Shown piece after piece: positions 1 through 64,000 of a stretch of 64,000 nt of DNA (within the stretch, counting starts at the first letter, position 1; each line of letters opens with the position of its first letter). Under the pieces are notes generated by a model, which was not told the origin of the DNA, searched no databases, and saw nothing but the letters and a program-made list of their open reading frames with translations. The DNA is from an uncultured Clostridia bacterium (GTDB lineage Bacteria; Bacillota; Clostridia; Christensenellales; Borkfalkiaceae), in the NCBI GenBank assembly GCA_947629535.1, contig CANREC010000002.1, positions 265 through 64,264 on the forward strand. Reading direction: 5' to 3'. The translations under genes were made by a program, and so were the position numbers.

Positions 1-767
1 AGGAGATGCTCGACCGCATCCATTCGAGGAGCAAGACGGTCAAGATCGCGCTCTGCGGCAAATACGTTCAGCTCCATGACGCATACCTCTCCGTCGCCGA
101 GGCATTGGCGCACGGCGGGTATGAATCGGACGCAAACGTCGAGATCAAATGGGTGGATACCGAAAAACTGACGCAGAAGAACCTTGCGCAGGAGCTCGGC
201 GACGTCCACGGCATCCTCATCCCGGGCGGATTCGGCGTGCGCGGCATCGAGGGCAAAGTTCTCGCCTGTAAGTATGCGCGGGAGCGGAACATTCCCTATC
301 TCGGGATCTGCCTCGGCATGCAGATCGCAGTCATCGAGTACGCGCGGAACGTTCTGAAACTTCCCGAGGCCAACTCCTCCGAATTCTTCCCCGAGGGGAA
401 ACATTCCGTCATCGACCTCATGCCCGACCAATACGGCGTGAAGATGGGGGGAACGATGCGGCTCGGCGCCTATCCCTGCGTCGTCCTCGGCAAACAGATG
501 AAGGCGGCCTACGGATGCGAGTTCATCCGTGAAAGGCACCGCCACCGTTTTGAATTCAACAACGACTACCGTGCGGCGATCGAGAAGGCGGGCATGACGA
601 TCGCAGGCACTTCCCCCGATGGGACGCTCTGTGAGGCCGTCGAGCTCGACAAGAACGATTTCTTTATCGGCGTGCAGTTCCATCCCGAATTCAAGTCCCG
701 TCCCAATGCGGCGCACCCGCTGTTCCGTGAATTTGTCCGCGCAGCCGTCCGCCATCAGGAAAAATAA
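1..767 (+). CDS. pyrG: CTP synthase, C-terminal glutamine amidotransferase half (5' end lies outside the window)
   Basis: Frame is open from the window edge. Class-I GATase motifs LGICLGMQ and HRHRFEFN are present, with a typical PyrG C-terminus. Confidence 0.9.
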   Translation, partial: EMLDRIHSRSKTVKIALCGKYVQLHDAYLSVAEALAHGGYESDANVEIKWVDTEKLTQKNLAQELGDVHGILIPGGFGVRGIEGKVLACKYARERNIPYLGICLGMQIAVIEYARNVLKLPEANSSEFFPEGKHSVIDLMPDQYGVKMGGTMRLGAYPCVVLGKQMKAAYGCEFIRERHRHRFEFNNDYRAAIEKAGMTIAGTSPDGTLCEAVELDKNDFFIGVQFHPEFKSRPNAAHPLFREFVRAAVRHQEK

Positions 768-769
768 CA

Positions 770-1960
770 ATGAAGATCAACCGCAATTTCTTAAATCTGA
801 AAGATTCTTACCTCTTTGCGACCGTCGGGGCCAAGACGGCCGCCTATCGGAAGGCTCATCCCGAAAAGGAGATCATCCGTCTCTCCATCGGCGACGTTAC
901 GCGTCCGCTCGCGCCCGCCGTCATCGGCGCCATGCACAAGGCAGTCGACGATATGGCGAGGAGGGAGACCTTTAAGGGCTATGCGCCCGACCAGACCTGC
1001 TACGGCTATGACGCTCTTCTCGATTCCATCCTCGGGAGCTATGCGCGGAAGGGGGTCACCCTCGAAAAGGGGGACATCTTCATTTCCGACGGCGCAAAAT
1101 CGGACTGCGGCAACATCCTCGACATCCTCTCGACGGACAACGTCGTCTTGGTGCCCGACCCTGTCTATCCCGTCTATCTCGATACCAACATCATGGCGGG
1201 AAGAAAGATCCTCTTTGCCGACGCGAACGAGGGAAACGGCTTTCTTCCTATGCCCGACAGAACGGTCAAAGCGGACATCGTCTATATCTGTTCGCCCAAC
1301 AACCCGACGGGCGCGGCGTATACGAAGGAACAGCTCAAGGAATGGGTCGCCTATGCGCTCGAGAACGATGCGCTCATCCTCTATGACGCGGCTTACGAAT
1401 ATTTTGTCACCGACGAACGCCTTGCCCGCAGCATCTATCAAGTGGAAGGGGCGAAGGACTGCGCTATCGAGATCTGCTCCTATTCCAAGACGGCGGGCTT
1501 TACGGGCGTCAGATGCGGCTACACCGTCGTTCCGAAACAGCTCGTAAAAGACGGAGCTTCCTTGAACCGCCTCTGGGCGAGAAGGCAGTCCACAAAGTTC
1601 AACGGGACTTCTTACATCACGCAGATGGGGGCAGCGGCCGTTTTTACCGAAGAGGGGGAGAGGCAGATCTCGGAAAGTTTGGATTACTACAGGGGGAACG
1701 CAAAGATCATCTCCGATGTCCTCGATGACCTCGGCATTTGGTACACGGGCGGCAAAAATTCGCCCTATATCTGGATGAAGTGCCCCAACAATATGGACAG
1801 TTGGACCTTCTTCGATCTCCTTTTGGAGAAGGCGAACGTCGTCGGCACACCCGGTTGCGGGTTCGGGAAGAACGGAGAGGGTTTCTTCCGTCTTACCGCC
1901 TTCGGCACCCACGAGAATACGACAGAGGCGATGCGCAGGATCGCAGCGCTCCTGAAATAA
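770..1960 (+). CDS. dapL: LL-diaminopimelate aminotransferase (DapL type)
   Basis: 396 aa. N-terminus MKINRNFLNLKDSYLF and PLP-lysine region SYSKTAGFTGVRCGY match DapL-family aminotransferases. Confidence 0.85.
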   Translation: MKINRNFLNLKDSYLFATVGAKTAAYRKAHPEKEIIRLSIGDVTRPLAPAVIGAMHKAVDDMARRETFKGYAPDQTCYGYDALLDSILGSYARKGVTLEKGDIFISDGAKSDCGNILDILSTDNVVLVPDPVYPVYLDTNIMAGRKILFADANEGNGFLPMPDRTVKADIVYICSPNNPTGAAYTKEQLKEWVAYALENDALILYDAAYEYFVTDERLARSIYQVEGAKDCAIEICSYSKTAGFTGVRCGYTVVPKQLVKDGASLNRLWARRQSTKFNGTSYITQMGAAAVFTEEGERQISESLDYYRGNAKIISDVLDDLGIWYTGGKNSPYIWMKCPNNMDSWTFFDLLLEKANVVGTPGCGFGKNGEGFFRLTAFGTHENTTEAMRRIAALLK

Positions 1961-1969
1961 GAGAAAGTT

Positions 1970-3466
1970 ATGGAGAATCAATCGAAAAGCGCAGGCGTCT
2001 TGTGTCACATCTCTTCCCTTCCCGGGAAGTACGGGATCGGGAATTTGAAGGACGCTGCGAAGTTTGCGCCCATGCTTGCGAGGAACGGCGTCAAGTATTG
2101 GCAAGTTCTGCCCCTCGTGCAGACAGGGTACGGCGACAGTCCGTATCAATCGGTCTCCTGCACGTCGGGGAATCCCTACTTTATCGATCTTGATGAGTTG
2201 GGACGGGCGGGGCTGCTCACACGGAAGGAACTCAAGGACCTCCGCGACCGCTACAAGGGCATGCCCATCGATTACGGCGTCCTCTACAGCGAACGCTATG
2301 CAACGCTGAGGCTCGCCTTTTCCCGTTATGCTTTTGATAACGACGGGTTCCGCGCCTTTGTCAAGAAGGGCGCGTTCGAGGACTATGCCCTGTTCATGAC
2401 TGCAAAGACGGTCTACGGCGGGACCTTTCAGGACTGGGATGAACCTCTGAAACGGCACACGCCCGAGGCGCTCGAGACGCTCCGCACCGAACATCACGAG
2501 GAATATCTCTTTTGGCAGTTCGTGCAGTACATGTTCCGCAAACAGTGGGACGAATTGCATGAGGGCTGTGCGAAACTCGGCATCCGTCTCATCGGCGATA
2601 TCCCGCTCTACGTCGCCTATGACAGCGCGGACGTATGGGCGCACCCCGAGCTCTTCCGCTTGGACGGCGACCTCAAGCCCGTCAAAGTCGCAGGAGTCCC
2701 GCCCGATTATTTCTCGGAGACGGGGCAGCTTTGGGGCAATCCCGTCTATGACTGGAAGGCGCACGCCAAGGAGAACTTTGTTTGGTGGACGGATCGTCTG
2801 CGGGCGGCGCTTTCTACCTATGATCTCGTCCGCATCGACCATTTCCGCGGCATCGACCGTTACTATGAGATCGACGCAGACGCAGAGAACGCCATCGGCG
2901 GAAGGTGGGAAGAGGGGCCCAAGGAACGCCTCTTCGGCGGTATCGGAAGGGAAGAACGCAGTCGCATCATCGCCGAGAATCTCGGTGTTGTCGACGAAGG
3001 CGTATGGTCTCTTCTCAGAAAGACGGGTTTCCGCGGGATGAAAGTCCTGCTCTTTGCCTTCGACGGCAATCCCGATAACGAGTTCCTTCCCAAGAACATT
3101 CCCGCGAACAGCGTCTGCTACACGGGGACGCATGACAACGACACCGTGAAGGGATATGTCGATTCCCTTGCGGCGGAGGATTTCATTCTTCTTCGCGCAA
3201 GGCTCGCGATGGCGCTCGAGGAGAGCGGCGTGGAGATGCGTCTCCGCAAGAACGGAGAAAATTTCCCCGACGCGTTCATCCGCCTCGCCCTCGCCTCGAA
3301 GGCCGAACTTGCGATCATTCCCATACAGGACATTTTGGGGCTCGGGAACGAGGCCCGCATGAACCTTCCAGGGACGCAGGGCGGAAACTGGCTGTATCGT
3401 CTCGAGGGACCCGTCGGGCGTGCTATGGCAAAATACAAAAAATTGATAAAAATTTATCGGAGGTAA
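1970..3466 (+). CDS. malQ: 4-alpha-glucanotransferase (amylomaltase, GH77)
   Basis: 498 aa. Motifs GVLCHISSLPGKYGIG, RIDHFRG and YTGTHDND are present. Confidence 0.9.
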   Translation: MENQSKSAGVLCHISSLPGKYGIGNLKDAAKFAPMLARNGVKYWQVLPLVQTGYGDSPYQSVSCTSGNPYFIDLDELGRAGLLTRKELKDLRDRYKGMPIDYGVLYSERYATLRLAFSRYAFDNDGFRAFVKKGAFEDYALFMTAKTVYGGTFQDWDEPLKRHTPEALETLRTEHHEEYLFWQFVQYMFRKQWDELHEGCAKLGIRLIGDIPLYVAYDSADVWAHPELFRLDGDLKPVKVAGVPPDYFSETGQLWGNPVYDWKAHAKENFVWWTDRLRAALSTYDLVRIDHFRGIDRYYEIDADAENAIGGRWEEGPKERLFGGIGREERSRIIAENLGVVDEGVWSLLRKTGFRGMKVLLFAFDGNPDNEFLPKNIPANSVCYTGTHDNDTVKGYVDSLAAEDFILLRARLAMALEESGVEMRLRKNGENFPDAFIRLALASKAELAIIPIQDILGLGNEARMNLPGTQGGNWLYRLEGPVGRAMAKYKKLIKIYRR

Positions 3467-3471
3467 CTTTT

Positions 3472-4074
3472 ATGGCAGAAAAGAAAGGATTCTTTGCGGA
3501 ATTCAAGGCGTTCATCGCGCGGGGCAATGTCATCGACATGGCCGTCGGCGTGATCATCGGCGGTGCGTTCAGTGCGATCGTCACCGCGCTCACGAACCAG
3601 ATCCTGATGCCCATCATCAACTGGATCCTGTTCGCGATCACGGGCGGTCAAGGTCTTGAGGAAGTCTACACCTATCTGCATCAGGCGTATGTGCTTGATG
3701 AAACGGGCGTGGCGACGACGCAGATCGATCTTGCAAATTCCATCTATATCGACTGGGGCGCTTTCATCACGGCCATCATCAACTTCCTTCTCATTGCCCT
3801 CGTGCTTTTCCTCATCATCAAGGTCATCAACCATGTCCATGAGAATGCCGAAAAGCTCAAGACGGTGTACGATCCTCTGACCAAGGAAGAGGTCAAGGCA
3901 CTCCGCAAGGAAGGAAAATCTTCGGAAGACATCTTGGCAGCCGCAAAGGAAAAGCAGGCCAAGCTCGACGCTGAGGCGGCGGAAGCTGCGGCAAACGCGC
4001 CCGCACCCGCTCCCACGACCGACGAACTTCTGACGCAGATCCGCGACCTTCTTCAGGCGCAGGCGGAGAAATAA
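3472..4074 (+). CDS. mscL: Large-conductance mechanosensitive channel, unusually long (200 aa)
   Basis: N-terminal FKAFIARGNVIDMAVGVIIGGAF signature and two TM helices. It has a long loop and an Ala/Pro/Glu-rich C-terminal tail. SD GGAGG lies upstream. Confidence 0.9.
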   Translation: MAEKKGFFAEFKAFIARGNVIDMAVGVIIGGAFSAIVTALTNQILMPIINWILFAITGGQGLEEVYTYLHQAYVLDETGVATTQIDLANSIYIDWGAFITAIINFLLIALVLFLIIKVINHVHENAEKLKTVYDPLTKEEVKALRKEGKSSEDILAAAKEKQAKLDAEAAEAAANAPAPAPTTDELLTQIRDLLQAQAEK

Positions 4075-4095
4075 ACGGGAGACGCAATAGGCTCA

Positions 4096-4602
4096 ATGGG
4101 ATTTTTCGGTTTCGGAAGAAAAAAGCGCCCGCAGGGTCCCGCATTTGCGGAGGCGGAGCGCCAGATCAGAAAGCTCTGCGATAGTCTTGAGATCAAGGCG
4201 AGCGCAGAGAAAAAGGAAAACGGCGTAAGCTTTGTGTCGACGGATTTTACCGTCCTCAGTCATACCGCCGAGCGGTTTGACGTCGACTATTCCTATTATC
4301 CGAAGAACGGGCATACCAATCTCACCGTCTATGTCTACTTCGGCGAAAAACATGCCACTGAGGAGACCTTGCGGCTCGTCAACGACTTCAATCGCAAGAG
4401 CAGCTATTGGATGGCATGTATCGAGACGGAGACCAACATCCCATATTTGGGATTTGCGGCGTCCGTTTCCGATCCCGACCCCGCGGACATCATGCGCCAT
4501 GTAGATTGGCTCATGCGTTTCTTGCCCGCAACGGGGAACAGGGACGTCTTTTTGCGGCTCCTCGAACCCGACCCGACGGAAGATCCGAAACAGGAGACAT
4601 AG
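4096..4602 (+). CDS. Hypothetical cytoplasmic protein (possible YbjN-like fold, weak call)
   Basis: 168-aa ORF with SD GGGAG upstream, followed by a terminator. No diagnostic motif recognised. Confidence 0.6.
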   Translation: MGFFGFGRKKRPQGPAFAEAERQIRKLCDSLEIKASAEKKENGVSFVSTDFTVLSHTAERFDVDYSYYPKNGHTNLTVYVYFGEKHATEETLRLVNDFNRKSSYWMACIETETNIPYLGFAASVSDPDPADIMRHVDWLMRFLPATGNRDVFLRLLEPDPTEDPKQET

Positions 4603-4621
4603 CGGGAATAATGAAAAATGT

Positions 4622-4649
4622 GAACGGAGTTTCGGCTCCGTTCTTTTTT
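4622..4649 (+). terminator. Rho-independent terminator
   Basis: Stem GAACGGAG (4622-4629) pairs with CTCCGTTC (4636-4643), followed by a T6 run. Confidence 0.75.
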
Positions 4650-4707
4650 CGCAAAAAATCCTGTCACAAAATTTCTCTCTTCCGACTACAATGAACGGGG
4701 AGAGAAT

Positions 4708-5382
4708 ATGCGCATCTGTTTTGTGACAAAGGGGACACTCAGCGAGTTTTCGGATACTTTCGAAGGGGAGACGCCCGAAGTCGTCTGTTTTGGGTTTCAG
4801 GCGATAGGGAAAGTCAGTTATGAGCGTGAACTGAAAGGGGAGACGAGCCTCTTCGAGGACGTCGCCCTGCTCTCCAAGGAGCAAAAAAACGTCGTTGTCT
4901 GCGGCTGTTATACGGACGCACGCGGGCTATTGCGCAAATCCGTCGTCGTCGCCGAGCGGGGCCGCATTTTGGGTGTCACGGACATGGGAAACCGTCTCGA
5001 CGGGGGAGAATACCGCAGCGGCGCGGGGATCAGGATCTTCGATACTTCGGCGGGAAAGCTCGGTCTCGTCGTCGCGGAGGATCTCTACTTCCCGCAAGTC
5101 ATCGAGACGCTTTCCCTCTGCGGAGCCGAAGTGGCGATTGCTGTTTTGGAGGAATTGACCGAGAGCCTTGAACAGACTTTGATGCGTGCACAGGCCTTTT
5201 TTTACGGCATTCCCGTGTGCGTCTGTGCGTTCGGCTATGCCGAGGCGGCGGACATCGGTGGAAAACTCAGCTTTTCTTCCCCGCAGAGCCCTTGTTTCTA
5301 CGACCTTGCACGCGAGCAGGAGTATCATCTCATCGAGACCCGCCGCCGCGGTTTCTACAAAAAGAAAAAAGGCACTTTTTAA
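4708..5382 (+). CDS. Carbon-nitrogen hydrolase (nitrilase-superfamily)-like protein, apparently degenerate active site
   Basis: 224 aa. The segment GKLGLVVAEDLYFPQ aligns to the G..iCyD..FPE nucleophile motif, but Ala replaces the Cys. Confidence 0.6.
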   Translation: MRICFVTKGTLSEFSDTFEGETPEVVCFGFQAIGKVSYERELKGETSLFEDVALLSKEQKNVVVCGCYTDARGLLRKSVVVAERGRILGVTDMGNRLDGGEYRSGAGIRIFDTSAGKLGLVVAEDLYFPQVIETLSLCGAEVAIAVLEELTESLEQTLMRAQAFFYGIPVCVCAFGYAEAADIGGKLSFSSPQSPCFYDLAREQEYHLIETRRRGFYKKKKGTF

Positions 5383-5392
5383 TGCCTTTTTA
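5355..5392. terminator. AT-rich bidirectional hairpin at the end of the CN-hydrolase-like gene
   Basis: AAAAGGCA (5367-5374) pairs with TGCCTTTT (5383-5390). The longer T-run lies on the minus strand (complement of 5355-5366). Confidence 0.45.
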
Positions 5393-5394
5393 CC

Positions 5395-5650
5395 GACTTC
5401 GATGGAGAGAGAGAGGGGGGATAACGACCTCGGTGCCCCTTTTAGGGGGAGCTGTCCTTACGGAACTCCCTCGGGCACAGACAAATGAAATCCTCCTCAT
5501 GATATAAGGCTCAAGAGGACTACCTTGTTCATTCTGAACATTAGCGAAGAATCCCAGCAAACAGGCGGACCCTCGTTAGAGATTCAAAATTGTGGCATGT
5601 GACGTTTGTAATTCATCGTCCAGTCTCACACCCCGCGTCATATTGGGCGT
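5395..5650 (-). ncRNA. Candidate structured ncRNA, family not recognised (strand tentative)
   Basis: 329-nt gap between convergent genes. Closing helix: 5395-5404 pairs with 5614-5625. A GUAA-capped hairpin lies at 5447-5470, enclosed by 5433-5438/5473-5478. Further hairpins at 5527-5539 and 5549-5585. The best flanking terminator is on the minus strand. Confidence 0.35.
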
Positions 5651-5666
5651 AGCAGTTCCGTTCCAC

Positions 5667-5696
5667 ATAAAAACGGCTTGCCGCAGGGCAAGCCGT
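5667..5696 (-). terminator. Rho-independent terminator of degV
   Basis: ACGGCTTGCC (5673-5682) pairs with GGCAAGCCGT (5687-5696), followed by a U-run on the minus strand. Confidence 0.8.
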
Positions 5697-5711
5697 AATT
5701 CATTGTAATTC

Positions 5712-6581
5712 TTATTGTATGGCTCTTGCGCAGGCGATCGCGAGCGCCCCGGGGCCGATGTGGCAGGAGACCGAGAGCGAGAGGGGATCGATATAGGCGA
5801 GGGGGATGTCGGGGAAAGTCTTTTTGACCTCTTCCGCAAATATTTTTGCCTCCGTGTCATCGGCAGTGTATGCGATGAAGAGTTGCATCTCTCCGTTTTG
5901 GACGTACTCTTTGAACCGCGTCGAAAAGTCCTTCTGCATGGCCTCGATCATGACTTCTTTCGCCTTTTTCAGCGTATTGACCTTTTTGAAGGCGTCAAGT
6001 TTCTCGCCCTGAATCTGCAAGACGGGTTTGATCCTCAAGATCGTGCCGATGAGCGCCGCGGCAGGGGTGAGCCTTCCGCCCTTTTTCAGATATTTGAGCG
6101 TATCAAGGGAGATATAGATGCTGCTGTCGAACTTGGTCTTGAGCAGAATTTCCTTGATCTCGGCCGCGCTCTTGCCCTGCTTTGCGAGGGCGATAGCGTC
6201 ATAAACGCTCCGCTTTTGCGTGACAGAGATGCGTTGGTTATCGACGACCTGCACTCTTCCGCCGTAGTCCTTTGCGAGATTTTCCGCCGTATGGCAGGAT
6301 TCCGAAAGCCCGCTCGACATGGGGATGTGTACGATCTCGCTGCCGTCCTTCAGGAGTTCATCCCAAAGGTCTGTGACGTTCCCGATCGCAGGTTGGGACG
6401 TGGATACGTTCGCCTCAGCCTTCAGATGGTCGTAAAATTCCTGTTGCGAAAGGTTGATGTCCTCAAAGTACTCATTGTCATTGATTAGAAAGGGCATCGG
6501 GAGCACAAAGATTCCCAGTTCCTTTGCGTCCTCTTGCGTGATGCCGCTGTTCGAATCAGTGACGATCTTGACATTTGCCAT
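5712..6581 (-). CDS. degV: DegV-family fatty-acid-binding protein
   Basis: MANVKIVTDSNSGITQEDAKELGI is a typical DegV N-terminus. Start moved to the ATG at 6581, which has SD GGAGAG. The tracker's TTG at 6647 falls in the promoter. Confidence 0.88.
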   Translation of the reverse strand: MANVKIVTDSNSGITQEDAKELGIFVLPMPFLINDNEYFEDINLSQQEFYDHLKAEANVSTSQPAIGNVTDLWDELLKDGSEIVHIPMSSGLSESCHTAENLAKDYGGRVQVVDNQRISVTQKRSVYDAIALAKQGKSAAEIKEILLKTKFDSSIYISLDTLKYLKKGGRLTPAAALIGTILRIKPVLQIQGEKLDAFKKVNTLKKAKEVMIEAMQKDFSTRFKEYVQNGEMQLFIAYTADDTEAKIFAEEVKKTFPDIPLAYIDPLSLSVSCHIGPGALAIACARAIQ

Positions 6582-6618
6582 AGTCACTCTCCGAATATTT
6601 ATTTTGTGAACTGATTCT

Positions 6619-6647
6619 ATTATATCCAAAAAACGGAAAAAAGTCAA
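6619..6647 (-). promoter_or_regulatory. sigmaA-type promoter of degV
   Basis: On the minus strand: TTGACT, 17 nt, TATAAT. Confidence 0.6.
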
Positions 6648-6696
6648 GGATTTGACGATATATCGCCGAGAAATTTCGCCCGTTTTTCGGGAAAGG

Positions 6697-6725
6697 TTGA
6701 CTTTTTTCTTCCCTCATGATAAGAT
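6697..6725 (+). promoter_or_regulatory. Promoter of nfnA, predicted leaderless transcript
   Basis: TTGACT, 17 nt, TGaTAAGAT. The ATG at 6732 lies only 6 nt after the -10, with no SD. Confidence 0.55.
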
Positions 6726-6731
6726 AAAGAC

Positions 6732-7577
6732 ATGTATCGCATTCTCACGAGAAGAAAACTCAACCAAAATGTCACCATGATCGAAGTCGAGGCGCCCCGC
6801 ATCGCCCAAAAGGCGTTGGCGGGACAATTCATCATTCTCCGCGTCGATGAACGGGGAGAACGCATCCCGCTCACGATCGCGGGGACGGATATCGGCAGGG
6901 GAGCCGTTGCCGTCATCTTTCAGGTCGTCGGCGGAACGACCATGGCGCTCGATCAAAAGGGAGAGGGGGAGTTCCTCTCCGATTTTGTCGGGCCGCTCGG
7001 CAATCCGACGGATGTGGAGGGCGTGAAGAGGGCGATCGTCGTCGGCGGCGGAGTGGGCTGCGCCATCGCTCTTCCCGTTGCGGGAAGGCTGAAGGAGATC
7101 GGGGCCGAGGTGCATACCGTCATCGGATTCCGCAGCAGGGAGTTCGTGATCCTCGAAGAGGAATTCAGAGCGCTCTCGGACAAATTTTCCCTGACGACGG
7201 ACGACGGGAGCTATGGCGAAAAGGGCAATGTCTGCATTCCGCTGAAACGCCTGCTCGAAGAGGGCGGGTATGACGCTGTCTATACGATCGGCCCGCTCGC
7301 CATGATGAAATACACGGCGCTCACAACGAAACCGTACAATGTCAGGACGGTCGCGAGCATGGATCCCATCATGATCGACGGGACAGGCATGTGCGGCTGC
7401 TGCCGCGTGACCGTGGATGGCGTGACTAAGTTTGCCTGTGTGGACGGTCCCGATTTCGACGCGCAAAAGATCGATTTCGACGAAACGATGCAGCGGAACC
7501 GCGCCTATCTCGGCTTTGAGGCGACGATGCGCGAGAAACATTGCAATCTCTTCAAGAAGGAGGGGACAGATGTATAA
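6732..7577 (+). CDS. nfnA: Ferredoxin-NADP+ reductase-like subunit (NfnA / PyrK-like, FAD + 2Fe-2S)
   Basis: 281 aa. It has a PyrK-like fold signature and the C-terminal cluster motif GMCGCCRVTVDG..FACVDGP. Confidence 0.8.
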   Translation: MYRILTRRKLNQNVTMIEVEAPRIAQKALAGQFIILRVDERGERIPLTIAGTDIGRGAVAVIFQVVGGTTMALDQKGEGEFLSDFVGPLGNPTDVEGVKRAIVVGGGVGCAIALPVAGRLKEIGAEVHTVIGFRSREFVILEEEFRALSDKFSLTTDDGSYGEKGNVCIPLKRLLEEGGYDAVYTIGPLAMMKYTALTTKPYNVRTVASMDPIMIDGTGMCGCCRVTVDGVTKFACVDGPDFDAQKIDFDETMQRNRAYLGFEATMREKHCNLFKKEGTDV

Positions 7578-8955
7578 CGGCCGCATGACAAAATATCCTA
7601 TGCCCGTGCAGGCGCCTGAGGAAAGGGTCGGAAATTTCAGCGAGGTCGCCCTCGGTTACGACGAGGAGACGGCCAAGTTCGAGGCAGAACGCTGCATCCA
7701 CTGCAAGAACCGTCCCTGTGTCGGGGGATGTCCCGTTTCGGTGAGGATCCCCGACTTTATCGAAAAGATCTCCGAAGGGGCGTTCGAAGAGGCCTATCAG
7801 ATCATTTCCGAGAGTTCGGCCCTTCCCGCTGTCTGCGGAAGAGTTTGCCCGCAGGAAAAACAATGTGAGAAATTCTGCGTCCGCGGCATCAAGGGCGAAC
7901 CCGTCGGCATCGGCCGCCTCGAGCGGTTTGCGGCGGATCATCACTATAAACATGCGCCGAAGGCGGAAAGGCCCGTCTCCAACGGAAGGCGGGTCGCAGT
8001 TGTCGGCTCGGGCCCCGCAGGCCTTGCCTGTGCGGGAGACCTTGCCCGCCTCGGGTACGATGTCACGGTGTTCGAGGCGCTCCACACGGCGGGCGGCGTG
8101 CTCGTCTATGGCATTCCCGAATTCCGCCTTCCCAAGCGGATCGTGGAAAGAGAGGTCGAGCATCTCGTATCTCTCGGCGTGAAGGTGGAGACGAACAGTG
8201 TCATCGGGCGGCTGTATACGGTGGAAGAGCTCAGAACTGAACTCGGATTTGAGGCCGTCTTTCTCGGCACGGGGGCGGGCCTTCCCCGATTCATGGGGAT
8301 CAAGGGGGAGAACGCGAAGGGCGTTTTCTCGGCCAACGAATACCTCACCCGCGTCAACCTCATGAAAGCATACGAAGAGGACAGCGAAACGCCCGTCTAC
8401 CGCGGCAAAAAGGTCACGGTCGTGGGGGGCGGCAATGTCGCCATGGATGCGGCGAGGACGGCAAGGCGGCTCGGCGCAGACGTCACGGTCATCTACCGCC
8501 GCGGCGCGGAGGAACTTCCCGCAAGGCGCGAGGAAACGGAACATGCCATGGAAGAGGGGGTGAAATTCAAGTTTCTCACCAATCCCGTAGAGATCCTCAC
8601 GGACAGCCAAAACGCTGCCGCCGCGCTCAGATGCGTGGAGATGGAGCTCGGCGCCCCCGACGAGAGCGGCAGAAGGCGCCCCTGCGTGAAGGAAGGGAGC
8701 GAATTCACCGTTGAAACGGACTGCGTCATCATGGCGCTCGGGACTTCGCCGAATCCGCTCATCCAAAAGACGACGGCGGGACTTGAAACGAGACCGCACG
8801 GGGAAATTCTCGCCGATGAAAACGGAAAGACCTCTCTTGAGGGCGTCTTTGCGGGGGGAGACGCCGTGACGGGCTCTGCGACGGTCATTCTCGCCATGGG
8901 AGCAGGCAAGGCCGCGGCAAGATCCATCGACGAATATTTGAGGAGCAAAGCATGA
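7570..8955 (+). CDS. nfnB: NADPH-dependent glutamate-synthase-small-chain-like oxidoreductase (NfnB)
   Basis: ATG at 7570 with SD AAGGAGG, overlapping the nfnA stop. Two Cys clusters (CIHCKNRPCV, CGRVCPQEKQCE) and VAVVGSGPAGLACA dinucleotide folds are present. Confidence 0.85.
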   Translation: MYNGRMTKYPMPVQAPEERVGNFSEVALGYDEETAKFEAERCIHCKNRPCVGGCPVSVRIPDFIEKISEGAFEEAYQIISESSALPAVCGRVCPQEKQCEKFCVRGIKGEPVGIGRLERFAADHHYKHAPKAERPVSNGRRVAVVGSGPAGLACAGDLARLGYDVTVFEALHTAGGVLVYGIPEFRLPKRIVEREVEHLVSLGVKVETNSVIGRLYTVEELRTELGFEAVFLGTGAGLPRFMGIKGENAKGVFSANEYLTRVNLMKAYEEDSETPVYRGKKVTVVGGGNVAMDAARTARRLGADVTVIYRRGAEELPARREETEHAMEEGVKFKFLTNPVEILTDSQNAAAALRCVEMELGAPDESGRRRPCVKEGSEFTVETDCVIMALGTSPNPLIQKTTAGLETRPHGEILADENGKTSLEGVFAGGDAVTGSATVILAMGAGKAAARSIDEYLRSKA

Positions 8956-9815
8956 CAAAGGACGAATTCAACAGACAACTCGCGGACGTCTACTGCGGCA
9001 TTCTGTTTAACAGCAGGTCTTTTCAAGCGGGTGAAAGGATCGATTTTCAATATCGGTTCGACTGTGAAGAATATCAAACGCTCAAAGAACGGTATTCCCT
9101 TGAGAAGATCGCGGGGACGGGAGAGGACTTTGAGCGGGCGGAAAGGCTCTGTCGGCACTTTGCGCCAAAACTTGCCCATAAGCCCGATTACTGCGGAGAG
9201 ATGCACGACAGCCTGAAGATCCTCGACGCTTACGGAAAGCCCAACTGCGGCATCAACTGTGTTGCCAAGGCGAAGATCCTCGCGGACTGCTGTCTTGCCC
9301 TCGGGATCTATGCGCGGAGATTGTGGCTCATGCCGAATTCTCCCTATGACAGCGACTGTCATGTCGTCACCGAAGTCTATGACCGAAAAAGGGGAAAGTG
9401 GTGCCTTCTCGATCCCACGACGGGCGGGTACTTTTCGGACGGGACAAGCCCGCTCTCCGCGCTTGAGATCAGAGAGAGATTTGCGCTCCGTTTTTCCGTG
9501 AGCATCGTGCTTGAAGGGCAGTCCGCGGACGGCATCGCTGCGCTCGTGGAGCAGAATCTTGAGGAGAATCTCTATTTCATGAAAAATTTATTCCTTCTTG
9601 CGCCCGAGACAATTTCTGAATACGGCAGAGAAGGGGATTGTGCCTATCTCGAGCCTGTCGGATTCAGCAGAAGGGAACAAAAGAGGCAAAATCTCGGGTA
9701 CGCGCAGACAGTTTTGGAGGGCGAGCTGAGGGAGATGACCGCTGCCATGCTTGCAAATTTCGTGGGCTACCGTCCGAAACGCGGAACGCCCGCCATGTGG
9801 GACAGGCCGTATTGA
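8952..9815 (+). CDS. Transglutaminase-like (Cys-His-Asp core) domain protein
   Basis: 287 aa. DCHVVTEVY...GKWCLLDPT resembles the TGase-core His/Asp region. The start overlaps the nfnB stop (ATGA). Confidence 0.65.
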   Translation: MTKDEFNRQLADVYCGILFNSRSFQAGERIDFQYRFDCEEYQTLKERYSLEKIAGTGEDFERAERLCRHFAPKLAHKPDYCGEMHDSLKILDAYGKPNCGINCVAKAKILADCCLALGIYARRLWLMPNSPYDSDCHVVTEVYDRKRGKWCLLDPTTGGYFSDGTSPLSALEIRERFALRFSVSIVLEGQSADGIAALVEQNLEENLYFMKNLFLLAPETISEYGREGDCAYLEPVGFSRREQKRQNLGYAQTVLEGELREMTAAMLANFVGYRPKRGTPAMWDRPY

Positions 9816-9861
9816 GCGTCCGTTCGGCTGTGCGGCGGGCAATACTTCTAAACAAGACAAG

Positions 9862-9892
9862 AAATTCATACATTACTGTATGAATTTTTTTT
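9862..9892 (+). terminator. Rho-independent terminator
   Basis: AAATTCATACA pairs with TGTATGAATTT around a TTAC loop, followed by a T-run. Confidence 0.8.
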
Positions 9893-9909
9893 ATCGCCAT
9901 CGGGTGGCG

Positions 9910-10581
9910 ATGGGGTTTCTATCGATTTTTCTGTCTGTGGCCATGACGTTCGGCATCTGTTTCTTTGCGCTCTCGCGCACGGCTGCGCAGACAAGCCGTC
10001 TCGTCGTGGTCATCGACGCGGGACACGGGGGCATCGACGGCGGCGTCGTCGGCATCGAGACAGGGAAAAAGGAGAGCGACATCAACCTCTCCCTATCGAG
10101 GATCCTGCAGACGGCCTTTGAAGATGCGGGATTCTATGTCATCCAGACCCGTCCGACCGAGGCGGGGCTCTATGGTGCCGCAACGAGCGGCTATAAGAAA
10201 CGGGATATGCAGAAACGGGCCGAGGTCATCAATGAAAGCATGCCCGCTCTCGTCATCTCCGTGCATCAAAATTTCTTTTCCATGCGCTCGAGAAGGGGTG
10301 CGCAGGTGTTTTTCCGCGAAGATTCCGCCTCATCCCGTCTCCTTGCGGCAAATATCCAGTCAGAACTCAACAGCATGCCCGAATGCGTCAAAAAGACAAA
10401 TGCTTTAGCGGGGGATTACTATGTCCTGAATTGCAGCGATTATCCCTCCGTCATTGTCGAATGCGGGTTTCTCTCCAATGCCGCGGACGAGCAGCTGCTC
10501 GTCACAGAGGAGTATCAAGGAAAACTTGCCGCAGCAATTCTGAAGGGAGCCCTGTGCTTTCTTACAACAGAGACTTCATAA
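9910..10581 (+). CDS. cwlD: N-acetylmuramoyl-L-alanine amidase (Amidase_3, CwlD-like)
   Basis: Motifs VVIDAGHGGIDGG, VISVHQN and ECGFLSN. Start set to the ATG at 9910, because the ATG at 9880 lies inside the terminator hairpin. Confidence 0.8.
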   Translation: MGFLSIFLSVAMTFGICFFALSRTAAQTSRLVVVIDAGHGGIDGGVVGIETGKKESDINLSLSRILQTAFEDAGFYVIQTRPTEAGLYGAATSGYKKRDMQKRAEVINESMPALVISVHQNFFSMRSRRGAQVFFREDSASSRLLAANIQSELNSMPECVKKTNALAGDYYVLNCSDYPSVIVECGFLSNAADEQLLVTEEYQGKLAAAILKGALCFLTTETS

Positions 10582-10584
10582 CGT

Positions 10585-10613
10585 TTGACAAGAACATTTT
10601 TGGGTGATATAAT
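10585..10613 (+). promoter_or_regulatory. Promoter of the thioesterase gene, near-leaderless
   Basis: TTGACA, 17 nt, TGaTATAAT. The ATG at 10623 is 9 nt after the -10, with no SD. Confidence 0.6.
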
Positions 10614-10622
10614 ACCTTCGAT

Positions 10623-11360
10623 ATGGCGTATTGCAACAGAAAAACGTATGAACTGAGATATTCGGATTTCGATTTCAAGGACGAGCTGTCGCTCACGTCG
10701 CTCCTCGCCCTCATTCAGGAATCGGCCTGCAAGAGCGCCGACGAGCTCGGATTCGGTTATGATGACTTAAGACCCTTGGATTTCGGCTTTCTGACCGTGA
10801 ATACTTACTGTAAGTTCAGCCGTCCGATCTCGCTCGGGGAGAATATCACCGTCGAAACATGGCCGCTACCGCCCCGTCACTATATCTTTGAGAGGGATTA
10901 CCGTGTTCTTTCGGGCGAGGAGACCGTCGCCGCGCTGGCGTCGAGGTGGTGCCTCGTGGATCTCAAGACGTTTTCGCTGCTGTTGCCCGAAAAGATGGGG
11001 GAAGTCCATACAAATTGCCCTTACCGCAACGAAAAGACGGTGGAAGTTCCCTCGTGGAGGATCCCAAAACTGACTGAGGGAAGGGAAATTTACCGCATGC
11101 GGGTGGGTGTTTCCGATTGCGATCACTATCTGCACGCCAATAATACGCGTTATCTCGATTTTTTCATGGATTGTTTCTCGATGGAAGAGCTCAAAGAGCG
11201 CAGGATCGTTTCCTTCCAGATCTCCTATGAAAAACAGGCAAAGGAAGGAAAAGAGATCGTATTTTTGCGGCAGGACTTTGACGGAATGTCCATCTGCGAG
11301 GCAAGATCGGAAGGGGAACTTTTGACGCAGTTTCGCGTGGAATGGGAGGCGAAAGCGTGA
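10623..11360 (+). CDS. Acyl-ACP thioesterase
   Basis: 245 aa. Double hot-dog FatA/B-like pattern (YELRYSDFDFKDELSL..., DCDHYLHANNTRY). Confidence 0.8.
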   Translation: MAYCNRKTYELRYSDFDFKDELSLTSLLALIQESACKSADELGFGYDDLRPLDFGFLTVNTYCKFSRPISLGENITVETWPLPPRHYIFERDYRVLSGEETVAALASRWCLVDLKTFSLLLPEKMGEVHTNCPYRNEKTVEVPSWRIPKLTEGREIYRMRVGVSDCDHYLHANNTRYLDFFMDCFSMEELKERRIVSFQISYEKQAKEGKEIVFLRQDFDGMSICEARSEGELLTQFRVEWEAKA

Positions 11361-11824
11361 GGATCGACAAGCCCGCCGTTCTCAAATATGTCAAGTTCTG
11401 CAAAAAGCTGTTCATTCTCTTCAGCTGTGTTGCGATCCCCGTGACGATGATCTGTCTGATCTTCGCCGTCACGGGCTATGCGGCGTTTTGGTTCATCACT
11501 CCCGCGATCGCGATCGTCTATCTCACCGTCTATGCCCTCTATGCGCTGTATGTTTCGATGGGAACGGTCATCGGCATCGAGACGACGGACAAGGTCGTCC
11601 ATGTAAGGACAAAGCGCAGGACATACACCTATGACGTCAAGAGGGGATGCAAAAAGGTCAAGACGACAAAACGGAAATTTGTCTGTACGTTCGAAACGCA
11701 GGATTCGCGCGATAAATTCATCTTTTACAGAAAAGTCTTGTTTGCGCGTTCCTATGAGGACCAATTCACTTTGGAGGAGATCTCTTCCTTCTATCCTTCC
11801 ATTCAAGAAAAAGACAACGATTGA
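11357..11824 (+). CDS. Hypothetical 2-TM membrane protein
   Basis: GTG at 11357 overlaps the upstream stop (GTGA), with SD GGGAGG 7 nt upstream. Two hydrophobic helices are followed by a basic soluble tail. Confidence 0.6.
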   Translation: MRIDKPAVLKYVKFCKKLFILFSCVAIPVTMICLIFAVTGYAAFWFITPAIAIVYLTVYALYALYVSMGTVIGIETTDKVVHVRTKRRTYTYDVKRGCKKVKTTKRKFVCTFETQDSRDKFIFYRKVLFARSYEDQFTLEEISSFYPSIQEKDND

Positions 11825-11825
11825 G

Positions 11826-11846
11826 CGGCGCAGGGGCGCCGTTTTT
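11826..11846 (+). terminator. Rho-independent terminator
   Basis: CGGCGC, loop AGGG, GCGCCG, then T5. Confidence 0.7.
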
Positions 11847-11889
11847 CTTGCCTATTTTCAGATAAAATCTGTTTTTTCGCGGTTTGCGA

Positions 11890-11912
11890 AGTATTATGTC
11901 AGACATAATACA
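11890..11912. promoter_or_regulatory. Palindrome copy 1: GTATTATGTC-A-GACATAATAC (candidate operator)
   Basis: Perfect 10-1-10 dyad at 11891-11911. The 25 nt AAGTATTATGTCAGACATAATACA are identical to 37122-37146. TTGCGA lies just upstream and TAATAC sits inside the right arm. Confidence 0.6.
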
Positions 11913-11980
11913 GACATCGCAGCATGAAATCGTTCAAAATCGTGAAATAACAGAACGGTGAGAGAATCGCCTGCCGACGC

Positions 11981-12010
11981 TTGACGGAAAGGGAAAGACT
12001 GTGGTATAAT
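11981..12010 (+). promoter_or_regulatory. sigmaA-type promoter upstream of carA
   Basis: TTGACG, 18 nt, TGgTATAAT. Confidence 0.6.
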
Positions 12011-12092
12011 ATCACGGATGGTTCGCCGTAAAGGCGAAAAAAATTTTGCCCTCTCGGTCTTTTGACGTAAAAATTCACACATTGGAGACTCT

Positions 12093-13172
12093 ATGGACAA
12101 AAAAGTATTTCTGACACTGGAAAACGGCCGCGTGTTCGAGGGGAGATCCTTCGGCGCGGAACGGGAATCGATCGGCGAGCTCGTTTTCACCACGGGAATG
12201 ACGGGGTATCTCGAGACGTTGACCGATCCGAGCTATTTCGGCCAGATCGTCCTGCAGACCTTTCCGCTCATCGGCAACTACGGCGTGATCCCCGAGGATC
12301 TCGAGAGCGGCAAATGTCGGGCAAGCGGATACATCGTCCGCGAGAGATGTGAATTTCCCTCCAACTTCCGCTGTCAGATGACGATCGGGGAGTATCTGAA
12401 ACTCGAGAACATCCCCGCCGTCTACGGCGTCGACACCCGAGAGATCGCGAAGATCGTCCGCGAGGCGGGGGTCATGAACGCGGCGATCACCTTTCAGCCG
12501 CTCACGGACTTCGGGAAACTGCGTTCCTACAGGGTCAAAAACGCCGTCCTGTCCGTTACTCCCGACGAGGTCTCCGTTTCGGATGAGAAGGGGGACTGCA
12601 CCGTCGTTCTCTATGATTTCGGCTCCAAGCGCAATATCGAACGCGAACTTCTCAGAAGAGGATGCCGCGTCATCACCGTTCCCGCGACCTATCCCGCCGA
12701 GGAAGTCCTACGCAGAAAGCCCGACGGCGTCATGCTCTCCAACGGCCCCGGGGACCCCTCGGAAAATGTGGAGATCGTCAAAAATATCCGCCGTCTCATC
12801 GGGAAACTTCCCATCTTCGGCATCTGCCTCGGGCACCAGCTCTTCGCGCTTGCGATGGGGGGCGAGACGCGCAAGATGAAATACGGCCACCGCGGCGCAA
12901 ATCAGCCCGTCAAGGACCTTGCGACGGGGAAGGTCTATATCACTTCCCAAAACCATGGCTATGAGGTCGTGTCCGAAAGCCTTGCGGCAGGGCGGCTCTC
13001 CTTCATCAATTGCAATGACGGCACCTGTGAGGGCGTCGATTACCCCTCGGTGAACGCCTTTACCGTCCAGTTCCATCCCGAAGCTTGCGGCGGTCCGCTC
13101 GACGCAAACTTCCTCTTCGACAGATTCATCGGGGCCGTCCGTGCGGCAAAGGGGGAAGCGAAATGCCGCTGA
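12093..13172 (+). CDS. carA: Carbamoyl-phosphate synthase small (glutaminase) subunit
   Basis: 359 aa. Motifs FTTGMTGY, GICLGHQ and HGYE...FHPEA, with SD GGAG upstream. Confidence 0.92.
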   Translation: MDKKVFLTLENGRVFEGRSFGAERESIGELVFTTGMTGYLETLTDPSYFGQIVLQTFPLIGNYGVIPEDLESGKCRASGYIVRERCEFPSNFRCQMTIGEYLKLENIPAVYGVDTREIAKIVREAGVMNAAITFQPLTDFGKLRSYRVKNAVLSVTPDEVSVSDEKGDCTVVLYDFGSKRNIERELLRRGCRVITVPATYPAEEVLRRKPDGVMLSNGPGDPSENVEIVKNIRRLIGKLPIFGICLGHQLFALAMGGETRKMKYGHRGANQPVKDLATGKVYITSQNHGYEVVSESLAAGRLSFINCNDGTCEGVDYPSVNAFTVQFHPEACGGPLDANFLFDRFIGAVRAAKGEAKCR

Positions 13173-16100
13173 GAAAGGATATCAAAAAAGTGCTCGTCAT
13201 CGGCTCGGGACCCATCGTCATCGGTCAGGCGGCCGAATTCGACTATGCGGGAGCGCAGGCCTGCCGCGTTCTCAAAGATGCGGGCATGAACGTCGTGCTC
13301 TGCAATTCCAACCCCGCGACCATCATGACGGACAGGATGCTCGCCGACGAGATCTATCTCGAACCCTTGACCGAAGAGAGCTTGAAACGCATCATCGTCA
13401 AGGAACGGCCCGATTCGCTCCTCGCATCCCTCGGGGGCCAGACGGGGCTGACGATGGGCTGCAAGCTCGCAAAGAGCGGTTTCTTGGATGAATGGGGCGT
13501 AAAACTCATCGGAACAAAGCTCGACGCTATCGATAGGGCGGAGGATCGGGAGCTCTTCAAGGAGACTATGCAAAAGATCGGCATGCCCGTCGTTCCGTCG
13601 GACATCGCCTATACCGAGGAGGACTGCGTGAAGATCGCAGAGGGGCTCGGCTATCCCGTCATCGTCCGTCCCGCGTTTACGCTCGGCGGAGCGGGCGGGG
13701 GCGTCGCCCATGACAAGGAGGAGCTCCGTCTCATCTCCCACAACGGCCTCATGCTGTCGCCCATCCGTCAGGTCCTCGTCGAAAAATACATCGGCGGTTG
13801 GAAGGAGATCGAGTTCGAAGTTCTCCGCGATGGAAAGGGGAACGTTATCACCGTCTGCTCCATGGAGAATGTCGATCCCGTCGGCATCCATACGGGGGAT
13901 TCCGTCGTCATCGCGCCCGCCGTGACGCTATCCGACAAGGAATATCAGATGCTCCGCACGGCGTCCCTCGACATCATCACCGAGCTCGGCATCGAAGGCG
14001 GATGCAACTGCCAGTTCGCCCTGCGTCCCGACAGTTTTGAATTTGCCGTCATCGAGGTCAATCCCCGCGTCTCGCGTTCTTCGGCTCTCGCGAGCAAGGC
14101 GACGGGATATCCGATCGCAAAGGTCGCGACGAAGATCGCCCTCGGCTATACGCTCGACGAGATCAAAAACGACGTCACGGGCAAGACATACGCCTGTTTC
14201 GAGCCCGCGCTCGACTACGTTGTCGTCAAACTGCCCAAATGGCCCTTTGATAAATTTTTGTACGCGGGACGCAACCTCGGCTCCCGCATGAAGGCGACGG
14301 GGGAAGTCATGGCGATCGGCTCTTCCTTCGAGCAGGCGATCATGAAGGCCGTCCGCGGCGCCGAAATATCCATCGATACTTTGGATCACCCGAAGTTCGA
14401 GAAGATGTCCGCGGATCAGCTCCGCGCCGAGATCGCCAAGATGACGGACGAGCGCATCTATGCCGTGTATGCGGCGCTCAAGAAGGGCGTCTCCGTCGAT
14501 GAGATCTATGCCGTCACAAAGATAGACGAGTGGTTCCTCAGCAAGTTCCTGAATCTCATCGGATATGAAAAACGCATCGCGGGGAGAAAGATCACCCGTG
14601 CGGAATATCTCGAGGGCAAGCGTCTCGGGTTCCCTGACAGGGCCATCGAAAGGATCTCAGGGCAAAAATGTCCCGCCCACAGAAAGGCTGCCTTCAAGAT
14701 GGTCGATACCTGTGCGGCGGAGTTCGGCGCCGAGACGCCTTACTTCTATTCGACCTATGACGATCCTGCGCACGACGAGGCCAAGCACTTTGTCGCGGCC
14801 TCCGGGAAGAAACGCGTCATCGTCATCGGCTCGGGACCCATCCGCATCGGGCAGGGCATTGAATTCGACTATTCTTCCGTCCACTGCGTCTGGACGCTGA
14901 AACAGCTCGGCTACGAAGTCATCATCATCAACAACAACCCCGAGACGGTCTCCACCGACTTCGATACGGCGGACAGGCTCTACTTCGAATCCCTGACGCC
15001 CGAGGACGTGCAGAACGTCATCGATGTGGAAAAGCCGTACGGCGTCGTCATCACCTTCGGCGGGCAGACGGCCATCAAGCTTTGCGGATATCTCGCCCAA
15101 GCGGGCGTCCGCATCCTCGGCACGAGCGCAGACAGCGTGGATATGGCCGAGGATCGGGAGCGGTTCGACGAACTGTTGGAACGGTTCCGCATTTCACGGC
15201 CGAAGGGGCTCACCGTCATGACGAAAGAGGAGGCGGTCAAGGCCGCGGAAACGCTTGGGTATCCCGTCCTTCTTCGCCCGAGCTATGTCATCGGCGGGCA
15301 AAACATGACGATCGCCTTCACAGAGAACGACATTTCCCGCTACATGGACGTCATTCTTGCCCAACATATCGAGAATCCCGTTCTCTGCGACAAGTATCTG
15401 ATGGGCAGCGAACTCGAGGTGGACGCCATTTCAGACGGCGTCGATGTGCTCATCCCCGGCATCATGCAGCATGTGGAGCGTGCGGGCGTGCATTCGGGCG
15501 ATTCCATCGCCGTGTATCCGCCCTATCATCTGTCGGACGCGATGAAAACGCGCATCGTCGAAGTTTCCACGCAGCTTGCTTTAGAGTTAAAGACGAAGGG
15601 CCTCATCAATATTCAGTATCTCATCTACCAAAACAGGCTCTATGTCATCGAGGTCAATCCCCGCGCCAGCAGGACCATTCCATACATCTCCAAGGTCACG
15701 GGTGTGCCCATGGTGGAACTTGCGACAAAGATCATGGCGGGAGCAAAACTCAGAAAGCTCGGGTTCGGCACGGGCCTCTATCCCGATTCGCCCTATGTCG
15801 CCGTCAAGGTCCCCGTGTTCTCCTTTGAAAAACTCAATGACGTCAACTCACAGCTCGGCCCCGAGATGAAGTCCACGGGCGAGGTCCTCGGCATCGGAAA
15901 GACCATCGAGGAAGCGCTCTTCAAGGGGCTCCTCTCGGCGGGTTTCAAGATGTGCCACCCCACAAAGGAGCGGCCTGTCGGCGTATATTTCACCGTCAAC
16001 GACCAAGACAAGCCAGAACTTGTTTCCATTGCAAAGAAGTTTGCCGATCTCGGCTGCCGCCTCTATGCCACCGCGGGGACGGCGAAGGTCATTTCCGACC

Positions 16101-17188
16101 TCGGCGTCGACGTCACGATCGTGGAACGCCTCAAGGCAACCAAACAGGTCTGCAAGCTCATGGACGAGGGGAAGATCGATTACATCGTCTATACCGGCAA
16201 GACGGACGTCGATTCCATACAGGACTATATCGAACTGCATCATCACGCCATTCTGCTCGGCATCACGGTTTTGACCTCTCTCGACACGGCGAACGCCCTC
16301 TGCGACATCGTCGCGAGCAAATTTACCGAGGACAATACAGAGCTCGTTGACATCAACCATCTCCGCACGGAAAAGACCAAGCTCGAGTTTACCAAGATGG
16401 AATCGTGCGGCAACGACTTCATCTTCTTCGAGGACATGGAGGGGAAGATCACCTGCCCCGAGTCCTTGGCCGTCAATTTCGTCAACCGACATTACGGTAT
16501 CGGCGGGGACGGCATCGTCATTCTGAGCAGGTCCAATGTCGCAGATGCGAAGATGCGCATTTTCAACCAGGACGGCTCGGAGGGAATGGTCGCGGGCAAT
16601 GCCATTCGCTGTGCCGCAAAGTACCTCTATGAGAACGGTTTCGTTCAAAAGGAGACGATGAGGATAGAGACGATGGGGGGCGTGATGGAGCTCAAGGTAT
16701 TCTCCTTCGGCGGCGTCGTCACGTCAGCGAGCGTGGTGCTCGGGGCTCCCGCGATGCGGGAACTTCCCGCGGGGGACCTGCCCGTCAGCGATCCGCAGAC
16801 GGAGAGAGCGGCGCTCGTCGAGCTCGGCGGGCTGTTCTGCATCCTCTTTTGCGACAGGGTCGAGAAACTCTCCCTGAAGGATCTCGCCGAGAGGATCGAA
16901 GAGGACAAAAACTTCAAGGAAAAGCCCAATCTTGCCGCTGTGCGCGTCGTCAACGGGGCGACCATCAAGATGCGCAGCTGGGAACGCGGCAACGGAGAGA
17001 CGTATTCGAGCGGCACGGGCGCTGCCGCGGCCGCGTATGCGTGCGTGAAGTACGGGTTCTGTAGGCCCGATACCGACATCACCGTCAAGGTGCGCGGGGG
17101 TGACCTCATTGTGCACGATTCCTCCGACGGGACCGTCACGCTGACGGGCAATGTCAAAAAGATCTATGAAGGGAAGGTGGAATTCTGA
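13163..17188 (+). CDS. carB: Carbamoyl-phosphate synthase large subunit fused to a C-terminal DapF-like (diaminopimelate-epimerase-fold) domain
   Basis: ATG at 13163 with SD GGGGGA, overlapping the carA stop. The product is 1341 aa, against about 1070 for a usual CarB. The tail from about 16376 carries GNDF, FNQDGSE and ERGNGET motifs. Confidence 0.85.
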   Translation: MPLRKDIKKVLVIGSGPIVIGQAAEFDYAGAQACRVLKDAGMNVVLCNSNPATIMTDRMLADEIYLEPLTEESLKRIIVKERPDSLLASLGGQTGLTMGCKLAKSGFLDEWGVKLIGTKLDAIDRAEDRELFKETMQKIGMPVVPSDIAYTEEDCVKIAEGLGYPVIVRPAFTLGGAGGGVAHDKEELRLISHNGLMLSPIRQVLVEKYIGGWKEIEFEVLRDGKGNVITVCSMENVDPVGIHTGDSVVIAPAVTLSDKEYQMLRTASLDIITELGIEGGCNCQFALRPDSFEFAVIEVNPRVSRSSALASKATGYPIAKVATKIALGYTLDEIKNDVTGKTYACFEPALDYVVVKLPKWPFDKFLYAGRNLGSRMKATGEVMAIGSSFEQAIMKAVRGAEISIDTLDHPKFEKMSADQLRAEIAKMTDERIYAVYAALKKGVSVDEIYAVTKIDEWFLSKFLNLIGYEKRIAGRKITRAEYLEGKRLGFPDRAIERISGQKCPAHRKAAFKMVDTCAAEFGAETPYFYSTYDDPAHDEAKHFVAASGKKRVIVIGSGPIRIGQGIEFDYSSVHCVWTLKQLGYEVIIINNNPETVSTDFDTADRLYFESLTPEDVQNVIDVEKPYGVVITFGGQTAIKLCGYLAQAGVRILGTSADSVDMAEDRERFDELLERFRISRPKGLTVMTKEEAVKAAETLGYPVLLRPSYVIGGQNMTIAFTENDISRYMDVILAQHIENPVLCDKYLMGSELEVDAISDGVDVLIPGIMQHVERAGVHSGDSIAVYPPYHLSDAMKTRIVEVSTQLALELKTKGLINIQYLIYQNRLYVIEVNPRASRTIPYISKVTGVPMVELATKIMAGAKLRKLGFGTGLYPDSPYVAVKVPVFSFEKLNDVNSQLGPEMKSTGEVLGIGKTIEEALFKGLLSAGFKMCHPTKERPVGVYFTVNDQDKPELVSIAKKFADLGCRLYATAGTAKVISDLGVDVTIVERLKATKQVCKLMDEGKIDYIVYTGKTDVDSIQDYIELHHHAILLGITVLTSLDTANALCDIVASKFTEDNTELVDINHLRTEKTKLEFTKMESCGNDFIFFEDMEGKITCPESLAVNFVNRHYGIGGDGIVILSRSNVADAKMRIFNQDGSEGMVAGNAIRCAAKYLYENGFVQKETMRIETMGGVMELKVFSFGGVVTSASVVLGAPAMRELPAGDLPVSDPQTERAALVELGGLFCILFCDRVEKLSLKDLAERIEEDKNFKEKPNLAAVRVVNGATIKMRSWERGNGETYSSGTGAAAAAYACVKYGFCRPDTDITVKVRGGDLIVHDSSDGTVTLTGNVKKIYEGKVEF

Positions 17189-17793
17189 TGATCCAGAGAG
17201 ATCTCTTATATGAAGAGAGCGCCGTGAGCGCCCGCGCACAGACGGAGACGAAGTTTTACATGTTCTTCTTGGTCCTCGCCATCGTCTGTTTTGTCCTTGC
17301 GGGCATCGTCGCCTTTTTCTCGACCTCATTCATCCCGGGCATCCTTGCGGATGAAGAACTCACGACGATGGGGAAGGTGTTCAACGTCGGGTTCCTCATC
17401 TTTCTCATCCTTGCCTTTTTGGGGAGCGGGTTTGCCTTCTGGCTCATCCGTAAAAAGTTCAATGTCAGTTATGACTATACGTTCGTCGAGGACGAACTCC
17501 GCATCACGAAGGTGTTCAACGGAAGATCGAGAAAGTATTTTGCGACGATCTCGGCCGATTCCGTCCTCAGGATCGGTTGGTGCGAGAAACCGTCCTTTCA
17601 AGACGTCATGCGCGGCCTGAGCGGCAAGCCGCGGTTCCTTACGCCCAACAAGACGCCCGCCGAGGACAAGAGCTTTGTCTATGTGCTCGTCGGCGGCTCA
17701 CTGGGCAAGACGCTCTATATCCTCGAGTGCAGACAGATCTTGTTGGAATATCTCGTACGCAGTGCGGGCATCAATAAATTGGAGCGGGAATGA
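17188..17793 (+). CDS. Hypothetical 2-TM membrane protein with a soluble C-terminal domain
   Basis: 201 aa. The start overlaps the carB stop (TGATG) and the end overlaps the next start, so it is translationally coupled within the operon. Confidence 0.6.
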   Translation: MIQRDLLYEESAVSARAQTETKFYMFFLVLAIVCFVLAGIVAFFSTSFIPGILADEELTTMGKVFNVGFLIFLILAFLGSGFAFWLIRKKFNVSYDYTFVEDELRITKVFNGRSRKYFATISADSVLRIGWCEKPSFQDVMRGLSGKPRFLTPNKTPAEDKSFVYVLVGGSLGKTLYILECRQILLEYLVRSAGINKLERE

Positions 17794-18911
17794 TCTACTT
17801 CGACAATGCCGCCACGACCCGTCCTGACGCGGACGCACTCCGAAAGGCGGCGGAATTTACGACGGAACTTTATTTTAATCCCTCCGCCAAGTACGGCGGG
17901 GGATTTGCCGTTTCCCAAAAGCTCAGCGGCATGCGGGAAAGCCTTCTGCGTACCTTGGGCGGGACGGGAAGATACGACCTCATCTTCACTTCATGCGGCA
18001 CAGAGGCGGACGCCCAAGCCATTTTCTCGTGCGGAAGGCGCGGGAACGTCGTCACGACGGAAGGCGAGCATGCGGCGGTCTATGCGGCGTGTACAGAGCT
18101 CAAAAATCGCGGCGTCGAGCCCCGTTTTGCCCCTTTGGAGCGCGACGGAAGCGTTTCGCCCGAGAGGATCGCGTCCCTCGTGGATGAAAAGACGAGCCTC
18201 GTCGCGGTCGTTCATGTCAACAACGAGACGGGTGCGGTCAACGACATTGCCGCGATCGCAAGGGCGGTCAAGGCAAGGGATCCGCGCACGGTCTTTCTGA
18301 GCGACGGTGTGCAGGCGTACGGGAAATTGCCCTTTTTCCTCCCGCATGAGATCGATCTCTATGCCGTCAGCGCACACAAGATCGGGGGCCTCAAGGGAAC
18401 GGGAGCGCTCTTCAAGCGGAAGGGCCTCTCCCTGCATCCGCTCATCTTCGGCGGCGGACAGGAATCGGGGCTCAGGAGCGGCACTGAGAATACCTTCGGC
18501 ATCGCCGCCTTTGCCTATGCGGCCGAAAAGAAGTTTTTAACGGTCAAAGAGGACTTCGGAAGGCTGCTTTCCTACCGTGAGAGGCTGTTTTCGTTGCTCG
18601 ATCCGTCCATATTTCTCCGTCTCTCGCCCGAGAACGGCTCGCCGTACATTCTGACGGTTTCGGCTGTCGGTATGCGGGGCGAAGTGCTGCAACGGATGCT
18701 CTGGGACAGGGGGCTCTGCGTGGGAACGGGCAGTGCATGCTCCTCCAAAAGCCGTTTCAGCCGCGTTATGACCGCCTGCGGATATAAGGAGAACGTGCTC
18801 GACGGCGTGTTGCGCATGAGTTTTTCTCCCGACACGACTGAGGAAGAGATCGACAGCTCTGCCGAAATTCTCAATTCTGTCGCCAAAGAATATCAAAGGA
18901 ATACACTGTAA
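17790..18911 (+). CDS. Cysteine desulfurase (NifZ/IscS-like, partner of ThiI)
   Basis: 373 aa. PLP-lysine motif SAHKIGG and active-site GSACSS are present. It sits immediately upstream of thiI, as in the Bacillus nifZ-thiI arrangement. Confidence 0.85.
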   Translation: MIYFDNAATTRPDADALRKAAEFTTELYFNPSAKYGGGFAVSQKLSGMRESLLRTLGGTGRYDLIFTSCGTEADAQAIFSCGRRGNVVTTEGEHAAVYAACTELKNRGVEPRFAPLERDGSVSPERIASLVDEKTSLVAVVHVNNETGAVNDIAAIARAVKARDPRTVFLSDGVQAYGKLPFFLPHEIDLYAVSAHKIGGLKGTGALFKRKGLSLHPLIFGGGQESGLRSGTENTFGIAAFAYAAEKKFLTVKEDFGRLLSYRERLFSLLDPSIFLRLSPENGSPYILTVSAVGMRGEVLQRMLWDRGLCVGTGSACSSKSRFSRVMTACGYKENVLDGVLRMSFSPDTTEEEIDSSAEILNSVAKEYQRNTL

Positions 18912-20063
18912 ATGGAACAAGTCATCATCATCCGATATGCGGAAATTCATCTGAAGGGCAAGAACCGCGGCTATTTTGAGCGCGTCTTTGCCAATAATCT
19001 CGAAAAGGCAATGAAGGGTATCCGCCACGAGATCCATCGTACGAGCGGAAGATATCTTGTCGCCGATTTCGATGAGGAGAGAACGGACGAGATCATGCGG
19101 CGCGTCTCGAAGGTGTTCGGCGTGCACTCCTATTCGCTCGGACTTCTCACCGAAAACGACGAGGGCAGCATCTTCGAGGCCGTAAAGCTCCTTGCGCCCC
19201 AAGAGGGCACCTTCAAAGTGCAGACGCATCGCGGAGACAAGCATTATCCGCTCACGTCGATGGAGATCAGCGCCTGTATCGGCGGCAGATTGCTCGATGA
19301 AAATCACAATTTAAGGGTAGACGTCCACACCCCTCAACACACCATCTATATCGACATCCGCGAGAGCGGCAGAGCGCTCATTTTCTGCTCCTTTGCGGAC
19401 GGACTTCACGGCATGCCCGTATCTACCGCGGGGAAGGGACTTCTCCTCATCTCGGGCGGGATCGATTCTCCCGTCGCGGGGTACATGATGGCAAAGCGCG
19501 GCATGACGGTCGGAATGCTCCATTTCCACAGCTATCCGTACACCAACGAGGCCGCCAAGGAGAAGGTCGTCTCGCTCGCAAAAATCTTGTCCGATTACAC
19601 GCTCGTCAACCGTATCACGACGGTGAGCGTCACGCAGATACAGGAAGAGATCCACAGGAAATGCGCCGCCGAACTCAATGTGACGCTTTTGCGCCGTTTC
19701 ATGTTCCGCATCGCCGAGCGGATCGCGAAGTACGAAGGGGACGGCTGTCTCGTCACGGGGGAAAGCCTCGGACAGGTCGCAAGCCAGACGCTCGAGGGGC
19801 TGACCTCGTCCAATGCCGTCGTCAAACTTCCCGTCCTGCGCCCGCTCATCGGATTTGACAAAGAGGACATCATCGAAGTCGCAAAAAAAATCGGTACCTA
19901 CGAGACCTCGACGCTGCCGTACGAGGACTGCTGTACCGTATTTCTTCCCGATTTCCCCGCCATCAAGCCGAAACTTTCCTTCATCGAAGAGGAAGAGGGG
20001 AAACTTGACGTGGACGCCCTCGTGGAAGGGGCGCTTGCGACGCGCGAGGTCATCAAATTTTAA
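18912..20063 (+). CDS. thiI: tRNA 4-thiouridine(8) synthase ThiI (no rhodanese domain)
   Basis: 383 aa. THUMP-type N-terminus (IIIRYAEIHLKGKNR) and PP-loop SGGIDSPVA. Confidence 0.9.
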   Translation: MEQVIIIRYAEIHLKGKNRGYFERVFANNLEKAMKGIRHEIHRTSGRYLVADFDEERTDEIMRRVSKVFGVHSYSLGLLTENDEGSIFEAVKLLAPQEGTFKVQTHRGDKHYPLTSMEISACIGGRLLDENHNLRVDVHTPQHTIYIDIRESGRALIFCSFADGLHGMPVSTAGKGLLLISGGIDSPVAGYMMAKRGMTVGMLHFHSYPYTNEAAKEKVVSLAKILSDYTLVNRITTVSVTQIQEEIHRKCAAELNVTLLRRFMFRIAERIAKYEGDGCLVTGESLGQVASQTLEGLTSSNAVVKLPVLRPLIGFDKEDIIEVAKKIGTYETSTLPYEDCCTVFLPDFPAIKPKLSFIEEEEGKLDVDALVEGALATREVIKF

Positions 20064-22240
20064 TCTTCCCACCAACTGTCGGGAAGAGCTTTGGCGCGTT
20101 CGATGTGAACGAGGGGGAGATAGACCGTCTCTCCCTCGATTTCTTTGTAGAAAGGGGTGACGCTGTAACGGTAGCTTTCGCCTTCCTTCACAGAGCTGTC
20201 GCTGATACATTTTTGGTATTTTCCGCTGTAAATGACTGTTTCCACACCGTGATTTTCTCTTTTTACGATATAATCATAGTACTCTGTCTGACATAGTACT
20301 ATGTTTACGGTCCCATTGCTTACGGAAATCTTCGGCGTTTCGATCCTCGGCGCCGAATATTTTGTGCTCGTCTCATAGCCGCATGCGTTCTTTTTGAAGA
20401 TCTCGGGCCTGTCTGTCAGGAAGGGAGAATTGGGGTCGGAAAGCAGGATGCGATGATTTGTCTCATATTCCCGCATATCGATCCTGCGCGTCTCCACGCC
20501 GTCGCAGGGCGGGAAGGACGCGGGGGAATGTTCTCTATAAAGTGATTTCAGGATCTCGAGGGCGATGTTTGCGGGAAGGCCTCCGCCCGTTGTATCGATC
20601 TCCGTATTGTCCTTGTTGCCGAGCCAGACGGCGACGGTGTCCTCCGAGGTGTAGGCGATGGTATATGCGTCCGTGTTTCCCGTTTTTCCCTCGGCCGTTC
20701 CCGTCTTGGCACAGAGGTCAAAGGGGAGATTTTTCAGCTTTTTGGCTGTTCCTTCCTTGACGGCCGTTTTCAGCATATCGTTTAGAAGATAGCTCGTCTC
20801 CTCGGAAAAAACCTTGTTTTCATGCGGGCGATACGCATAGAGGACCTTCCCCGCGGCATTCTCGATGCGGGAAATTGTTTTGGAAGGAGCAAAAGTGCCG
20901 TACTTTGCGAGGACCGCGTACCCGTCCGCAAGCGATCGGAGAGAGAATCCTTCCCGCATGCCGCCGAGCGCCAATGCGAGGGAATAGTCCTCCTTTTCGA
21001 CATGCAGATCCATTTTATCGAGGTAGGCGGCTGCACGTTCGCACCCGATCGTGTTCAGGATCTTGACGGCAGGAATATTGACGCTGTGCGAAAGAGCGTA
21101 TCGGGCGCTCATGTATTTTCCGCTTGCGCCGCCCGCGTCGTCGGGACAATATCCCGCAAAGTCCGTCCGTTCATCTAAAATCGGGGTCGCGGGGCAGATG
21201 ATGTCCTCTTCGATCGCGGGTCCGTAGACGAGAAGGGGCTTTAGCGTCGACGCGGGGAGCCGTTTCAACACGCCGCAGGTGGAGTAGAAGGCCTTCAGAC
21301 CGTTCCCCCGATTGTCCCGCACGAGTGTGCATACGTCTGAATCCGCTTGCGTCTCTTCCAGTTTTTCCTGCATGTTTCTGTCGAGAAAGGTATAGACGCG
21401 GAGGGCGCCGAGGCTGCCCGTGTCTGCGTCGGGGAAGATTTGGGAAAGTTCGTCAAAGACGAGGGAGAGATAGCTGTCTCCGCTCTTCGTTTCGGCGGGA
21501 AACTCGGGCAGGGGATCTTGGACTGCGTCCGAATATTCTTTCTCGTCCAAGAAACCCTGTTCTTTCATGAGCTTGAGGATAAAATTCCGACGGGAAAAGC
21601 AGAGCTCCGCGTTGCGGAAGGGGGAATATCGGTTGGGGGACCTGACGAGAGCAGCGAGCATCGCGCTCTCCGAAGGTGTGAGATTTTCAGCCTCTTTGCC
21701 GAAATAGAAATCGGACGCCGCGGCGATGCCGAACACGTCGTGTCCGAAATAAATGGAATTGAGATAGAGCTCGATAATTTGGTCCTTCGAGTACTTTTTC
21801 TCGAGCTGCCGCGTCAATTTGATCTCTTTGAGCTTGCGTTCGATGGTCTTTTTGCTCGTGAGATGTGTGTTCTTGATGAGTTGTTGGGAGATGGTGGACG
21901 CGCCTTCACGGAAGGAGAAACTCTTGAGATTCTTGAGAATGGCGCCGCCGATGCGCTTATAGTCCAGTCCGTTGTGGGTATAGAAACGCTTGTCCTCAAC
22001 GGCCACGAAGGCCTGCGGGACGTATGCCGGCAGATCGCTGAGCGAGACGCTCTTTCTCCTCGCCGATTCGATCTGTTCGCCGTTTCCGTCATAGACGCGC
22101 ACGCATGCCGTGGACATCTGCAGCTTTTCGCTGTCGAGCCTGACGCCCGCCGTGACGCCGAGATAGCAGAATATCCCGCCGAGGAGCAGCGCCGCAAGCG
22201 TCCCGAGCGGGATCAGGATGGCAATGAGTACCTTTTTCAT
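20060..22240 (-). CDS. Class A penicillin-binding protein (transglycosylase/transpeptidase, PBP1A family)
   Basis: Start chosen at MKKVLIAILIPLG (signal anchor). GT51 motifs (EDKRFYTHNG, RKLKEI) and transpeptidase motifs STLKP and KTGT are present. The upstream part of the tracker ORF is not PBP-like. Confidence 0.88.
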   Translation of the reverse strand: MKKVLIAILIPLGTLAALLLGGIFCYLGVTAGVRLDSEKLQMSTACVRVYDGNGEQIESARRKSVSLSDLPAYVPQAFVAVEDKRFYTHNGLDYKRIGGAILKNLKSFSFREGASTISQQLIKNTHLTSKKTIERKLKEIKLTRQLEKKYSKDQIIELYLNSIYFGHDVFGIAAASDFYFGKEAENLTPSESAMLAALVRSPNRYSPFRNAELCFSRRNFILKLMKEQGFLDEKEYSDAVQDPLPEFPAETKSGDSYLSLVFDELSQIFPDADTGSLGALRVYTFLDRNMQEKLEETQADSDVCTLVRDNRGNGLKAFYSTCGVLKRLPASTLKPLLVYGPAIEEDIICPATPILDERTDFAGYCPDDAGGASGKYMSARYALSHSVNIPAVKILNTIGCERAAAYLDKMDLHVEKEDYSLALALGGMREGFSLRSLADGYAVLAKYGTFAPSKTISRIENAAGKVLYAYRPHENKVFSEETSYLLNDMLKTAVKEGTAKKLKNLPFDLCAKTGTAEGKTGNTDAYTIAYTSEDTVAVWLGNKDNTEIDTTGGGLPANIALEILKSLYREHSPASFPPCDGVETRRIDMREYETNHRILLSDPNSPFLTDRPEIFKKNACGYETSTKYSAPRIETPKISVSNGTVNIVLCQTEYYDYIVKRENHGVETVIYSGKYQKCISDSSVKEGESYRYSVTPFYKEIEGETVYLPLVHIERAKALPDSWWED
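20278..20300. repeat. Palindrome copy 4 (variant arms): AGTACTCTGTC-T-GACATAGTACT inside the PBP1A CDS
   Basis: 11-1-11 dyad with one mismatch. Its minus-strand reading shares 16 contiguous nt (AGTACTATGTCAGACA) with copy 2 at 29635. Confidence 0.55.
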
Positions 22241-22384
22241 CGATGACAGTATGTGTTTGTGTCCGAATTTTAAGCAGAGGGAGAGGAATTGCCCCCTGTG
22301 CCTTCCGCATTCGCAAAAGGGGGAAAGAGAGCCGCACGGGCGGAGGATTTTCTTTTCATTCGGGGATTTTCTCCCGTAAGATGA

Positions 22385-22413
22385 TTGAAAATCCATTTTA
22401 TTTATGTTATAAT
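22385..22413 (+). promoter_or_regulatory. Promoter of cobB, predicted leaderless
   Basis: TTGAAA, 17 nt, TGtTATAAT. The ATG at 22422 is 8 nt after the -10, with no SD. Confidence 0.6.
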
Positions 22414-22421
22414 AGTTCTGT

Positions 22422-23132
22422 ATGAAAACGTTACAGGAAATCATTGACGAGAGCCGTAAGATCGTCTTTTTCGGCGGAGCGGGGGTATCGACGGAGAGCG
22501 GGATCCCCGATTTTCGCTCCGAGGACGGGCTCTACCGTCAAAAATATACCGTCTCGTCGGAGACGATGCTCTCGCACGACTGGTTCTTTTCGCACACGGA
22601 GGAATTCTTCAAATTCTACCGTGACAAGATGCTGCCCCTTTGGGCACAGCCGAATGCGGCGCACAGAAAACTCGCCGAATTGGAGCAAAAGGGGAAACTT
22701 CTCGCCGTCGTCACGCAGAACATCGACGGTCTCCACCAAAAGGCGGGCAGCAAGAGGGTATACGAACTTCACGGCACCGTACATAAAAACACCTGTCTGA
22801 AGTGCGGAAAGAGATACTCGGCTGAGGACATCGCTGCGGCAGAGGGCGTTCCGCACTGCGCCTGCGGCGGGCTCATCAAACCCGATGTCGTGCTGTACGG
22901 CGAATCGCTCGACGGGGACACTATCGAAGGAGCTGTCCGTGCCATTGCCGCGGCCGATACGCTCATCGTTGCGGGAACGTCGCTCACCGTCTACCCTGCG
23001 GCGGGTTTCGTGAGCTATTTCAGGGGGAAATCTCTCGTCCTCATCAACCGTGACCCGACGCCGCTCGACAGTCAATGCGACCTCGTCCTGCACGGCAAGG
23101 TCGGGGAAATACTTTCGGGGATCAACGTATGA
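22422..23132 (+). CDS. cobB: NAD-dependent protein deacylase (Sir2 family)
   Basis: 236 aa. Motifs GAGVSTESGIPDFRS, TQNIDGLH and the zinc ribbon CLKCG...CACGG. Confidence 0.9.
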   Translation: MKTLQEIIDESRKIVFFGGAGVSTESGIPDFRSEDGLYRQKYTVSSETMLSHDWFFSHTEEFFKFYRDKMLPLWAQPNAAHRKLAELEQKGKLLAVVTQNIDGLHQKAGSKRVYELHGTVHKNTCLKCGKRYSAEDIAAAEGVPHCACGGLIKPDVVLYGESLDGDTIEGAVRAIAAADTLIVAGTSLTVYPAAGFVSYFRGKSLVLINRDPTPLDSQCDLVLHGKVGEILSGINV

Positions 23133-24439
23133 AATATCATATCGTCACATACGGATGCCAGATGAATCTCCATGAGTCGGAGAAGATCGCGGGCATTCTC
23201 CAAGAGAAGGGGTATACCGAGGAATCGGCCATCGACGACGCCGATATTATCGTCTTTAACACCTGCTGCATCCGCGAAAATGCCGAAAATCATGCCTTCG
23301 GCAACATCGGCGCTCTCAAAAGGCACAAGCGGGAGAAAAAGGACCTCATCATCGCCGTCGGCGGGTGCATGGCGCAGGAGAAGGGCAAGGCCGAGCTCAT
23401 CAGGGAGAAATTTCCCTTCGTCGACATCCTCTTCGGCACCCATAATCTGAGTGAGCTCGGCGACCTCATCGACAGAAAGAAGGCGCAGAAAAAGCGCGTC
23501 TTTTCCCTCAGGGAGGAGAGAGAGGAAACGGAGGACGGCGTCCTGCCCGTCCGCACGGGCTATCCCGGGGCATGGGTCAACATCATGTACGGATGCAACA
23601 ACTTCTGCTCCTATTGCATCGTGCCCTATGTGCGGGGACGGGAGCGTTCGCGGAACGCCGACGACGTCGTCCGTGAGGTGGAAGAGCTCGTCCAAGAGGG
23701 GTACAAGGAGATCACCCTTCTCGGCCAAAACGTCAATTCTTACCGCGGCGGGGACGGAACGACGTTCCCCGAACTTCTCGACAGATGCGCAAGCGTCGAT
23801 GGGGAGTTTCGGCTGCGTTTCATGACTTCCCACCCAAAGGACTTCTCCGAGGAGCTCGTGAAGGTCGTCAAGAAACATAAAAAGATCTGCAATTCCATCC
23901 ATTTGCCCGTTCAGTCGGGCTCGGACCGCATTCTCTCCCTCATGAACAGGCGCTATACGCGCGAAAAATACCTCGGGGAGATCGCCATGCTCCGCCGCGT
24001 GATCCCCGACTGTGCCGTGACGACGGACATCATCGTCGGTTTTCCCACCGAGACGGAAGAGGAGTTTCAAGAGACGCTCTCCCTCGTGAGAGAGGCGGGT
24101 TTTGCCTCGGCTTTCATGTTCATCTATTCCCCGAGGACGGGAACGAAAGCGGCGCAGATGGACGGGCAGATCCCCGAAGAGATCGCAAAGGACAGGCTGT
24201 CGCGGCTCATCGAGGCCGTCAACGAGCAGACGCGGGAGATCAGCGCGGGCTATGTCGGCAAGACTTGCGAGATCCTCTGCGAGGGATATGACGAAAAGAA
24301 GAAACTCTATCTCGGCAGGGACGAATACGGCAGAATGGGGTATTTCGAGAGCGACAGAGACCGCATCGGAGAATTTATCACGCTCAAGGTCGAGCGTGCC
24401 AACGGCATTTCCCTTTACGGGAGCATTGCAAAAGCTTAA
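23129..24439 (+). CDS. miaB: tRNA-2-methylthio-N6-dimethylallyladenosine synthase
   Basis: MKYHIVTYGCQMN UPF0004 domain, radical-SAM CNNFCSYC and a TRAM C-terminus. The start overlaps the cobB stop. Confidence 0.88.
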   Translation: MKYHIVTYGCQMNLHESEKIAGILQEKGYTEESAIDDADIIVFNTCCIRENAENHAFGNIGALKRHKREKKDLIIAVGGCMAQEKGKAELIREKFPFVDILFGTHNLSELGDLIDRKKAQKKRVFSLREEREETEDGVLPVRTGYPGAWVNIMYGCNNFCSYCIVPYVRGRERSRNADDVVREVEELVQEGYKEITLLGQNVNSYRGGDGTTFPELLDRCASVDGEFRLRFMTSHPKDFSEELVKVVKKHKKICNSIHLPVQSGSDRILSLMNRRYTREKYLGEIAMLRRVIPDCAVTTDIIVGFPTETEEEFQETLSLVREAGFASAFMFIYSPRTGTKAAQMDGQIPEEIAKDRLSRLIEAVNEQTREISAGYVGKTCEILCEGYDEKKKLYLGRDEYGRMGYFESDRDRIGEFITLKVERANGISLYGSIAKA

Positions 24440-24452
24440 CGGAGGAAGGATC

Positions 24453-27011
24453 ATGGGACTTTCACCTATGATGGAACACTGGAAAAAGGTCAAGGAGGCG
24501 CATCCCGACTGTCTTGTCTTTTACCGTTTGGGAGACTTTTACGAGATGTTTTTCGGGGACGCCGAGAAGGCGAGCAAGATCCTCGATCTCACCTTGACGG
24601 GCCGTGACTGCGGCCTTCAGGAACGTGCCCCGATGTGCGGCGTTCCCTATCATGCCGTCGACACATACATTCAGAAACTTGTGGACGCGGGGGAGAAGGT
24701 CGCGATCTGCGAACAGCTTTCCGACCCCAAAGAAACAAAGGGAATGGTCGACCGCGACGTCATCCGCATCGTGACGGCGGGGACGGTCACCGAAGAGAGC
24801 CTGCTCGACGAAAAGAGGAACAACTATATCGCCTGCGCCTACAAAAAGAACGGAAGGTACGCCTTGGCGTGGGCGGATATCACGACGGGGGACTTTTCCT
24901 GCTGTGAGCTCACAGGCGCCGAGCGGTGCATCTCCGCACTCGTGAATCTTTCGGTCGCAGAGGTCATCTGCAACGATGATTTCCTCTTCGAGACTAAGGA
25001 GTGCGCAGAAGTGACGCGCGGCGTCCTGCCGCCTTTCTCCTGCTATCTTCCCTATGCGTTCCATCTCGTGAGTGCGGAAAAGACGTTGAAGGACGCGCTC
25101 TCCGTCGCGTCGATGGACGCCTTGGGCCTTGCGGGGCATGAGGAGGCGGCGATCGCGGCGGGAGCTCTCCTTTCCTACCTCTTGGAGACGCAGAAACACG
25201 CTCTCAAGAACATCAACGCCCTGCGGTTCAATGACGGTTCCGAATACATGACTTTGGATCCGTCCGCGCTCCGCAATCTCGAGATCTTGCGGAACAACGG
25301 AGAGGGCAAGAAGTACGGTTCTCTCCTTTGGCTGCTTGACAGGACAAAGACGGGCATGGGGGCGCGGAAACTTTCGTCTATTCTCCTGAATCCTCTGAAG
25401 AATATCGGCCGCATCGACCAAAGGCTTGACGCCGTCGATGAACTCTTTCATGCGGGCGTGGTCCGCATGGGCCTCGAGGACATGCTCGGCGGCATGCGGG
25501 ACATCGAACGGCTCACAGGCAGGATCTCTAACGGCAATCTGCAGCCGAGGGACTGTCTGGCGCTTTCTTCGTCCCTTGCGGTCGTGCCGAATATCAAATT
25601 TCAACTGAGCGGATTCAATTCCCACCTTCTCGTCTCGATCGCGGGCCGCATGGCGGACACGCGGGAGATGTGCGCACTTATCGACAGTGCGATCGACCCC
25701 AATGCCACGACGTTGAAAGAGGGGGGCTACATCAAGGCGGGATACAATGAACAACTCGACGCGCTCCGCGACGTCAAAGTAAAGGGCAAGGCGCTCCTCA
25801 CCGAACTCGAGGCGCGGGAAAGGGAAAAGACGGGGATAAGGACGCTCAAGATCGGCTATAACCGTGTGTTCGGGTATTATATCGAGGTCAGCAATTCCTT
25901 CAAGGACCGTGTGCCCTATTCCTATACGAGGAAACAGACTTTAGCGAACGGGGAACGCTATATCAGCGACGAACTCAAGGAGCTCGAGACCAAGATCCTT
26001 GGCAGCGACGATCAAGCGAGGCGCCTCGAGGAACATCTCTACCACGAACTTCTCGAAATTTTGGAAAAGAACATCGCAGTCTTTCAAAAGATCGCCGTGG
26101 CGATCGCCGAGCTCGACGTTCTCGTTTCCTTTGCGACGATCGCGAAGGAGAACAAGTATACCCGTCCCAAGCTTACGGAGACGGGTGCGCTCGAGATCGA
26201 AGAGGGGCGGCATCCCGTCGTCGAGGCGATATCCAAGGAGAGATTTGTCCCGAACGACTGCATTTTGGATAACGGTGAAAACCGCACGATGATCCTCACG
26301 GGCCCCAATATGGCGGGCAAGAGCACCTATCTGAGGCAGAATGCCCTCATCGTCTTTATGGCGCATGTCGGGAGTTTCGTTCCCGCAAAGAGGGCCGTCG
26401 TGCCTCTGACGGACAGGATCTATACCCGCATCGGCGCGAGCGACAACCTCATCTTCGACCGCAGCACCTTTATGGTGGAGATGACAGAGGTCGCCAACAT
26501 TTTGAGAAACGCCACGGAAAAGAGTTTGCTCATTCTCGACGAAGTCGGCAGGGGGACGAGCACCTTCGACGGCCTCTCTATCGCCTGGGCGGTCATCGAA
26601 TATCTGACCGAAAATGTCCGCGCCAAGACGCTCTTTGCTACCCATTACCATGAGCTCACCGAACTTGAGGGGAAACTCGAAGGCGTCAAAAATTACAAGA
26701 TCAACGTGAGGGAGATCGCGGGGAGCATCGTCTTTCTTCGGAAGATCGTGCGCGGCGGCGCGTCCCGCTCCTTCGGCGTGGAAGTGGCGGCGCTTGCGGG
26801 CGTTCCCGAGGCCGTCACGACGCGTGCCAAGGCTATTTTGCGCTCTCTCGAGAGAAAAGACAGGTCCCGCGCAGACGCCGAGGAGGAAGAGGTCCCCGAA
26901 GAGGAAGGAACGCTTGACCTCAGGGAAGAATTGAACGGGCTGGACGTCAATTCTCTCACGCCGCTGCAGGCTCTCGCGCTGATTTCCGAATGGAAGGAGA
27001 AACTCAAATGA
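24453..27011 (+). CDS. mutS: DNA mismatch repair protein MutS
   Basis: SD GGAGGA plus ATG at 24453. Motifs TPMMEHW-like N-terminus, GDFYEMF and Walker A GPNMAGKST. Confidence 0.95.
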   Translation: MGLSPMMEHWKKVKEAHPDCLVFYRLGDFYEMFFGDAEKASKILDLTLTGRDCGLQERAPMCGVPYHAVDTYIQKLVDAGEKVAICEQLSDPKETKGMVDRDVIRIVTAGTVTEESLLDEKRNNYIACAYKKNGRYALAWADITTGDFSCCELTGAERCISALVNLSVAEVICNDDFLFETKECAEVTRGVLPPFSCYLPYAFHLVSAEKTLKDALSVASMDALGLAGHEEAAIAAGALLSYLLETQKHALKNINALRFNDGSEYMTLDPSALRNLEILRNNGEGKKYGSLLWLLDRTKTGMGARKLSSILLNPLKNIGRIDQRLDAVDELFHAGVVRMGLEDMLGGMRDIERLTGRISNGNLQPRDCLALSSSLAVVPNIKFQLSGFNSHLLVSIAGRMADTREMCALIDSAIDPNATTLKEGGYIKAGYNEQLDALRDVKVKGKALLTELEAREREKTGIRTLKIGYNRVFGYYIEVSNSFKDRVPYSYTRKQTLANGERYISDELKELETKILGSDDQARRLEEHLYHELLEILEKNIAVFQKIAVAIAELDVLVSFATIAKENKYTRPKLTETGALEIEEGRHPVVEAISKERFVPNDCILDNGENRTMILTGPNMAGKSTYLRQNALIVFMAHVGSFVPAKRAVVPLTDRIYTRIGASDNLIFDRSTFMVEMTEVANILRNATEKSLLILDEVGRGTSTFDGLSIAWAVIEYLTENVRAKTLFATHYHELTELEGKLEGVKNYKINVREIAGSIVFLRKIVRGGASRSFGVEVAALAGVPEAVTTRAKAILRSLERKDRSRADAEEEEVPEEEGTLDLREELNGLDVNSLTPLQALALISEWKEKLK

Positions 27012-28879
27012 TCAATATCCTGTCTCCCTCTGTCTATAACCGCATTGCGGCGGGCGAAGTCGTCGACCGTCCCTATTCCGTCGTCAAGGAACTCGTCGAG
27101 AACGCCATCGACGCGGGCGCGACGGAGATCGACGTCGAGATCGAGAACGGCGGAAAGCAGAAGATCCGCGTCGTCGACAACGGCTGCGGCATCGAAAAGG
27201 ACGAACTTGAAAAGGCGTATCGGCCGCACGCGACGAGCAAGCTCCTCGAGGCGGAAGACCTCTTCACCGTTTCTACGTTGGGTTTCCGCGGGGAGGCCAT
27301 CGCCTCGATCGCCTCTGTTTCCCGCATGAGGATCGTCTCCGATGCGGGAGAAGGAGCGTATATGCTTGCCTGCGAGGGCGGGCAGCTCGGCAAAGTTCAA
27401 CCTTCGGCGGGAGCCAAGGGAACGGAAGTCACCGTCAATGACCTCTTCTATAATACGCCCGCGCGGCTGAAGTTTTTGAAATCTGACAGTCAGGAGGAAG
27501 GGGATGTCTCCAACATGATGGCGCGTTTCATTCTCTCCCGCCCCGAGATCTCCTTTACCTACACGACGAACGGAAAACTGAAATTCCGCTCCCTCGGAGA
27601 CGGCCTTCCCTCCGCCATTGCGGTCGTCTACGGCGCCGCGACGCTCGGCGAATGCCTTGAGATCGCCGCCGACAAGCACGGGATCCGCCTTCACGGTTTC
27701 ATCGGGAACAGAAATTTTTCCAAACCGAACAGGACATACCAGAGCCTGTTCGTCAACGGCCGCTATGTCGTCAACCAGACAGTCGCAGCCGCCGTTACAA
27801 ACGCCTATGCCGCCTATCTCATGAAGAGACAGTATCCCTTCTATGTGCTCTTTCTCGACGTTCCGCAGGAGATCGTTGACGTCAACGTGCACCCGAACAA
27901 GGCGGATGTCCGTTTTCAGGACAACCAGATCATCTATGGCAGCGTGTATTCGGTCATCTCCTCTGTGCTTGACGGAAATTCGCGCGCGGTCGAGTATCTT
28001 GTGGGCGTGAAAGAAGAGCTCGAACGGGAAAAAGCGGCAGAGGAGCAGGGCGATACTCCCGCTCCCGCCCCCGCACAGCAGCTCCGCATGACCTATGAAG
28101 AGGCAAAGAAGGAGCTCGCATTCGACGTCTCTCCCGTCAAAAACGGGCCCTCGGAGCCGAGATTTTACACGCCCGATCCCATACGGTATGCCGTCCACTC
28201 CCCGGAAACGGCCGCAGGCGTCGCGGCGGACGAGGACGTCTTTGCGGCCAACCGAAAGATGCTCTTGGAGCAGGACCGCAGATCCGAACAGGAGAAGGTC
28301 GACGTCAAGGGGCTGCAATTCAAGGGCGAGCTCTTTCATACCTATCTCTTTTTCGAGGCGGGGGATGAGGCGTACATCGTCGATCAGCATGCCGCACACG
28401 AGCGCATTCTTTACGACAGATTACAGGCAAAGCTCGCGAACCGTTCGGTCATCTCCCAACCGATGCTCGTTCCGTATCTCGTGGACTTGAATGCGGCGGA
28501 GTACGCCTTTCTCACCAAGAATTTTGCTGTTTTGCGGGAAATGGGATTCGATATCGAGGAATTTGGGAGCGGATGCGTCAAAGTTTCCGCCATTCCCGCC
28601 GATCTTATGGGGATGGATCTTGCGTCGTTCTTCGCTGAAGTGCTTTCATCCATGGAATCTCTGCGGGCCATCCGCCTTGCGGAGATCTTGAAGGACAAGC
28701 TCGCGTCGGCTGCCTGTAAAGCGGCCGTCAAGGGCGGAGAATTTCTCACAGAAGAAGAGGCCAAGAAACTCTTGGAGCGCATGAACGGCGACATGGGCCT
28801 CAAGTGTCCGCACGGACGTCCCGTTGCCGTCAAGGTCAAAAAGACGGAGATGGAGAAACTCTTCAAACGCATCGTATGA
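27008..28879 (+). CDS. mutL: DNA mismatch repair protein MutL
   Basis: N-terminus MINILSPSVYNRIAAGEVVDRP, then GFRGEAL-type and DQHAAHERI motifs. The start overlaps the mutS stop (ATGA). Confidence 0.95.
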   Translation: MINILSPSVYNRIAAGEVVDRPYSVVKELVENAIDAGATEIDVEIENGGKQKIRVVDNGCGIEKDELEKAYRPHATSKLLEAEDLFTVSTLGFRGEAIASIASVSRMRIVSDAGEGAYMLACEGGQLGKVQPSAGAKGTEVTVNDLFYNTPARLKFLKSDSQEEGDVSNMMARFILSRPEISFTYTTNGKLKFRSLGDGLPSAIAVVYGAATLGECLEIAADKHGIRLHGFIGNRNFSKPNRTYQSLFVNGRYVVNQTVAAAVTNAYAAYLMKRQYPFYVLFLDVPQEIVDVNVHPNKADVRFQDNQIIYGSVYSVISSVLDGNSRAVEYLVGVKEELEREKAAEEQGDTPAPAPAQQLRMTYEEAKKELAFDVSPVKNGPSEPRFYTPDPIRYAVHSPETAAGVAADEDVFAANRKMLLEQDRRSEQEKVDVKGLQFKGELFHTYLFFEAGDEAYIVDQHAAHERILYDRLQAKLANRSVISQPMLVPYLVDLNAAEYAFLTKNFAVLREMGFDIEEFGSGCVKVSAIPADLMGMDLASFFAEVLSSMESLRAIRLAEILKDKLASAACKAAVKGGEFLTEEEAKKLLERMNGDMGLKCPHGRPVAVKVKKTEMEKLFKRIV

Positions 28880-29787
28880 AAAAATTGCTCGTCATCTGCG
28901 GCCCGACCGCGTCGGGGAAAACGGCTCTTGCCGTACAGTGTGCCCGCCTTTTGGACGGGGAGATCGTCTCCTGTGACGCCCTGCTTATCTATCGCGGCCT
29001 CGAGATCGGCACCGCAAAGCCTACAAAAGAGGAAATGGGGGGCATTCCGCACCACATGATCGACGCCGTAGCGCCCACGGAGAACTTTTCGGTCAGCGAT
29101 TTCGAGAGAATGGCGTTACCGATCGTAGAGGACATTCTCGCGCGGGGGAAAGTTCCCATTCTCTGCGGCGGCACGGGGTTTTATCTCAATTCCATTCTCT
29201 TTCATCACGCTTTCGGGAACGCACCCGCCGATGCGGAGATACGGAATAAGTACGAAAAAATCGCCGAGAGGGATGGGAAAGAGGCCCTGCATGACATTTT
29301 GCGGCGCGTCGACCCCGAAAGCGCGGAAAAACTGCATACAAACGACGTGAAACGGGTCGTCCGTGCGCTCGAGATCTATGAGCTTACGGGGAAAAAGAAA
29401 TCGGAGCAGAACGACGGCGACATTCCCCGCTATCCCTTTTTCGCCTTTGCGTTCGATTATCCGCGAGAGGAACTCTACCGCCGCATTGAACGGCGCGTGG
29501 ATGAAATGTTTGAGCGGGGGCTCATTAAAGAAGTTGAATCTCTTTTACAAAGCGGGGTGCCTGAGGATGCCCAATGTATGCAGGGGATCGGTTACAAAGA
29601 GATCGTTGAAGGGCTGAAAAATGGCGATTTGCAAAGTACTATGTCAGACATAATCAAGAAAAATACCCGTAATTATGCCAAAAGACAGGAAACCTTCTTC
29701 AACAAAATGAAAAATCTTTACAGGATCGCACCGAGCGATGCCGAAACAGCAGCAAGAGAGGTAATTAAGATATATGGACATCAATGA
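28876..29787 (+). CDS. miaA: tRNA dimethylallyltransferase
   Basis: MKKLLVICGPTASGKTALAV P-loop, and NYAKRQETFF near the C-terminus. The start overlaps the mutL stop. Confidence 0.92.
   Translation: MKKLLVICGPTASGKTALAVQCARLLDGEIVSCDALLIYRGLEIGTAKPTKEEMGGIPHHMIDAVAPTENFSVSDFERMALPIVEDILARGKVPILCGGTGFYLNSILFHHAFGNAPADAEIRNKYEKIAERDGKEALHDILRRVDPESAEKLHTNDVKRVVRALEIYELTGKKKSEQNDGDIPRYPFFAFAFDYPREELYRRIERRVDEMFERGLIKEVESLLQSGVPEDAQCMQGIGYKEIVEGLKNGDLQSTMSDIIKKNTRNYAKRQETFFNKMKNLYRIAPSDAETAAREVIKIYGHQ
29635..29655. repeat. Palindrome copy 2: AGTACTATGTC-A-GACATAATC inside the miaA CDS
   Basis: Shares TATGTCAGACATAAT and the upstream TTTGCAAAGTA with copies 1 and 3. It lies about 120 nt upstream of the next gene start (29774). 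Confidence 0.55.
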
Positions 29788-30997
29788 ACTTATCTGTTCT
29801 GCCGAAACTGACTTGAGAGGCAGGTTCGAAGAGATCGACGGGGTCGCGCTCTTCAATCAAGAGAAAGTCTTGAATGCCTTTCGTAAGGAGCAGATCGCCC
29901 TCCGCCACTTTGCGCCGAGCACGGGATATGGCTACGGCGACGAGGGAAGAGAGGCGCTCGGCAATGTCTACGCCCACGCGTTCGGTGCGGAGAAGGCCAT
30001 CGTCTCTCCCGCGCTCCTTTCAGGGACGCACGCTCTGACCGTCGCGCTCTTCGGCGTGCTCCGTCCGGGCATGCGCATTCTCTTCGTGACAGGCGCACCG
30101 TACGACACCATCCGCCCCGTCATCTGGGGGGAGGGAAACGGCTCTCTTGCCGACTTCGGCGTCGATTTCAACCTCATTTCGTTGACCGAGGAGGGCAAGA
30201 TCGACCTTGAAAATGTCGCCGCCCACCTCAATATGTGGCATTTTGACATGATCTACGTTCAGCGCTCGCGCGGATATGAACTCCGCGACGCCTTTTCCGT
30301 CGAAGAGATCGGGCAGCTTTGCTCTTTTGTGCGTAAAAATGGCTTTGAGGGCTGTATCTTTGTGGATAATTGCTACGGTGAATTTGTCGAAAAGACAGAA
30401 CCGACCGAGGTCGGCGCCGATCTCATCGCTGGGAGCCTCATCAAGAATCCCGGTGGCGGCCTCGCCCCCACGGGCGGTTATATCGCTGGCAAGGAGAAAT
30501 ACGTTGAACTCTGCGAGTACCGTCTCACGGCTCCCTCCGTCGGAGGGGAGATCGGGTCGTATGCCTATGGATATCAGCCCTATTTTCAGGGTTTCTTCCT
30601 CGCACCGCACGTCGTTGCACAGTCTCTCAAAGGGGGACTTCTCATCGGCAGGTGTATGGAACTTCTCGGCTACGAGAATTTCCCCGCTACGGACAAGCCG
30701 CTTTCGGACATCACCCGTGCCATCCGTTTCAATACCGAAAAGGAGCTCTGCGACTTCATCCAGTCGGTGCAGGACGTCTCTCCCGTCGATTCTTTCGTGA
30801 AACTGGAGCCGTGGGACATGCCGGGGTATGACGATAAAGTCATCATGGCCGCCGGGACCTTTGTTGCGGGGGCGAGCATCGAACTCTCCGCCGATGCTCC
30901 CATCCGTAAACCCTACACCGCTTATTTTCAGGGCGGTCTCACCTATGAACACTGCAAGCTCGCTTGCCGCGCCGTGCTTGGAAAACTTCTCAAGTGA
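29774..30997 (+). CDS. Methionine-gamma-lyase-family PLP protein (YnbB / aluminium-resistance-protein family)
   Basis: 407 aa. N-terminal pattern ...FNQEKVLNAFRKEQIALRHFAPSTGYGYGDEGRE is typical of this family. Confidence 0.75.
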   Translation: MDINELICSAETDLRGRFEEIDGVALFNQEKVLNAFRKEQIALRHFAPSTGYGYGDEGREALGNVYAHAFGAEKAIVSPALLSGTHALTVALFGVLRPGMRILFVTGAPYDTIRPVIWGEGNGSLADFGVDFNLISLTEEGKIDLENVAAHLNMWHFDMIYVQRSRGYELRDAFSVEEIGQLCSFVRKNGFEGCIFVDNCYGEFVEKTEPTEVGADLIAGSLIKNPGGGLAPTGGYIAGKEKYVELCEYRLTAPSVGGEIGSYAYGYQPYFQGFFLAPHVVAQSLKGGLLIGRCMELLGYENFPATDKPLSDITRAIRFNTEKELCDFIQSVQDVSPVDSFVKLEPWDMPGYDDKVIMAAGTFVAGASIELSADAPIRKPYTAYFQGGLTYEHCKLACRAVLGKLLK

Positions 30998-31008
30998 ATT
31001 TTTGACGC

Positions 31009-31044
31009 AAAAACGCTCTCCCGAGGGGTCGGGAGAGCGTTTTC
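31009..31044. terminator. Bidirectional rho-independent terminator (ynbB-like gene / upp)
   Basis: 12-bp stem ACGCTCTCCCGA pairs with TCGGGAGAGCGT around a GGGG loop. An A-run lies on one side and a T-run on the other. Confidence 0.85.
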
Positions 31045-31072
31045 TCATAATTTTGTACTCTATTTTGTCCTC

Positions 31073-31702
31073 TTATTTTGTTCCGAATAATCTGTCGCCC
31101 GCGTCGCCGAGACCGGGGAGGATATATCCGTTTTCATTGAGGCAGCGATCGAGGGTGGAGACATAGATCTGCACGTCGGGATGTTCGCGTGCCACTCTCT
31201 CGACGCCCTCGGGGGCGCCGATGATGGACATGAGCTTGATGTGCTTGCAACCGCGCTTTTTGAGGGCCGAAAGGGCGTCGCAGGCAGAACCGCCCGTCGC
31301 AAGCATGGGATCGACGAGGAGCACCATCTTTTCCTCAATACCTTCGGGCAATTTACAATAATATACTTGCGGTTCGAGCGTCGTCTCGTCGCGGTACATG
31401 CCGATGTGCCCGACCTTGGCGTTCGGGAACACCTTGTGTACGCCGCTCACCATGCCGAGCCCTGCACGGAGAATGGGGACGATGGCAACGCTCCCCTCGG
31501 GGACGCGGTACTGACGCGTGACCTCAAGAGGGGTTTCTACGTCGACGGGCATGAGCTCTACATCCCGCATGCTCTCATAGGTCATGATGATGGTGATCTC
31601 TTCGATGAGTTCGCGGAACTCCTTCATGCCTGTATTCTTGTCGCGCAGAATGGCGATCTTGTGATTGATCAACGGGTGGTCGAAGATAAAAACATTTTTC
31701 AT
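31073..31702 (-). CDS. upp: Uracil phosphoribosyltransferase
   Basis: MKNVFIFDHPLINHKIAILRD start with SD GGAGGA. PRPP motif LVDPMLATGGS. Confidence 0.93.
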   Translation of the reverse strand: MKNVFIFDHPLINHKIAILRDKNTGMKEFRELIEEITIIMTYESMRDVELMPVDVETPLEVTRQYRVPEGSVAIVPILRAGLGMVSGVHKVFPNAKVGHIGMYRDETTLEPQVYYCKLPEGIEEKMVLLVDPMLATGGSACDALSALKKRGCKHIKLMSIIGAPEGVERVAREHPDVQIYVSTLDRCLNENGYILPGLGDAGDRLFGTK

Positions 31703-31742
31703 TTGATTCCTCCGCGGGACGGCTTGCCGCCATACTGCATGT

Positions 31743-31771
31743 ATCATATCATATTTCAAAGGAGAATACAA
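31743..31771 (-). promoter_or_regulatory. Candidate promoter of upp
   Basis: On the minus strand: TTGTAT, 17 nt, TATGAT. Confidence 0.45.
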
Positions 31772-31844
31772 GACCGCACACGCAAAAAATATAAAAAACC
31801 TGTAAAACTTGATGAAAATTTGTAAAATTTATCTGATTTCGGCA

Positions 31845-31894
31845 TTGACATTCTCAAAAATCTGTGATAGGATTATGATATCAAAATGATATCA
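31845..31894 (+). promoter_or_regulatory. Candidate promoter plus tandem ATGATATCA operator-like repeats upstream of the SPFH gene
   Basis: TTGACA (31845), 17 nt, TGaTAGGAT. Two copies of ATGATATCA follow (31875-31883, 31886-31894), each containing the palindrome TGATATCA, with an 11-nt period. Confidence 0.45.
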
Positions 31895-31906
31895 CATTCG
31901 GAGGAT

Positions 31907-32869
31907 ATGGAAATGGAAGAAAACAAGGCCGCAAGGCCGCTTAACGTCGTCGATGAACGTCCCGCCAAGCATGCGAACGGCTGGGTGATGCTGTTTGTCA
32001 TCATCGGCATGTTCATATGCGCTAACGTAATGTTCGCTCTCGGCATCGCTCTCGGCGTAGACGAGGGGGATCCCGCGCTCATCGCCCTGACGCCCGTCGG
32101 GTTGCTCATCTTCATCGCGGCCATCATCATGGCGTTCGGTTTCAAGCTCCTGCAACCCAACGAGGCCTACGTTCTCACGCTCTTCGGAAAATATTACGGG
32201 ACGCTCAAGACGGACGGTTTCTATTGGACGAATCCGTTCTGTTCGGCCGTCAATCCCGCAAGAGCGGTCGCGGGCGTCTCGAGGAAACTCTCCCTCAAGG
32301 CCATGACGCTCAACAACGACAAGCAGAAGGTCAACGACGAGGACGGCAATCCCATCGAGATCTCCGTAGTCGTCATCTGGCGCATCACCAACACCGCCCG
32401 CGCGGTCTTTAATGTGGAGAACTACATGTCCTACATCTCCACCCAGTGCGACGCGGCCATCCGTCAAGTCGCAAGGCAGTATCCTTACGACGTCTCTTCG
32501 AACGGGGACGAAAACTCTCTCCGTGGCAGTGCGCAGGAGATCGCGGCCATCCTTCGCGAGGAACTTCAGCAGCGCGTGGATATCGCGGGGATCGAGATCA
32601 TCGAGGCCCGTATTTCCCACCTTGCCTATGCGCCCGAGATCGCGGCGGCCATGTTGCAGCGTCAGCAGGCCTCCGCTATCATCGCGGCAAGGCAAAAGAT
32701 CGTCGAAGGGGCCGTCTCTATGGTGCAGATGGCGCTCAACAAGCTCTCTGAGGAGGACATCGTCGAGCTCGATGACGAGAGAAAAGCTCAGATGGTCTCC
32801 AACCTTCTCGTCGTGCTCTGCGGCAACCGCGACGCACAGCCCGTCGTCGGCACAGGGAGCATCTACTAA
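31907..32869 (+). CDS. SPFH/band-7 (stomatin-prohibitin-flotillin) domain membrane protein
   Basis: Two N-terminal TM segments, then an SPFH core (YVLTLFGKYYGT..., EIAAAMLQRQQA). The start is ambiguous (ATG at 31886, 31907 or 31913). GGAGGA at 31900 favours 31913. Confidence 0.8.
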   Translation: MEMEENKAARPLNVVDERPAKHANGWVMLFVIIGMFICANVMFALGIALGVDEGDPALIALTPVGLLIFIAAIIMAFGFKLLQPNEAYVLTLFGKYYGTLKTDGFYWTNPFCSAVNPARAVAGVSRKLSLKAMTLNNDKQKVNDEDGNPIEISVVVIWRITNTARAVFNVENYMSYISTQCDAAIRQVARQYPYDVSSNGDENSLRGSAQEIAAILREELQQRVDIAGIEIIEARISHLAYAPEIAAAMLQRQQASAIIAARQKIVEGAVSMVQMALNKLSEEDIVELDDERKAQMVSNLLVVLCGNRDAQPVVGTGSIY

Positions 32870-32884
32870 TTTTTTTGAAAGGAT

Positions 32885-33763
32885 ATGAAAAATCTCTTCG
32901 GCTTTCTCATCAAGGAAAAGGATCCCTGGCCTCTACCCGAACCCGATGGACGCGAATTCATCGTGCGGCGGGCGGAGGAGGGGATCAAGAGCCGTCTCTC
33001 CGCCATGGATCGCGAGGACGACAACGTGCAGAAGGCGGCAAATTTTCCGAAATGGCTGACACACGTCTTTGGGATCATGCTGCTATGCGGTGTTTTGCTC
33101 CTCGGCATTGCCCTCGAGCTCATGGGTGAGGAAGATATGACCTATGAGATCGCCGTCTCATATGGGTTTTGGTGGTTTGTCGGTTTCGGCGGGGGACTCA
33201 CACTGATCTCGGCCGTGTTCTTTGTTATCCAAGCCTTTCACAGGAAGGCCGTGATGAACTCTTCCGCCGTCAAGGAGCATGAGAGCAGGTTCGAAAAAAT
33301 CAAAAGGGAGGCTCTCGACAGCATGCTCGTGCCGCAGGACGCCGTCTCCGTAGACGTCTTCACTTTTCCCTACAGGATCAAAAACGGGAAGGAGAGGGGG
33401 ACGTTGCTGTCGGGTTGTCTTGCGAATCTTCCGCTCCATGCCTTCCGCGACGGGGAAACGCTCTGTCTTGCAGGGGATTCCTATGTCGTCCGCATACCGT
33501 ATGATGTCATCGAGTCGGTCGCATGTGTTCGGCAAAGGACTGTGTTCATGGGGTGGAACAAGGGGGAGAAGTACAACAAGGGGACCTTCAAGCCCTATAA
33601 GATCCGCATGAACAGCAACGGGCAGATGTTTGCAAAGTTTTGCTATCGAGTGGAGATCCGCGGCAGTGAGATGTTTGAACTCCTCATCCCGCCCTATGAA
33701 TTCGAGACGCTTGCGCCCATGCTCGGCTACAAGGCGCTCACCGTCGTTGATGTAAAAGAATAA
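32885..33763 (+). CDS. Hypothetical 2-TM membrane protein with a ~170-aa C-terminal domain
   Basis: 292-aa ORF, 15 nt after the SPFH gene. No recognisable motif. Confidence 0.6.
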   Translation: MKNLFGFLIKEKDPWPLPEPDGREFIVRRAEEGIKSRLSAMDREDDNVQKAANFPKWLTHVFGIMLLCGVLLLGIALELMGEEDMTYEIAVSYGFWWFVGFGGGLTLISAVFFVIQAFHRKAVMNSSAVKEHESRFEKIKREALDSMLVPQDAVSVDVFTFPYRIKNGKERGTLLSGCLANLPLHAFRDGETLCLAGDSYVVRIPYDVIESVACVRQRTVFMGWNKGEKYNKGTFKPYKIRMNSNGQMFAKFCYRVEIRGSEMFELLIPPYEFETLAPMLGYKALTVVDVKE

Positions 33764-33774
33764 CAGAGGTTGGT

Positions 33775-34551
33775 ATGCCCGAAGAAATCGTACGGGCGGA
33801 AGGGCTCAAAAAGACCTTCACGCTCTCCAAAAAGCAACAAAAAATCGAAAAAACGGGGGAGACGCGGCGGATCGCCGTCAACGGACTTTCCTTTTCGGCC
33901 TATCGCGGCGAGATCTACGGTCTGCTCGGGCCCAACGGCGCGGGAAAGACGACGACGCTCCGCATGCTCTCCACGCTGATCCGTCCCGATGCGGGCGACG
34001 CTGTGATCTGCGGCCATTCGGTCGTGAAGGAGCCCGCAAAGGTGCGCGACGAGATCGGATTCATGACGAGCGAATTAAAGCTCGAGGGATTCTTCACGCC
34101 CGATTATCTCTTTGACTTCTTCGGCGCCATGCACGGTGTGGAGAAGGGGATCCTTCAACAGAGGAAGAGGGAGCTCTTTTCCAAGTTCGGTATCGACAGA
34201 TTCGCCGAAGTGCAGGTCAAGGACCTCTCGACGGGCATGCTCCAGAAAGTCTCGCTCGTCATCTCCATCGTGCATGACCCGTCCGTCATCATCTTTGACG
34301 AACCCACGAACGGGCTCGATGTGCTGACTGCCAAGGTCGTTACGGACTTTCTCGCCGAGCTCAAGGCGATGGGCAAGAGCATTTTGCTCTCCACGCACAT
34401 CTTTTCGCTCGTAGAAAAGATCTGTGACCGCGTCGGCATCATCCTTGACGGAAAAATGGCGGCAGAGGGCTCCCTCGAAGAGATCGCACAGGGGGATCTT
34501 GAGAAGAGCTTTTTCGACCTGTACTACAGCATCAAGGGGGAGACGGTATGA
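33775..34551 (+). CDS. ABC transporter ATP-binding protein (ABC-2 / NatA-like)
   Basis: Walker A GPNGAGKTT, signature LSTGMLQKV, Walker B IIFDEP. Confidence 0.88.
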   Translation: MPEEIVRAEGLKKTFTLSKKQQKIEKTGETRRIAVNGLSFSAYRGEIYGLLGPNGAGKTTTLRMLSTLIRPDAGDAVICGHSVVKEPAKVRDEIGFMTSELKLEGFFTPDYLFDFFGAMHGVEKGILQQRKRELFSKFGIDRFAEVQVKDLSTGMLQKVSLVISIVHDPSVIIFDEPTNGLDVLTAKVVTDFLAELKAMGKSILLSTHIFSLVEKICDRVGIILDGKMAAEGSLEEIAQGDLEKSFFDLYYSIKGETV

Positions 34552-35678
34552 AACTGCTTGCGCTCATCAAGAAGGAATTCCATCGGTTTTTCCACGACCC
34601 GCGGCTCATTGTCACCATGCTGCTCCCCGGGCTCGTCATCTTCCTGCTCTACACGGTCATGGGCGAGGCCATCCATGCGGAGCCCGAAAAGGATGCGTAT
34701 AAGGTCTATGTGCAGGGCGAGGCCCCGCTTATCACGTCCATGATCGAAATGGCCGTCGGCGAGGAGGGCAACACCGTCGAGTGGCTCCCGCTCGAGGATA
34801 TGGATGCGGCGAAAAAGCAAGTGGAAGATGGAGAGGCGACAGCCATTCTCATCTTTACGGAAAATTTCGAGAATTTTCTCGAATACGGCGCCGATCCCGA
34901 CGATTTTGTCGTCTCCGTCGTCTATGACCCCATGGACGATGTCGGCAGCAGCTTTTATATGCTCTCGACCGCGCTCCTGCAGCAGATCGGCATGAAATTC
35001 ACCATACAAGCAGAACCGCTCGTCTCCGAGGAACACATCGGCCGCGAGATCATGCAGCAGATCCTGCCCTTCATCATCGTCTGTTTCGTATTCTCGGCCT
35101 GCATGTCCGTCACTCTCGAATCGGTGGCGGGGGAAAAGGAGCGGGGCACCCTTTCGACCATCCTTGTCACTTCGGCCAAACGCTCGCACATCGCGCTCGG
35201 CAAGATCATCCCGCTCGCATGTATCTCTATGCTCGGGGCGGTCTCGAGTTTTCTCGGTGTCGTTCTCTCGATGCCAAGACTTATGGGCGTTTCAATGGGA
35301 ATGTTCGGCGGATACAGATTCAGCGCGTATATTCTCTTGTTCCTTCTCATCGTGAGTTTCGTTCCGCTCATCGTCGCCCTCATCTCGACGATCTCCACGG
35401 CGGCGCGTTCGGTGAAGGAGGCCTCTGCCTACACAAGCGTTCTCATGATCTTTGTGATGGTCATCTCGCTTGTGACGGCGTTCATTCCCGTGCTCGGCGA
35501 TTGGGCCGTCGTCATCCCCGTGCTCAACGCCGTCATCTTCGTGCAACAGCTCCTCGCGGGGACGCTCCCCGTGTGGCAGTCGCTCGTCAGCGTCGGGATG
35601 AATCTCCTCTACACGGCAGCCCTCGTCTTTGCGATGACGAAGATGCTGTCCAGTGAAAAAATCATGTTCGGGAAGTGA
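34548..35678 (+). CDS. ABC-2-type transporter permease (NatB-like)
   Basis: 376 aa. One N-terminal TM, a large extracytoplasmic loop and a C-terminal TM bundle. The start overlaps the ATPase stop. Confidence 0.75.
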   Translation: MKLLALIKKEFHRFFHDPRLIVTMLLPGLVIFLLYTVMGEAIHAEPEKDAYKVYVQGEAPLITSMIEMAVGEEGNTVEWLPLEDMDAAKKQVEDGEATAILIFTENFENFLEYGADPDDFVVSVVYDPMDDVGSSFYMLSTALLQQIGMKFTIQAEPLVSEEHIGREIMQQILPFIIVCFVFSACMSVTLESVAGEKERGTLSTILVTSAKRSHIALGKIIPLACISMLGAVSSFLGVVLSMPRLMGVSMGMFGGYRFSAYILLFLLIVSFVPLIVALISTISTAARSVKEASAYTSVLMIFVMVISLVTAFIPVLGDWAVVIPVLNAVIFVQQLLAGTLPVWQSLVSVGMNLLYTAALVFAMTKMLSSEKIMFGK

Positions 35679-35682
35679 GACT

Positions 35683-36921
35683 ATGGACGAATTTTTGAGA
35701 CTGTATCTGACAGGAAGACGGGCGGAAGATCTTCAAAAATTCCGCCGTTTCCGCACGGTCATCGGCCTTTTGGGCGCGATTTTAGCCGTGATACCCGTGT
35801 TTGTCAATCTTTTCGGCGCTCCAAACGCCCCGCTGAGCATTGCCATGACCGTACTTGGGTTCCTTTTCGAGGCCGCGGCGACGGTCCTTTCTTTCGTGCA
35901 GAAGAAGTTTGTCGATACCCTCGTCGAGCTCGAAAATGCCGCGATCGAGATCGAAAAACAGGGTGAAGAGAGGGAAAACTACAAAAAACTCTATGAGGCG
36001 TGGCGGGAGACCTTCGGAAAACAAAATCTTCGCATGATCGTATCGGCCGCATTCACCGTGCTCGGGTTCGGGACCCTCGCCGCGGCCGTGCTCCTTTCAA
36101 CATTTTTGGAACTTCCCGAAATCGTTCTGCCCATCGCGTGTCTCGTCGCCGCAGTCGTTCTCGCGACCCCCGCATTCATGCAAGCGACGGGCGAGGCGAA
36201 GGCGCGGGCCATGCTCTACGAAAAGGCGGGGCGGGAGATCGACGAGATCAAGCGCAGCAAATTCGGCGTTTCCGAAAGGAAGATCTTTTCACAGTCCGAA
36301 AACGCCCGTGGCTACTCGGCTCTTCCCGTACCCGTTGCGGCGTTTTTGAAAGAGGAGGCCGAAAAAGAGGACTTCCGCACCGTCAACAAGCGGAGCGGAA
36401 TTGTCGCCGCCTTCCTCGGACTTGTTTTCGTCGCCTTGATCTTTCTCATGGGATTTTGGGAGGAAATGGAGCCGACGGTCGCTTGGACAGTCATATTGAG
36501 CGTGCTTGCGGCCGCGCTTGTGCTCTTTTTCGCGCTCGCCCTTCCCCTTGAAGGCAGAAAGAAGGGGATCTACAAAAGAAATGCGCAAAAACTCGCGGAC
36601 AGCCGTGCCGACACCATTCGCCGACAGTTGCAGGGCGCGTGGATCGCGCAGCAGAGAAGGGGGAACATCATGTTTCTGTGCTTTCTGCTTGCGCCTCTTG
36701 TCATCGGCATCGTCTACGGGAGCATCGGCCATGCGCTTGGATATGAGCTCAGCCTCATCGTCGCGATTGGGTCGACTTTTATGATATGTCTCATTCCCGC
36801 GGCGATCGTTTCCTTGATCATTTGGACCATCATGTACGCCGTTTACCGCAAGCGCGTGCGCCCGGCGGAGGCTGAACTTCAAAAAATACTCGAAGAGGAG
36901 AGACCGGATGAACGACGGTGA
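35683..36921 (+). CDS. Hypothetical 8-TM membrane protein built from four TM-hairpin + charged-helix modules
   Basis: ATG at 35683. Four pairs of hydrophobic helices, each followed by a Lys/Arg/Glu-rich segment. Confidence 0.6.
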   Translation: MDEFLRLYLTGRRAEDLQKFRRFRTVIGLLGAILAVIPVFVNLFGAPNAPLSIAMTVLGFLFEAAATVLSFVQKKFVDTLVELENAAIEIEKQGEERENYKKLYEAWRETFGKQNLRMIVSAAFTVLGFGTLAAAVLLSTFLELPEIVLPIACLVAAVVLATPAFMQATGEAKARAMLYEKAGREIDEIKRSKFGVSERKIFSQSENARGYSALPVPVAAFLKEEAEKEDFRTVNKRSGIVAAFLGLVFVALIFLMGFWEEMEPTVAWTVILSVLAAALVLFFALALPLEGRKKGIYKRNAQKLADSRADTIRRQLQGAWIAQQRRGNIMFLCFLLAPLVIGIVYGSIGHALGYELSLIVAIGSTFMICLIPAAIVSLIIWTIMYAVYRKRVRPAEAELQKILEEERPDERR

Positions 36922-37096
36922 TAAGAGTAAAAAACAGGTGCCGCTACGGCTCAGCCCGTCGCTCTATGCAGAGCTCTCGAAGTGGGCGGAGGAGGAATTC
37001 CGTTCGCTCAACGGGCAGATAGAATATCTTCTCTCGAACTGCGTCAAAAAGCGCAGAGGGGGGAAATCGTCCAAAAAAGAGGGGGATGACGTATAA
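36908..37096 (+). CDS. Arc/MetJ-type ribbon-helix-helix DNA-binding protein
   Basis: 62 aa. VPLRLSPSLYAELSKWAEEEFRSLNGQIEYLL matches the Arc-like RHH pattern. The start overlaps the preceding gene by 14 nt. Confidence 0.7.
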   Translation: MNDGDKSKKQVPLRLSPSLYAELSKWAEEEFRSLNGQIEYLLSNCVKKRRGGKSSKKEGDDV

Positions 37097-37123
37097 TTCT
37101 CCCCGATTTTTGCCTTTTTGAAA

Positions 37124-37146
37124 AGTATTATGTCAGACATAATACA
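37124..37146. promoter_or_regulatory. Palindrome copy 3: GTATTATGTC-A-GACATAATAC (candidate operator/promoter)
   Basis: Perfect dyad at 37125-37145. TTGAAA (37118-37123) lies immediately upstream and TAATAC sits within the right arm. It is 28 nt after the RHH stop and 40 nt before the ATG at 37185. Confidence 0.6.
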
Positions 37147-37184
37147 TGTAAAATCATAATTTTATTGTCTTTGAAGGAGCTTTT

Positions 37185-37523
37185 ATGTCTATACCTTTAG
37201 GGATCGCGCTCGGCGTCAATGTTGCGCTGATCGTTATATTGGTCATTTTTATTTGCGTGCGGATCCGTACCATTTCGAGGAGCTTTGTCTACACTGTCAA
37301 GGGCAAAGAGGTCGTTGTCCGTTACACCTTCAAAAACGGAGCGCAGATCTTTGTGAATGGGTCGCTCGAGGAGCAGTATTTGAACAGCCATGCTTCCCGC
37401 TTTACCATCCGTGCCACGATCGATGGGGAGGAATTCAAGGCACATGTTTCGATCGGCTTTTCAGTCAAGATCGAGGCATACTATCAAGGCGCGCTTTTGA
37501 CCCCCGATTCGGTCGGAAAATAA
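37185..37523 (+). CDS. Hypothetical small membrane-anchored protein
   Basis: 112 aa with SD GAAGGAG. One N-terminal TM (IALGVNVALIVILVIFICV), then a beta-rich domain. A terminator follows. Confidence 0.65.
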   Translation: MSIPLGIALGVNVALIVILVIFICVRIRTISRSFVYTVKGKEVVVRYTFKNGAQIFVNGSLEEQYLNSHASRFTIRATIDGEEFKAHVSIGFSVKIEAYYQGALLTPDSVGK

Positions 37524-37541
37524 TTTTTGATGACACGAAAA

Positions 37542-37567
37542 AGACCCGCGTACTGCGGGTCTTTGTT
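37542..37567 (+). terminator. Rho-independent terminator
   Basis: AGACCCGC, loop GTACT, GCGGGTCT, then TTGTT. Confidence 0.8.
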
Positions 37568-37599
37568 ATGGAAAAAGAATATAGATCCGTAAGTTTTAT

Positions 37600-37762
37600 G
37601 GGATTCTTCGATCGCTATGCTCCCTCAGAATGAGCGGTGGGCTACGACCTGCCGCGCTCCTGAGCGATCGCGCTCATCCTGAGCGTAGCGAAGGATCTCA
37701 TAAACCTACGGAGCTTAACTTCGTTCAAGGGGATTCTTCGGGCTTTGCCCTCAGAATGAGCG
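37600..37762. repeat. Cluster of three hairpin-type repeat units (REP-like), alternating orientation
   Basis: Units at 37600-37636 (+), 37671-37699 (inverted) and 37729-37762 (+). Consensus G(R)GATYCTTCG-N5-13-CTCAGRATGAGCG. A partial unit lies at 37655-37666. Confidence 0.7.
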
Positions 37763-37772
37763 AAGAGGGGAA

Positions 37773-39488
37773 TTAAGCTCTTTCTTCTTTGACCTTTTTA
37801 TAGCCTTTTTTAGGCTTTGAGCGGAAGAAATCGATCTTGTTTCCGAACTTGAGGAGCAGGACGCCGCCGACGATCGCGGCCACGGCGACGACGATCACGA
37901 CGATCGTCCACAGCTCGAGGGATTCGGCCTTGACGCGCGACCAAAGCTCGTTGATGCGCACGCTGGCCTCTTCGTCGTAATAGTCCATAACGGCGCTTCT
38001 TGCAATGACTTCGGGAGTGGGGAACTGGGCAAAGAGCTGGCGTTTCGTGCACTGCTCCTCGTCCGCAAAGATGCCGTACGTCCCGTCCTCGGCGCCGAAG
38101 AAGTAGGAGAGGTCGTAGAATTCGCCTTCATCCTCTTCCTCGCCGTAGAGATAGTCGGCATAAGTGAGCATGGCGGGGTCGGCATCGTCTTCCTCGGGGA
38201 TCTCGCCCGCGATGACGGACGTATAGCCGATGTAGTAGCTGTTCCGCATGGCGTTCTGGGGCATCGACATGAAGTTGACGAAGGCCTCAGCGGCCTGTTT
38301 GTTGGCGCCCTTTGGCATGACCCACCCGTCAAAGAAGAGATTGGAACCCGCCTCGGGGACGAAATAGTTGAGATAGGCCGTCGCTTCGTCCTCGCCGTCC
38401 TCGCTCTTGCCGCTCTCTGCAAGGTCGAGGGCATACACGGCGTCGCCGCTCCACGCATAGTTTAGCCAGATCTTTCCGTTCACCATGTCCGACTTGCCCG
38501 TGTCTGTCTCAAAGCTGTAGATGTTGTCCTTGATTGCCATGAGCGTAGGCTCGACTTCGCCAATTGTGTCGTTGTCGGTCGCATTGAAGATCGCAGTGAG
38601 CCTCGGGATATAGTCGTCGGCCGACCTGTCAAGCTCCATGAGTTCATCCTGATAGGCGACGCCGAGGGCGGCAAAGTAGGTGTCACGCACGTTGTCCTTT
38701 GCCGTGATCTTGCCCTTGAAACGGCCGTCCGTGAATACGTCCCAGCCAAGTTCTTGCAGGGCCTCTTCGGGAATGCCTGCCGCGGCAAGGGCTGCGGGAT
38801 TGTACACAAAGCCCGTCGTGCCCCACATATAGCCCGCGGCGTAGTCCCTCCAATAGATATCCTCGCCGTCGGGGTCCTTTCTGATCTCGAGCCCCGCATT
38901 CGTCGCAAATTTTTCGGCGATGAAGGGGGAGACATTGCGGACGTAGTAGTTTTCTTCGAGGCTTTCGTCGAAGAAACTCTCGTCGTACTTCTCAAGCCTT
39001 CCTTCCGCCGCAAGTTTCATGATCATGTAGTCGGAAGGGCACAGAAGGTCGTATTCGTTGCCGAGAACGATCTCGTTGTACATGTCCTCGTTGGTGCCGA
39101 AGGTGGAATATTCCACCCTGATCTTCTGCCCGTATTTGCGTTCGTACCATGCGCAGAAATCATCGAGAACGCGGGGACCCTCTTCAAATTCCTCGAAAAG
39201 GTCCTCTCCCATGGCCTCTCTGTACCATGCCTTGTAATCATCGTCCACGATGTTCGATTCGATATGGATATGGTTACCTTGTTCGTCCTTGACGGGCTTG
39301 CCTTCCTCGTCGAGCTCATGGAGTTCGTCGAAGATGAACGTCCCTTCGCCGCCCTCGTCGATGTATTCTTCCCAATTGTAGACGCGAAGGGTAATGACTT
39401 CTTCCCCGCCGCATGCCGTGAGCGTCGCAAGGGTGGGGAGGAGCATGGCGCCCGCGAGGGCGACCGAGATGATACGTTTTTGTTTCAT
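37773..39488 (-). CDS. potD: Spermidine/putrescine-type ABC substrate-binding lipoprotein, enlarged, with a C-terminal TM helix
   Basis: Lipobox LTAC at the N-terminus. PotD-like core (LRVYNWEEYI, GYMWGTTG, WSGDA). 571 aa with acidic insertions. C-terminal segment LWTIVVIVVAVAAIVGGVLLL. Confidence 0.75.
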   Translation of the reverse strand: MKQKRIISVALAGAMLLPTLATLTACGGEEVITLRVYNWEEYIDEGGEGTFIFDELHELDEEGKPVKDEQGNHIHIESNIVDDDYKAWYREAMGEDLFEEFEEGPRVLDDFCAWYERKYGQKIRVEYSTFGTNEDMYNEIVLGNEYDLLCPSDYMIMKLAAEGRLEKYDESFFDESLEENYYVRNVSPFIAEKFATNAGLEIRKDPDGEDIYWRDYAAGYMWGTTGFVYNPAALAAAGIPEEALQELGWDVFTDGRFKGKITAKDNVRDTYFAALGVAYQDELMELDRSADDYIPRLTAIFNATDNDTIGEVEPTLMAIKDNIYSFETDTGKSDMVNGKIWLNYAWSGDAVYALDLAESGKSEDGEDEATAYLNYFVPEAGSNLFFDGWVMPKGANKQAAEAFVNFMSMPQNAMRNSYYIGYTSVIAGEIPEEDDADPAMLTYADYLYGEEEDEGEFYDLSYFFGAEDGTYGIFADEEQCTKRQLFAQFPTPEVIARSAVMDYYDEEASVRINELWSRVKAESLELWTIVVIVVAVAAIVGGVLLLKFGNKIDFFRSKPKKGYKKVKEERA

Positions 39489-40294
39489 CTGTCTGCCTCC
39501 TTTTTGCGCCCTGCGAGATTGGAGATGAGCACGAACAGCACAATGACGACGAAGATGATGGTCGTGAGCGCCCAGAAGGAGGAGAGCGTCACTGCCGTGT
39601 GGGCATTGCCCTTCATCGTCGCGTTAAAGACATAGGTGGAGATCGTCTCAAATCCTGCGGGCCGCGTGTAGACGGTGACGATGTAGTCGTCGAGAGAGAG
39701 GGTGATCGCAAGCATGAATCCCGAGATGACGCCCGGGATGATCTGCGGGAGAACGACCTGCATGAGCGCCTTGAAGGGGCTTGCACCGAGGTCTAAAGCC
39801 GCCTCATAGAGGGAATTATCCATCTGCTTGAGTTTTGGCATGACGGAGAGCACGACAAAGGGCGTGCATATGACCATATGTCCGATGAGAAGGGTGAAAT
39901 AGGATTTTCCGAGCCCGACTGCGACAAATGTGACCGCAAGAGCGAGGGCCGTGACGATCTCGGCATTGATAACGGGGATCTGCGAAACGGTGTGGATGGC
40001 GGTTTTTGTGCGCTTTTTGCAGTAGAACATGCCGAGTGCGCCCATCGTTCCGAGCACGGTGGAGAGCGTCGCCGAAAGGAAGGCGAGCAGGAAGGTGTTC
40101 CCGATCATGCCGAGCACCTTGGGGTTGGTCAAGAGATCTGTGTAATGCTTGAACGAGAATCCTTGGAACCGCCCGATCATGTCTGTCTTGTCAAAACTGT
40201 ATACGGCAAGGAGCAGGATGGGGAGATACAGAATAAGGAGCACGAGCCCGACGGCCGCGGCCTTGAAACACTTTGCGAGAATAGGATGTTTCAT
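39485..40294 (-). CDS. potC: Polyamine ABC transporter permease
   Basis: ATG at 40294 overlaps the potB stop. EAA-type loop EAALDLGASPFKALMQV. Confidence 0.85.
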   Translation of the reverse strand: MKHPILAKCFKAAAVGLVLLILYLPILLLAVYSFDKTDMIGRFQGFSFKHYTDLLTNPKVLGMIGNTFLLAFLSATLSTVLGTMGALGMFYCKKRTKTAIHTVSQIPVINAEIVTALALAVTFVAVGLGKSYFTLLIGHMVICTPFVVLSVMPKLKQMDNSLYEAALDLGASPFKALMQVVLPQIIPGVISGFMLAITLSLDDYIVTVYTRPAGFETISTYVFNATMKGNAHTAVTLSSFWALTTIIFVVIVLFVLISNLAGRKKEADR

Positions 40295-41100
40295 ATGTTC
40301 GTCCCCCTGACATTTTCTTCCGATTTGAATCCGCCCGATAGCAGGGTGGACGCAAAGACGACGATGAGCAGAACGAGTGCCACCATCGAGCCCATATGCC
40401 AATCGGAGCCGAAATATTCATAGATAAATTTGCCGATGATAGTCACCTTGGCATTGCCGAGCATGTCAGAGACGACATAGTTCGTCATGGAAGGGAGAAA
40501 GACCATCGTGACGCCGCTCATGATCCCCGGCATCGAGAGGGGGAGCGTGATACGGAAGAAGGTCGTAAAGACATTTCCGCCGAGATCTGCGCTCGCCTCA
40601 TAGAGCGAATCGTCGATCTTCAGCATCGTCGTATACAGCGGAAGGACCATAAAGGGCAGGAAGTCGTACACCATGCCGACGATCGTCTTGAAGATGTTTG
40701 CGCTCTCGAGCCATGCAAGCGCCTCCGCCTGCGAAAGAAGGTTGAAAAATTCACGGATGGCATTGACCCTCAGGACAAAATTGATCCACATGGGCAGAAC
40801 GAAGAGCATCAGGATGACAAATTTCTTCTTGAGCTTGCTCCGCGCGAGGATGAGCGCCACGGGATAGGCGATGAGAAGGCAGACGACCGTCGTGATGAGG
40901 GCGATGACGATGGAATAGACGATCGTCGAGAGTTTCGTCGGATCCGAGAAGAATCTCAAGAAGTTCGAGAAGGAGAAGTGCATCTGCCTGTCCGTGAATG
41001 CGTAAAAGAGGATCACGCACATCGGTACGATGACGAAGAAGAGCAAAAAGACGGCATAGGGGATGCAGAGCGTCTTTCTCGAGAAACGGGGGATCTTCAT
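40291..41100 (-). CDS. potB: Polyamine ABC transporter permease
   Basis: 269 aa. EAA loop [20 protein letters not shown]. Confidence 0.85.
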
Positions 41101-42611
41101 GCTTCCTCCTCCTTTGCCTTGGGCTTGAGGGAAAGCTTGATCTTCTCTTTCGGAATGATGACGGAGACATAGTCGTTCTCATTCCAAAGGTCCTCGGTCG
41201 CAAGGACAAAGTCCTCATCCTCGTCGCTGTCGCCCGTGCGGACGATGACGCGGTAGTGGTCGCCCTTATAGATGATGGAGATGATGTGTCCCGTCGTGCC
41301 GCCCGCATCCTCGTCGTCGCTGATCGTGATGTCGTTGAGCCCGACCTCGACGCGCACCTGTGTGTCCGTGAGGTCGATCTTTTCGCCCTCCTTCGTGACG
41401 AGATATTCCTCCTCGTCGATATGGCTCCCGGGATAGAGCTGCGTGACGTCGCAGTCGAATTCTCCGTTCGCAAAGGCGACGGTATTGTGCTTGGTGATGA
41501 CGCCGTCGAAGAAGTTGGTCGTGTATTTTGGTTTCATGAGATGGATCCCGTCGGGTGCGACGCACATGCCGATCGTCTCTCCGACGCGTCTCGATTCCGT
41601 GCTCTGTACGACGACTTCATATTTGCCGACCTGCACCGTGATCTCATAGTGGATGCCCTTAAAGACGACGGAGATAACTTCTCCCTTGAGCGTCCCCTGT
41701 TCGGGCGGGCACATCTTGATGTCCTCGGGACGTACGACGACGTCGACGAGCTCGTTCAGCTCGAAATCATCGACGCAATCGAAGGTCTTGCCGCAAAAAC
41801 GGACCTTTTGCTTGCCCACGACGGTGCCGTTGAAGATGTTGCTCTCCCCGATAAAGTCGGCGACGAAGGTGTTGGACGGCTCGTTGTAGATCTTGGTCGG
41901 CGTGCCGATCTGTTGCACGACGCCGTCCGCCATGACGACGATGGTGTCCGACATCGTGAGCGCCTCTTCCTGATCGTGGGTCACATAGATGAAGGTGATG
42001 CCGAGACGGTCGTGCATCTTCTTGAGCTCGATCTGCATCTCCTTTCTCATTTTGAGGTCGAGCGCGCCGAGGGGCTCGTCGAGGAGCAGGATCTCGGGCT
42101 CGTTCACGATCGCTCTCGCGATGGCGACGCGCTGTTGCTGGCCGCCCGAGAGGGTAGAGATCGAACGTTTTTCAAAGCCCTCGAGGTCAACGATCTCGAG
42201 CGCTTTCTGGACCTTGGCGGAGATCTCTTTCTTGGTGAGTTTCTCCTTTTTGGTGTACTCATCGCCCTTGTCGTTGCGATAGGTGCTGATGACCCGCTTG
42301 CACTTCAGCCCGAAAGCGATGTTCTCATACACGTTGAGGTGGGGGAAGAGAGCATACCGTTGAAAGACGGTATTGACGGGGCGCTTGTTGGGCGGCAGGG
42401 AAGAGATGTCCTCGCCATGCAGGAGGATCTGCCCGCTTGTGGGAAGATCAAACCCCGCGATCATGCGGAGCGTCGTCGTCTTTCCGCAGCCGGACGGGCC
42501 CAAAAAGGTGATGAATTCTCCCTTGTTGACGTAAAAACTCACATTGTCGATGATGAGATTTTCGCCGAAGTACTTTGTAACTCCCTTGAGTTCGATGATG
42601 TGTTCCGCCAT
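41097..42611 (-). CDS. potA: Polyamine ABC transporter ATPase with an extended C-terminus (about 130 extra aa)
   Basis: ATG at 42611 with SD GGAG. Walker [10 protein letters not shown], signature LSGGQQQRV. 504 aa, against about 370 usually, with the beta-rich tail apparently duplicated. Confidence 0.85.
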
Positions 42612-42631
42612 GACTGTCTCCTTCGTATTTA

Positions 42632-43165
42632 TCAAAAGTTCGGAGGGGTGGAGATCCAGATGAATTTCGCTTTCCCCTTTCCCTTATTTACTATATAGTG
42701 TTCCTTTCCCGCCGTGAAATAAAAGCTCTCGCCCTTTTTTGCGATGTGCTGTTTTTGGGAAAGAACGACGGCGATCCTTCCCTCGAGCACATAGCCGAAC
42801 TCTTCCCCCTCATGGGGGAAGTCTGGCTGTGTCTGCGCCTGCGGCCCGAGCTCCACGAGCACGGGCTCCATCATGTTCTTCTGGGCGTTGGGGATGACCC
42901 AGCTGAGCGTCATGCCCTCCGACTGCTTTTCGATGTACTCCGCCTCGGTAAAGACGACCTTCTCTTCCGACTCTTCATGGAAGAAATCGGAAAGATTGCT
43001 CCCAAGCGCGTTCAACAGATCGACAAGCGTCGCGATGGAGGGGCTCGTGAGATCGTTTTCGAGCTGAGAGATGTATCCCTTCGTCAGTTCGCACCTGTCG
43101 GCGAGCTCTTCCTGCGTCAGATTTTTTTGCTGGCGCATCTCTTTCAGCTTTGCACCAAGTTCCAT
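42632..43165 (-). CDS. XRE-family HTH transcriptional regulator with a C-terminal cupin domain (PuuR-like)
   Basis: [25 protein letters not shown], and a cupin-like C-terminus. The ATG at 43165 is preferred over the GTG at 43171 on SD spacing. Confidence 0.8.
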
Positions 43166-43178
43166 TTTCACACTCCGT

Positions 43179-43216
43179 GTTTAGTTTGACTAAACTTTTT
43201 GATATTTTTTATCAAA
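43179..43216. promoter_or_regulatory. Two adjacent dyads upstream of the XRE regulator (candidate operators)
   Basis: GTTTAGT-TTG-ACTAAAC (43179-43195) and TTTGATA-TTTTT-TATCAAA (43198-43216). Both lie between the promoter and the start codon. Confidence 0.45.
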
Positions 43217-43269
43217 CTCTCGCTATAATAAACTCAAAGTTTAATAAAAATAAACACAAACCGCAGAAA

Positions 43270-43298
43270 AGTATACCCGATATCCTTTCATATGTCAA
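43270..43298 (-). promoter_or_regulatory. sigmaA-type promoter of the regulator/pot operon
   Basis: On the minus strand: TTGACA, 17 nt, TATACT. Confidence 0.6.
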
Positions 43299-43422
43299 CT
43301 GTTTTGCGGCCGTTTCGGAAAAAAGTATCATAAAAGATATTGAAGGGTGACGGGCGTGTCCCTCGCGCGCACGACTATATTAAATAAAGTGGATCGAAAG
43401 GCTATGAATGGGGGCAAGACGC

Positions 43423-43450
43423 AAAAAAAGACCCGCCGTATCGGCGGGTC
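43423..43450 (-). terminator. Rho-independent terminator of rpsT
   Basis: GACCCGCC, loop GATAC, GGCGGGTC, then T7 on the minus strand. Confidence 0.85.
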
Positions 43451-43469
43451 GTGATGGATCGATCGAAAC

Positions 43470-43730
43470 TTAAAGTGCGGCGAGCTTTTTCGCAAGCTTG
43501 GCCTTTTTATTCGCAGCGTTGTTCTTGTGCAGGATCCCCTTGGTGACCGCGGAATCGATGGCCGACACCGTCTCGGGATAGAGAGAGGTGGCGAGCTCCT
43601 TATCGCCCGCATCTACGGCGACAAGAAACTTTTTGATCTGCGTTTTGAGAGCCGACTTGATGGCTTTGTTCTCAAGGGTCTTTTTTTCGGTGACAAGGAC
43701 ACGCTTTTCAGCGGATTTGATATTGGGCAC
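43470..43730 (-). CDS. rpsT: 30S ribosomal protein S20
   Basis: [17 protein letters not shown]... with a GTG start and SD AAGGAG. Confidence 0.93.
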
Positions 43731-43773
43731 GATTCTTCTCCTTAAAGATGCTTTCTCTTGATAAATCTTGATT

Positions 43774-43802
43774 ATTTTAGCATAAAATACAGTGCTTGTA
43801 AA
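43774..43802 (-). promoter_or_regulatory. Candidate promoter of rpsT
   Basis: On the minus strand: TTTACA, 17 nt, TAAAAT. Confidence 0.5.
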
Positions 43803-43849
43803 CTGTTTTTCAAGGGTAAGCGCAAAAATTTTTGCAAAAAAGGAGAAAA

Positions 43850-44659
43850 ATGGGCAGGGTTTTTCCGAAGATCGGCGTTTTCGACAGCGGCATCGGCGGG
43901 CTGACCGTTTTGCGGGAATGTTTTTTTCTCACGCCCGAGGCGGAATATTTCTATCTCGGAGACAACGGCCGCGCTCCCTACGGAAACCGCACGGAAGGGG
44001 AGATCGCAGGGTTTGTCTCGGAGGCGATGGAGACCTTTCTCAAAATCGGCGCCGACGCCGTCGTCCTTGCCTGCAACACGGCGACGGCCGTCTGTATCGG
44101 GGAGATGCGAAAAAAATTTCCCTTCCCGATCGTCGGGACGGAACCCGCCGTCCGTCTTGCGGCCACTGAGTGCAGAAGGGCCCTGATCCTTTCGACCGTG
44201 CGGACGGCAGAGAGCGAACGGCTCGCCGCGTTGATCCGCAGCTGTCCGCAATGTGATTTTTCGGTGCTTCCATGTCCCGATCTTGCGGGAGAAATAGAAC
44301 TTCTTTTCCACCGTGGGGGAGAAATGGGGAATTTCGTCCACCTGATTCCTCCGAAAGGCCGAAACTATGACGGGATCGTGCTCGGATGCACCCATTACGT
44401 CTTTCTGAAGAGGAAAATTGCCGCATTTTACGGCTGTAAGACGTATGACGGCAACCGAGGCGTCGCAGAAATGCTCCGAAAACGACTAAATTTAGGGCCA
44501 ATTGACCACCCCACAAATTATTCAATAAATAGAAATCAAAACATTTGTTTTGAGAAAAATCTAAAAGAAAAGGCTGAAGAGAGGGTGTATTTCCTTGGAA
44601 AATCCAAGGATTTTAATAAATCGGTATTTTTTTCGAACATTTGTTTTAGTCGTTTCTAA
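43850..44659 (+). CDS. murI: Glutamate racemase
   Basis: ATG at 43850 with SD AGGAG. Motifs [18 protein letters not shown] and GCTHY. Confidence 0.9.
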
Positions 44660-44675
44660 AAAAAGTTTGAGGCAG

Positions 44676-44699
44676 GTGGAAAAAAATGGCCGCAAGTGG
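44676..44699 (+). promoter_or_regulatory. Candidate MraZ boxes: three (G/A)TGG repeats with a 10-nt period, abutting the -35
   Basis: GTGG at 44676, ATGG at 44686 and GTGG at 44696. The -35 starts at 44700. Confidence 0.45.
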
Positions 44700-44728
44700 T
44701 TGACAAGCCCTAAATCATGTGTTATAAT
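44700..44728 (+). promoter_or_regulatory. Consensus sigmaA promoter of the dcw cluster (Pmra)
   Basis: TTGACA, 17 nt, TGtTATAAT. Confidence 0.75.
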
Positions 44729-44755
44729 GTTTTTACTTTGAAAAGGAGGGTCCTC

Positions 44756-45205
44756 ATGGAGATGCAATTCGTCAGCGGAAAAGCATATCATCAGCTTGAC
44801 GCCAAGAATCGTACGCGCATTCCGTCGAAGTTCAGAAGCGCATTCCCCAAGGGGGAAAAACTCTTCTTTGTCAAGTACACCACAGGCTGCATCGCCATCA
44901 TGTGCGATTCGGTCATGCAACAGAAACTACTCTCCTTCGGCGACGTCGATCCCGCCGATGAGGACACTTACGACGCCAAGCGCTACATGTACACCGTTGT
45001 CGACGACCTCGTCGAGGACGGACAGGGCAGATTCATGATCCCGCGGGAGTACCGCGAATTCGCAGGGCTCACCAAGGATCTTGTCTCCGTCGGCATGGGG
45101 GACTACATCGAGATCTGGGATGAAGAATCGCTCGAGACCAAGCTGAAGGGCATGTCGGTCGCAACGGCAAACCGCATCAAGAAAGAGCACAGAGAAAGAC
45201 AATGA
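44756..45205 (+). CDS. mraZ: Transcriptional regulator MraZ
   Basis: ATG at 44756 with SD AGGAGGG. Motifs LDAKNRTRIPSKFR and GRFMIPREYR (duplicated SpoVT-AbrB halves). Confidence 0.9.
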   Translation: MEMQFVSGKAYHQLDAKNRTRIPSKFRSAFPKGEKLFFVKYTTGCIAIMCDSVMQQKLLSFGDVDPADEDTYDAKRYMYTVVDDLVEDGQGRFMIPREYREFAGLTKDLVSVGMGDYIEIWDEESLETKLKGMSVATANRIKKEHRERQ

Positions 45206-46131
45206 GCGCTTATCATCAACCGATCATGCTCGATGCGGTGATAGCAGGGCTCAACGTCATTCCGGGCGGGCTTTACTTCGACGGCACATGCGGCGGCGCA
45301 AGCCATTCGTGTGCGATCCTCGAAAAGGAGCCCACGGCAAGACTTGTCGCAACGGACAAGGACGGGGACGCCATTTCTGAGGCGCAAAAGCGGCTCGCTC
45401 CCTTCACGGGAAGATATCGCTTGGTACGGACGGACTTCAAGAATTACGGGGAAGTCCTCTCTGCGGAAGAGAAACTCGACGGGTTCCTGTTAGACCTCGG
45501 GGTTTCGTCCCATCAGATCGATGACGGCTCACGGGGCTTCGCATATAAGATCGATGAAGCGCCCCTCGATATGCGGATGGACAAGCGTTCGCAGCTCACC
45601 GCCGAGGACGTCGTCAACACCTATGCGGAAGAGGACCTGCGCAGGATCCTGAGGGAATACGGTGAAGAGCCCTTCGCCGCCGCCATCGCGGCACGCATCG
45701 TCCGTGAACGTCAGATCAAGAGGATCGCGACCTGCGGACAACTCAAAGCGCTTGTGGAGAACAGTCTCCCGCCCAGATTCCGCTCGGCGGCATGTGCGCG
45801 GCAGACCTTCCAAGCCATCCGCATTGAAGTGAACGGCGAGCTCGACGGCCTCGAGACCTGCATCCGCGGGCTCATCGGACGGTTGAAAAAGGGGGGAAGA
45901 GCGTGCATCCTCTCCTTCCATTCCCTCGAGGACAGGATCGTCAAAAACGTCTTTAAGGACCTGTCGACGGCGTGCACCTGCCCCAAAAATTTCCCTGTCT
46001 GCGTCTGCGGAAGGGTCAAACAGCTCGAGATCCTGACGAAGAAACCGCTCACGGCCTCCGTACAGGAGCAAAAGGACAATCCGCGTGCCAAAAGCGCAAA
46101 ATTACGGATCGCCGAAAAAATTACCGAATGA
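45202..46131 (+). CDS. rsmH: 16S rRNA (cytosine1402-N4)-methyltransferase
   Basis: HQPIML..., DGTCGGASHS, DLGVSSHQID and SFHSLEDR. Confidence 0.93.
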   Translation: MSAYHQPIMLDAVIAGLNVIPGGLYFDGTCGGASHSCAILEKEPTARLVATDKDGDAISEAQKRLAPFTGRYRLVRTDFKNYGEVLSAEEKLDGFLLDLGVSSHQIDDGSRGFAYKIDEAPLDMRMDKRSQLTAEDVVNTYAEEDLRRILREYGEEPFAAAIAARIVRERQIKRIATCGQLKALVENSLPPRFRSAACARQTFQAIRIEVNGELDGLETCIRGLIGRLKKGGRACILSFHSLEDRIVKNVFKDLSTACTCPKNFPVCVCGRVKQLEILTKKPLTASVQEQKDNPRAKSAKLRIAEKITE

Positions 46132-46177
46132 ACACACTTTTTGTCGAATAGAATAAAGAACGAGGAGAAAAAGGGTC

Positions 46178-46978
46178 ATGGCACAGTCAGCACTTCTTGA
46201 GAGAGAATATCAAGCGTCCATAGATGACGAGAAAAATACACCCGAGGCCATCGCGCATAGGAAGAGAAGCAGCGAGATCTACAGCAAGGTCTTTGAGACG
46301 AAGGAATTCAACGCCGCAGACATCGCGGCGCTCGTTTCCGCGCCCTCCGCATCCGCAAAGACGGCTGTGCTCGAACCCGAGACCGCGCCTTCTCCCGCAG
46401 CCGTTTCTGCCGCACCCGCCACGAGGGAGCCCGCACATACTTCCACGGGCATCGCCTATAAAGATCATATGCTTACAAAGACGGACGTCAAGGAGGAGAC
46501 AGGCACGATCGCGGCGCCTTCCGCTCCTTCCGCTCCTGCCGCTCCTGTTGCGCCCGCAAGGGAGCCCGCCCGCCGCTATGCGCCTGAGATCGCGCCTTCC
46601 TATCCCGACATCGAGGAGAACGAGGACCTTCGTCCCACGCCGCGCACGATGGAGACCTTGCGGCGCGAGGAGATCCTTCAGCAGGAATTTGACATCGACG
46701 CCCAAAGAGAGCAGCGTGTCGGATTCTTTGCGTCCCTTTCGGCCAAGGCGAAGATGGCGCTCGCCATCGTCACGGCGCTCTTTGTCGTCGCCATCGCGCT
46801 CGTCTTTATCAACACGGGGATCATCAACTCCATCAAGGACGATCTCGTGACCAAACAGGCCGAGCTGAAGGGGCTCACCGAATATTCGGAACAGCTGAAC
46901 GGCCGCATCGAAGAGATCACCGACCCTGCGTTTGTCGATGACTACGCAGAGCACGAGCTCGGAATGACGCGTTCCTAA
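46178..46978 (+). CDS. ftsL: FtsL/DivIC-like cell-division protein with a long low-complexity N-terminal region
   Basis: dcw position after rsmH. Single TM (ALAIVTALFVVAIALVFI) followed by a coiled-coil. About 190 aa of Ala/Pro/Glu-rich sequence precede the TM. Confidence 0.65.
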   Translation: MAQSALLEREYQASIDDEKNTPEAIAHRKRSSEIYSKVFETKEFNAADIAALVSAPSASAKTAVLEPETAPSPAAVSAAPATREPAHTSTGIAYKDHMLTKTDVKEETGTIAAPSAPSAPAAPVAPAREPARRYAPEIAPSYPDIEENEDLRPTPRTMETLRREEILQQEFDIDAQREQRVGFFASLSAKAKMALAIVTALFVVAIALVFINTGIINSIKDDLVTKQAELKGLTEYSEQLNGRIEEITDPAFVDDYAEHELGMTRS

Positions 46979-47040
46979 AGGGGGAAAGTTCCATCAAAGA
47001 TCAATATTCCGTAACGGTCTTACGAAAGAGGTTATTTGCC

Positions 47041-48732
47041 ATGTTATTGGTAATAACCTTTATTTTTTGTCTCTTTTTGGGAAGATTCTTCTATATTCAG
47101 GTCATCTGGAAGGGGAAATTGCACTATTTGGCGCTCGACCAATGGACGAGGGAGATCCCCGTACATGCGGGAAGAGGCAAGATCTATGACGTGAACGGTG
47201 AACTGCTCGCGGGGAACACGGCCGCGTACAGCGTCTATGCGCGCGCAAACGCCGTGGAAAACGCCGAACGCGCGGCGGATACCCTTTCGGGCATTTTAGG
47301 CCTTTCCCGCGACGACCTTGCGGCCAAGCTTTCCGACAAGAGCAAGTCCGAGATCGTCCTTCTCCGCAAGACGGGAAAGGAGACGGTCGAGGCGCTTTCG
47401 GGACAGGATATCCGCGGCGTATACTTTGCCCGCGACGACGTTCGGGTCTATCCCTACGGCTCGCTCGCCTGTCAGGTGCTCGGGTTTACGTCCTATGACG
47501 GCTCGGGCACAACGGGTGTGGAAGGGTACTACAACAGTTTTCTTGCAGGGGAGAACGGCGAGATCCTCTATGAGACCGATCTCGTCGGCGTCGACCTTGA
47601 GGACGCCGTCCCTGCCTATCTTCCAGCAGAGGACGGGCTCTCCGTCCGTCTCACCCTTGACTACCGCATCCAGTCTCTTGCCGAGCAGGTCATGGCGCGG
47701 GCGCTCTCTGCCTCGCAGGCAAAGGCGGCGCGGGCGATCGTGCTCGACCCGTCCGATTTTTCGGTGCTCGCCATGGTCAATCTGCCGTCCTACGATCTCA
47801 ATGCCATTCCGAGGGATGACATTTCCCTGCTCAACACCCTGTCGAGGAACGCCCTTGTCTCGGATATCTATGAGCCCGGGTCGACTTTCAAGATCGTCAC
47901 TGCCGCCGCCAACATCGAGGAGGGGCTCAAGGGGAACAGCCGTGCACTGCCGCTTGGCCATGTCTATTCCTCTTCCCGCACGCGCACGGTGGACGGCACG
48001 ACCATCAAGTGCTGGAGCGACCACAAGAACGGGAAACATTCCAACCAGACCCTTGCCGAGGCGCTCAACAACAGCTGTAATCCCTGTTTTGTGGATATCG
48101 CGCTCGCATTGGGAGAGGAAACTTTTTATGACTATCTCGAAACCTTTCGGTTCGGACGGGCGACGGGCATCGATTTTTCGGGAGAATCCATCGGCATGCT
48201 CTTACCCGAGAGCGTCGTCAAGGACTGCGACCTTGCCCGTATCGGATTCGGCCAGACCATCGCCGTCAGCCCCCTGCAGCTCGCCTGCGCCGTCTCGTCC
48301 GCCGTCAATGGGGGATATTATTATGCGCCGCGCCTTGTCGAAGAACTCTTCTCCGAGGACGGGAGCGTCAGCAAAAAGACGGAGAAAAAACTCTTGGGCC
48401 GCACGGTCAGCGAGGAGACGTCGCGCATCCTTTCGTCCATGCTCGAGGGCGTCGTCCGCGACGGGAGCGGCAAAAAGGCCTTCATCGAGGGGTATCGCGT
48501 CGCGGGAAAGACGGGCACAGCCCAAAAATACGAAAACGGACGCATCGCACAGGGGAAGTATGTCTCTTCCTTTGTGGGATATTTTCCCGCGAATGAACCA
48601 AAATATCTTGCACTCATCATCATTGACGAACCGCAGGGGTCCTACTACGGCAGTACCGTCGCCGCGCCCTGTGCGGGAGAGATCTTTCAGGGCATCATTG
48701 ACATGATGCAGCTACCGAAATCGGAGGGATGA
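47041..48732 (+). CDS. Class B penicillin-binding protein (FtsI/SpoVD-type transpeptidase)
   Basis: 563 aa. Motifs STFK, SCN and KTGT, in the dcw position. Confidence 0.9.
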   Translation: MLLVITFIFCLFLGRFFYIQVIWKGKLHYLALDQWTREIPVHAGRGKIYDVNGELLAGNTAAYSVYARANAVENAERAADTLSGILGLSRDDLAAKLSDKSKSEIVLLRKTGKETVEALSGQDIRGVYFARDDVRVYPYGSLACQVLGFTSYDGSGTTGVEGYYNSFLAGENGEILYETDLVGVDLEDAVPAYLPAEDGLSVRLTLDYRIQSLAEQVMARALSASQAKAARAIVLDPSDFSVLAMVNLPSYDLNAIPRDDISLLNTLSRNALVSDIYEPGSTFKIVTAAANIEEGLKGNSRALPLGHVYSSSRTRTVDGTTIKCWSDHKNGKHSNQTLAEALNNSCNPCFVDIALALGEETFYDYLETFRFGRATGIDFSGESIGMLLPESVVKDCDLARIGFGQTIAVSPLQLACAVSSAVNGGYYYAPRLVEELFSEDGSVSKKTEKKLLGRTVSEETSRILSSMLEGVVRDGSGKKAFIEGYRVAGKTGTAQKYENGRIAQGKYVSSFVGYFPANEPKYLALIIIDEPQGSYYGSTVAAPCAGEIFQGIIDMMQLPKSEG

Positions 48733-48735
48733 ACC

Positions 48736-50172
48736 ATGAAACTTTCCATTCTTGCCGCAGAGGGCGGGGGCGTCCTCAAGGGGACAGATGTTGAGATCTC
48801 CTCGCTCTGCGCAGACAGCAGGGTCGTCGGGGAAGGGGATCTCTTTTTCTGCATCAACGGCACCCGCGAGGACGCCCATAAGTATGCCGCCGAGGCGGAA
48901 CGCAGGGGAGCCGCGGGGATCGTCTGCGAGAGAAAGACGGAGACGAGCCTTCCCTATATCCTCGTGCCCGACAGCAGGCGGGCCATGGCGCACATTGCCG
49001 CCGCCTTCTACGGTCATCCCGAAAAATACATGAAGTTTGTCGGCGTGACGGGAACGAACGGAAAGACGACCGTCACGCACATGCTCAGTTCGGTCTTTGC
49101 GGCAGCGGGGAAAAAGGCGGGGCTCATCGGAACGCTCGGCGCAAAGTTCGGCAAAGCCTTTCTTCCGCCCGCCCTGACGACCCCCGATCCCATCTCGCTC
49201 TTCTCTCTTCTTGCGGGCATGAAGAAGGACAGAACGGAGTACGTCTTTATGGAAGTCTCCGCCCATGCGCTTGCCCTCAAGAAAGATTCCCCGATCGTGT
49301 ACGACGCCGCCATTTTCACCAACCTCACGCAGGACCATCTTGACTTCTTTCCCGACATGCAAGCGTATGGCGAGGCGAAGAGATCGCTCTTTGCACGCTG
49401 CCGTCTCGCGATCCTGAACGGCGACGATCCCTTCTCGGCGGAGATCGCAAAGATCGCTCCAGAGAGCCTCACATACGGGCTCGACGGACCCGCAGACTGT
49501 TTCGCCATGATCGAACAGGAGAGCTTGGCGGGCACGCGGGCGATCCTCAACCTCGAGGACGACATCTGCGAGATCGACCTTCCCATGACAGGACGGCACA
49601 ACGTCTCCAATGCCTTGGCCGCGGCGGCATGCTGCAAGAGGCTCGGCATCGGTATGGACGCCATTGCGGCAGGGCTCTCCGATGTGCATGTGGAGGGAAG
49701 GCTCGAACGCATCGGGACATATCGCGGCGCAGACATCTTTGTGGACTTTGCCCATACGCCCGACGGGCTCGAGAAGTCGCTGAACGCCCTCAGACGGCAC
49801 CTCAAGGGAAAGCTCATCGTCGTGTTCGGGTGCGGGGGCAACCGCGATCGGACGAAACGCCGCATCATGGGCGAGATCGTCGCGAAAAACTGCGATTTTG
49901 CGGTCATTACCTCGGACAATCCCCGCTATGAGGACCCCTGCGCCATCATTTCGGAGATCGAACTCGGCTATAAAAAAGTCAGCCGCAATTATGTCGCCGT
50001 GGAAGAGCGTGAAAAGGCCATCGCCTATGCCATGCAGAAGGTTGGGGAAGGGGACATTGTTCTCGTGGCGGGAAAGGGGGGAGAGACAGAACAGGAGATC
50101 ATGGGCGTCAAATACAATTACAGTGACAAGGCGGTAATAAAGTCGCTCATGGGGAGTGGAAATGCTCAATAG
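48736..50172 (+). CDS. murE: UDP-MurNAc-L-Ala-D-Glu:meso-diaminopimelate ligase
   Basis: GVTGTNGKTT P-loop, and the DNPR motif (TSDNPRYEDP) diagnostic of DAP-adding MurE. Confidence 0.92.
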   Translation: MKLSILAAEGGGVLKGTDVEISSLCADSRVVGEGDLFFCINGTREDAHKYAAEAERRGAAGIVCERKTETSLPYILVPDSRRAMAHIAAAFYGHPEKYMKFVGVTGTNGKTTVTHMLSSVFAAAGKKAGLIGTLGAKFGKAFLPPALTTPDPISLFSLLAGMKKDRTEYVFMEVSAHALALKKDSPIVYDAAIFTNLTQDHLDFFPDMQAYGEAKRSLFARCRLAILNGDDPFSAEIAKIAPESLTYGLDGPADCFAMIEQESLAGTRAILNLEDDICEIDLPMTGRHNVSNALAAAACCKRLGIGMDAIAAGLSDVHVEGRLERIGTYRGADIFVDFAHTPDGLEKSLNALRRHLKGKLIVVFGCGGNRDRTKRRIMGEIVAKNCDFAVITSDNPRYEDPCAIISEIELGYKKVSRNYVAVEEREKAIAYAMQKVGEGDIVLVAGKGGETEQEIMGVKYNYSDKAVIKSLMGSGNAQ

Positions 50173-51112
50173 ATTTATCTATTCATTGCTTTTTTCCTTC
50201 CTCTTGTCTCTTGCGCTCTGCGCAGCCGAGATCCCGCTCTTAAAGAAACTCGGGGCGGGGCAGAACATCCTCGAATACGTCAAGGAACACAAGGACAAGG
50301 GGGGGACGCCGACGATGGGCGGGCTCGGGTTCATTCTCGCCGCCTCGGTCATCGCCCTCATTTTTTGCGGAATTTCGGACAGGCCCTTTTCCGTCTGCGT
50401 CGCTGTCGGCGTGGGATATATGCTTGTCGGCCTCATCGACGACCTTCTCAAAAAGCTCCGTGGCAAAAATTTGGGGCTTAGGCCATACCAGAAGATCCTC
50501 TTTCAGCTCGCCGTCGCCCTGATCGCGAGCGCCTACGCATGTATGAACGGCTTGACAGTTCTCTATCTTCCGTATACGCGGCGTGCTTTCGACATCGGTT
50601 GGTGGATGTTCCCGCTCGGGACGCTCGTATTCCTTGCCACCGTCAACAGCGTCAATCTGACGGACGGGCTCGACGGGCTTGCGGGCTCCTCTTGCGCCTT
50701 TTTCTTCCTGTTATTGGGAGCGCTGATCGCCTTGCAGGGGGGCGCGGCCATGCCTACGCTGTGTTTCTGCCTTACGGGTGCGCTTGCGGCATATCTCGTT
50801 TTCAACGTGCCGCGTGCGAGCGTGTTCATGGGGGATACGGGCTCCCTCGCCTTGGGCGGCTTTGCGGCGAGCGCGGCGCTGTTTTCGGGCAATGCCCTCA
50901 TGATCCCCATCGCGGGGTGTGCGTTTGTCCTTTCAAGCATATCTGTCATCATTCAAGTCATACACTATAAGCGGACAGGCAGACGGGTATTTTTGATGGC
51001 GCCCATTCACCACCATTTTCAGGAAAAGGGATATTCCGAGGCGAAGATCTCCTATTGCTATGCGATCCTGACGGCGGTTCTCGGACTTACGCTCCTCATT
51101 CCCTATGTCTGA
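50162..51112 (+). CDS. mraY: Phospho-N-acetylmuramoyl-pentapeptide transferase
   Basis: ATG at 50162, 5 nt after GGGGAG (the tracker's GTG is at 50156). Motifs TPTMGG, NLTDGLDGLA and APIHHHF. Confidence 0.92.
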   Translation: MLNRFIYSLLFSFLLSLALCAAEIPLLKKLGAGQNILEYVKEHKDKGGTPTMGGLGFILAASVIALIFCGISDRPFSVCVAVGVGYMLVGLIDDLLKKLRGKNLGLRPYQKILFQLAVALIASAYACMNGLTVLYLPYTRRAFDIGWWMFPLGTLVFLATVNSVNLTDGLDGLAGSSCAFFFLLLGALIALQGGAAMPTLCFCLTGALAAYLVFNVPRASVFMGDTGSLALGGFAASAALFSGNALMIPIAGCAFVLSSISVIIQVIHYKRTGRRVFLMAPIHHHFQEKGYSEAKISYCYAILTAVLGLTLLIPYV

Positions 51113-51151
51113 CTCCTGCGCGGGAGAAGCCGCGGGGAGAAGGAGGCTTGA

Positions 51152-52546
51152 ATGCTCTATTCCGAGCAGGTATTTTTAGTGGCGGGACTATCCCGTTCGG
51201 GAGTGGCGGCGAGTGAATTTCTCATCGAACACGGCGCAACAGTGTATATTTACGACGATGTGGAGGACGCAAACGTCCAATCGGCCGTGGAAGGGCTCAA
51301 GAAGATCGGATGTATCAACGTCAAAAAGGAGGAGCTCTCGGAAAAGACCGCAAAGTGCGACGTCCTCGTCCTCTCACCGGGGATCCCCGTGGACCATCCG
51401 CTGCCCGTTGCCTTCAAGCGGGCGGGAAAACGCATCATCGGAGAGGCCGAGCTCGGCGCCCTCAATCTCCGCTGTCCGTGTGTGGCTGTCACGGGGACGA
51501 ACGGAAAGACGACCACCGTTTCCCTGCTCGAATGTATTTTCACCACTGCGGGGAAGAAGGGCATCGCCTGCGGGAATGTGGGGAAACCCATCACGGCGTG
51601 TCTGAAGGAGCTCGGAGAGGACGGCATCGCGATCGCCGAGATCTCTTCCTTTCAGCTTGAAACGCTCTATTCCCTGCGCCCGCATGTCGCCGTTGTGCTC
51701 AATGTGACGGAAGATCATCTCAACCGCCACTACAACATGGATAATTACATCTATCTCAAGAGCCGTCTCCTCAAAAATTCTGCGGAGAGCGAGTACGCCG
51801 TCCTGAACTATGACGACCCGATCGTACGGGGATTCCGTGAAAAGACCAAGGCGAAAATCGTGTGGTTTTCGCTACGGGAACGCGTGGAGGGGGCCTACAT
51901 ACAGGACAACAGTTTCTGTTGGTACGGAGAACGCCTCTTTTCCGCGGACGATCTCATCCTCGACGGCGAGCACAACCGCGCCAACGCGCTTGCGGCGATC
52001 GCAGCCGCAAAGCTCATGGGCATCGGGAACGCGGCCATCCAAACGGCTTTCAAGACCTTCCGCGGCGTCAAGCACCGTCTCGAGAAGGTGGGCGAAGCGG
52101 GTGGCGTGACGTTCATCGACGACAGCAAGGCGACCAATGTCGATTCGGCCATCAAAGCCGTCGGCAGCGTGAAGGGGGAGAGCGTCATCCTGCTCGGCGG
52201 CAAGGACAAAGGATATTCCTATGAACCGCTCTTCGAGGCGCTCAAGACTTCGGGCGTCGTCCATGCCGTCATCTACGGCGAGAACGCCTTTCGCATTCTG
52301 AATGCCGCGCTCAAAGTCGGCTATTCGGCCGTCACCCTGTGCCGACCTTTCGACCTCGCCGTCCGCGTCGCTTTCCTCATCGCAGAGAAGGGGCAGAACG
52401 TGCTCCTGTCGCCCGCGTCCGCAAGTTTCGATGCCTTTTCGAGCTACGAGGAACGCGGAAAGCGCTTTTGCGAGCTGATGGAAGTGTTCAAACGGGAGTC
52501 GCAGCCCTATGTCAAAGCGGAGGCTTCCCATGGAGAGGACGAGTAA
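51152..52546 (+). CDS. murD: UDP-N-acetylmuramoylalanine--D-glutamate ligase
   Basis: VTGTNGKTTT P-loop and an N-terminal Rossmann-like GLSRSG, in the dcw position. Confidence 0.9.
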   Translation: MLYSEQVFLVAGLSRSGVAASEFLIEHGATVYIYDDVEDANVQSAVEGLKKIGCINVKKEELSEKTAKCDVLVLSPGIPVDHPLPVAFKRAGKRIIGEAELGALNLRCPCVAVTGTNGKTTTVSLLECIFTTAGKKGIACGNVGKPITACLKELGEDGIAIAEISSFQLETLYSLRPHVAVVLNVTEDHLNRHYNMDNYIYLKSRLLKNSAESEYAVLNYDDPIVRGFREKTKAKIVWFSLRERVEGAYIQDNSFCWYGERLFSADDLILDGEHNRANALAAIAAAKLMGIGNAAIQTAFKTFRGVKHRLEKVGEAGGVTFIDDSKATNVDSAIKAVGSVKGESVILLGGKDKGYSYEPLFEALKTSGVVHAVIYGENAFRILNAALKVGYSAVTLCRPFDLAVRVAFLIAEKGQNVLLSPASASFDAFSSYEERGKRFCELMEVFKRESQPYVKAEASHGEDE

Positions 52547-53666
52547 AGACCACAAGAAGGGGAGGGGTGACCTCCTCTTTCTGTTCGCCGTCATTTTGCT
52601 CGCCGCATTGGGGCTCGTCTTTGTCTATTCGGCGAGCTCCTACAATGCCGAGGTGCAGTACGGGGATAAATTTTTCTTCTTCAGAAAACAGCTCATCGGC
52701 TTTCTCTTGGGGCTGATAGCCATGACAGCCGTTTCTTTTTTGCCCTATGAAAAACTCAAAAGATGGGGGTTGCCCGCGCTCATTCTCTCCCTCGTTCTTT
52801 TGGCGCTCGTCTTTATCCCGGGGCTCGGGAAGAGCAATTACGGCGCGACGCGGTGGATCGGGTTCGGCTCCTTCACGATCCAGCCCTCGGAGATCGCCAA
52901 GTACGGATTCGTGATGTTTACGGCATCCTATTTTGCAAAGGATCCCGGGCGGATGCGGAAATTTTCGGGTATCTTGCCCGTTTTGCTTGCGGGGCTTACG
53001 ATCTGCGTCCTCATCATGCTCGAGCCGAACATGTCCGTCACGATGTGTGTGGGGGCGATCATGATAGGAATGATCTTCTTGAGCGGAGCAAGTTTCAAGA
53101 CCATCTTTGCGATCTGCGTCCCCGTTCTTCTCGCCGTGCCTGCCCTCATCATCGCCGAACCCTATCGGCTGAGACGGCTTTCGGCCTATCTCGACCCTTG
53201 GGCGTCCCCGCGCGGAGAGGGGTATCAGCTCATCCAGTCCCTCTATGCGCTCGGAAACGGGGAACTTTTCGGCGTGGGGCTCTTTCATTCGCGGCAAAAA
53301 TATCGGTTTCTGCCCTTTGCGGAGAGCGATTTTATCCTCTCCGTCATTGCCGAGGAAACAGGATTTTTCGGCGTGCTCTTTCTCTTTCTTCTCATCGGTT
53401 TCGTCGTATGGCGGGGATTCAGGATCGCAAGGAACTGTCGGGACTTTTACGGCTACATGCTCGTCTCGGGCATCACGCTTGCCTTTGCCGTTCAGTCTGC
53501 GCTCAACGCCCTCGTCGTGAGCGGGACCATTCCGCCCACGGGCCTCCCCTTGCCGCTCATCTCGGCGGGAAACACTTCCCTCATCGTCACGATGGCGGGA
53601 ATGGGCGTCGTCTACGGCGCCTCAAGGCACACGGAAAAGACATCTTCTCATAAAATATACAGATAA
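52530..53666 (+). CDS. ftsW: SEDS-family peptidoglycan polymerase FtsW/SpoVE
   Basis: ATG at 52530 with SD GGAGG. Motifs PSEIAKY and AESDFI..., multi-TM. Confidence 0.9.
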   Translation: MERTSKDHKKGRGDLLFLFAVILLAALGLVFVYSASSYNAEVQYGDKFFFFRKQLIGFLLGLIAMTAVSFLPYEKLKRWGLPALILSLVLLALVFIPGLGKSNYGATRWIGFGSFTIQPSEIAKYGFVMFTASYFAKDPGRMRKFSGILPVLLAGLTICVLIMLEPNMSVTMCVGAIMIGMIFLSGASFKTIFAICVPVLLAVPALIIAEPYRLRRLSAYLDPWASPRGEGYQLIQSLYALGNGELFGVGLFHSRQKYRFLPFAESDFILSVIAEETGFFGVLFLFLLIGFVVWRGFRIARNCRDFYGYMLVSGITLAFAVQSALNALVVSGTIPPTGLPLPLISAGNTSLIVTMAGMGVVYGASRHTEKTSSHKIYR

Positions 53667-53729
53667 AGCGCGGAGCCTTGCCATCGAAGGCTTTTCTCTG
53701 CGTTTTCAGAAATACATGAGGAGATAACC

Positions 53730-54986
53730 ATGGATAAATATATCATAGACGGGGGACGGCGGCTGTTCGGCAATGTGAAAGTGCAGTCGGCAAAAAATTC
53801 CGTCCTGCCGCTCTTTGCGGCGTCTGTGTTGACCGATAAACAGGTGACGATCCGCGAAACGCCTGCGATCGCCGACGTGTTCTGTATGGCGCAGATCTTG
53901 CGGGAGCTCGGCGCAGAGGTTTCATTTCGGGGCGGGGACGTCGTTATCGACAGTTCCGACGCCCACAGCCATATCATTTCTTCCGTCCTTACCAAAGAAC
54001 TCCGATCTTCCGTATTCATGCTCGGATCCCTGCTTTCCCGATTCGGACGCGCCGTCATCGCCTACCCCGGGGGCTGCGACATCGGGCTCCGTCCCATAGA
54101 TCTGCATCTGAACGCGCTGAAACGTCTCGGCGTGAAGATCTCCGAGCGGGACGGCTACATATATTGCGAATGCGAAAAACCGACGGGGGCGGAGATCGTG
54201 CTCGACTTTCCGAGCGTCGGCGCCACGGAAAATATCATGCTCGCGGGGGTGAAGGCGGAGGGGCGGACAGTCCTGCAGGGCGCCGCCAAGGAGCCCGAGA
54301 TCGTCGACCTGCAAAATTTTCTGAACGGCATGGGGGCGAAAGTTTTCGGCGCGGGCACGGACGTCATCGAGATCGAGGGGGTCTCTTCGCTCGGCGGAAC
54401 GATCTACACGCCCGTGAAGGACCGCATCGAGGCGGGGACTTTCCTCATCGCATGCGCCCTCTGCGGCGGGGAAGTGGAGATCGAGGGGGTCACGGCCGAG
54501 AATTTGGGAATGCTGTTGCATAAATTGCGTGAAAACGGTTGCAAAATACATACAAAAAATGATAAAATAAGATTGTCGAGTTACGGAAGGCTCAAATGCA
54601 ACCGCCGCATCGAGACCATGCCTTTCCCCGGGTTTCCCACCGACCTGCAGGCGCAGATCACCGCGCTCAATACCGTATGCGAGGGCGGGGCGCTCATCGT
54701 CGAAAATCTCTTCGAGACGCGTTTCAAGTACGTCCCAGAACTTCAGAGGATGGGGGCGGATATCGAAGTCAGGGGGCGCAACGCATTCGTCCGCGGCGTA
54801 AACGGCCTGCATGGCGCTACCGTCACGGCGGGGGACCTCCGCGGCGGCGCGGCGCTCGTCATCGCGGCGCTCGGGGCCGAGGGGATCTCCGAAGTTTTGG
54901 ACCTTTCCCACATCGACAGGGGGTATTCCGCTTTCGAGGATAAACTTCGTTCCCTCGGTGCGGAGATCAAACGGGTCCGTATCTGA
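53730..54986 (+). CDS. murA: UDP-N-acetylglucosamine 1-carboxyvinyltransferase
   Basis: 418 aa. Motifs SAKNSVLP and the active-site loop PGGCDIGLRPIDLH. Confidence 0.92.
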   Translation: MDKYIIDGGRRLFGNVKVQSAKNSVLPLFAASVLTDKQVTIRETPAIADVFCMAQILRELGAEVSFRGGDVVIDSSDAHSHIISSVLTKELRSSVFMLGSLLSRFGRAVIAYPGGCDIGLRPIDLHLNALKRLGVKISERDGYIYCECEKPTGAEIVLDFPSVGATENIMLAGVKAEGRTVLQGAAKEPEIVDLQNFLNGMGAKVFGAGTDVIEIEGVSSLGGTIYTPVKDRIEAGTFLIACALCGGEVEIEGVTAENLGMLLHKLRENGCKIHTKNDKIRLSSYGRLKCNRRIETMPFPGFPTDLQAQITALNTVCEGGALIVENLFETRFKYVPELQRMGADIEVRGRNAFVRGVNGLHGATVTAGDLRGGAALVIAALGAEGISEVLDLSHIDRGYSAFEDKLRSLGAEIKRVRI

Positions 54987-54990
54987 CCCG

Positions 54991-55779
54991 ATGGAGACAC
55001 CAATGAAGAAGCGAGTTCTCATAACGACCATAATTGCTTTTCTCCTGCTCTGTGCGGTCGTCGCAGCGGGGCTCAACGCCGTCTTTACCGTGACGTCCGT
55101 CAATGCGGAATTTTCTGTCGTGTCCGCAGAGGGGGAAAGGGAGGCCTCCGACCTCAAAAAGAAACTTGACGGGTTTATCGGGAAGAGCTCGACCTTCCTC
55201 GATGAGGAAGAGGTCATGTCGCTCATCGCCTCCTATCCCTGCATGAAGGCCGAGAAGGTCGAAAAGCATTATCCCTCCGCGCTCGAGGTCAAGGTCACGG
55301 AAAGGAAAGAGGCTTTTTCCGTTCAGACGGAAAACGGGTACGCCGTTTTATCGGACGACGGAACGTATCTATATAATAAAGATAGCTTAACGAACCGCAT
55401 GGGCGGGGAGAACATCCTTCTCGAGGCCTTTTCGCTCGAGTTTCATCAAGGGGAGAAGGTCAACAACGGCACATTTTCCGCCGTTCTTGCGCTCTACAAT
55501 GTCTTTGCAGAAGAATTGAATGAGCCGCGCGCAAACCTCGTTTCCATCACCTATCATCCCGGCCTCGTATTCGATACTTTCCTTCTTCAGATGCGGGAAG
55601 GTATCCGCATCGAGATCGTATCTCCTACCGAACTCACCGTCGGGAAAGCCCGCGCGGCTCTTCTCGACGAGCGGTACGGCTACCTTGCCAGAACGGACGG
55701 CGAAAAGCTCTCCGGCTGTATCACCGTCATTGCGTCAGGCGAGAGGATCGAGGTCGATTACGATATCACGCGGAATTGA
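54991..55779 (+). CDS. ftsQ: FtsQ/DivIB-like cell-division protein (POTRA)
   Basis: Single N-terminal TM (VLITTIIAFLLLCAVVAAGL), in the dcw position before ftsA. The start is at 54991 or 55003. Confidence 0.7.
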   Translation: METPMKKRVLITTIIAFLLLCAVVAAGLNAVFTVTSVNAEFSVVSAEGEREASDLKKKLDGFIGKSSTFLDEEEVMSLIASYPCMKAEKVEKHYPSALEVKVTERKEAFSVQTENGYAVLSDDGTYLYNKDSLTNRMGGENILLEAFSLEFHQGEKVNNGTFSAVLALYNVFAEELNEPRANLVSITYHPGLVFDTFLLQMREGIRIEIVSPTELTVGKARAALLDERYGYLARTDGEKLSGCITVIASGERIEVDYDITRN

Positions 55780-55795
55780 AAATCGGCAAGTTATA

Positions 55796-55819
55796 AGCGT
55801 CCTTAAGGGCGCTTTTTTT
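55796..55819 (+). terminator. Rho-independent terminator after ftsQ
   Basis: AGCGTCC, loop TTAA, GGGCGCT, then T7. Confidence 0.75.
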
Positions 55820-55850
55820 GTGATATGTGCCGAAAAAAACCATCAATTCC

Positions 55851-55879
55851 TTGACATATATCATGACATGTGTTATAAT
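55851..55879 (+). promoter_or_regulatory. Consensus sigmaA promoter of ftsAZ
   Basis: TTGACA, 17 nt, TGtTATAAT. It shares the 13-nt CATGTGTTATAAT with the mraZ promoter. Confidence 0.7.
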
Positions 55880-55917
55880 TGTAAAGTATAATCCAACTTC
55901 GGAAAAAAGGACGGAAC

Positions 55918-57060
55918 ATGAGTCGCAAAAGCGTAGCTGTCATGGACATTCGTTCCTCGAAGATCACCATCGTCGTGGGGGAGAGGAGCGTCAATAACAC
56001 CTTTGTGTTCAAGGCGATGAAATCTGCCGGATACGATGGATATCGGGACGGCGCTTTTTATAACGAAAAGCAGCTTTCCGATACGATCCTTTCCTGTTTG
56101 AGTGAGGTCGAAAAGGCATGCAGGGAGAAGATCCGCCGCCTCTATGTGGGCGTCCCCGGGGAATTCCTCACGGTCAACCTCTGCCAGCCCGTCATCGGCT
56201 TTCCCAAGCGCAAAAAAATCGTTCCCAAGGATATTGACGCCCTTTTTGAAAGCGGAAAGGAGCTCTATGAGGGAATGACTTTCCTGCGGGCGAGCAGTGC
56301 GATCTTTACGACGGCGGACAAGCGTGTCGTCATCGACCCGAACGGAATTTTGTCAACTTCACTTGAGGGTCTTGTGTCCTATTTCTATTGCACGGACCGT
56401 TTCAAGGAGACGTTGGAGACTATCTTTGCGGATACGGATATCCGTCTTGAATATCTTCCCTCCACGCTCGCGACGGCCTGTTATCTCATCCCGTCGGAAA
56501 AGAGGGACGAGTACGCTTTCCTGCTCGACGTCGGCGATTATTCCACGACGGTCATGCTCGTTCAGGGCAATGCGATCCTGAAACAGACGACTGCACCCGT
56601 CGGCCGTGCGCAGATCCTCGCCCAGCTCATAGGCACATTCTCTCTGCCGTATGACGCCGCCGCGGCACTTCTTCCCAAGGTCAATCTCTACACGCGCAGC
56701 AATGCGGGAACGTATGATTTCATGTTCAAAAACGAAACGTACGAGATCGACCTCGACGGGCTCGTTTCGGCCGTAAAGGACGGGCTCGACGCCGTCTGCG
56801 AGACGGTCGGCGAGTTCATGGAGAACATGCAGGGACGGGAGCTCGACTATAAACCGCTCTATGTGACAGGCGAAGGCATCTATGACATCCGCGGCGCACT
56901 TGAGCATGTGAGCAAGCGGGTGGACCGCGTCTGCGAGTATATCTCGCCCAATCTTCCTTACTACGATAAGCCGTCGATGAGCTCTCTTATTTCTCTTGTC
57001 GATATGGCATGCAACGATAATTCCCAAGGCGGATTTTTCAATCATCTATTCGGAGGCTGA
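55918..57060 (+). CDS. ftsA: Cell-division protein FtsA (actin-like ATPase), short form
   Basis: 380 aa, positioned directly upstream of ftsZ. N-terminal VAVMDIRSSKITIVVGE phosphate-1-like motif, and an amphipathic C-terminal tail GGFFNHLFGG. Confidence 0.8.
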   Translation: MSRKSVAVMDIRSSKITIVVGERSVNNTFVFKAMKSAGYDGYRDGAFYNEKQLSDTILSCLSEVEKACREKIRRLYVGVPGEFLTVNLCQPVIGFPKRKKIVPKDIDALFESGKELYEGMTFLRASSAIFTTADKRVVIDPNGILSTSLEGLVSYFYCTDRFKETLETIFADTDIRLEYLPSTLATACYLIPSEKRDEYAFLLDVGDYSTTVMLVQGNAILKQTTAPVGRAQILAQLIGTFSLPYDAAAALLPKVNLYTRSNAGTYDFMFKNETYEIDLDGLVSAVKDGLDAVCETVGEFMENMQGRELDYKPLYVTGEGIYDIRGALEHVSKRVDRVCEYISPNLPYYDKPSMSSLISLVDMACNDNSQGGFFNHLFGG

Positions 57061-57062
57061 TA

Positions 57063-58433
57063 ATGTTCACGGATCCCATTCACACCCAATATACATACGA
57101 AAAAGACGAAGTTTCGCGGAGCGAAGAGCCCGCTGCGACGCCCGCAAGGGCTGACGGCAGGGCCAAGATCAAGGTCATCGGCGTCGGCGGGGCGGGCAAT
57201 AATGCCGTCAACCGCATGATCGAGGCGGGTATCACGAGCGCGGAATATATTGCCGTCAATACGGACGCACAGATCCTCGCCTGCAGCAAAGCGACCACCC
57301 GCATCCAGATCGGCAAGAATCTCACGAAGGGTCTCGGCGCGGGCGCTGACCCCGAACAGGGCAGAGAGGCCGCCGAAGAGGATCGCGATGAACTCATCAA
57401 GGCCATCGAAGATACGGATCTGCTCTTCATTACGGCCGGGATGGGGGGCGGAACGGGCACAGGCGCCGCACCTGTCATCGCAAAACTTGCCCGCGACAGA
57501 AGGATCCTGACCGTGGCCGTCGTCACACAGCCCTTCTCCTTTGAGGGAAAGCACAGGATGGATAACGCGAAAAAGGGCATCGAGGAGCTCAAAAAGCACG
57601 TCGATACCATCGTCATTATCCCCAACGATAAGATCAGGGACATCGTTCCCAAGAATGCCTCGATCTCCGAGGCGCTCCGTGTTGCGGACGACGTCCTCAA
57701 GCAGGGCATCCGCGGCATTGCCGACATCATCGTCACGCCGTCCATCATCAATTTGGACTTCGCAGATGTCAAGACGATCCTGAAGGATAAGGGCCTCGCG
57801 CACATGGGCGTCGGCGTCGCGAAAGGGGAGAACCGTATCGTCACGGCCGTCCGTGTCGCCGTCAATTCGCCTCTTCTCGAGACGACCATTGAGGGAGCGA
57901 AGGCAGTCCTCATCAACATCACGGGCGGAAACGATCTTACGCTCGAGGAGACGCAGACGGCAGTCGGCCTCGTGCAGAGCGTCGTCGACTATTCGGCCAA
58001 CATCATTTTCGGCACCTGCATCGACGAGAACATGCAGGATGAAGTTCAGGTGACCGTCATTGCAACAGGATTCCAGACCAAAGAGGCGCAGGATGTGTTT
58101 GCCGAGGCGGCGCTCCGCCGTGACGAACCCATTCCCGACCCCGATTTTCTGCCGAAGGATCAAGAATTTGCCTCGGTAGCGCAGGAGCCCGCTGCACAGA
58201 GCGTCGGCCCCATGCCTCAGCCGCAACCGCCCGTATGGGGACCTTCTCCCGTACCCGCACCCGTCTCTGCGGTCCCGACAGCGCACGCTGCGCCCGTAGC
58301 GCCCGTGGCGCCTGCCGCACATGAGGAAACTGCTATGTCCGACGCGCAGGATGACGATTTGTCCGAAGAGCAGGAAGAGCACAGCAACATGCCGCAGTTC
58401 CTGCAATACCTTCTCGGCAAGAAAAAGAAGTAA
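57063..58433 (+). CDS. ftsZ: Cell-division GTPase FtsZ
   Basis: IKVIGVGGAGNNAVNRM and tubulin signature GGGTGTGAAP. Pro/Ala-rich linker, and a C-terminal peptide DDDLSEEQEEHSNMPQFLQ. Confidence 0.96.
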   Translation: MFTDPIHTQYTYEKDEVSRSEEPAATPARADGRAKIKVIGVGGAGNNAVNRMIEAGITSAEYIAVNTDAQILACSKATTRIQIGKNLTKGLGAGADPEQGREAAEEDRDELIKAIEDTDLLFITAGMGGGTGTGAAPVIAKLARDRRILTVAVVTQPFSFEGKHRMDNAKKGIEELKKHVDTIVIIPNDKIRDIVPKNASISEALRVADDVLKQGIRGIADIIVTPSIINLDFADVKTILKDKGLAHMGVGVAKGENRIVTAVRVAVNSPLLETTIEGAKAVLINITGGNDLTLEETQTAVGLVQSVVDYSANIIFGTCIDENMQDEVQVTVIATGFQTKEAQDVFAEAALRRDEPIPDPDFLPKDQEFASVAQEPAAQSVGPMPQPQPPVWGPSPVPAPVSAVPTAHAAPVAPVAPAAHEETAMSDAQDDDLSEEQEEHSNMPQFLQYLLGKKKK

Positions 58434-58450
58434 GAACGCATCAAAAAAAT

Positions 58451-58478
58451 GATCCGCCAGATTCGGCGGATCTTTTTT
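58451..58478 (+). terminator. Rho-independent terminator of ftsZ
   Basis: GATCCGCC, loop AGATTC, GGCGGATC, then T6. Confidence 0.85.
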
Positions 58479-58505
58479 ATAAAAGAGCGGGGTGACCCCC
58501 GCTCT
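58479..58505 (-). terminator. Rho-independent terminator of groEL
   Basis: AGAGCGGGG, loop TGAC, CCCCGCTCT, with a U-run on the minus strand. Confidence 0.8.
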
Positions 58506-58512
58506 TTATCGA

Positions 58513-60463
<1,951 letters not shown>

Positions 60464-60515
60464 TGATAACCTCCTCATGTGCCCGCTGACAGCGGGAACT
60501 TTCTTTTCTTCCTAT

Positions 60516-60543
60516 ATTATAAACTTCTATCATACAAAGTCAA
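60516..60543 (-). promoter_or_regulatory. sigmaA-type promoter of groESL (no CIRCE seen)
   Basis: On the minus strand: TTGACT, 16 nt, TATAAT. A GC hairpin (60482-60496) lies in the short 5' UTR. Confidence 0.55.
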
Positions 60544-60593
60544 ACAGGAATGGAAAAAATTTCCGCGATTTTTTGGTAAAAAAAGGCGAACGA

Positions 60594-60622
60594 TTGACAT
60601 GGACGCTTTTCAATGGTATAAT
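60594..60622 (+). promoter_or_regulatory. Promoter of the dCMP deaminase gene, predicted leaderless
   Basis: TTGACA, 17 nt, TGgTATAAT. The ATG at 60629 is 6 nt after the -10, with no SD. Confidence 0.6.
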
Positions 60623-60628
60623 GAAAGC

Positions 60629-61075
60629 ATGGATAAGTGGGATAAGAGATTCATGAAACTTACGGAGGAAGTCGGCACTTGGGCGAGCTGTTTCCGCCGC
60701 AAAGTGGGCGCCGTCATCGTGCGTGACAACCGCGTCATGGCGACGGGCTATAACGGCGCTCCCGCAGGCATCCGTTCCTGCATCGAACGGGGAGAATGTC
60801 TCCGCGAAAAGATGAATATCGAGAGCGGGACGCGGGCCGAACTTTGCTTTGCCGCGCATGCCGAGCAGAATGCGCTCATTCAGGCCGCGCGCTACGGCAT
60901 CAACATCGACGGATCCACGCTCTATTGTACGCACCAACCCTGCGTCATCTGCGCAAAGATGATCATCAATGCGGGGATCAAACGGGTCGTCTACAAAGAG
61001 GGGTATCCCGATGAATTTTCCATGCAGCTTTTCGAAGAGGCGGGAACGGACATCGAAAAATTAGAGGAGCAATAA
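60629..61075 (+). CDS. comEB: dCMP deaminase (ComEB family)
   Basis: Zinc motifs HAEQNAL and PCVICAKMI. 148 aa from the ATG at 60629. Confidence 0.85.
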   Translation: MDKWDKRFMKLTEEVGTWASCFRRKVGAVIVRDNRVMATGYNGAPAGIRSCIERGECLREKMNIESGTRAELCFAAHAEQNALIQAARYGINIDGSTLYCTHQPCVICAKMIINAGIKRVVYKEGYPDEFSMQLFEEAGTDIEKLEEQ

Positions 61076-61082
61076 ATTCGCA

Positions 61083-61604
61083 ATGGCAAAAGACCCGATC
61101 ATCACATTTGAAATGGCAGACGGAAAGAGCTTCAAGGCGGAGCTCTATCCCGGGATCGCGCCGAATACGGTCAACAATTTCCTTTCTCTCGTGCAGAAGG
61201 GATTCTATAACGGGATCATCTTCCACCGCGTCATCGAGGGATTCATGATCCAGGGGGGAGACCCTCTTGGCCTCGGCACGGGCGGCCCCGGTTATCACAT
61301 CAAGGGGGAATTCCGTGCCAACGGATTCAAAAATCCCCTTAAACACGAAAGGGGCGTCCTCTCCATGGCGAGAACGCGTGATTTTGATTCCGCGGGCTCC
61401 CAATTCTTCATCATGCATGCAGACGCCGACTATCTCGACGGGCAGTATGCGGCTTTCGGCAGAATTATAGAGGGGATGGACGTCGTGGACGGGATCGCCT
61501 CGGTACGCGTGGACCCCAACGACAGGCCCTATATTGAACAAAAAATGCAAAAAGTGACTGCGGAGACCTTCGGTGCAGCATATCCCGATCCCGTAAAAGT
61601 CTAG
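61083..61604 (+). CDS. ppiB: Peptidyl-prolyl cis-trans isomerase (cyclophilin type)
   Basis: FHRVIEGFMIQGGDP, SMAR and GSQFFI motifs. Confidence 0.92.
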   Translation: MAKDPIITFEMADGKSFKAELYPGIAPNTVNNFLSLVQKGFYNGIIFHRVIEGFMIQGGDPLGLGTGGPGYHIKGEFRANGFKNPLKHERGVLSMARTRDFDSAGSQFFIMHADADYLDGQYAAFGRIIEGMDVVDGIASVRVDPNDRPYIEQKMQKVTAETFGAAYPDPVKV

Positions 61605-61625
61605 ATCCAATCGGAGCAACGTTCC

Positions 61626-63062
61626 ATGTCAGACAGAACTTTGTATGAAAACCCATTAAGCACGCGATACGCGGGGAAAGAGATGCAGGAGAACTTTGGG
61701 GACCGCAAACGGATCGGCCTCTGGAGAAAGCTCTGGATCGCCCTCGCGGAGAGCGAGATGGAACTCGGCCTTCCCATCACACAGGCACAGGTCGACGCAC
61801 TCAAGGTCCATGCGGACGACATCGATTTTGAAAGTGCCGACAGGTACGAGCATCAGATCCGCCATGACGTCATGGCGCATGTCAAAGCATACGGCGACGT
61901 TGCGCCCGAGGCGAAGGGCATCATCCATCTCGGTGCGACGAGCTGTTTCGTCGACTGCAATTCCGAACTCATCGTTCTGCGGGACGGCCTTAACATCATA
62001 TTGCAGAAGCTCGTCTGCGTCATGGACAAACTCAAAACCTTTGCGCTAAAGTATAAAGACGTCGCGACGCTCGGATTCACCCATCTGCAGCCAGCACAGC
62101 TGACGACGGTGGGCAAGAGAGCGACGCTGTGGCTGCAGGATCTCATGCTCGACTATGAAAACCTGACAGCGCTGCTCTCTCGGTTCCGTCTCCGCGGCGT
62201 AAAGGGGACAACGGGCACGCAGGCGAGCTTTTTGGACCTCTTCGACGGGGATGAAGGCAAGGTCAAGGAACTTGAAAAAAGGGTCTGCGCCAAGCTCGGA
62301 TATGACCGCGTCTATGGCGTGACGGGGCAGACCTATCCGCGGAAGTTCGATTATAATGTACTCTGCGTACTCAGCCAGATCGCCCAGAGCGCCTATAAAT
62401 TCAGCAACGACATCCGCTTACTGCAGAGCATGAAGGAGATCGAGGAACCCTTCGAGAGCGCTCAGATCGGCTCATCGGCCATGGCCTACAAGCGGAATCC
62501 CATGCGCTGCGAACGGATGGGGAGCCTCTGCCGCTATGCTATCTCCCTGCCCATGAACAGCGCGATCACGGCCTCGACACAGTGGTTCGAACGCACGCTC
62601 GACGATTCCGCCAACCGCCGTATCGTCAACGCGCAAGCCTTTCTGACGGTCGACGCCGTGCTCAATCTCTATCTGAACGTCGCGGAAAATCTCGTTGTCA
62701 ATGAAAAAGTCATCGAAAAGCACGTCAATGCCGAGCTGCCGTTCATGGCGACGGAAAATATCCTCATGGAATGCGTCAAGGCAGGCGGAGACAGACAGCA
62801 GCTCCATGAACGCATCCGCGTTCTTTCCCGGGAGGCGGGCGCGAGGGTAAAAGGGGAGGGGGCAGAAAACGATCTCCTTACGAGGATCGCCTCCGATCCG
62901 CTCTTTTCCGCGGTCAAAGACAGGCTGAACGAGATCGTTGACGCCAAAAAGTTCGTCGGAAGAGCTCCTCGCCAGACGGAGGAGTTCATCGGAACGGAAA
63001 TACAGCCCATTCTCGATGCAAATAAAGATCTTCTCGGCATGAAGGGAAATGTCGATATCTGA
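61626..63062 (+). CDS. purB: Adenylosuccinate lyase
   Basis: 478 aa. Fumarate-lyase signature SSAMAYKRNP, and an N-terminal LSTRYAGKEM pattern. Confidence 0.92.
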   Translation: MSDRTLYENPLSTRYAGKEMQENFGDRKRIGLWRKLWIALAESEMELGLPITQAQVDALKVHADDIDFESADRYEHQIRHDVMAHVKAYGDVAPEAKGIIHLGATSCFVDCNSELIVLRDGLNIILQKLVCVMDKLKTFALKYKDVATLGFTHLQPAQLTTVGKRATLWLQDLMLDYENLTALLSRFRLRGVKGTTGTQASFLDLFDGDEGKVKELEKRVCAKLGYDRVYGVTGQTYPRKFDYNVLCVLSQIAQSAYKFSNDIRLLQSMKEIEEPFESAQIGSSAMAYKRNPMRCERMGSLCRYAISLPMNSAITASTQWFERTLDDSANRRIVNAQAFLTVDAVLNLYLNVAENLVVNEKVIEKHVNAELPFMATENILMECVKAGGDRQQLHERIRVLSREAGARVKGEGAENDLLTRIASDPLFSAVKDRLNEIVDAKKFVGRAPRQTEEFIGTEIQPILDANKDLLGMKGNVDI

Positions 63063-63071
63063 GGTGAAAAA

Positions 63072-64000
63072 ATGACGGTTTTGGTGACAGGCGGGGCAGG
63101 ATATATCGGCTCTCATACGGTCGTGGAACTTCTGAATGCGGGTCATGACGTCGTGGTGATCGATAATCTGTGCAATTCGAGCCGTGAGGCGATCGAAAGG
63201 ATCAAAAAGATCACGGGCAAGGAATTGATGTTCTATGAGAACGACGTGCGTGACCGTGCGGCGCTTGAACTCATCTTCACAGCCTTCGATATCGATTGGG
63301 TCATTCACTTTGCGGGGCTCAAAGCGGTGGGCGAAAGTGTCGGGAAACCCGTGGAATACTATGACAACAATCTCGTTTCCACGCTTGTCCTAATCGAAAC
63401 GATGCAGAAATTCGGCGTGAAAAAGATCGTTTTCTCCTCATCGGCGACGGTGTACGGGGATCCCGCCGAACTTCCGCTCCGCGAGACGAGCAAGATGAAT
63501 CCCGCGACGAACCCTTACGGCGCGACAAAGGTCATGCAGGAGAACATCTTAAAGGACCTTTTCACATCCGATAACGAATGGACTGTGGCCCTTTTGCGTT
63601 ATTTCAATCCCGTTGGGGCGCACGAAAGCGGGCTCATCGGAGAGGATCCCAAGGGGATCCCCAACAACCTCATGCCGTACGTTGCGCAGGTCGCAAGCGG
63701 AAAACTCAAGGAGATCGGCGTGTTCGGGAACGATTATCCGACGCCCGACGGTACGGGGGTGAGGGACTATATCCATGTCGTCGACCTTGCGAAAGGGCAC
63801 GTCAGCGCGCTCGAGAAACTTCAAAAAGCGGGCGTGTACGTCTATAACCTCGGCACTGGAAAGGGGTACAGTGTCCTCGATATGGTCAAGGCCTTTTCAA
63901 AGGCATGCGGAAAGGAACTCCCGTATGTCATCAAACCGCGCCGTGCGGGGGACATCGCAACATGCTACGCCTCTGCGGAGAAGGCCGAACGCGAGCTTGG
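63072..64000 (+). CDS. galE: UDP-glucose 4-epimerase (3' end outside the window)
   Basis: MTVLVTGGAGYIGSHTVVEL with SD GAGGTG, and YGATK catalytic motif. The frame stays open to the window edge. Confidence 0.9.
   Translation, partial: MTVLVTGGAGYIGSHTVVELLNAGHDVVVIDNLCNSSREAIERIKKITGKELMFYENDVRDRAALELIFTAFDIDWVIHFAGLKAVGESVGKPVEYYDNNLVSTLVLIETMQKFGVKKIVFSSSATVYGDPAELPLRETSKMNPATNPYGATKVMQENILKDLFTSDNEWTVALLRYFNPVGAHESGLIGEDPKGIPNNLMPYVAQVASGKLKEIGVFGNDYPTPDGTGVRDYIHVVDLAKGHVSALEKLQKAGVYVYNLGTGKGYSVLDMVKAFSKACGKELPYVIKPRRAGDIATCYASAEKAEREL

Follow-up and report, generated by a model that had tools for sequence, protein, structure and literature searches.

A polar family of palindromic sites around the chromosome terminus in an uncultured genus of gut Clostridia

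The palindrome that precedes carA in this genome is a copy of a genus element and not a gene-specific carA operator. Members of its family occur only within some 110–190 kb to each side of the dimer-resolution site, dif, and point toward that site; this pairing of confinement and polarity, invisible from the analyzed stretch alone, is the decisive property of the family. The best explanation, to which we assign a probability of about 0.6, is that the copies are polar binding sites of a terminus-specific protein, similar in kind to RTP-Ter or matS, with binding itself a prediction. The data suggest that an uncultured genus of gut Clostridia has a system, not described before, that marks the terminus or traps forks. 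To our knowledge, terminus-defining sequence systems are known from few, narrow lineages, namely Tus-Ter from some Gammaproteobacteria, RTP-Ter from a few Bacillus, MatP-matS from enterics, and XerD-XDS from Bacillus, and a literature search for a terminus motif in Firmicutes returned nothing relevant.

The window analyzed here is a stretch of 64,000 nucleotides (C2:265-64264) from G000, a 1.70-Mb MAG in 138 contigs; all of the genomes compared with it are likewise MAGs. Gene context was taken from heuristic codon-usage gene calls combined with Pfam. A first-pass annotation of the window had described a perfect 10-1-10 dyad, GTATTATGTCAGACATAATAC, upstream of carA, a second exact copy, and two related copies, and all four are confirmed (Table 1). 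The exact repeat shared by copies 1 and 4 is also real, but its length is 24 nt (11889-11912 and 37123-37146) and not the 25 nt reported. The recurrence is indeed not a matter of chance: the 21-mer pattern, with up to three mismatches allowed, finds exactly four sites in the window versus 0.00 expected from 100 shuffles, and the 13-mer core, with up to two mismatches, gives nine strand matches versus 0.26 expected. Copy 3 lies about 120 nt ahead of the following gene (Met_gamma_lyase family), whose start overlaps miaA, and a fifth copy is found about 100 nt past the window end (C2:64369).

Table 1. Copies of the element in the window and the gene of the candidate binder. Positions are those of the window unless a contig is named.
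Feature	Position	Strand	Palindrome or product	PWM score (bits)	Context
Copy 1	11877..11917	+	tcgcggTTTGCGAA-GTATTATGTCAGACATAATAC-agacat; perfect dyad 11891-11911	47.3 on +, 16.3 on -	Gap between 160-aa membrane-protein gene and carA, upstream of carA promoter (11981-12010)
Copy 2	20273..20313	-	Near-symmetric CATAGTACTATGTCAGACAGAGTACTATG; related copy 20279-20299	44.8 on -, 39.4 on +	3' part of class A PBP gene (20060-22240, minus strand), translated VLCQTEYY
Copy 3	29622..29662	+	Related copy 29636-29656		Inside miaA (28876-29787), translated LQSTMSDII
Copy 4	37111..37151	+	Perfect dyad 37125-37145, TTTGAA flank	54.4 on +	Between 62-aa RHH gene (36908-37096) and 112-aa membrane-protein gene (37185-37523)
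Candidate binder gene (G000)	C1:44565-46673	-	702-aa product, PadR domain E = 3e-19		

In terms of anatomy, the aligned genome copies define an oriented element of ~30 bp with the consensus 5'-tTTGCATA-GTAyTATG-tcaga-CATArTAc-3'. A scan of G000 with a PWM built from oriented copies reveals ~28 discrete sites that score 28–55 bits against a background of less than 20, and genomes of the genus carry about 25–40 copies each. The left part of the element completes a second, overlapping 12-nt palindrome, CATAGTACTATG. Full symmetry, CATAGTACTATG-TCAGA-CATAGTACTATG, is seen in a minority of copies, and about one quarter of the sites are near-symmetric, with an ambiguous orientation. The sequence variants CGTGA, TGTGA, TATGA, TCACG, and TCACA all fall within the central 5 nt. 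As estimated from sequence only, the dyad holds 1.4–1.8 bits per position, and the one-sided GCATA extension, which lies on the origin side, holds 0.6–0.9 bits. A dyad with a variable 5-nt center is compatible with a predicted dimeric binder, in agreement with the dimeric DNA-binding protein proposed in the first-pass annotation, and, as also stated there, the sequence matches no known operator. An exact 21-mer match in Staphylococcus auricularis lies within a yvcK-like coding sequence and was set aside as a chance match.

The sites are strongly clustered. Eight contigs of G000 (C1, C2, C5, C7, C27, C28, C34, and C64; 292 kb, 17% of the genome) carry 24 of the 28 sites (p = 4e-15). By contig, C1 carries 10 sites, C2 five, and C5, C28, and C15 three each; other contigs of comparable size and composition have zero. 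By tblastn, the eight contigs all map onto a single 388-kb contig of a relative, G013, and this synteny accounts for the clustering on a few contigs. Bin contamination was considered as the cause and rejected, as GC content and a tetranucleotide PCA fail to separate the site-bearing contigs. The G013 contig has 24 sites within 11–300 kb and none in its last 88 kb. On the same contig, the cumulative GC skew reaches its maximum at ~120 kb and the gene strand changes from + to - at ~105 kb; this convergence marks the terminus. GC skew is weak in this genus, and a skew flip like that of G013 is seen in G011. The genes parB and gyrB lie on other contigs, and a pattern search with the DnaA signature for the origin gave no match.

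Exactly at the flip point of G013 lies the gene of an XerS-like tyrosine recombinase (358 aa), for which XerS is the best NCBIfam model, with a full-profile score of 202 bits that falls short of the curated cut-off of 267. A difSL-like imperfect dyad of 30 bp, CTATTCGYAAAA-N6-TTTTRCGAATAG, is positioned 100–130 nt upstream of this gene. G000 has this dyad only once, at C1:86279; a doublet of the motif, located where C1 ends and overlaps C64, is ~300 nt away. Of 41 genus genomes, 33 contain a single copy of the dyad, and it stands beside the recombinase gene in every genome checked. XerS is linked to difSL in the systems described previously (PMC2731167, PMC2965235), and the arrangement found here shares with them a single recombinase gene (~356 aa) linked to one imperfect-dyad site at the terminus. 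A search for a canonical XerCD dif found none within nine mismatches. In G058, a member of another family with strong skew, the xerS-dif locus coincides with the GC-skew peak of a 630-kb contig. Measured from dif, the G013 sites extend from -98 to +191 kb.

The orientation of the sites changes at the same place. All eight G013 sites to the left of ~110 kb are on the + strand, and 13 of the 16 to the right of it are on the - strand. When the dif-bearing contigs of nine species are pooled, 65 of their 70 sites are directed at dif (p = 2e-14), and the exceptions are mostly near-symmetric copies or second members of doublets. The polarity is not mere co-orientation with local transcription, because the site next to a lagging-strand gene for a PadR-like protein is oriented with the replichore and not with the gene. 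Polarity alone cannot single out the process involved, since movement toward dif is common to replication, transcription, SMC travel, and FtsK. A skew toward dif that switches exactly at dif is shared with KOPS/SRS; those, however, are non-palindromic 7-8-mers that are dense and chromosome-wide, whereas the motif is a ~30-bp dyad site near the terminus that is absent from most contigs.

The element is conserved within the genus, and its copies occupy orthologous places between species, as footprinting in relatives revealed. The exact 13-mer core is present in 23 of 24 same-genus genomes and in ~0 of 16 other families of the order, with a reversed control at 0. By alignment, 29 of 30 species carry the miaA copy at equivalent codons, with MiaA itself only 65–77% identical, and the block AGTACTATGnnnGACATAAT, synonymous and third positions included, is far better conserved than the adjacent codons. 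An orthologous site exists in G013 for 17-18 of 24 G000 positions (~70%). Proteins of the genus are only ~70% identical, yet most site positions are kept, including intragenic ones in frame. In terms of the copies in the window, the PBP1A copy (copy 2) has its orthologous site in G013 at 189119, and copy 4 has a G013 counterpart at the syntenic place 175274 although G013 lacks the RHH gene; at the place orthologous to copy 1, G013 has no site. Absence of the carA copy from G013, together with retention of 17-18 of 24 positions, suggests that it is the density of sites, rather than any particular target gene, that is under maintenance.

Placement relative to genes is non-random as well. In G000, 19 of 27 copies are intergenic, compared with a non-coding fraction of 13% (p = 1e-11). 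Many of these are wedged between a stop codon and the following RBS, and five copies lie in convergent gaps. The distance from a copy to the next start codon ranges from 11 to >900 nt, with some copies ending 11–17 nt away. The eight intragenic copies are in frame and are found in glmS, a spoIIIAE-like gene, dxs, miaA, the PBP1A gene, nrdG, an amylase gene, and a flavoprotein gene. About 15 of 27 sites have a co-oriented downstream gene, and the genes that flank the ~28 copies found by the genome-wide pattern scan have no shared function.

These placements bear on the view, built on the first-pass annotation of the carA copy, that the element is a repressor operator set within a sigma-70-type promoter (TTGNNA-16-TAATAC) and serves carA and a small regulon, perhaps by way of the RHH protein encoded next to copy 4. 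The recurring -35-like flank (TTTGCA/TTTACA) and the ATAAT-type right arm are in its favor, as are the intergenic majority and the frequency of co-oriented downstream genes. We nevertheless regard it as very unlikely. Copies occur in the middle of genes (glmS, spoIIIAE, dxs) and in the five convergent gaps, and a transcript started from one of the copies only 11–17 nt from a start codon would be without an RBS. Both carA and the gene for the PadR-like protein possess consensus promoters downstream of the site; that of carA, TTGACG-17-TATAAT, is confirmed at the position given by the earlier annotation, and that of the PadR-like gene reads TTGACA-17-TGtTATAAT. The -35-like flank is lost at the miaA copy in other species, neighboring genes are functionally unrelated, and the carA copy is absent in G013. 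The RHH protein does not hold up as the regulator: its gene is patchy, present in 21 of 37 genus genomes and missing from 16, among them the motif-richest ones, G013 and G011. A regulon would also leave the confinement to the terminus and the strand flip at dif unexplained. As a sigma-70 promoter the motif was rejected on spacing and sequence, since the best hexamer pairs either have a 14-nt spacer (TTGCAT/CATAAT) or end in TAATAC without the -7 T. The consensus sequences of sigma-G/E/K/F and sigma-54 promoters fit the motif in their letters, not in their spacing.

A different reading treats the family as REP- or MITE-like repeats, or as RNA or cruciform hairpins, that are mobile and either neutral or act as mRNA stabilizers or terminators. 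It draws on the many copies between a stop codon and the next RBS, on perfect copies that fold at -7.8 kcal/mol, and on a few symmetric copies in convergent gaps that are flanked by runs of A and T. Typical copies, by comparison, fold at only -1 to -3 kcal/mol (z about 0 versus shuffles), the 9-bp stem shows pairing and covariation no higher than shuffled controls across 27 copies, and pair 18-32 is left unpaired (a C.A mismatch) in 16 of them. Rfam gave no family in the window. Positions are orthologous across species, in-frame coding copies included, and mobility cannot explain a strand flip at dif; the mobile-repeat reading is therefore not borne out, and we judge this whole class of explanation to be exceedingly improbable. 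The first-pass annotation had also preferred a DNA element to an RNA element, on the argument that a 1-nt loop cannot form. Its conclusion is upheld by the lack of covariation and by folding like that of shuffles, but the argument was too strict, because a stem of 9 bp could form around a loop of 3 nt.

The proximity to dif raises the question of whether the copies are additional sites for the XerS-like recombinase, that is, XDS-like decoys in which inverted arms of 11 bp, CATAGTACTAT / ATAGTACTATG, enclose a 7-bp spacer of variable sequence, GTCAGAC. This anatomy of arm, spacer, and arm, with variation only in the spacer, is that of a tyrosine-recombinase core site, and a doublet of the motif lies 100–300 nt from dif and xerS in three genomes. 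XerD-XDS provides a precedent, with which the family shares terminus-restricted sites of protein-binding type near dif, and the flank TTTTGC..ATAG bears a loose resemblance to one arm of dif, TTTTGCGAATAG. That resemblance, however, requires a 2-nt gap, and the true dif arms given above are clearly unlike the arms of the motif. The motif is thus not a half-dif, because its arms differ from those of the genus's own difSL-like site. Motif copies are also far more numerous than XDS, and XerS-like genes are found order-wide (57 of 61 genomes), whereas the motif is genus-specific. Decoy sites for XerS are accordingly quite unlikely.

Fixed arms around a free center, conservation at the DNA level inside genes, and placement on the scale of the chromosome together argue for a sequence-specific DNA-binding protein. 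The element would then be the putative site of a DNA-binding protein specific to the terminus. A dimer of this protein is predicted to read the GTAyTATG-N5-CATArTAC dyad, the center of which could vary freely, and the GCATA extension on the origin side, by which CATAGTACTATG is completed, might offer a second, weaker contact that makes the complex asymmetric. In such a complex, the weak side would be turned toward forks arriving from the origin and the strong dyad toward forks leaving dif. By analogy, the most likely single function of the element may be that of a deep replication fork trap of the RTP/Ter kind, an assignment that we make tentatively and that, taken on its own, has less than an even chance.

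In Bacillus subtilis, each Ter site joins two sites for RTP dimers, A (weak) and B (strong), into a polar barrier, at which forks that reach B first are blocked, and one Ter site is located within the rtp promoter (PMC10331603). The family described here shares with RTP-Ter the ~30-bp sites around the terminus in two opposed orientation groups, and the two may also be alike in site anatomy, a strong dimer site with a weaker one adjacent, insofar as this can be read from the letters of the motif. The less conserved and presumably weak side of the motif faces the origin, as the logic of a trap requires, and in both systems a site is found at the promoter of the gene for the binder, in our case a candidate binder. 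The two differ in that neither protein nor site has any sequence similarity, in that there are 25–40 sites per genome here versus nine, with a span of ~300 kb and a spacing of ~10 kb, and in the long coiled coil and membrane anchor carried by the candidate binder. Such a number of sites at such spacing is far above that of any fork trap known to us and counts against a trap.

The Tus-Ter system of Escherichia coli and its relatives likewise places polar sites, some of them intragenic, on both flanks of dif and the terminus with opposed orientations, and one site lies at the promoter of the terminator gene. Tus, by contrast, binds as a monomer to a 23-bp site that is not a palindrome (GNRNGTTGTAAYKA core), and the Ter core GTTGTAAC is absent from the motif, which is a dyad. 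Homologues of Tus are limited to some Gammaproteobacteria (PMC10331603).

As for the protein, we propose as candidate binder a conserved protein that joins a winged helix of the PadR/RTP fold to a coiled coil and a membrane anchor, a proposal to which we give slightly less than an even chance. Its N-terminal PadR winged helix, which is LmrR/1xma-like, is followed by a coiled coil of ~400 aa rich in E, K, R, and Q and by four C-terminal hydrophobic or transmembrane helices; the length varies between 570 and 970 aa across genomes. The protein is found in 36 of 37 genus genomes. Of the 28 species that could be evaluated, 27 have the motif 40–70 nt ahead of the start of its gene, in each case on the strand opposite to the gene. 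The G000 motif is at about -55 from the predicted TSS of the gene's promoter, and three species have a second motif upstream of the gene. Orthologues of the candidate adjoin xerS-dif in four other families (G055, G058, G039, and G053).

A fold model of the candidate (pLDDT 64, low confidence) is closest to PadR/LmrR structures, followed by B. subtilis RTP (1f4k, an RTP-DNA complex, 2dqr, and 1bm9) with E about 0.01, TM of 0.42–0.49, and 15–18% identity, a similarity to RTP that is generic to PadR folds. By Foldseek with this low-confidence model, the DNA-binding domain shares a winged helix and a C-terminal helix with RTP; Pfam RTP does not match the domain even at E <= 10. Against the candidate, orthologues with the same PadR, coiled-coil, and membrane parts occur in families without the motif, and a search of G058 with exact 12-mers, and with the palindrome at the promoter of its PadR gene, yielded no multi-copy motif at the terminus. 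With ~28 conserved sites, moreover, one neighboring gene for a DNA-binding protein is expected by chance.

PadR proteins bind a consensus operator of ATGT-N8-ACAT (PMC5050560). The core, TATGTCAGACATA, contains the half-site letters ATGT/ACAT, and a site is located upstream of the gene with the PadR domain, as with PadR/LmrR operators. The spacing differs, N3 in the motif versus N8-10 in PadR operators (PMC5050560), which counts against the candidate, and alternative half-sites in the motif, CTATG/CATAG, are 10 bp apart from center to center. The ~28 sites on the scale of the chromosome and the position of the site at about -55, not over the promoter, are further differences from PadR operators.

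The same protein bears on the question of whether the sites arrest forks at all. They could instead be a non-arresting mark of the terminus, on which the bound protein condenses the ~300-kb region or tethers it to the membrane or septum, or unloads or blocks SMC, in the manner of MatP-matS or XerD-XDS, both described as dedicated terminus systems (PMC11894783). Limitation of the sites to ~15–20% of the chromosome around dif, with a spacing of ~10 kb, corresponds to a matS-like density; a coiled coil of ~400 aa with four TM helices suits a tether better than a terminator; and the gene of the candidate is linked to xerS-dif in the four other families named above. With MatP-matS in particular, the family shares a palindromic core of ~13 bp with a 1-nt center and tens of copies, genic and intergenic, in the region around dif, and MatP, like the candidate, has a coiled-coil extension, which in MatP connects the terminus with the division machinery. 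The matS site (GTGACRNYGTCAC), however, is a symmetric, non-polar palindrome of another sequence, and MatP is an enterobacterial protein of an RHH and a four-helix part, with the RHH protein encoded beside copy 4 excluded as the binder. Polarity would be needless for a pure mark, yet nearly all sites are oriented toward dif. The candidate binder is only putative, and, the dif arms being unlike the motif, the sites are not half-dif sites of the XDS type. We rate a non-arresting mark as less likely than not, though only slightly below a fork trap.

The two functions might also be combined. In this genus of Christensenellales, a membrane-anchored coiled-coil protein with a DNA-binding head of the PadR/RTP fold, bound to dozens of polar 30-bp sites to either side of the XerS/difSL locus, could both trap forks and tether the terminus to the envelope or septum, which would make this a third independently evolved terminus system; we offer this as speculation that is unlikely on balance, though conceivable. 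For the main reading, polar sites of a terminus-specific protein, the present work provides a defined 30-bp site, a polar map around a newly located difSL-like site, and a candidate binder of unusual architecture, and the question of a fork trap or terminus organizer in Clostridia thereby becomes directly testable. The copies in miaA, dxs, and glmS indicate that selection for a DNA signal on the scale of the chromosome can fix synonymous codon positions in housekeeping genes. The motif and dif can further guide the orientation and scaffolding of terminus contigs where MAGs of this genus, which is abundant in the rabbit and chicken gut, are fragmented.

A hint that the phenomenon may be older than the genus comes from a small sample of another family (f20), represented by G055. 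A related direct repeat, TTGCATAGTAC-N17-TTGCATAGTA, is present there, and all six copies with the double unit are on the contig that carries dif. To the right of dif, five of the repeats share a strand; the sixth is to the left, on the opposite strand, beside the PadR orthologue.

In terms of chromosome dimer resolution, a difSL-like dyad, CTATTCGYAAAA-N6-TTTTRCGAATAG, is present in one copy, 100-130 nt upstream of a gene for an XerS-like recombinase of 358 aa. Of the 61 genomes sampled across the order, 57 have exactly one copy of this recombinase, and the Christensenellales therefore appear to resolve dimers by an XerS-type single-recombinase system. In the source assembly, the end of contig C1 (86,4xx) and the end of contig C64 (89xx, reverse complement) share their final ~60 nt, which cover the start of the XerS-like gene; C1 and C64 must therefore be neighbors, with the assembly broken right at the dif locus.

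The PadR-like gene, which encodes the PadR-coiled-coil-membrane protein considered as the candidate binder of the polar motif, has orthologues that immediately adjoin xerS and dif in four other families, in either a divergent or a tandem arrangement. This gene neighborhood is conserved and previously undescribed. In the source genome, the main site of the PadR-like gene (C1:46600-46900, minus strand) is preceded, at a distance of ~53 nt upstream, by a second, weaker site of the variant type, AATATGTCACGCAGAGGTAT, and two sites are also found at this gene in three related species. The first-pass annotation had named a different protein as an example of a candidate regulator, the ribbon-helix-helix (RHH) protein of 62 aa encoded at 36908-37096 of the window. 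The RHH gene, which overlaps the 8-TM gene before it at that gene's end, is found in only 21 of the 37 genomes of the genus, along with a few other families, and is therefore accessory and outside the palindrome system.

Positions of the dif-associated features and of the related direct repeat
Feature	Genome	Position
difSL-like dyad	source MAG (outside the window)	C1:86279-86308
difSL-like dyad	G013, same genus	C1:109185
difSL-like dyad	G011, same genus	C1:42962
PadR-like orthologue with xerS-dif	G055, other family	C4:3541-6193
PadR-like orthologue with xerS-dif	G058, other family	C2:478055-479822
PadR-like orthologue with xerS-dif	G039, other family	C11:73-1759
PadR-like orthologue with xerS-dif	G053, other family	C6:9727-11300
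Double-unit direct repeat	G055, other family	C4:4057, 7446, 31039, 38232, 50254, 133795

G055 carries a direct repeat, TTGCATAGTAC-N17-TTGCATAGTA, that is akin to the genus motif yet different from it. The contig that carries dif holds every double-unit copy, and copies on opposite sides of dif differ in strand. Within the genus, the copy upstream of carA (window 11891-11911) has no counterpart in G013 at C1 ~197.4-197.9 kb; a site is found instead ~6 kb away, at C1:203648, which suggests that single sites turn over while the ~10-kb spacing is maintained. An exact match to the motif 21-mer in Staphylococcus auricularis (L101:5924-5944) falls upstream of whiA, within the coding sequence of a yvcK-like gene (..TPEYYVRHNTD..), and seems to have arisen by chance in coding DNA.

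Repeats of other kinds were also observed. At 37600-37762 of the window, a terminator is followed by REP-like hairpin repeats rich in GC, and in G013 a convergent gap of 545 nt close to the skew peak (C1:120.7-121.3 kb) is filled by short GC-rich repeats of another set (TTGTCATTTCGCCCCGCGC). On several contigs of the source MAG (C9, C11, C24, and C30), the sign of the GC skew opposes the dominant gene strand, a pattern not seen on the terminus contigs that may reflect regional composition, islands, or binning. GC content within this MAG spans 0.51 to 0.60.

Follow-up and report, generated by a model that had tools for sequence, protein, structure and literature searches.

A putative pseudo-epimerase domain of the DapF fold at the C-terminus of the carbamoyl-phosphate synthase large subunit in an uncultured Clostridia bacterium

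Why should the large subunit of carbamoyl-phosphate synthase (CPSase), CarB, end in a domain resembling diaminopimelate (DAP) epimerase, DapF, and what could such a domain do when its catalytic cysteines are replaced? The question is raised by a gene on a 64-kb stretch of DNA (hereafter the window) from an uncultured Clostridia bacterium, which occupies positions 13163-17188 of the forward strand, as part of a run of forward-strand genes. Translation from the ATG at 13163 gives 1341 residues with no internal stop, confirming the single uninterrupted frame of the original prediction, and in the ORF list the open frame around the gene spans 13085-17188. A strong Shine-Dalgarno (SD) sequence (AGGGGGAAG) lies ahead of this ATG, and the stop codon (TGA, 17186-17188) shares one base with the ATG that follows. 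Residues 1-1071 (13163-16375) form the CarB part, composed of two ATP-grasp halves, an oligomerisation domain and an MGS-like allosteric domain (PF02786 and PF25596, twice each, PF02787 and PF02142), and they match the full-length CarB equivalog NF003671 over residues 1-1053 with 1431 bits (cutoff 599) as well as TIGR01369 with 1396 bits (cutoff 1027). As expected of a CPSase large subunit, CarB is paired with a carA gene for the glutamine amidotransferase small subunit (12093-13172; NF009475, 438 bits), which overlaps the carB start by 10 nt. The packed gene order proposed earlier, in which the fusion gene is followed by genes for a membrane protein of 201 aa (17188-17793, its start overlapping the fusion stop by 1 nt), a NifS/IscS-type cysteine desulfurase (17790-18911) and the tRNA 4-thiouridine sulfurtransferase ThiI (18912-20063; TIGR00342, 349 bits), is borne out by the ORF list and the profile matches. 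The best NCBIfam matches of the desulfurase are all cysteine desulfurases that score under their cutoffs (TIGR03402, 257 bits against 530.75), and its homologue on the related MAG contig L001 has the Aminotran_5 domain; the membrane protein is kept in the Christensenellales relatives and its L001 homologue has DUF6106. The usual context of the fusion in relatives is the end of the arginine operon argJ-argB-argD-argF-carA-carB. This context is lost in the window, where the fusion is not the last gene of such an operon and carA is preceded by an acyl-ACP thioesterase gene and orf160, likewise in the relatives L004 and L031. No riboswitch or leader upstream of the operon reached the Rfam gathering level in the window, L004, L082 or L083.

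The rest of the protein, residues 1072-1341 with the stop codon (16376-17188, forward strand), had been taken for an in-frame DapF-like domain of about 270 residues, and both the profile HMMs and the predicted structure agree with this. It matches TIGR00652 with 193-198 bits (cutoff 114.65) over residues 1075-1339, covering profile positions 2-268 of 270, and PF01678 with 134-140 bits (cutoff 34.7), while phmmer against solved DapFs finds 2otn (E=1.5e-44) and also 9mro and 8qzy. In the AF2 model (pLDDT 88.6) the tail has the two-domain, pseudo-symmetric DapF fold. When the PDB was searched with this model by Foldseek, 2otn was the top match and the first 25 matches were DapF or O-ureidoserine racemase, the DapF-type matches having TM (target) values of 0.75-0.82 and E-values down to 3e-32; the tail is thus placed inside the DapF/PhzF fold and not outside it. 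The two-domain fold is common to the tail and to the canonical DapFs of H. influenzae (1GQZ/2GKE), B. anthracis (2OTN) and E. coli (4IJZ), but the window domain is not a free protein and forms the C-terminal domain of CarB. The two parts are joined by a tether (16316-16372, forward strand; ...SKFTEDNTELVDINHLR...), which is the normal C-terminal tail of CarB and contains neither a stop nor an SD sequence. Its motif NTELVDIN.LR, present in the window, consists of near-invariant columns across the fusion family. The AF2 pLDDT of the tether is 58-60 (model residues 121-140); given this low-confidence linker and a pTM of 0.65, the model does not predict a defined contact of the tail with the allosteric domain.

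The original prediction treated the fusion as a one-off, which a survey of relatives overturned: the window represents a degenerate tip of a large fusion clade. The same in-frame CarB-DapF-like junction was present in all 80 species-representative genomes fetched from Christensenellales and Oscillospirales, although these loci were retrieved with the tail as query, so that this figure is no test of tail loss. In 79 of the 80 loci the fusion is one uninterrupted frame, the exception, L081, being interrupted by Ns and a frame change. Moreover, identical full-length fusion proteins come from many assemblies, for example a 279-member cluster including RefSeq WP_296967502.1. The predicted absence of a stop, an SD sequence or a plausible start at the junction holds both in the DNA, where the internal Met codon at 16397 in the start region of the tail has no SD sequence, and in the relatives, which share the frame. 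Public records name the fusion proteins 'carbamoyl-phosphate synthase large subunit', and a literature search found no relevant paper on a CarB-DapF fusion or a DapF pseudoenzyme. JGI, for its part, labels several stand-alone DapFs as CarB, owing to the fusion.

Several apparent departures from this architecture were examined and set aside. In-frame stops in carB of two related MAG contigs (TGA at codon 869 in L001, TAG at codon 879 in L003) suggested programmed recoding or a split carB, but 79 of the 80 genome loci have no internal stop. Database matches of 445-469 aa, which could be read as products of a split carB, are a selection artefact, as the 270-aa query gave nothing longer than about 470 aa, and full-length fusion proteins, including that of the window itself, are present in the same protein collection. 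Apparent stand-alone DapF-like genes with Ala and Cys at the catalytic positions (P0094, 272 aa, 154 blocks) result from N-gaps or contig ends inside carB. An ornithine carbamoyltransferase-DapF fusion (P0125), considered as a link to carbamoyl phosphate, fuses argF residues 1-128 to CarB from residue 967 on and is therefore a deletion or a chimera.

In DapF, Cys73 serves as the base for the L-centre and Cys217 as the acid/base for the D-centre, and each was found in 109 of 109 canonical DapFs. The window has neither. In the phmmer alignment to solved DapFs, Ala1144 (GCG, 16592-16594, forward strand as for all codons given here) stands at the position of Cys73 ('mvAgn' under 'ksCgn') and Ser1283 (AGC, 17009-17011) at that of Cys217 ('yssGtga' under 'qaCgtga'), so that no thiol falls on a catalytic position and both replacements are as first predicted. 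The GNPH motif likewise reads GGLF (16826-16837; 'smGNPHav' aligned to 'elGGLFci'), with loss of Asn157, Pro158 and His159, and alignment together with re-reading of the codons shows that Ala-Ala replaces the conserved Glu-Phe of the N-x-E-F motif (16934-16939). Compared with canonical DapF, the tail thus lacks both thiols, Asn157, His159 and the N-x-E-F Glu and has a deletion of about 10 residues, but it keeps nine of the 11 listed residues of the DAP-binding site (N11, N64, G74, N75, N190, E208, R209, G218 and T219; N157 is Gly and H159 is Phe) and also Tyr1335, which aligns with the dimerisation tyrosine Tyr268 of E. coli DapF. With neither thiol present and the substrate site incomplete, the tail cannot be a canonical two-thiol epimerase, as had been argued. 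Judged from its residues against established DapF enzymology, it cannot carry out two-base epimerisation, and canonical DAP binding has probably been lost as well; with N11, N64, G74, N75, N190, E208 and R209 kept, some ligand binding may still be possible.

How unusual these replacements are within the fusion family depends on the position. A census of residues 73 and 217 and of the GNPH motif (n=82, comprising the 80 loci, L001 and L003, and the window) gave 76 Ala/Cys/GNPH, two Gly/Cys/GNPH and one Ala/Cys/GDPH, and among database proteins 100 were Ala/Cys and 21 Gly/Cys. At position 73 the window's 81 relatives have Ala in 78 cases and Gly in two, and across its clade Ala or Gly occurs in about 97% of the sequences, with Cys217 and all DAP-binding residues conserved. 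A typical member lacks Cys73 only and keeps the whole DAP site, and position 73 is the sole column that cleanly splits the fused clade from the 109 canonical DapFs. No compensating residue emerged: the Cys of 'SCGND' occurs widely in canonical DapFs too and is missing in Oscillospirales members, and gains of Tyr are not specific. The invariance of Gln65 is a product of the retrieval pattern KMRIFNQD, as wider sets show R, Q, K or A there. These Ala73/Cys217 fusions (L005-L079 and others) are the immediate family of the window, sharing Ala73 and the junction motif with it and, in the Christensenellales members, also the downstream genes for the membrane protein, nifS and thiI. However, typical members, such as those in RefSeq NZ_UQCC01 and the Candidatus Gallimonas MAGs, retain Cys217, GNPH, the whole DAP site and the arginine operon, all of which the window has lost.

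Fused forms with both cysteines exist as well, among them P0127 (1349 aa, GCA_050950425.1), P0324, P0402 and the metagenome loci L101-L106. They have the same architecture, the same junction after the MGS-like domain and the same branch in the CarB tree as the window fusion, but their DapF part is canonical (Cys/Cys, GNPH), whereas the window tail, 42-45% identical to them, is catalytically stripped. Because this canonical DapF part is also 70-73% identical to the stand-alone DapF P0108, the Cys/Cys fusions are presumably true bifunctional enzymes. The dapF gene of P0108 adjoins a dapL whose product is 67% identical to the DapL of the window. In the sequences compared, occurrence of the tail tracks the CarB phylogeny. 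A tail could be aligned in 15 metagenome CarBs, each of which belongs to the 17 nearest to the window, and more distant ones are tail-less.

A small subclade comprises the window, L004 (MAG Lapin-008__bin80, CANQUD01) and L046 (MAG Lapin-002__bin43, CANQAX01). In it, Cys217 (Ser in all), Asn157, His159 and the N-x-E-F Glu-Phe are lost and about 10 residues of the C-terminal half are deleted, while the replacement of GNPH differs by member (GGLF, GRQN and GGHH). At 101 family-conserved columns the window deviates 15 times, L004 19 times and L046 17 times, against a family median of 1. In the tree the window and L004 are sisters nested within Ala/Cys lineages. Ser at 217 is a derived loss of the subclade and Ala73 a trait of the whole clade. 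Of the known members of this undescribed fusion family, which is widespread in gut Clostridia, that of the window appears the most decayed. For the tails of the window and L004, dN/dS was 0.179 (bootstrap 0.12-0.26), that of CarB being 0.05, and the median tail dN/dS of comparably diverged Ala/Cys pairs is 0.17. Relaxed selection can therefore not be read from dN/dS alone, since the tail value of 0.18 falls inside the Ala/Cys range and only the tail/CarB ratio of dN is raised (3.4 for window-L004 against a family median of 2.05). The values indicate that the window tail is under purifying selection. The tails of the three species are 63-77% identical and the frame is intact in all of them, which, together with a dN/dS of about 0.18, suggests that the folded domain is still needed.

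Does the cell then need a DapF elsewhere? The window encodes, as predicted and here confirmed by profile match, the LL-DAP-producing LL-diaminopimelate aminotransferase DapL (770-1960, forward strand; TIGR03542, 501 bits) and a DAP-adding MurE (48736-50172, forward strand; NF001126, 504 bits; DNPR motif at 49915). Its dapL is flanked by pyrG and malQ with no adjacent dapF. A paper on C. thermocellum shows a separate dapF-dapL pair. No second DapF homologue was found in the 64-kb window or in 83 loci, and no Alr-type PLP motif, which would indicate the alanine-racemase-family DapF2, within the window, where the sole racemase-like gene is murI (43832-44656). The earlier conclusion that the cell must have a functional DapF somewhere is not warranted. 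Cell walls of cultured Christensenella contain LL-DAP (bioRxiv 10.1101/2020.11.14.383166), so that a separate DapF is not strictly required; furthermore, DapF2, which is not homologous to DapF, exists (PMC9026213), and E. coli dapF null mutants are able to grow (GapMind 2026 preprint). By analogy with its Christensenella relatives, which build LL-DAP straight into the wall, a cell without an active fused DapF could rely on the LL-DAP made by DapL, and meso-DAP would be needed for lysine synthesis only.

Considering all of this, we take the tail, with moderate confidence, for a pseudo-epimerase that persists on CPSase in a structural or regulatory capacity and that derives from a housekeeping DapF, which was fused to CarB and lost its chemistry stepwise. 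The tail would once have been the ordinary diaminopimelate epimerase of the cell before it was joined to the CarB C-terminus. The comparison of relatives shows that Cys73 was replaced by Ala or Gly in the ancestor of the large Christensenellales and Oscillospirales clade, Cys217 and all DAP-contacting residues being held under strong constraint, and that the window/L004/L046 subclade later also lost Cys217, Asn157, His159 and Glu-Phe and acquired its deletion of about 10 residues. Hanging off the MGS-like allosteric domain by a flexible, conserved tether, the tail would, by elimination, most likely have a non-catalytic job, such as stabilising or dimerising the C-terminal region of CarB and thereby acting on CPSase assembly or regulation. 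Dimerisation is obligate for DapF domains, and Tyr1335, the counterpart of Tyr268, is retained. Enzyme folds that serve assembly or regulation instead of catalysis have precedents: Pseudomonas aspartate transcarbamoylase requires an inactive dihydroorotase-like subunit, and E. coli DapF has a non-catalytic partnership with RppH (PMC6061791). These involve different proteins and different contacts, however, and serve as analogies. Of the roles proposed at first, a non-catalytic one as scaffold or regulator best explains what remains, an intact domain under purifying selection in three species; that of ligand sensor suits the Ala/Cys relatives better than the window, because Asn157, His159 and the N-x-E-F Glu are gone from the window pocket.

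Since the dN/dS of the tail does not exceed that of many Ala/Cys pairs, the domain may instead have settled on a new specific function, remodelled in the window/L004/L046 subclade for another ligand or reaction that uses Ser1283 or other residues, as a CPSase-attached sensor or enzyme. This is consistent with the burst of changes at pocket positions that are invariant elsewhere and with the subsequent purifying selection, which equals that of the parent family in strength, as well as with the retention of half of the pocket (N11, N64, G74, N75, N190, E208 and R209). Moreover, the same fold works with one Cys or none through switched chemistry in trans-3-hydroxy-L-proline dehydratase (6R76, 4K7G) and PhzF, which appear among the Foldseek matches, but these are only 12-16% identical and their Thr and Glu45 replacements have no counterpart in the window, making them an analogy only. 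On the other hand, the unlike GGLF, GRQN and GGHH motifs resemble drift rather than convergence, the subclade shows no newly conserved polar or catalytic residue, and no new operon partner hints at a substrate. We consider such remodelling unlikely.

There is a somewhat smaller chance that the tail is a functionless passenger which persists only for want of a clean deletion so far. The loss of catalytic and binding residues, a protein-level evolution about 3.4 times faster than that of CarB (family median 2.05) and the frameshifted tail of one metagenome relative (L108) point in this direction; the dN/dS of 0.18 (bootstrap upper limit 0.26), the frame that is free of stops and frameshifts in three species despite tail identities of just 63-77%, and the high confidence of the predicted fold speak against it. 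That the tail is still a weak DAP epimerase, working through Ser1283 and a water or another base and supplying meso-DAP for lysine, is very improbable. Cys-to-Ser mutants of H. influenzae DapF, studied by Koo and Blanchard, reportedly keep trace activity, and DapL and a DAP-type MurE are present with no second DapF homologue within the window; but base and acid are both gone, together with Asn157, His159 and the N-x-E-F Glu, and the C73A/C217A mutant of E. coli DapF has no detectable activity, the monomeric Y268A mutant being likewise inactive (PMC6061791). An artefact, in which two genes appear as one through an overlooked stop, a frameshift or chimeric assembly, is already refuted by the junction without SD or start, its recurrence in frame in 80 independent species genomes (79 stop-free) and the identical proteins from many assemblies, the single carB stops of L001 and L003 notwithstanding.

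To our knowledge, DapF is treated as an essential enzyme and antibiotic target, and its two-cysteine mechanism is taken as universal. In a whole clade of abundant gut Clostridia, CPSase here bears an apparent descendant of the housekeeping DapF, whose L-specific Cys has long been replaced while the rest of the active site stays frozen, and the window sublineage has lost the second Cys and part of the binding site yet keeps DapL and a DAP-type MurE. In lysine-pathway reconstructions, automatic pipelines score this domain as 'DapF present'. A bolder reading, which we hold to be doubtful, concerns the parent clade with Ala/Gly73, Cys217 and the full DAP site, represented by 80 or more species from two orders of gut Clostridia: perhaps descended from the housekeeping DapF and the sole DapF homologue there, its one-thiol module would either be catalytically active through chemistry without precedent (as an epimerase assisted by water or His, or as a deprotonase or eliminase specific for the D-centre) or act as a non-consuming LL-DAP sensor tying the supply of wall precursors to carbamoyl-phosphate synthesis in bacteria with LL-DAP walls. 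If so, the doubly substituted copy in the window would mark a lineage that gave up that function entirely. The natural three-step series, from Cys/Cys through Ala/Cys to Ala/Ser with a broken pocket, lets one ask what role a one-thiol DapF has, where meso-DAP and lysine come from or whether they are needed given LL-DAP walls, and whether a former enzyme domain can turn into a structural or allosteric part of CPSase.

The open frame of the CarB-DapF-like fusion spans 13085–17188 in the ORF list, and translation from the ATG at 13163, which has a strong Shine-Dalgarno sequence just 5' of it, gives the predicted uninterrupted 1341 residues with no internal stop. The DNA around the 16397 Met, the sole internal Met near the junction, has no comparable Shine-Dalgarno sequence. 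In profile searches, residues 1–1053 form a complete CarB (NF003671, 1431 bits) and residues 1075–1339 a full-length DapF match (TIGR00652, 193–198 bits, curated cutoff 114.65; PF01678, 134–140 bits). Moreover, phmmer against all PDB chains matched 17 DapF-family structures, with B. anthracis 2otn the best (E=1.5e-44), and the AlphaFold model of residues 930–1341 (69 homologues) averages pLDDT 88.6, drops to low confidence at the junction and matches DapF structures in Foldseek at TM 0.75–0.82 normalised to the target, so the tail is indeed DapF-like. The phmmer alignments to the PDB DapFs and the re-read codons also confirm that both catalytic cysteines are replaced, Cys73 by Ala (GCG at 16592) and Cys217 by Ser (AGC at 17009), and that the substrate-binding GNPH motif (Asn157–His159) is GGLF, encoded by GGCGGGCTGTTC at 16826–16837. 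The fusion gene stops at TGA 17186–17188, the last base of which belongs also to the ATG of the next gene, and the packed order of carA, fusion, membrane protein, cysteine desulfurase and thiI is as first described.

The fusion is neither an artefact nor a one-off. When the tail was used to scan GTDB genomes, one for each species, 80 loci were returned, from MAGs labelled Clostridia, Christensenellaceae, Candidatus Gallimonas, Candidatus Borkfalkia, Acutalibacteraceae, Oscillospiraceae, Eubacterium sp., Evtepia and Avispirillum. The alignment of the full protein of the window runs through the junction in all of them, and 79 have no internal stop, the exception (L081) being broken by Ns and a frame change. 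Full-length fusions are also on public record, for example in a 279-member cluster including RefSeq WP_296967502.1, named only 'carbamoyl-phosphate synthase large subunit'. In a second scan, of metagenome contigs, the CarB allosteric domain was the query so that the tail could not bias retrieval. An alignable tail was present in 15 loci, all within the 17 closest to the window, the other two of which are a CarB without a tail and one whose tail is frameshifted, and the 64 other classifiable CarBs end at about 1065 residues. Tails being confined to the closest CarBs, the tail therefore marks one branch of the CarB tree.

Some irregular records were met. On the metagenome contig L108 (from about 4870 onward), an Ala73-type tail is out of frame past about residue 1198, either by sequencing error or because it is truly decaying. 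Two loci from a length-biased match list carry a single in-frame stop within a carB::dapF-like gene that is otherwise conserved, TGA at 7953–7955 in L001 (codon 869, Gly in the window) and TAG at 7941–7943 in L003 (codon 879, Lys in the window), where gene callers divide the gene into products of 868 and 467 aa and of 878 and 449 aa, respectively; MAG errors or recent pseudogenes are the probable explanation. With the 270-aa tail as query, a word-indexed protein search listed no protein above 469 aa, missing even the 1341-aa protein of the window, which is in the collection, and the fragments dominating its list mimicked 'MGS+DapF' proteins of about 450 aa. An apparent OTCase_N and DapF-like protein in the representative library (P0125, 512 aa) joins ArgF residues 1–128 to CarB from residue 967 onward, which looks like a deletion or assembly chimera across argF-carA-carB.

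As to the origin of the tail, fused forms with both cysteines (Cys/Cys at positions 73/217) exist. They comprise P0127 (1349 aa, on a 1.68-Mb contig of GCA_050950425.1), fragments reaching upstream into CarB (P0131, P0136, P0144, P0324, P0358, P0375, P0388, P0395 and P0402) and metagenome loci L101–L106. Several share 70–73% identity with P0108, a stand-alone DapF, and at that level of similarity the fused Cys/Cys domain appears orthologous to the housekeeping enzyme, not an old paralogue of it. The P0108 gene is immediately upstream of a DapL gene, whose product is 67% identical to DapL of the window. Gene order seldom links the fusion with the DAP pathway, but does so in L083, an Oscillospiraceae MAG (Ala/Ser, GNPH intact), where dapL (2992–4218; product 55% identical to DapL of the window) is directly upstream of carA-carB::dapF-like; elsewhere the fusion usually ends an argJ-argB-argD-argF-carA-carB operon, in both orders. 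JGI calls several stand-alone canonical DapFs (272–298 aa) 'carbamoyl-phosphate synthase large subunit', and a 279-aa DapF appears as 'carB' in one NCBI MAG record, probably by annotation transfer from fusion proteins.

In the 82 sequences of the window and its relatives, position 73 is occupied by Ala 79 times, by Gly twice and by Asp once, with Cys217 kept in 78 and GNPH intact in 79; the protein databases gave 100 Ala/Cys and 21 Gly/Cys tails. Ser is almost absent at position 73, and any change at 217 is always to Ser. When 81 fused tails were compared by column with 109 stand-alone canonical DapFs, all the classical residues for substrate contact or catalytic support (N11, N64, G74, N75, N157, H159, N190, E208, R209, G218 and T219) were equally conserved in both, and the sole column cleanly separating them was Cys73 versus Ala. 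No other apparent difference held in a wider sample, the 'invariance' of Gln65 in fused tails being an artefact of the retrieval peptide KMRIFNQD that disappeared there. Typical tails are under strong purifying selection (dN/dS 0.015–0.15 in closely related pairs, median 0.17 at higher divergence).

The window and two rabbit-gut MAGs, L004 (identity to the window 90% in CarB and 77% in the tail) and L046, depart far from this pattern, with 15, 19 and 17 deviations, respectively, at 101 family-conserved columns (family median 1). All three carry Ser217 and a deletion of about 10 residues and lack the Glu-Phe of the N-x-E-F motif, and GNPH is replaced by GGLF, GRQN and GGHH, respectively. A tree built from the C-terminal part of CarB pairs the window with L004 as sisters and places the pair inside Ala/Cys lineages, so that the degeneration is derived. 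Cys217 was also changed to Ser independently, with GNPH kept, in L083, P0004, P0026 and P0039. The tail of the window is not decaying freely: its dN/dS is 0.179 against L004 (bootstrap 0.12–0.26; CarB 0.05) and about 0.27 against L046, where dS is near saturation. The tail/CarB ratio of non-synonymous rates is 3.4 (family median 2.05), with the absolute omega of the tail still inside the family range.

The subclade has lost argJ-argB-argD-argF upstream of carA and instead carries an acyl-ACP thioesterase gene (PF01643/PF20791) and a 160-aa ORF without family match (10623–11824 in the window). Both are common to L004 and L031, the thioesterase gene is found also in L007, L027 and L047, and the arrangement is present in some Ala/Cys relatives too. 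Apart from the tail, the window showed a single cofactor-independent racemase-type gene, that of MurI (43832–44656, immediately before mraZ and the dcw cluster), which is only barely above its cutoff (TIGR00067, 151.9 versus 146.65). A 780-aa antisense ORF (791–3133, minus strand) spanning dapL and malQ is probably a chance ORF in 55% GC DNA; a similar unannotated 811-aa antisense call lies over carB in L084 and L085. No Rfam match at gathering threshold was found in 101 kb (the whole window, L004, L082 and L083), including the intergenic stretches that precede dapL in L083 (615 nt) and carA in the window (268 nt).

DapL (770–1960) and a DAP-type MurE (48736–50172, DNPR motif) are encoded in the window as described, and no second DapF homologue was found there or in 83 relatives' loci. 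The need for a functional DapF somewhere, assumed in the original prediction, is weaker than supposed. The walls of C. minuta and C. intestinihominis contain LL-DAP (bioRxiv 10.1101/2020.11.14.383166), and therefore DapL followed by MurE could suffice for peptidoglycan; furthermore, the PLP-dependent DapF2 stands in for DapF in some Firmicutes (PMC9026213), and E. coli dapF nulls grow (GapMind 2026 preprint). Lysine made via LysA would still need meso-DAP, unless these organisms import lysine.

In DapF, the L-centre is the target of the Cys73 thiolate, and the Cys217 thiol works from the opposite face; in E. coli CPSase, the allosteric domain helps tetramer formation. The domain of the window has the DapF fold without both general acid/base residues and two pocket residues, and from known DapF enzymology it is therefore no epimerase of known kind. 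The claim that it is not a canonical two-thiol epimerase is borne out by this loss and by the E. coli C73A/C217A double mutant, which has no detectable activity (PMC6061791). DapF is active only as a dimer, the Y268A mutant being monomeric and inactive (PMC6061791), and the window keeps a Tyr at the Tyr268-aligned position, by offset from the phmmer alignment ranges. Selection on an intact, well-folded 270-residue domain suggests a non-catalytic role for CPSase, and to this extent the proposed regulatory or scaffold module is partly supported. The tail would be joined to the CPSase allosteric domain by a flexible yet sequence-conserved tether and may serve as a dimerising clamp or regulator of CPSase, a model we prefer with only moderate confidence on the basis of continued selection, the tether, DapF dimerisation and the Tyr268 position. 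A purely structural role fails to explain the frozen DAP site in the parent Ala/Cys clade. There the domain may sense LL-DAP by binding it without turnover, or it may be an enzyme working with a single base or an impaired or alternative epimerase.

Our literature search brought up no description of a CarB-DapF fusion, nor of a natural DapF without Cys73. The component families are well known, and what appears to be undescribed is their combination, an apparent housekeeping DapF descendant fused to CPSase, with one thiol lost clade-wide and both in the window. The original observation is thus confirmed and its interpretation partly supported, and its wider significance comes mostly from the family, in which the window is the extreme case.
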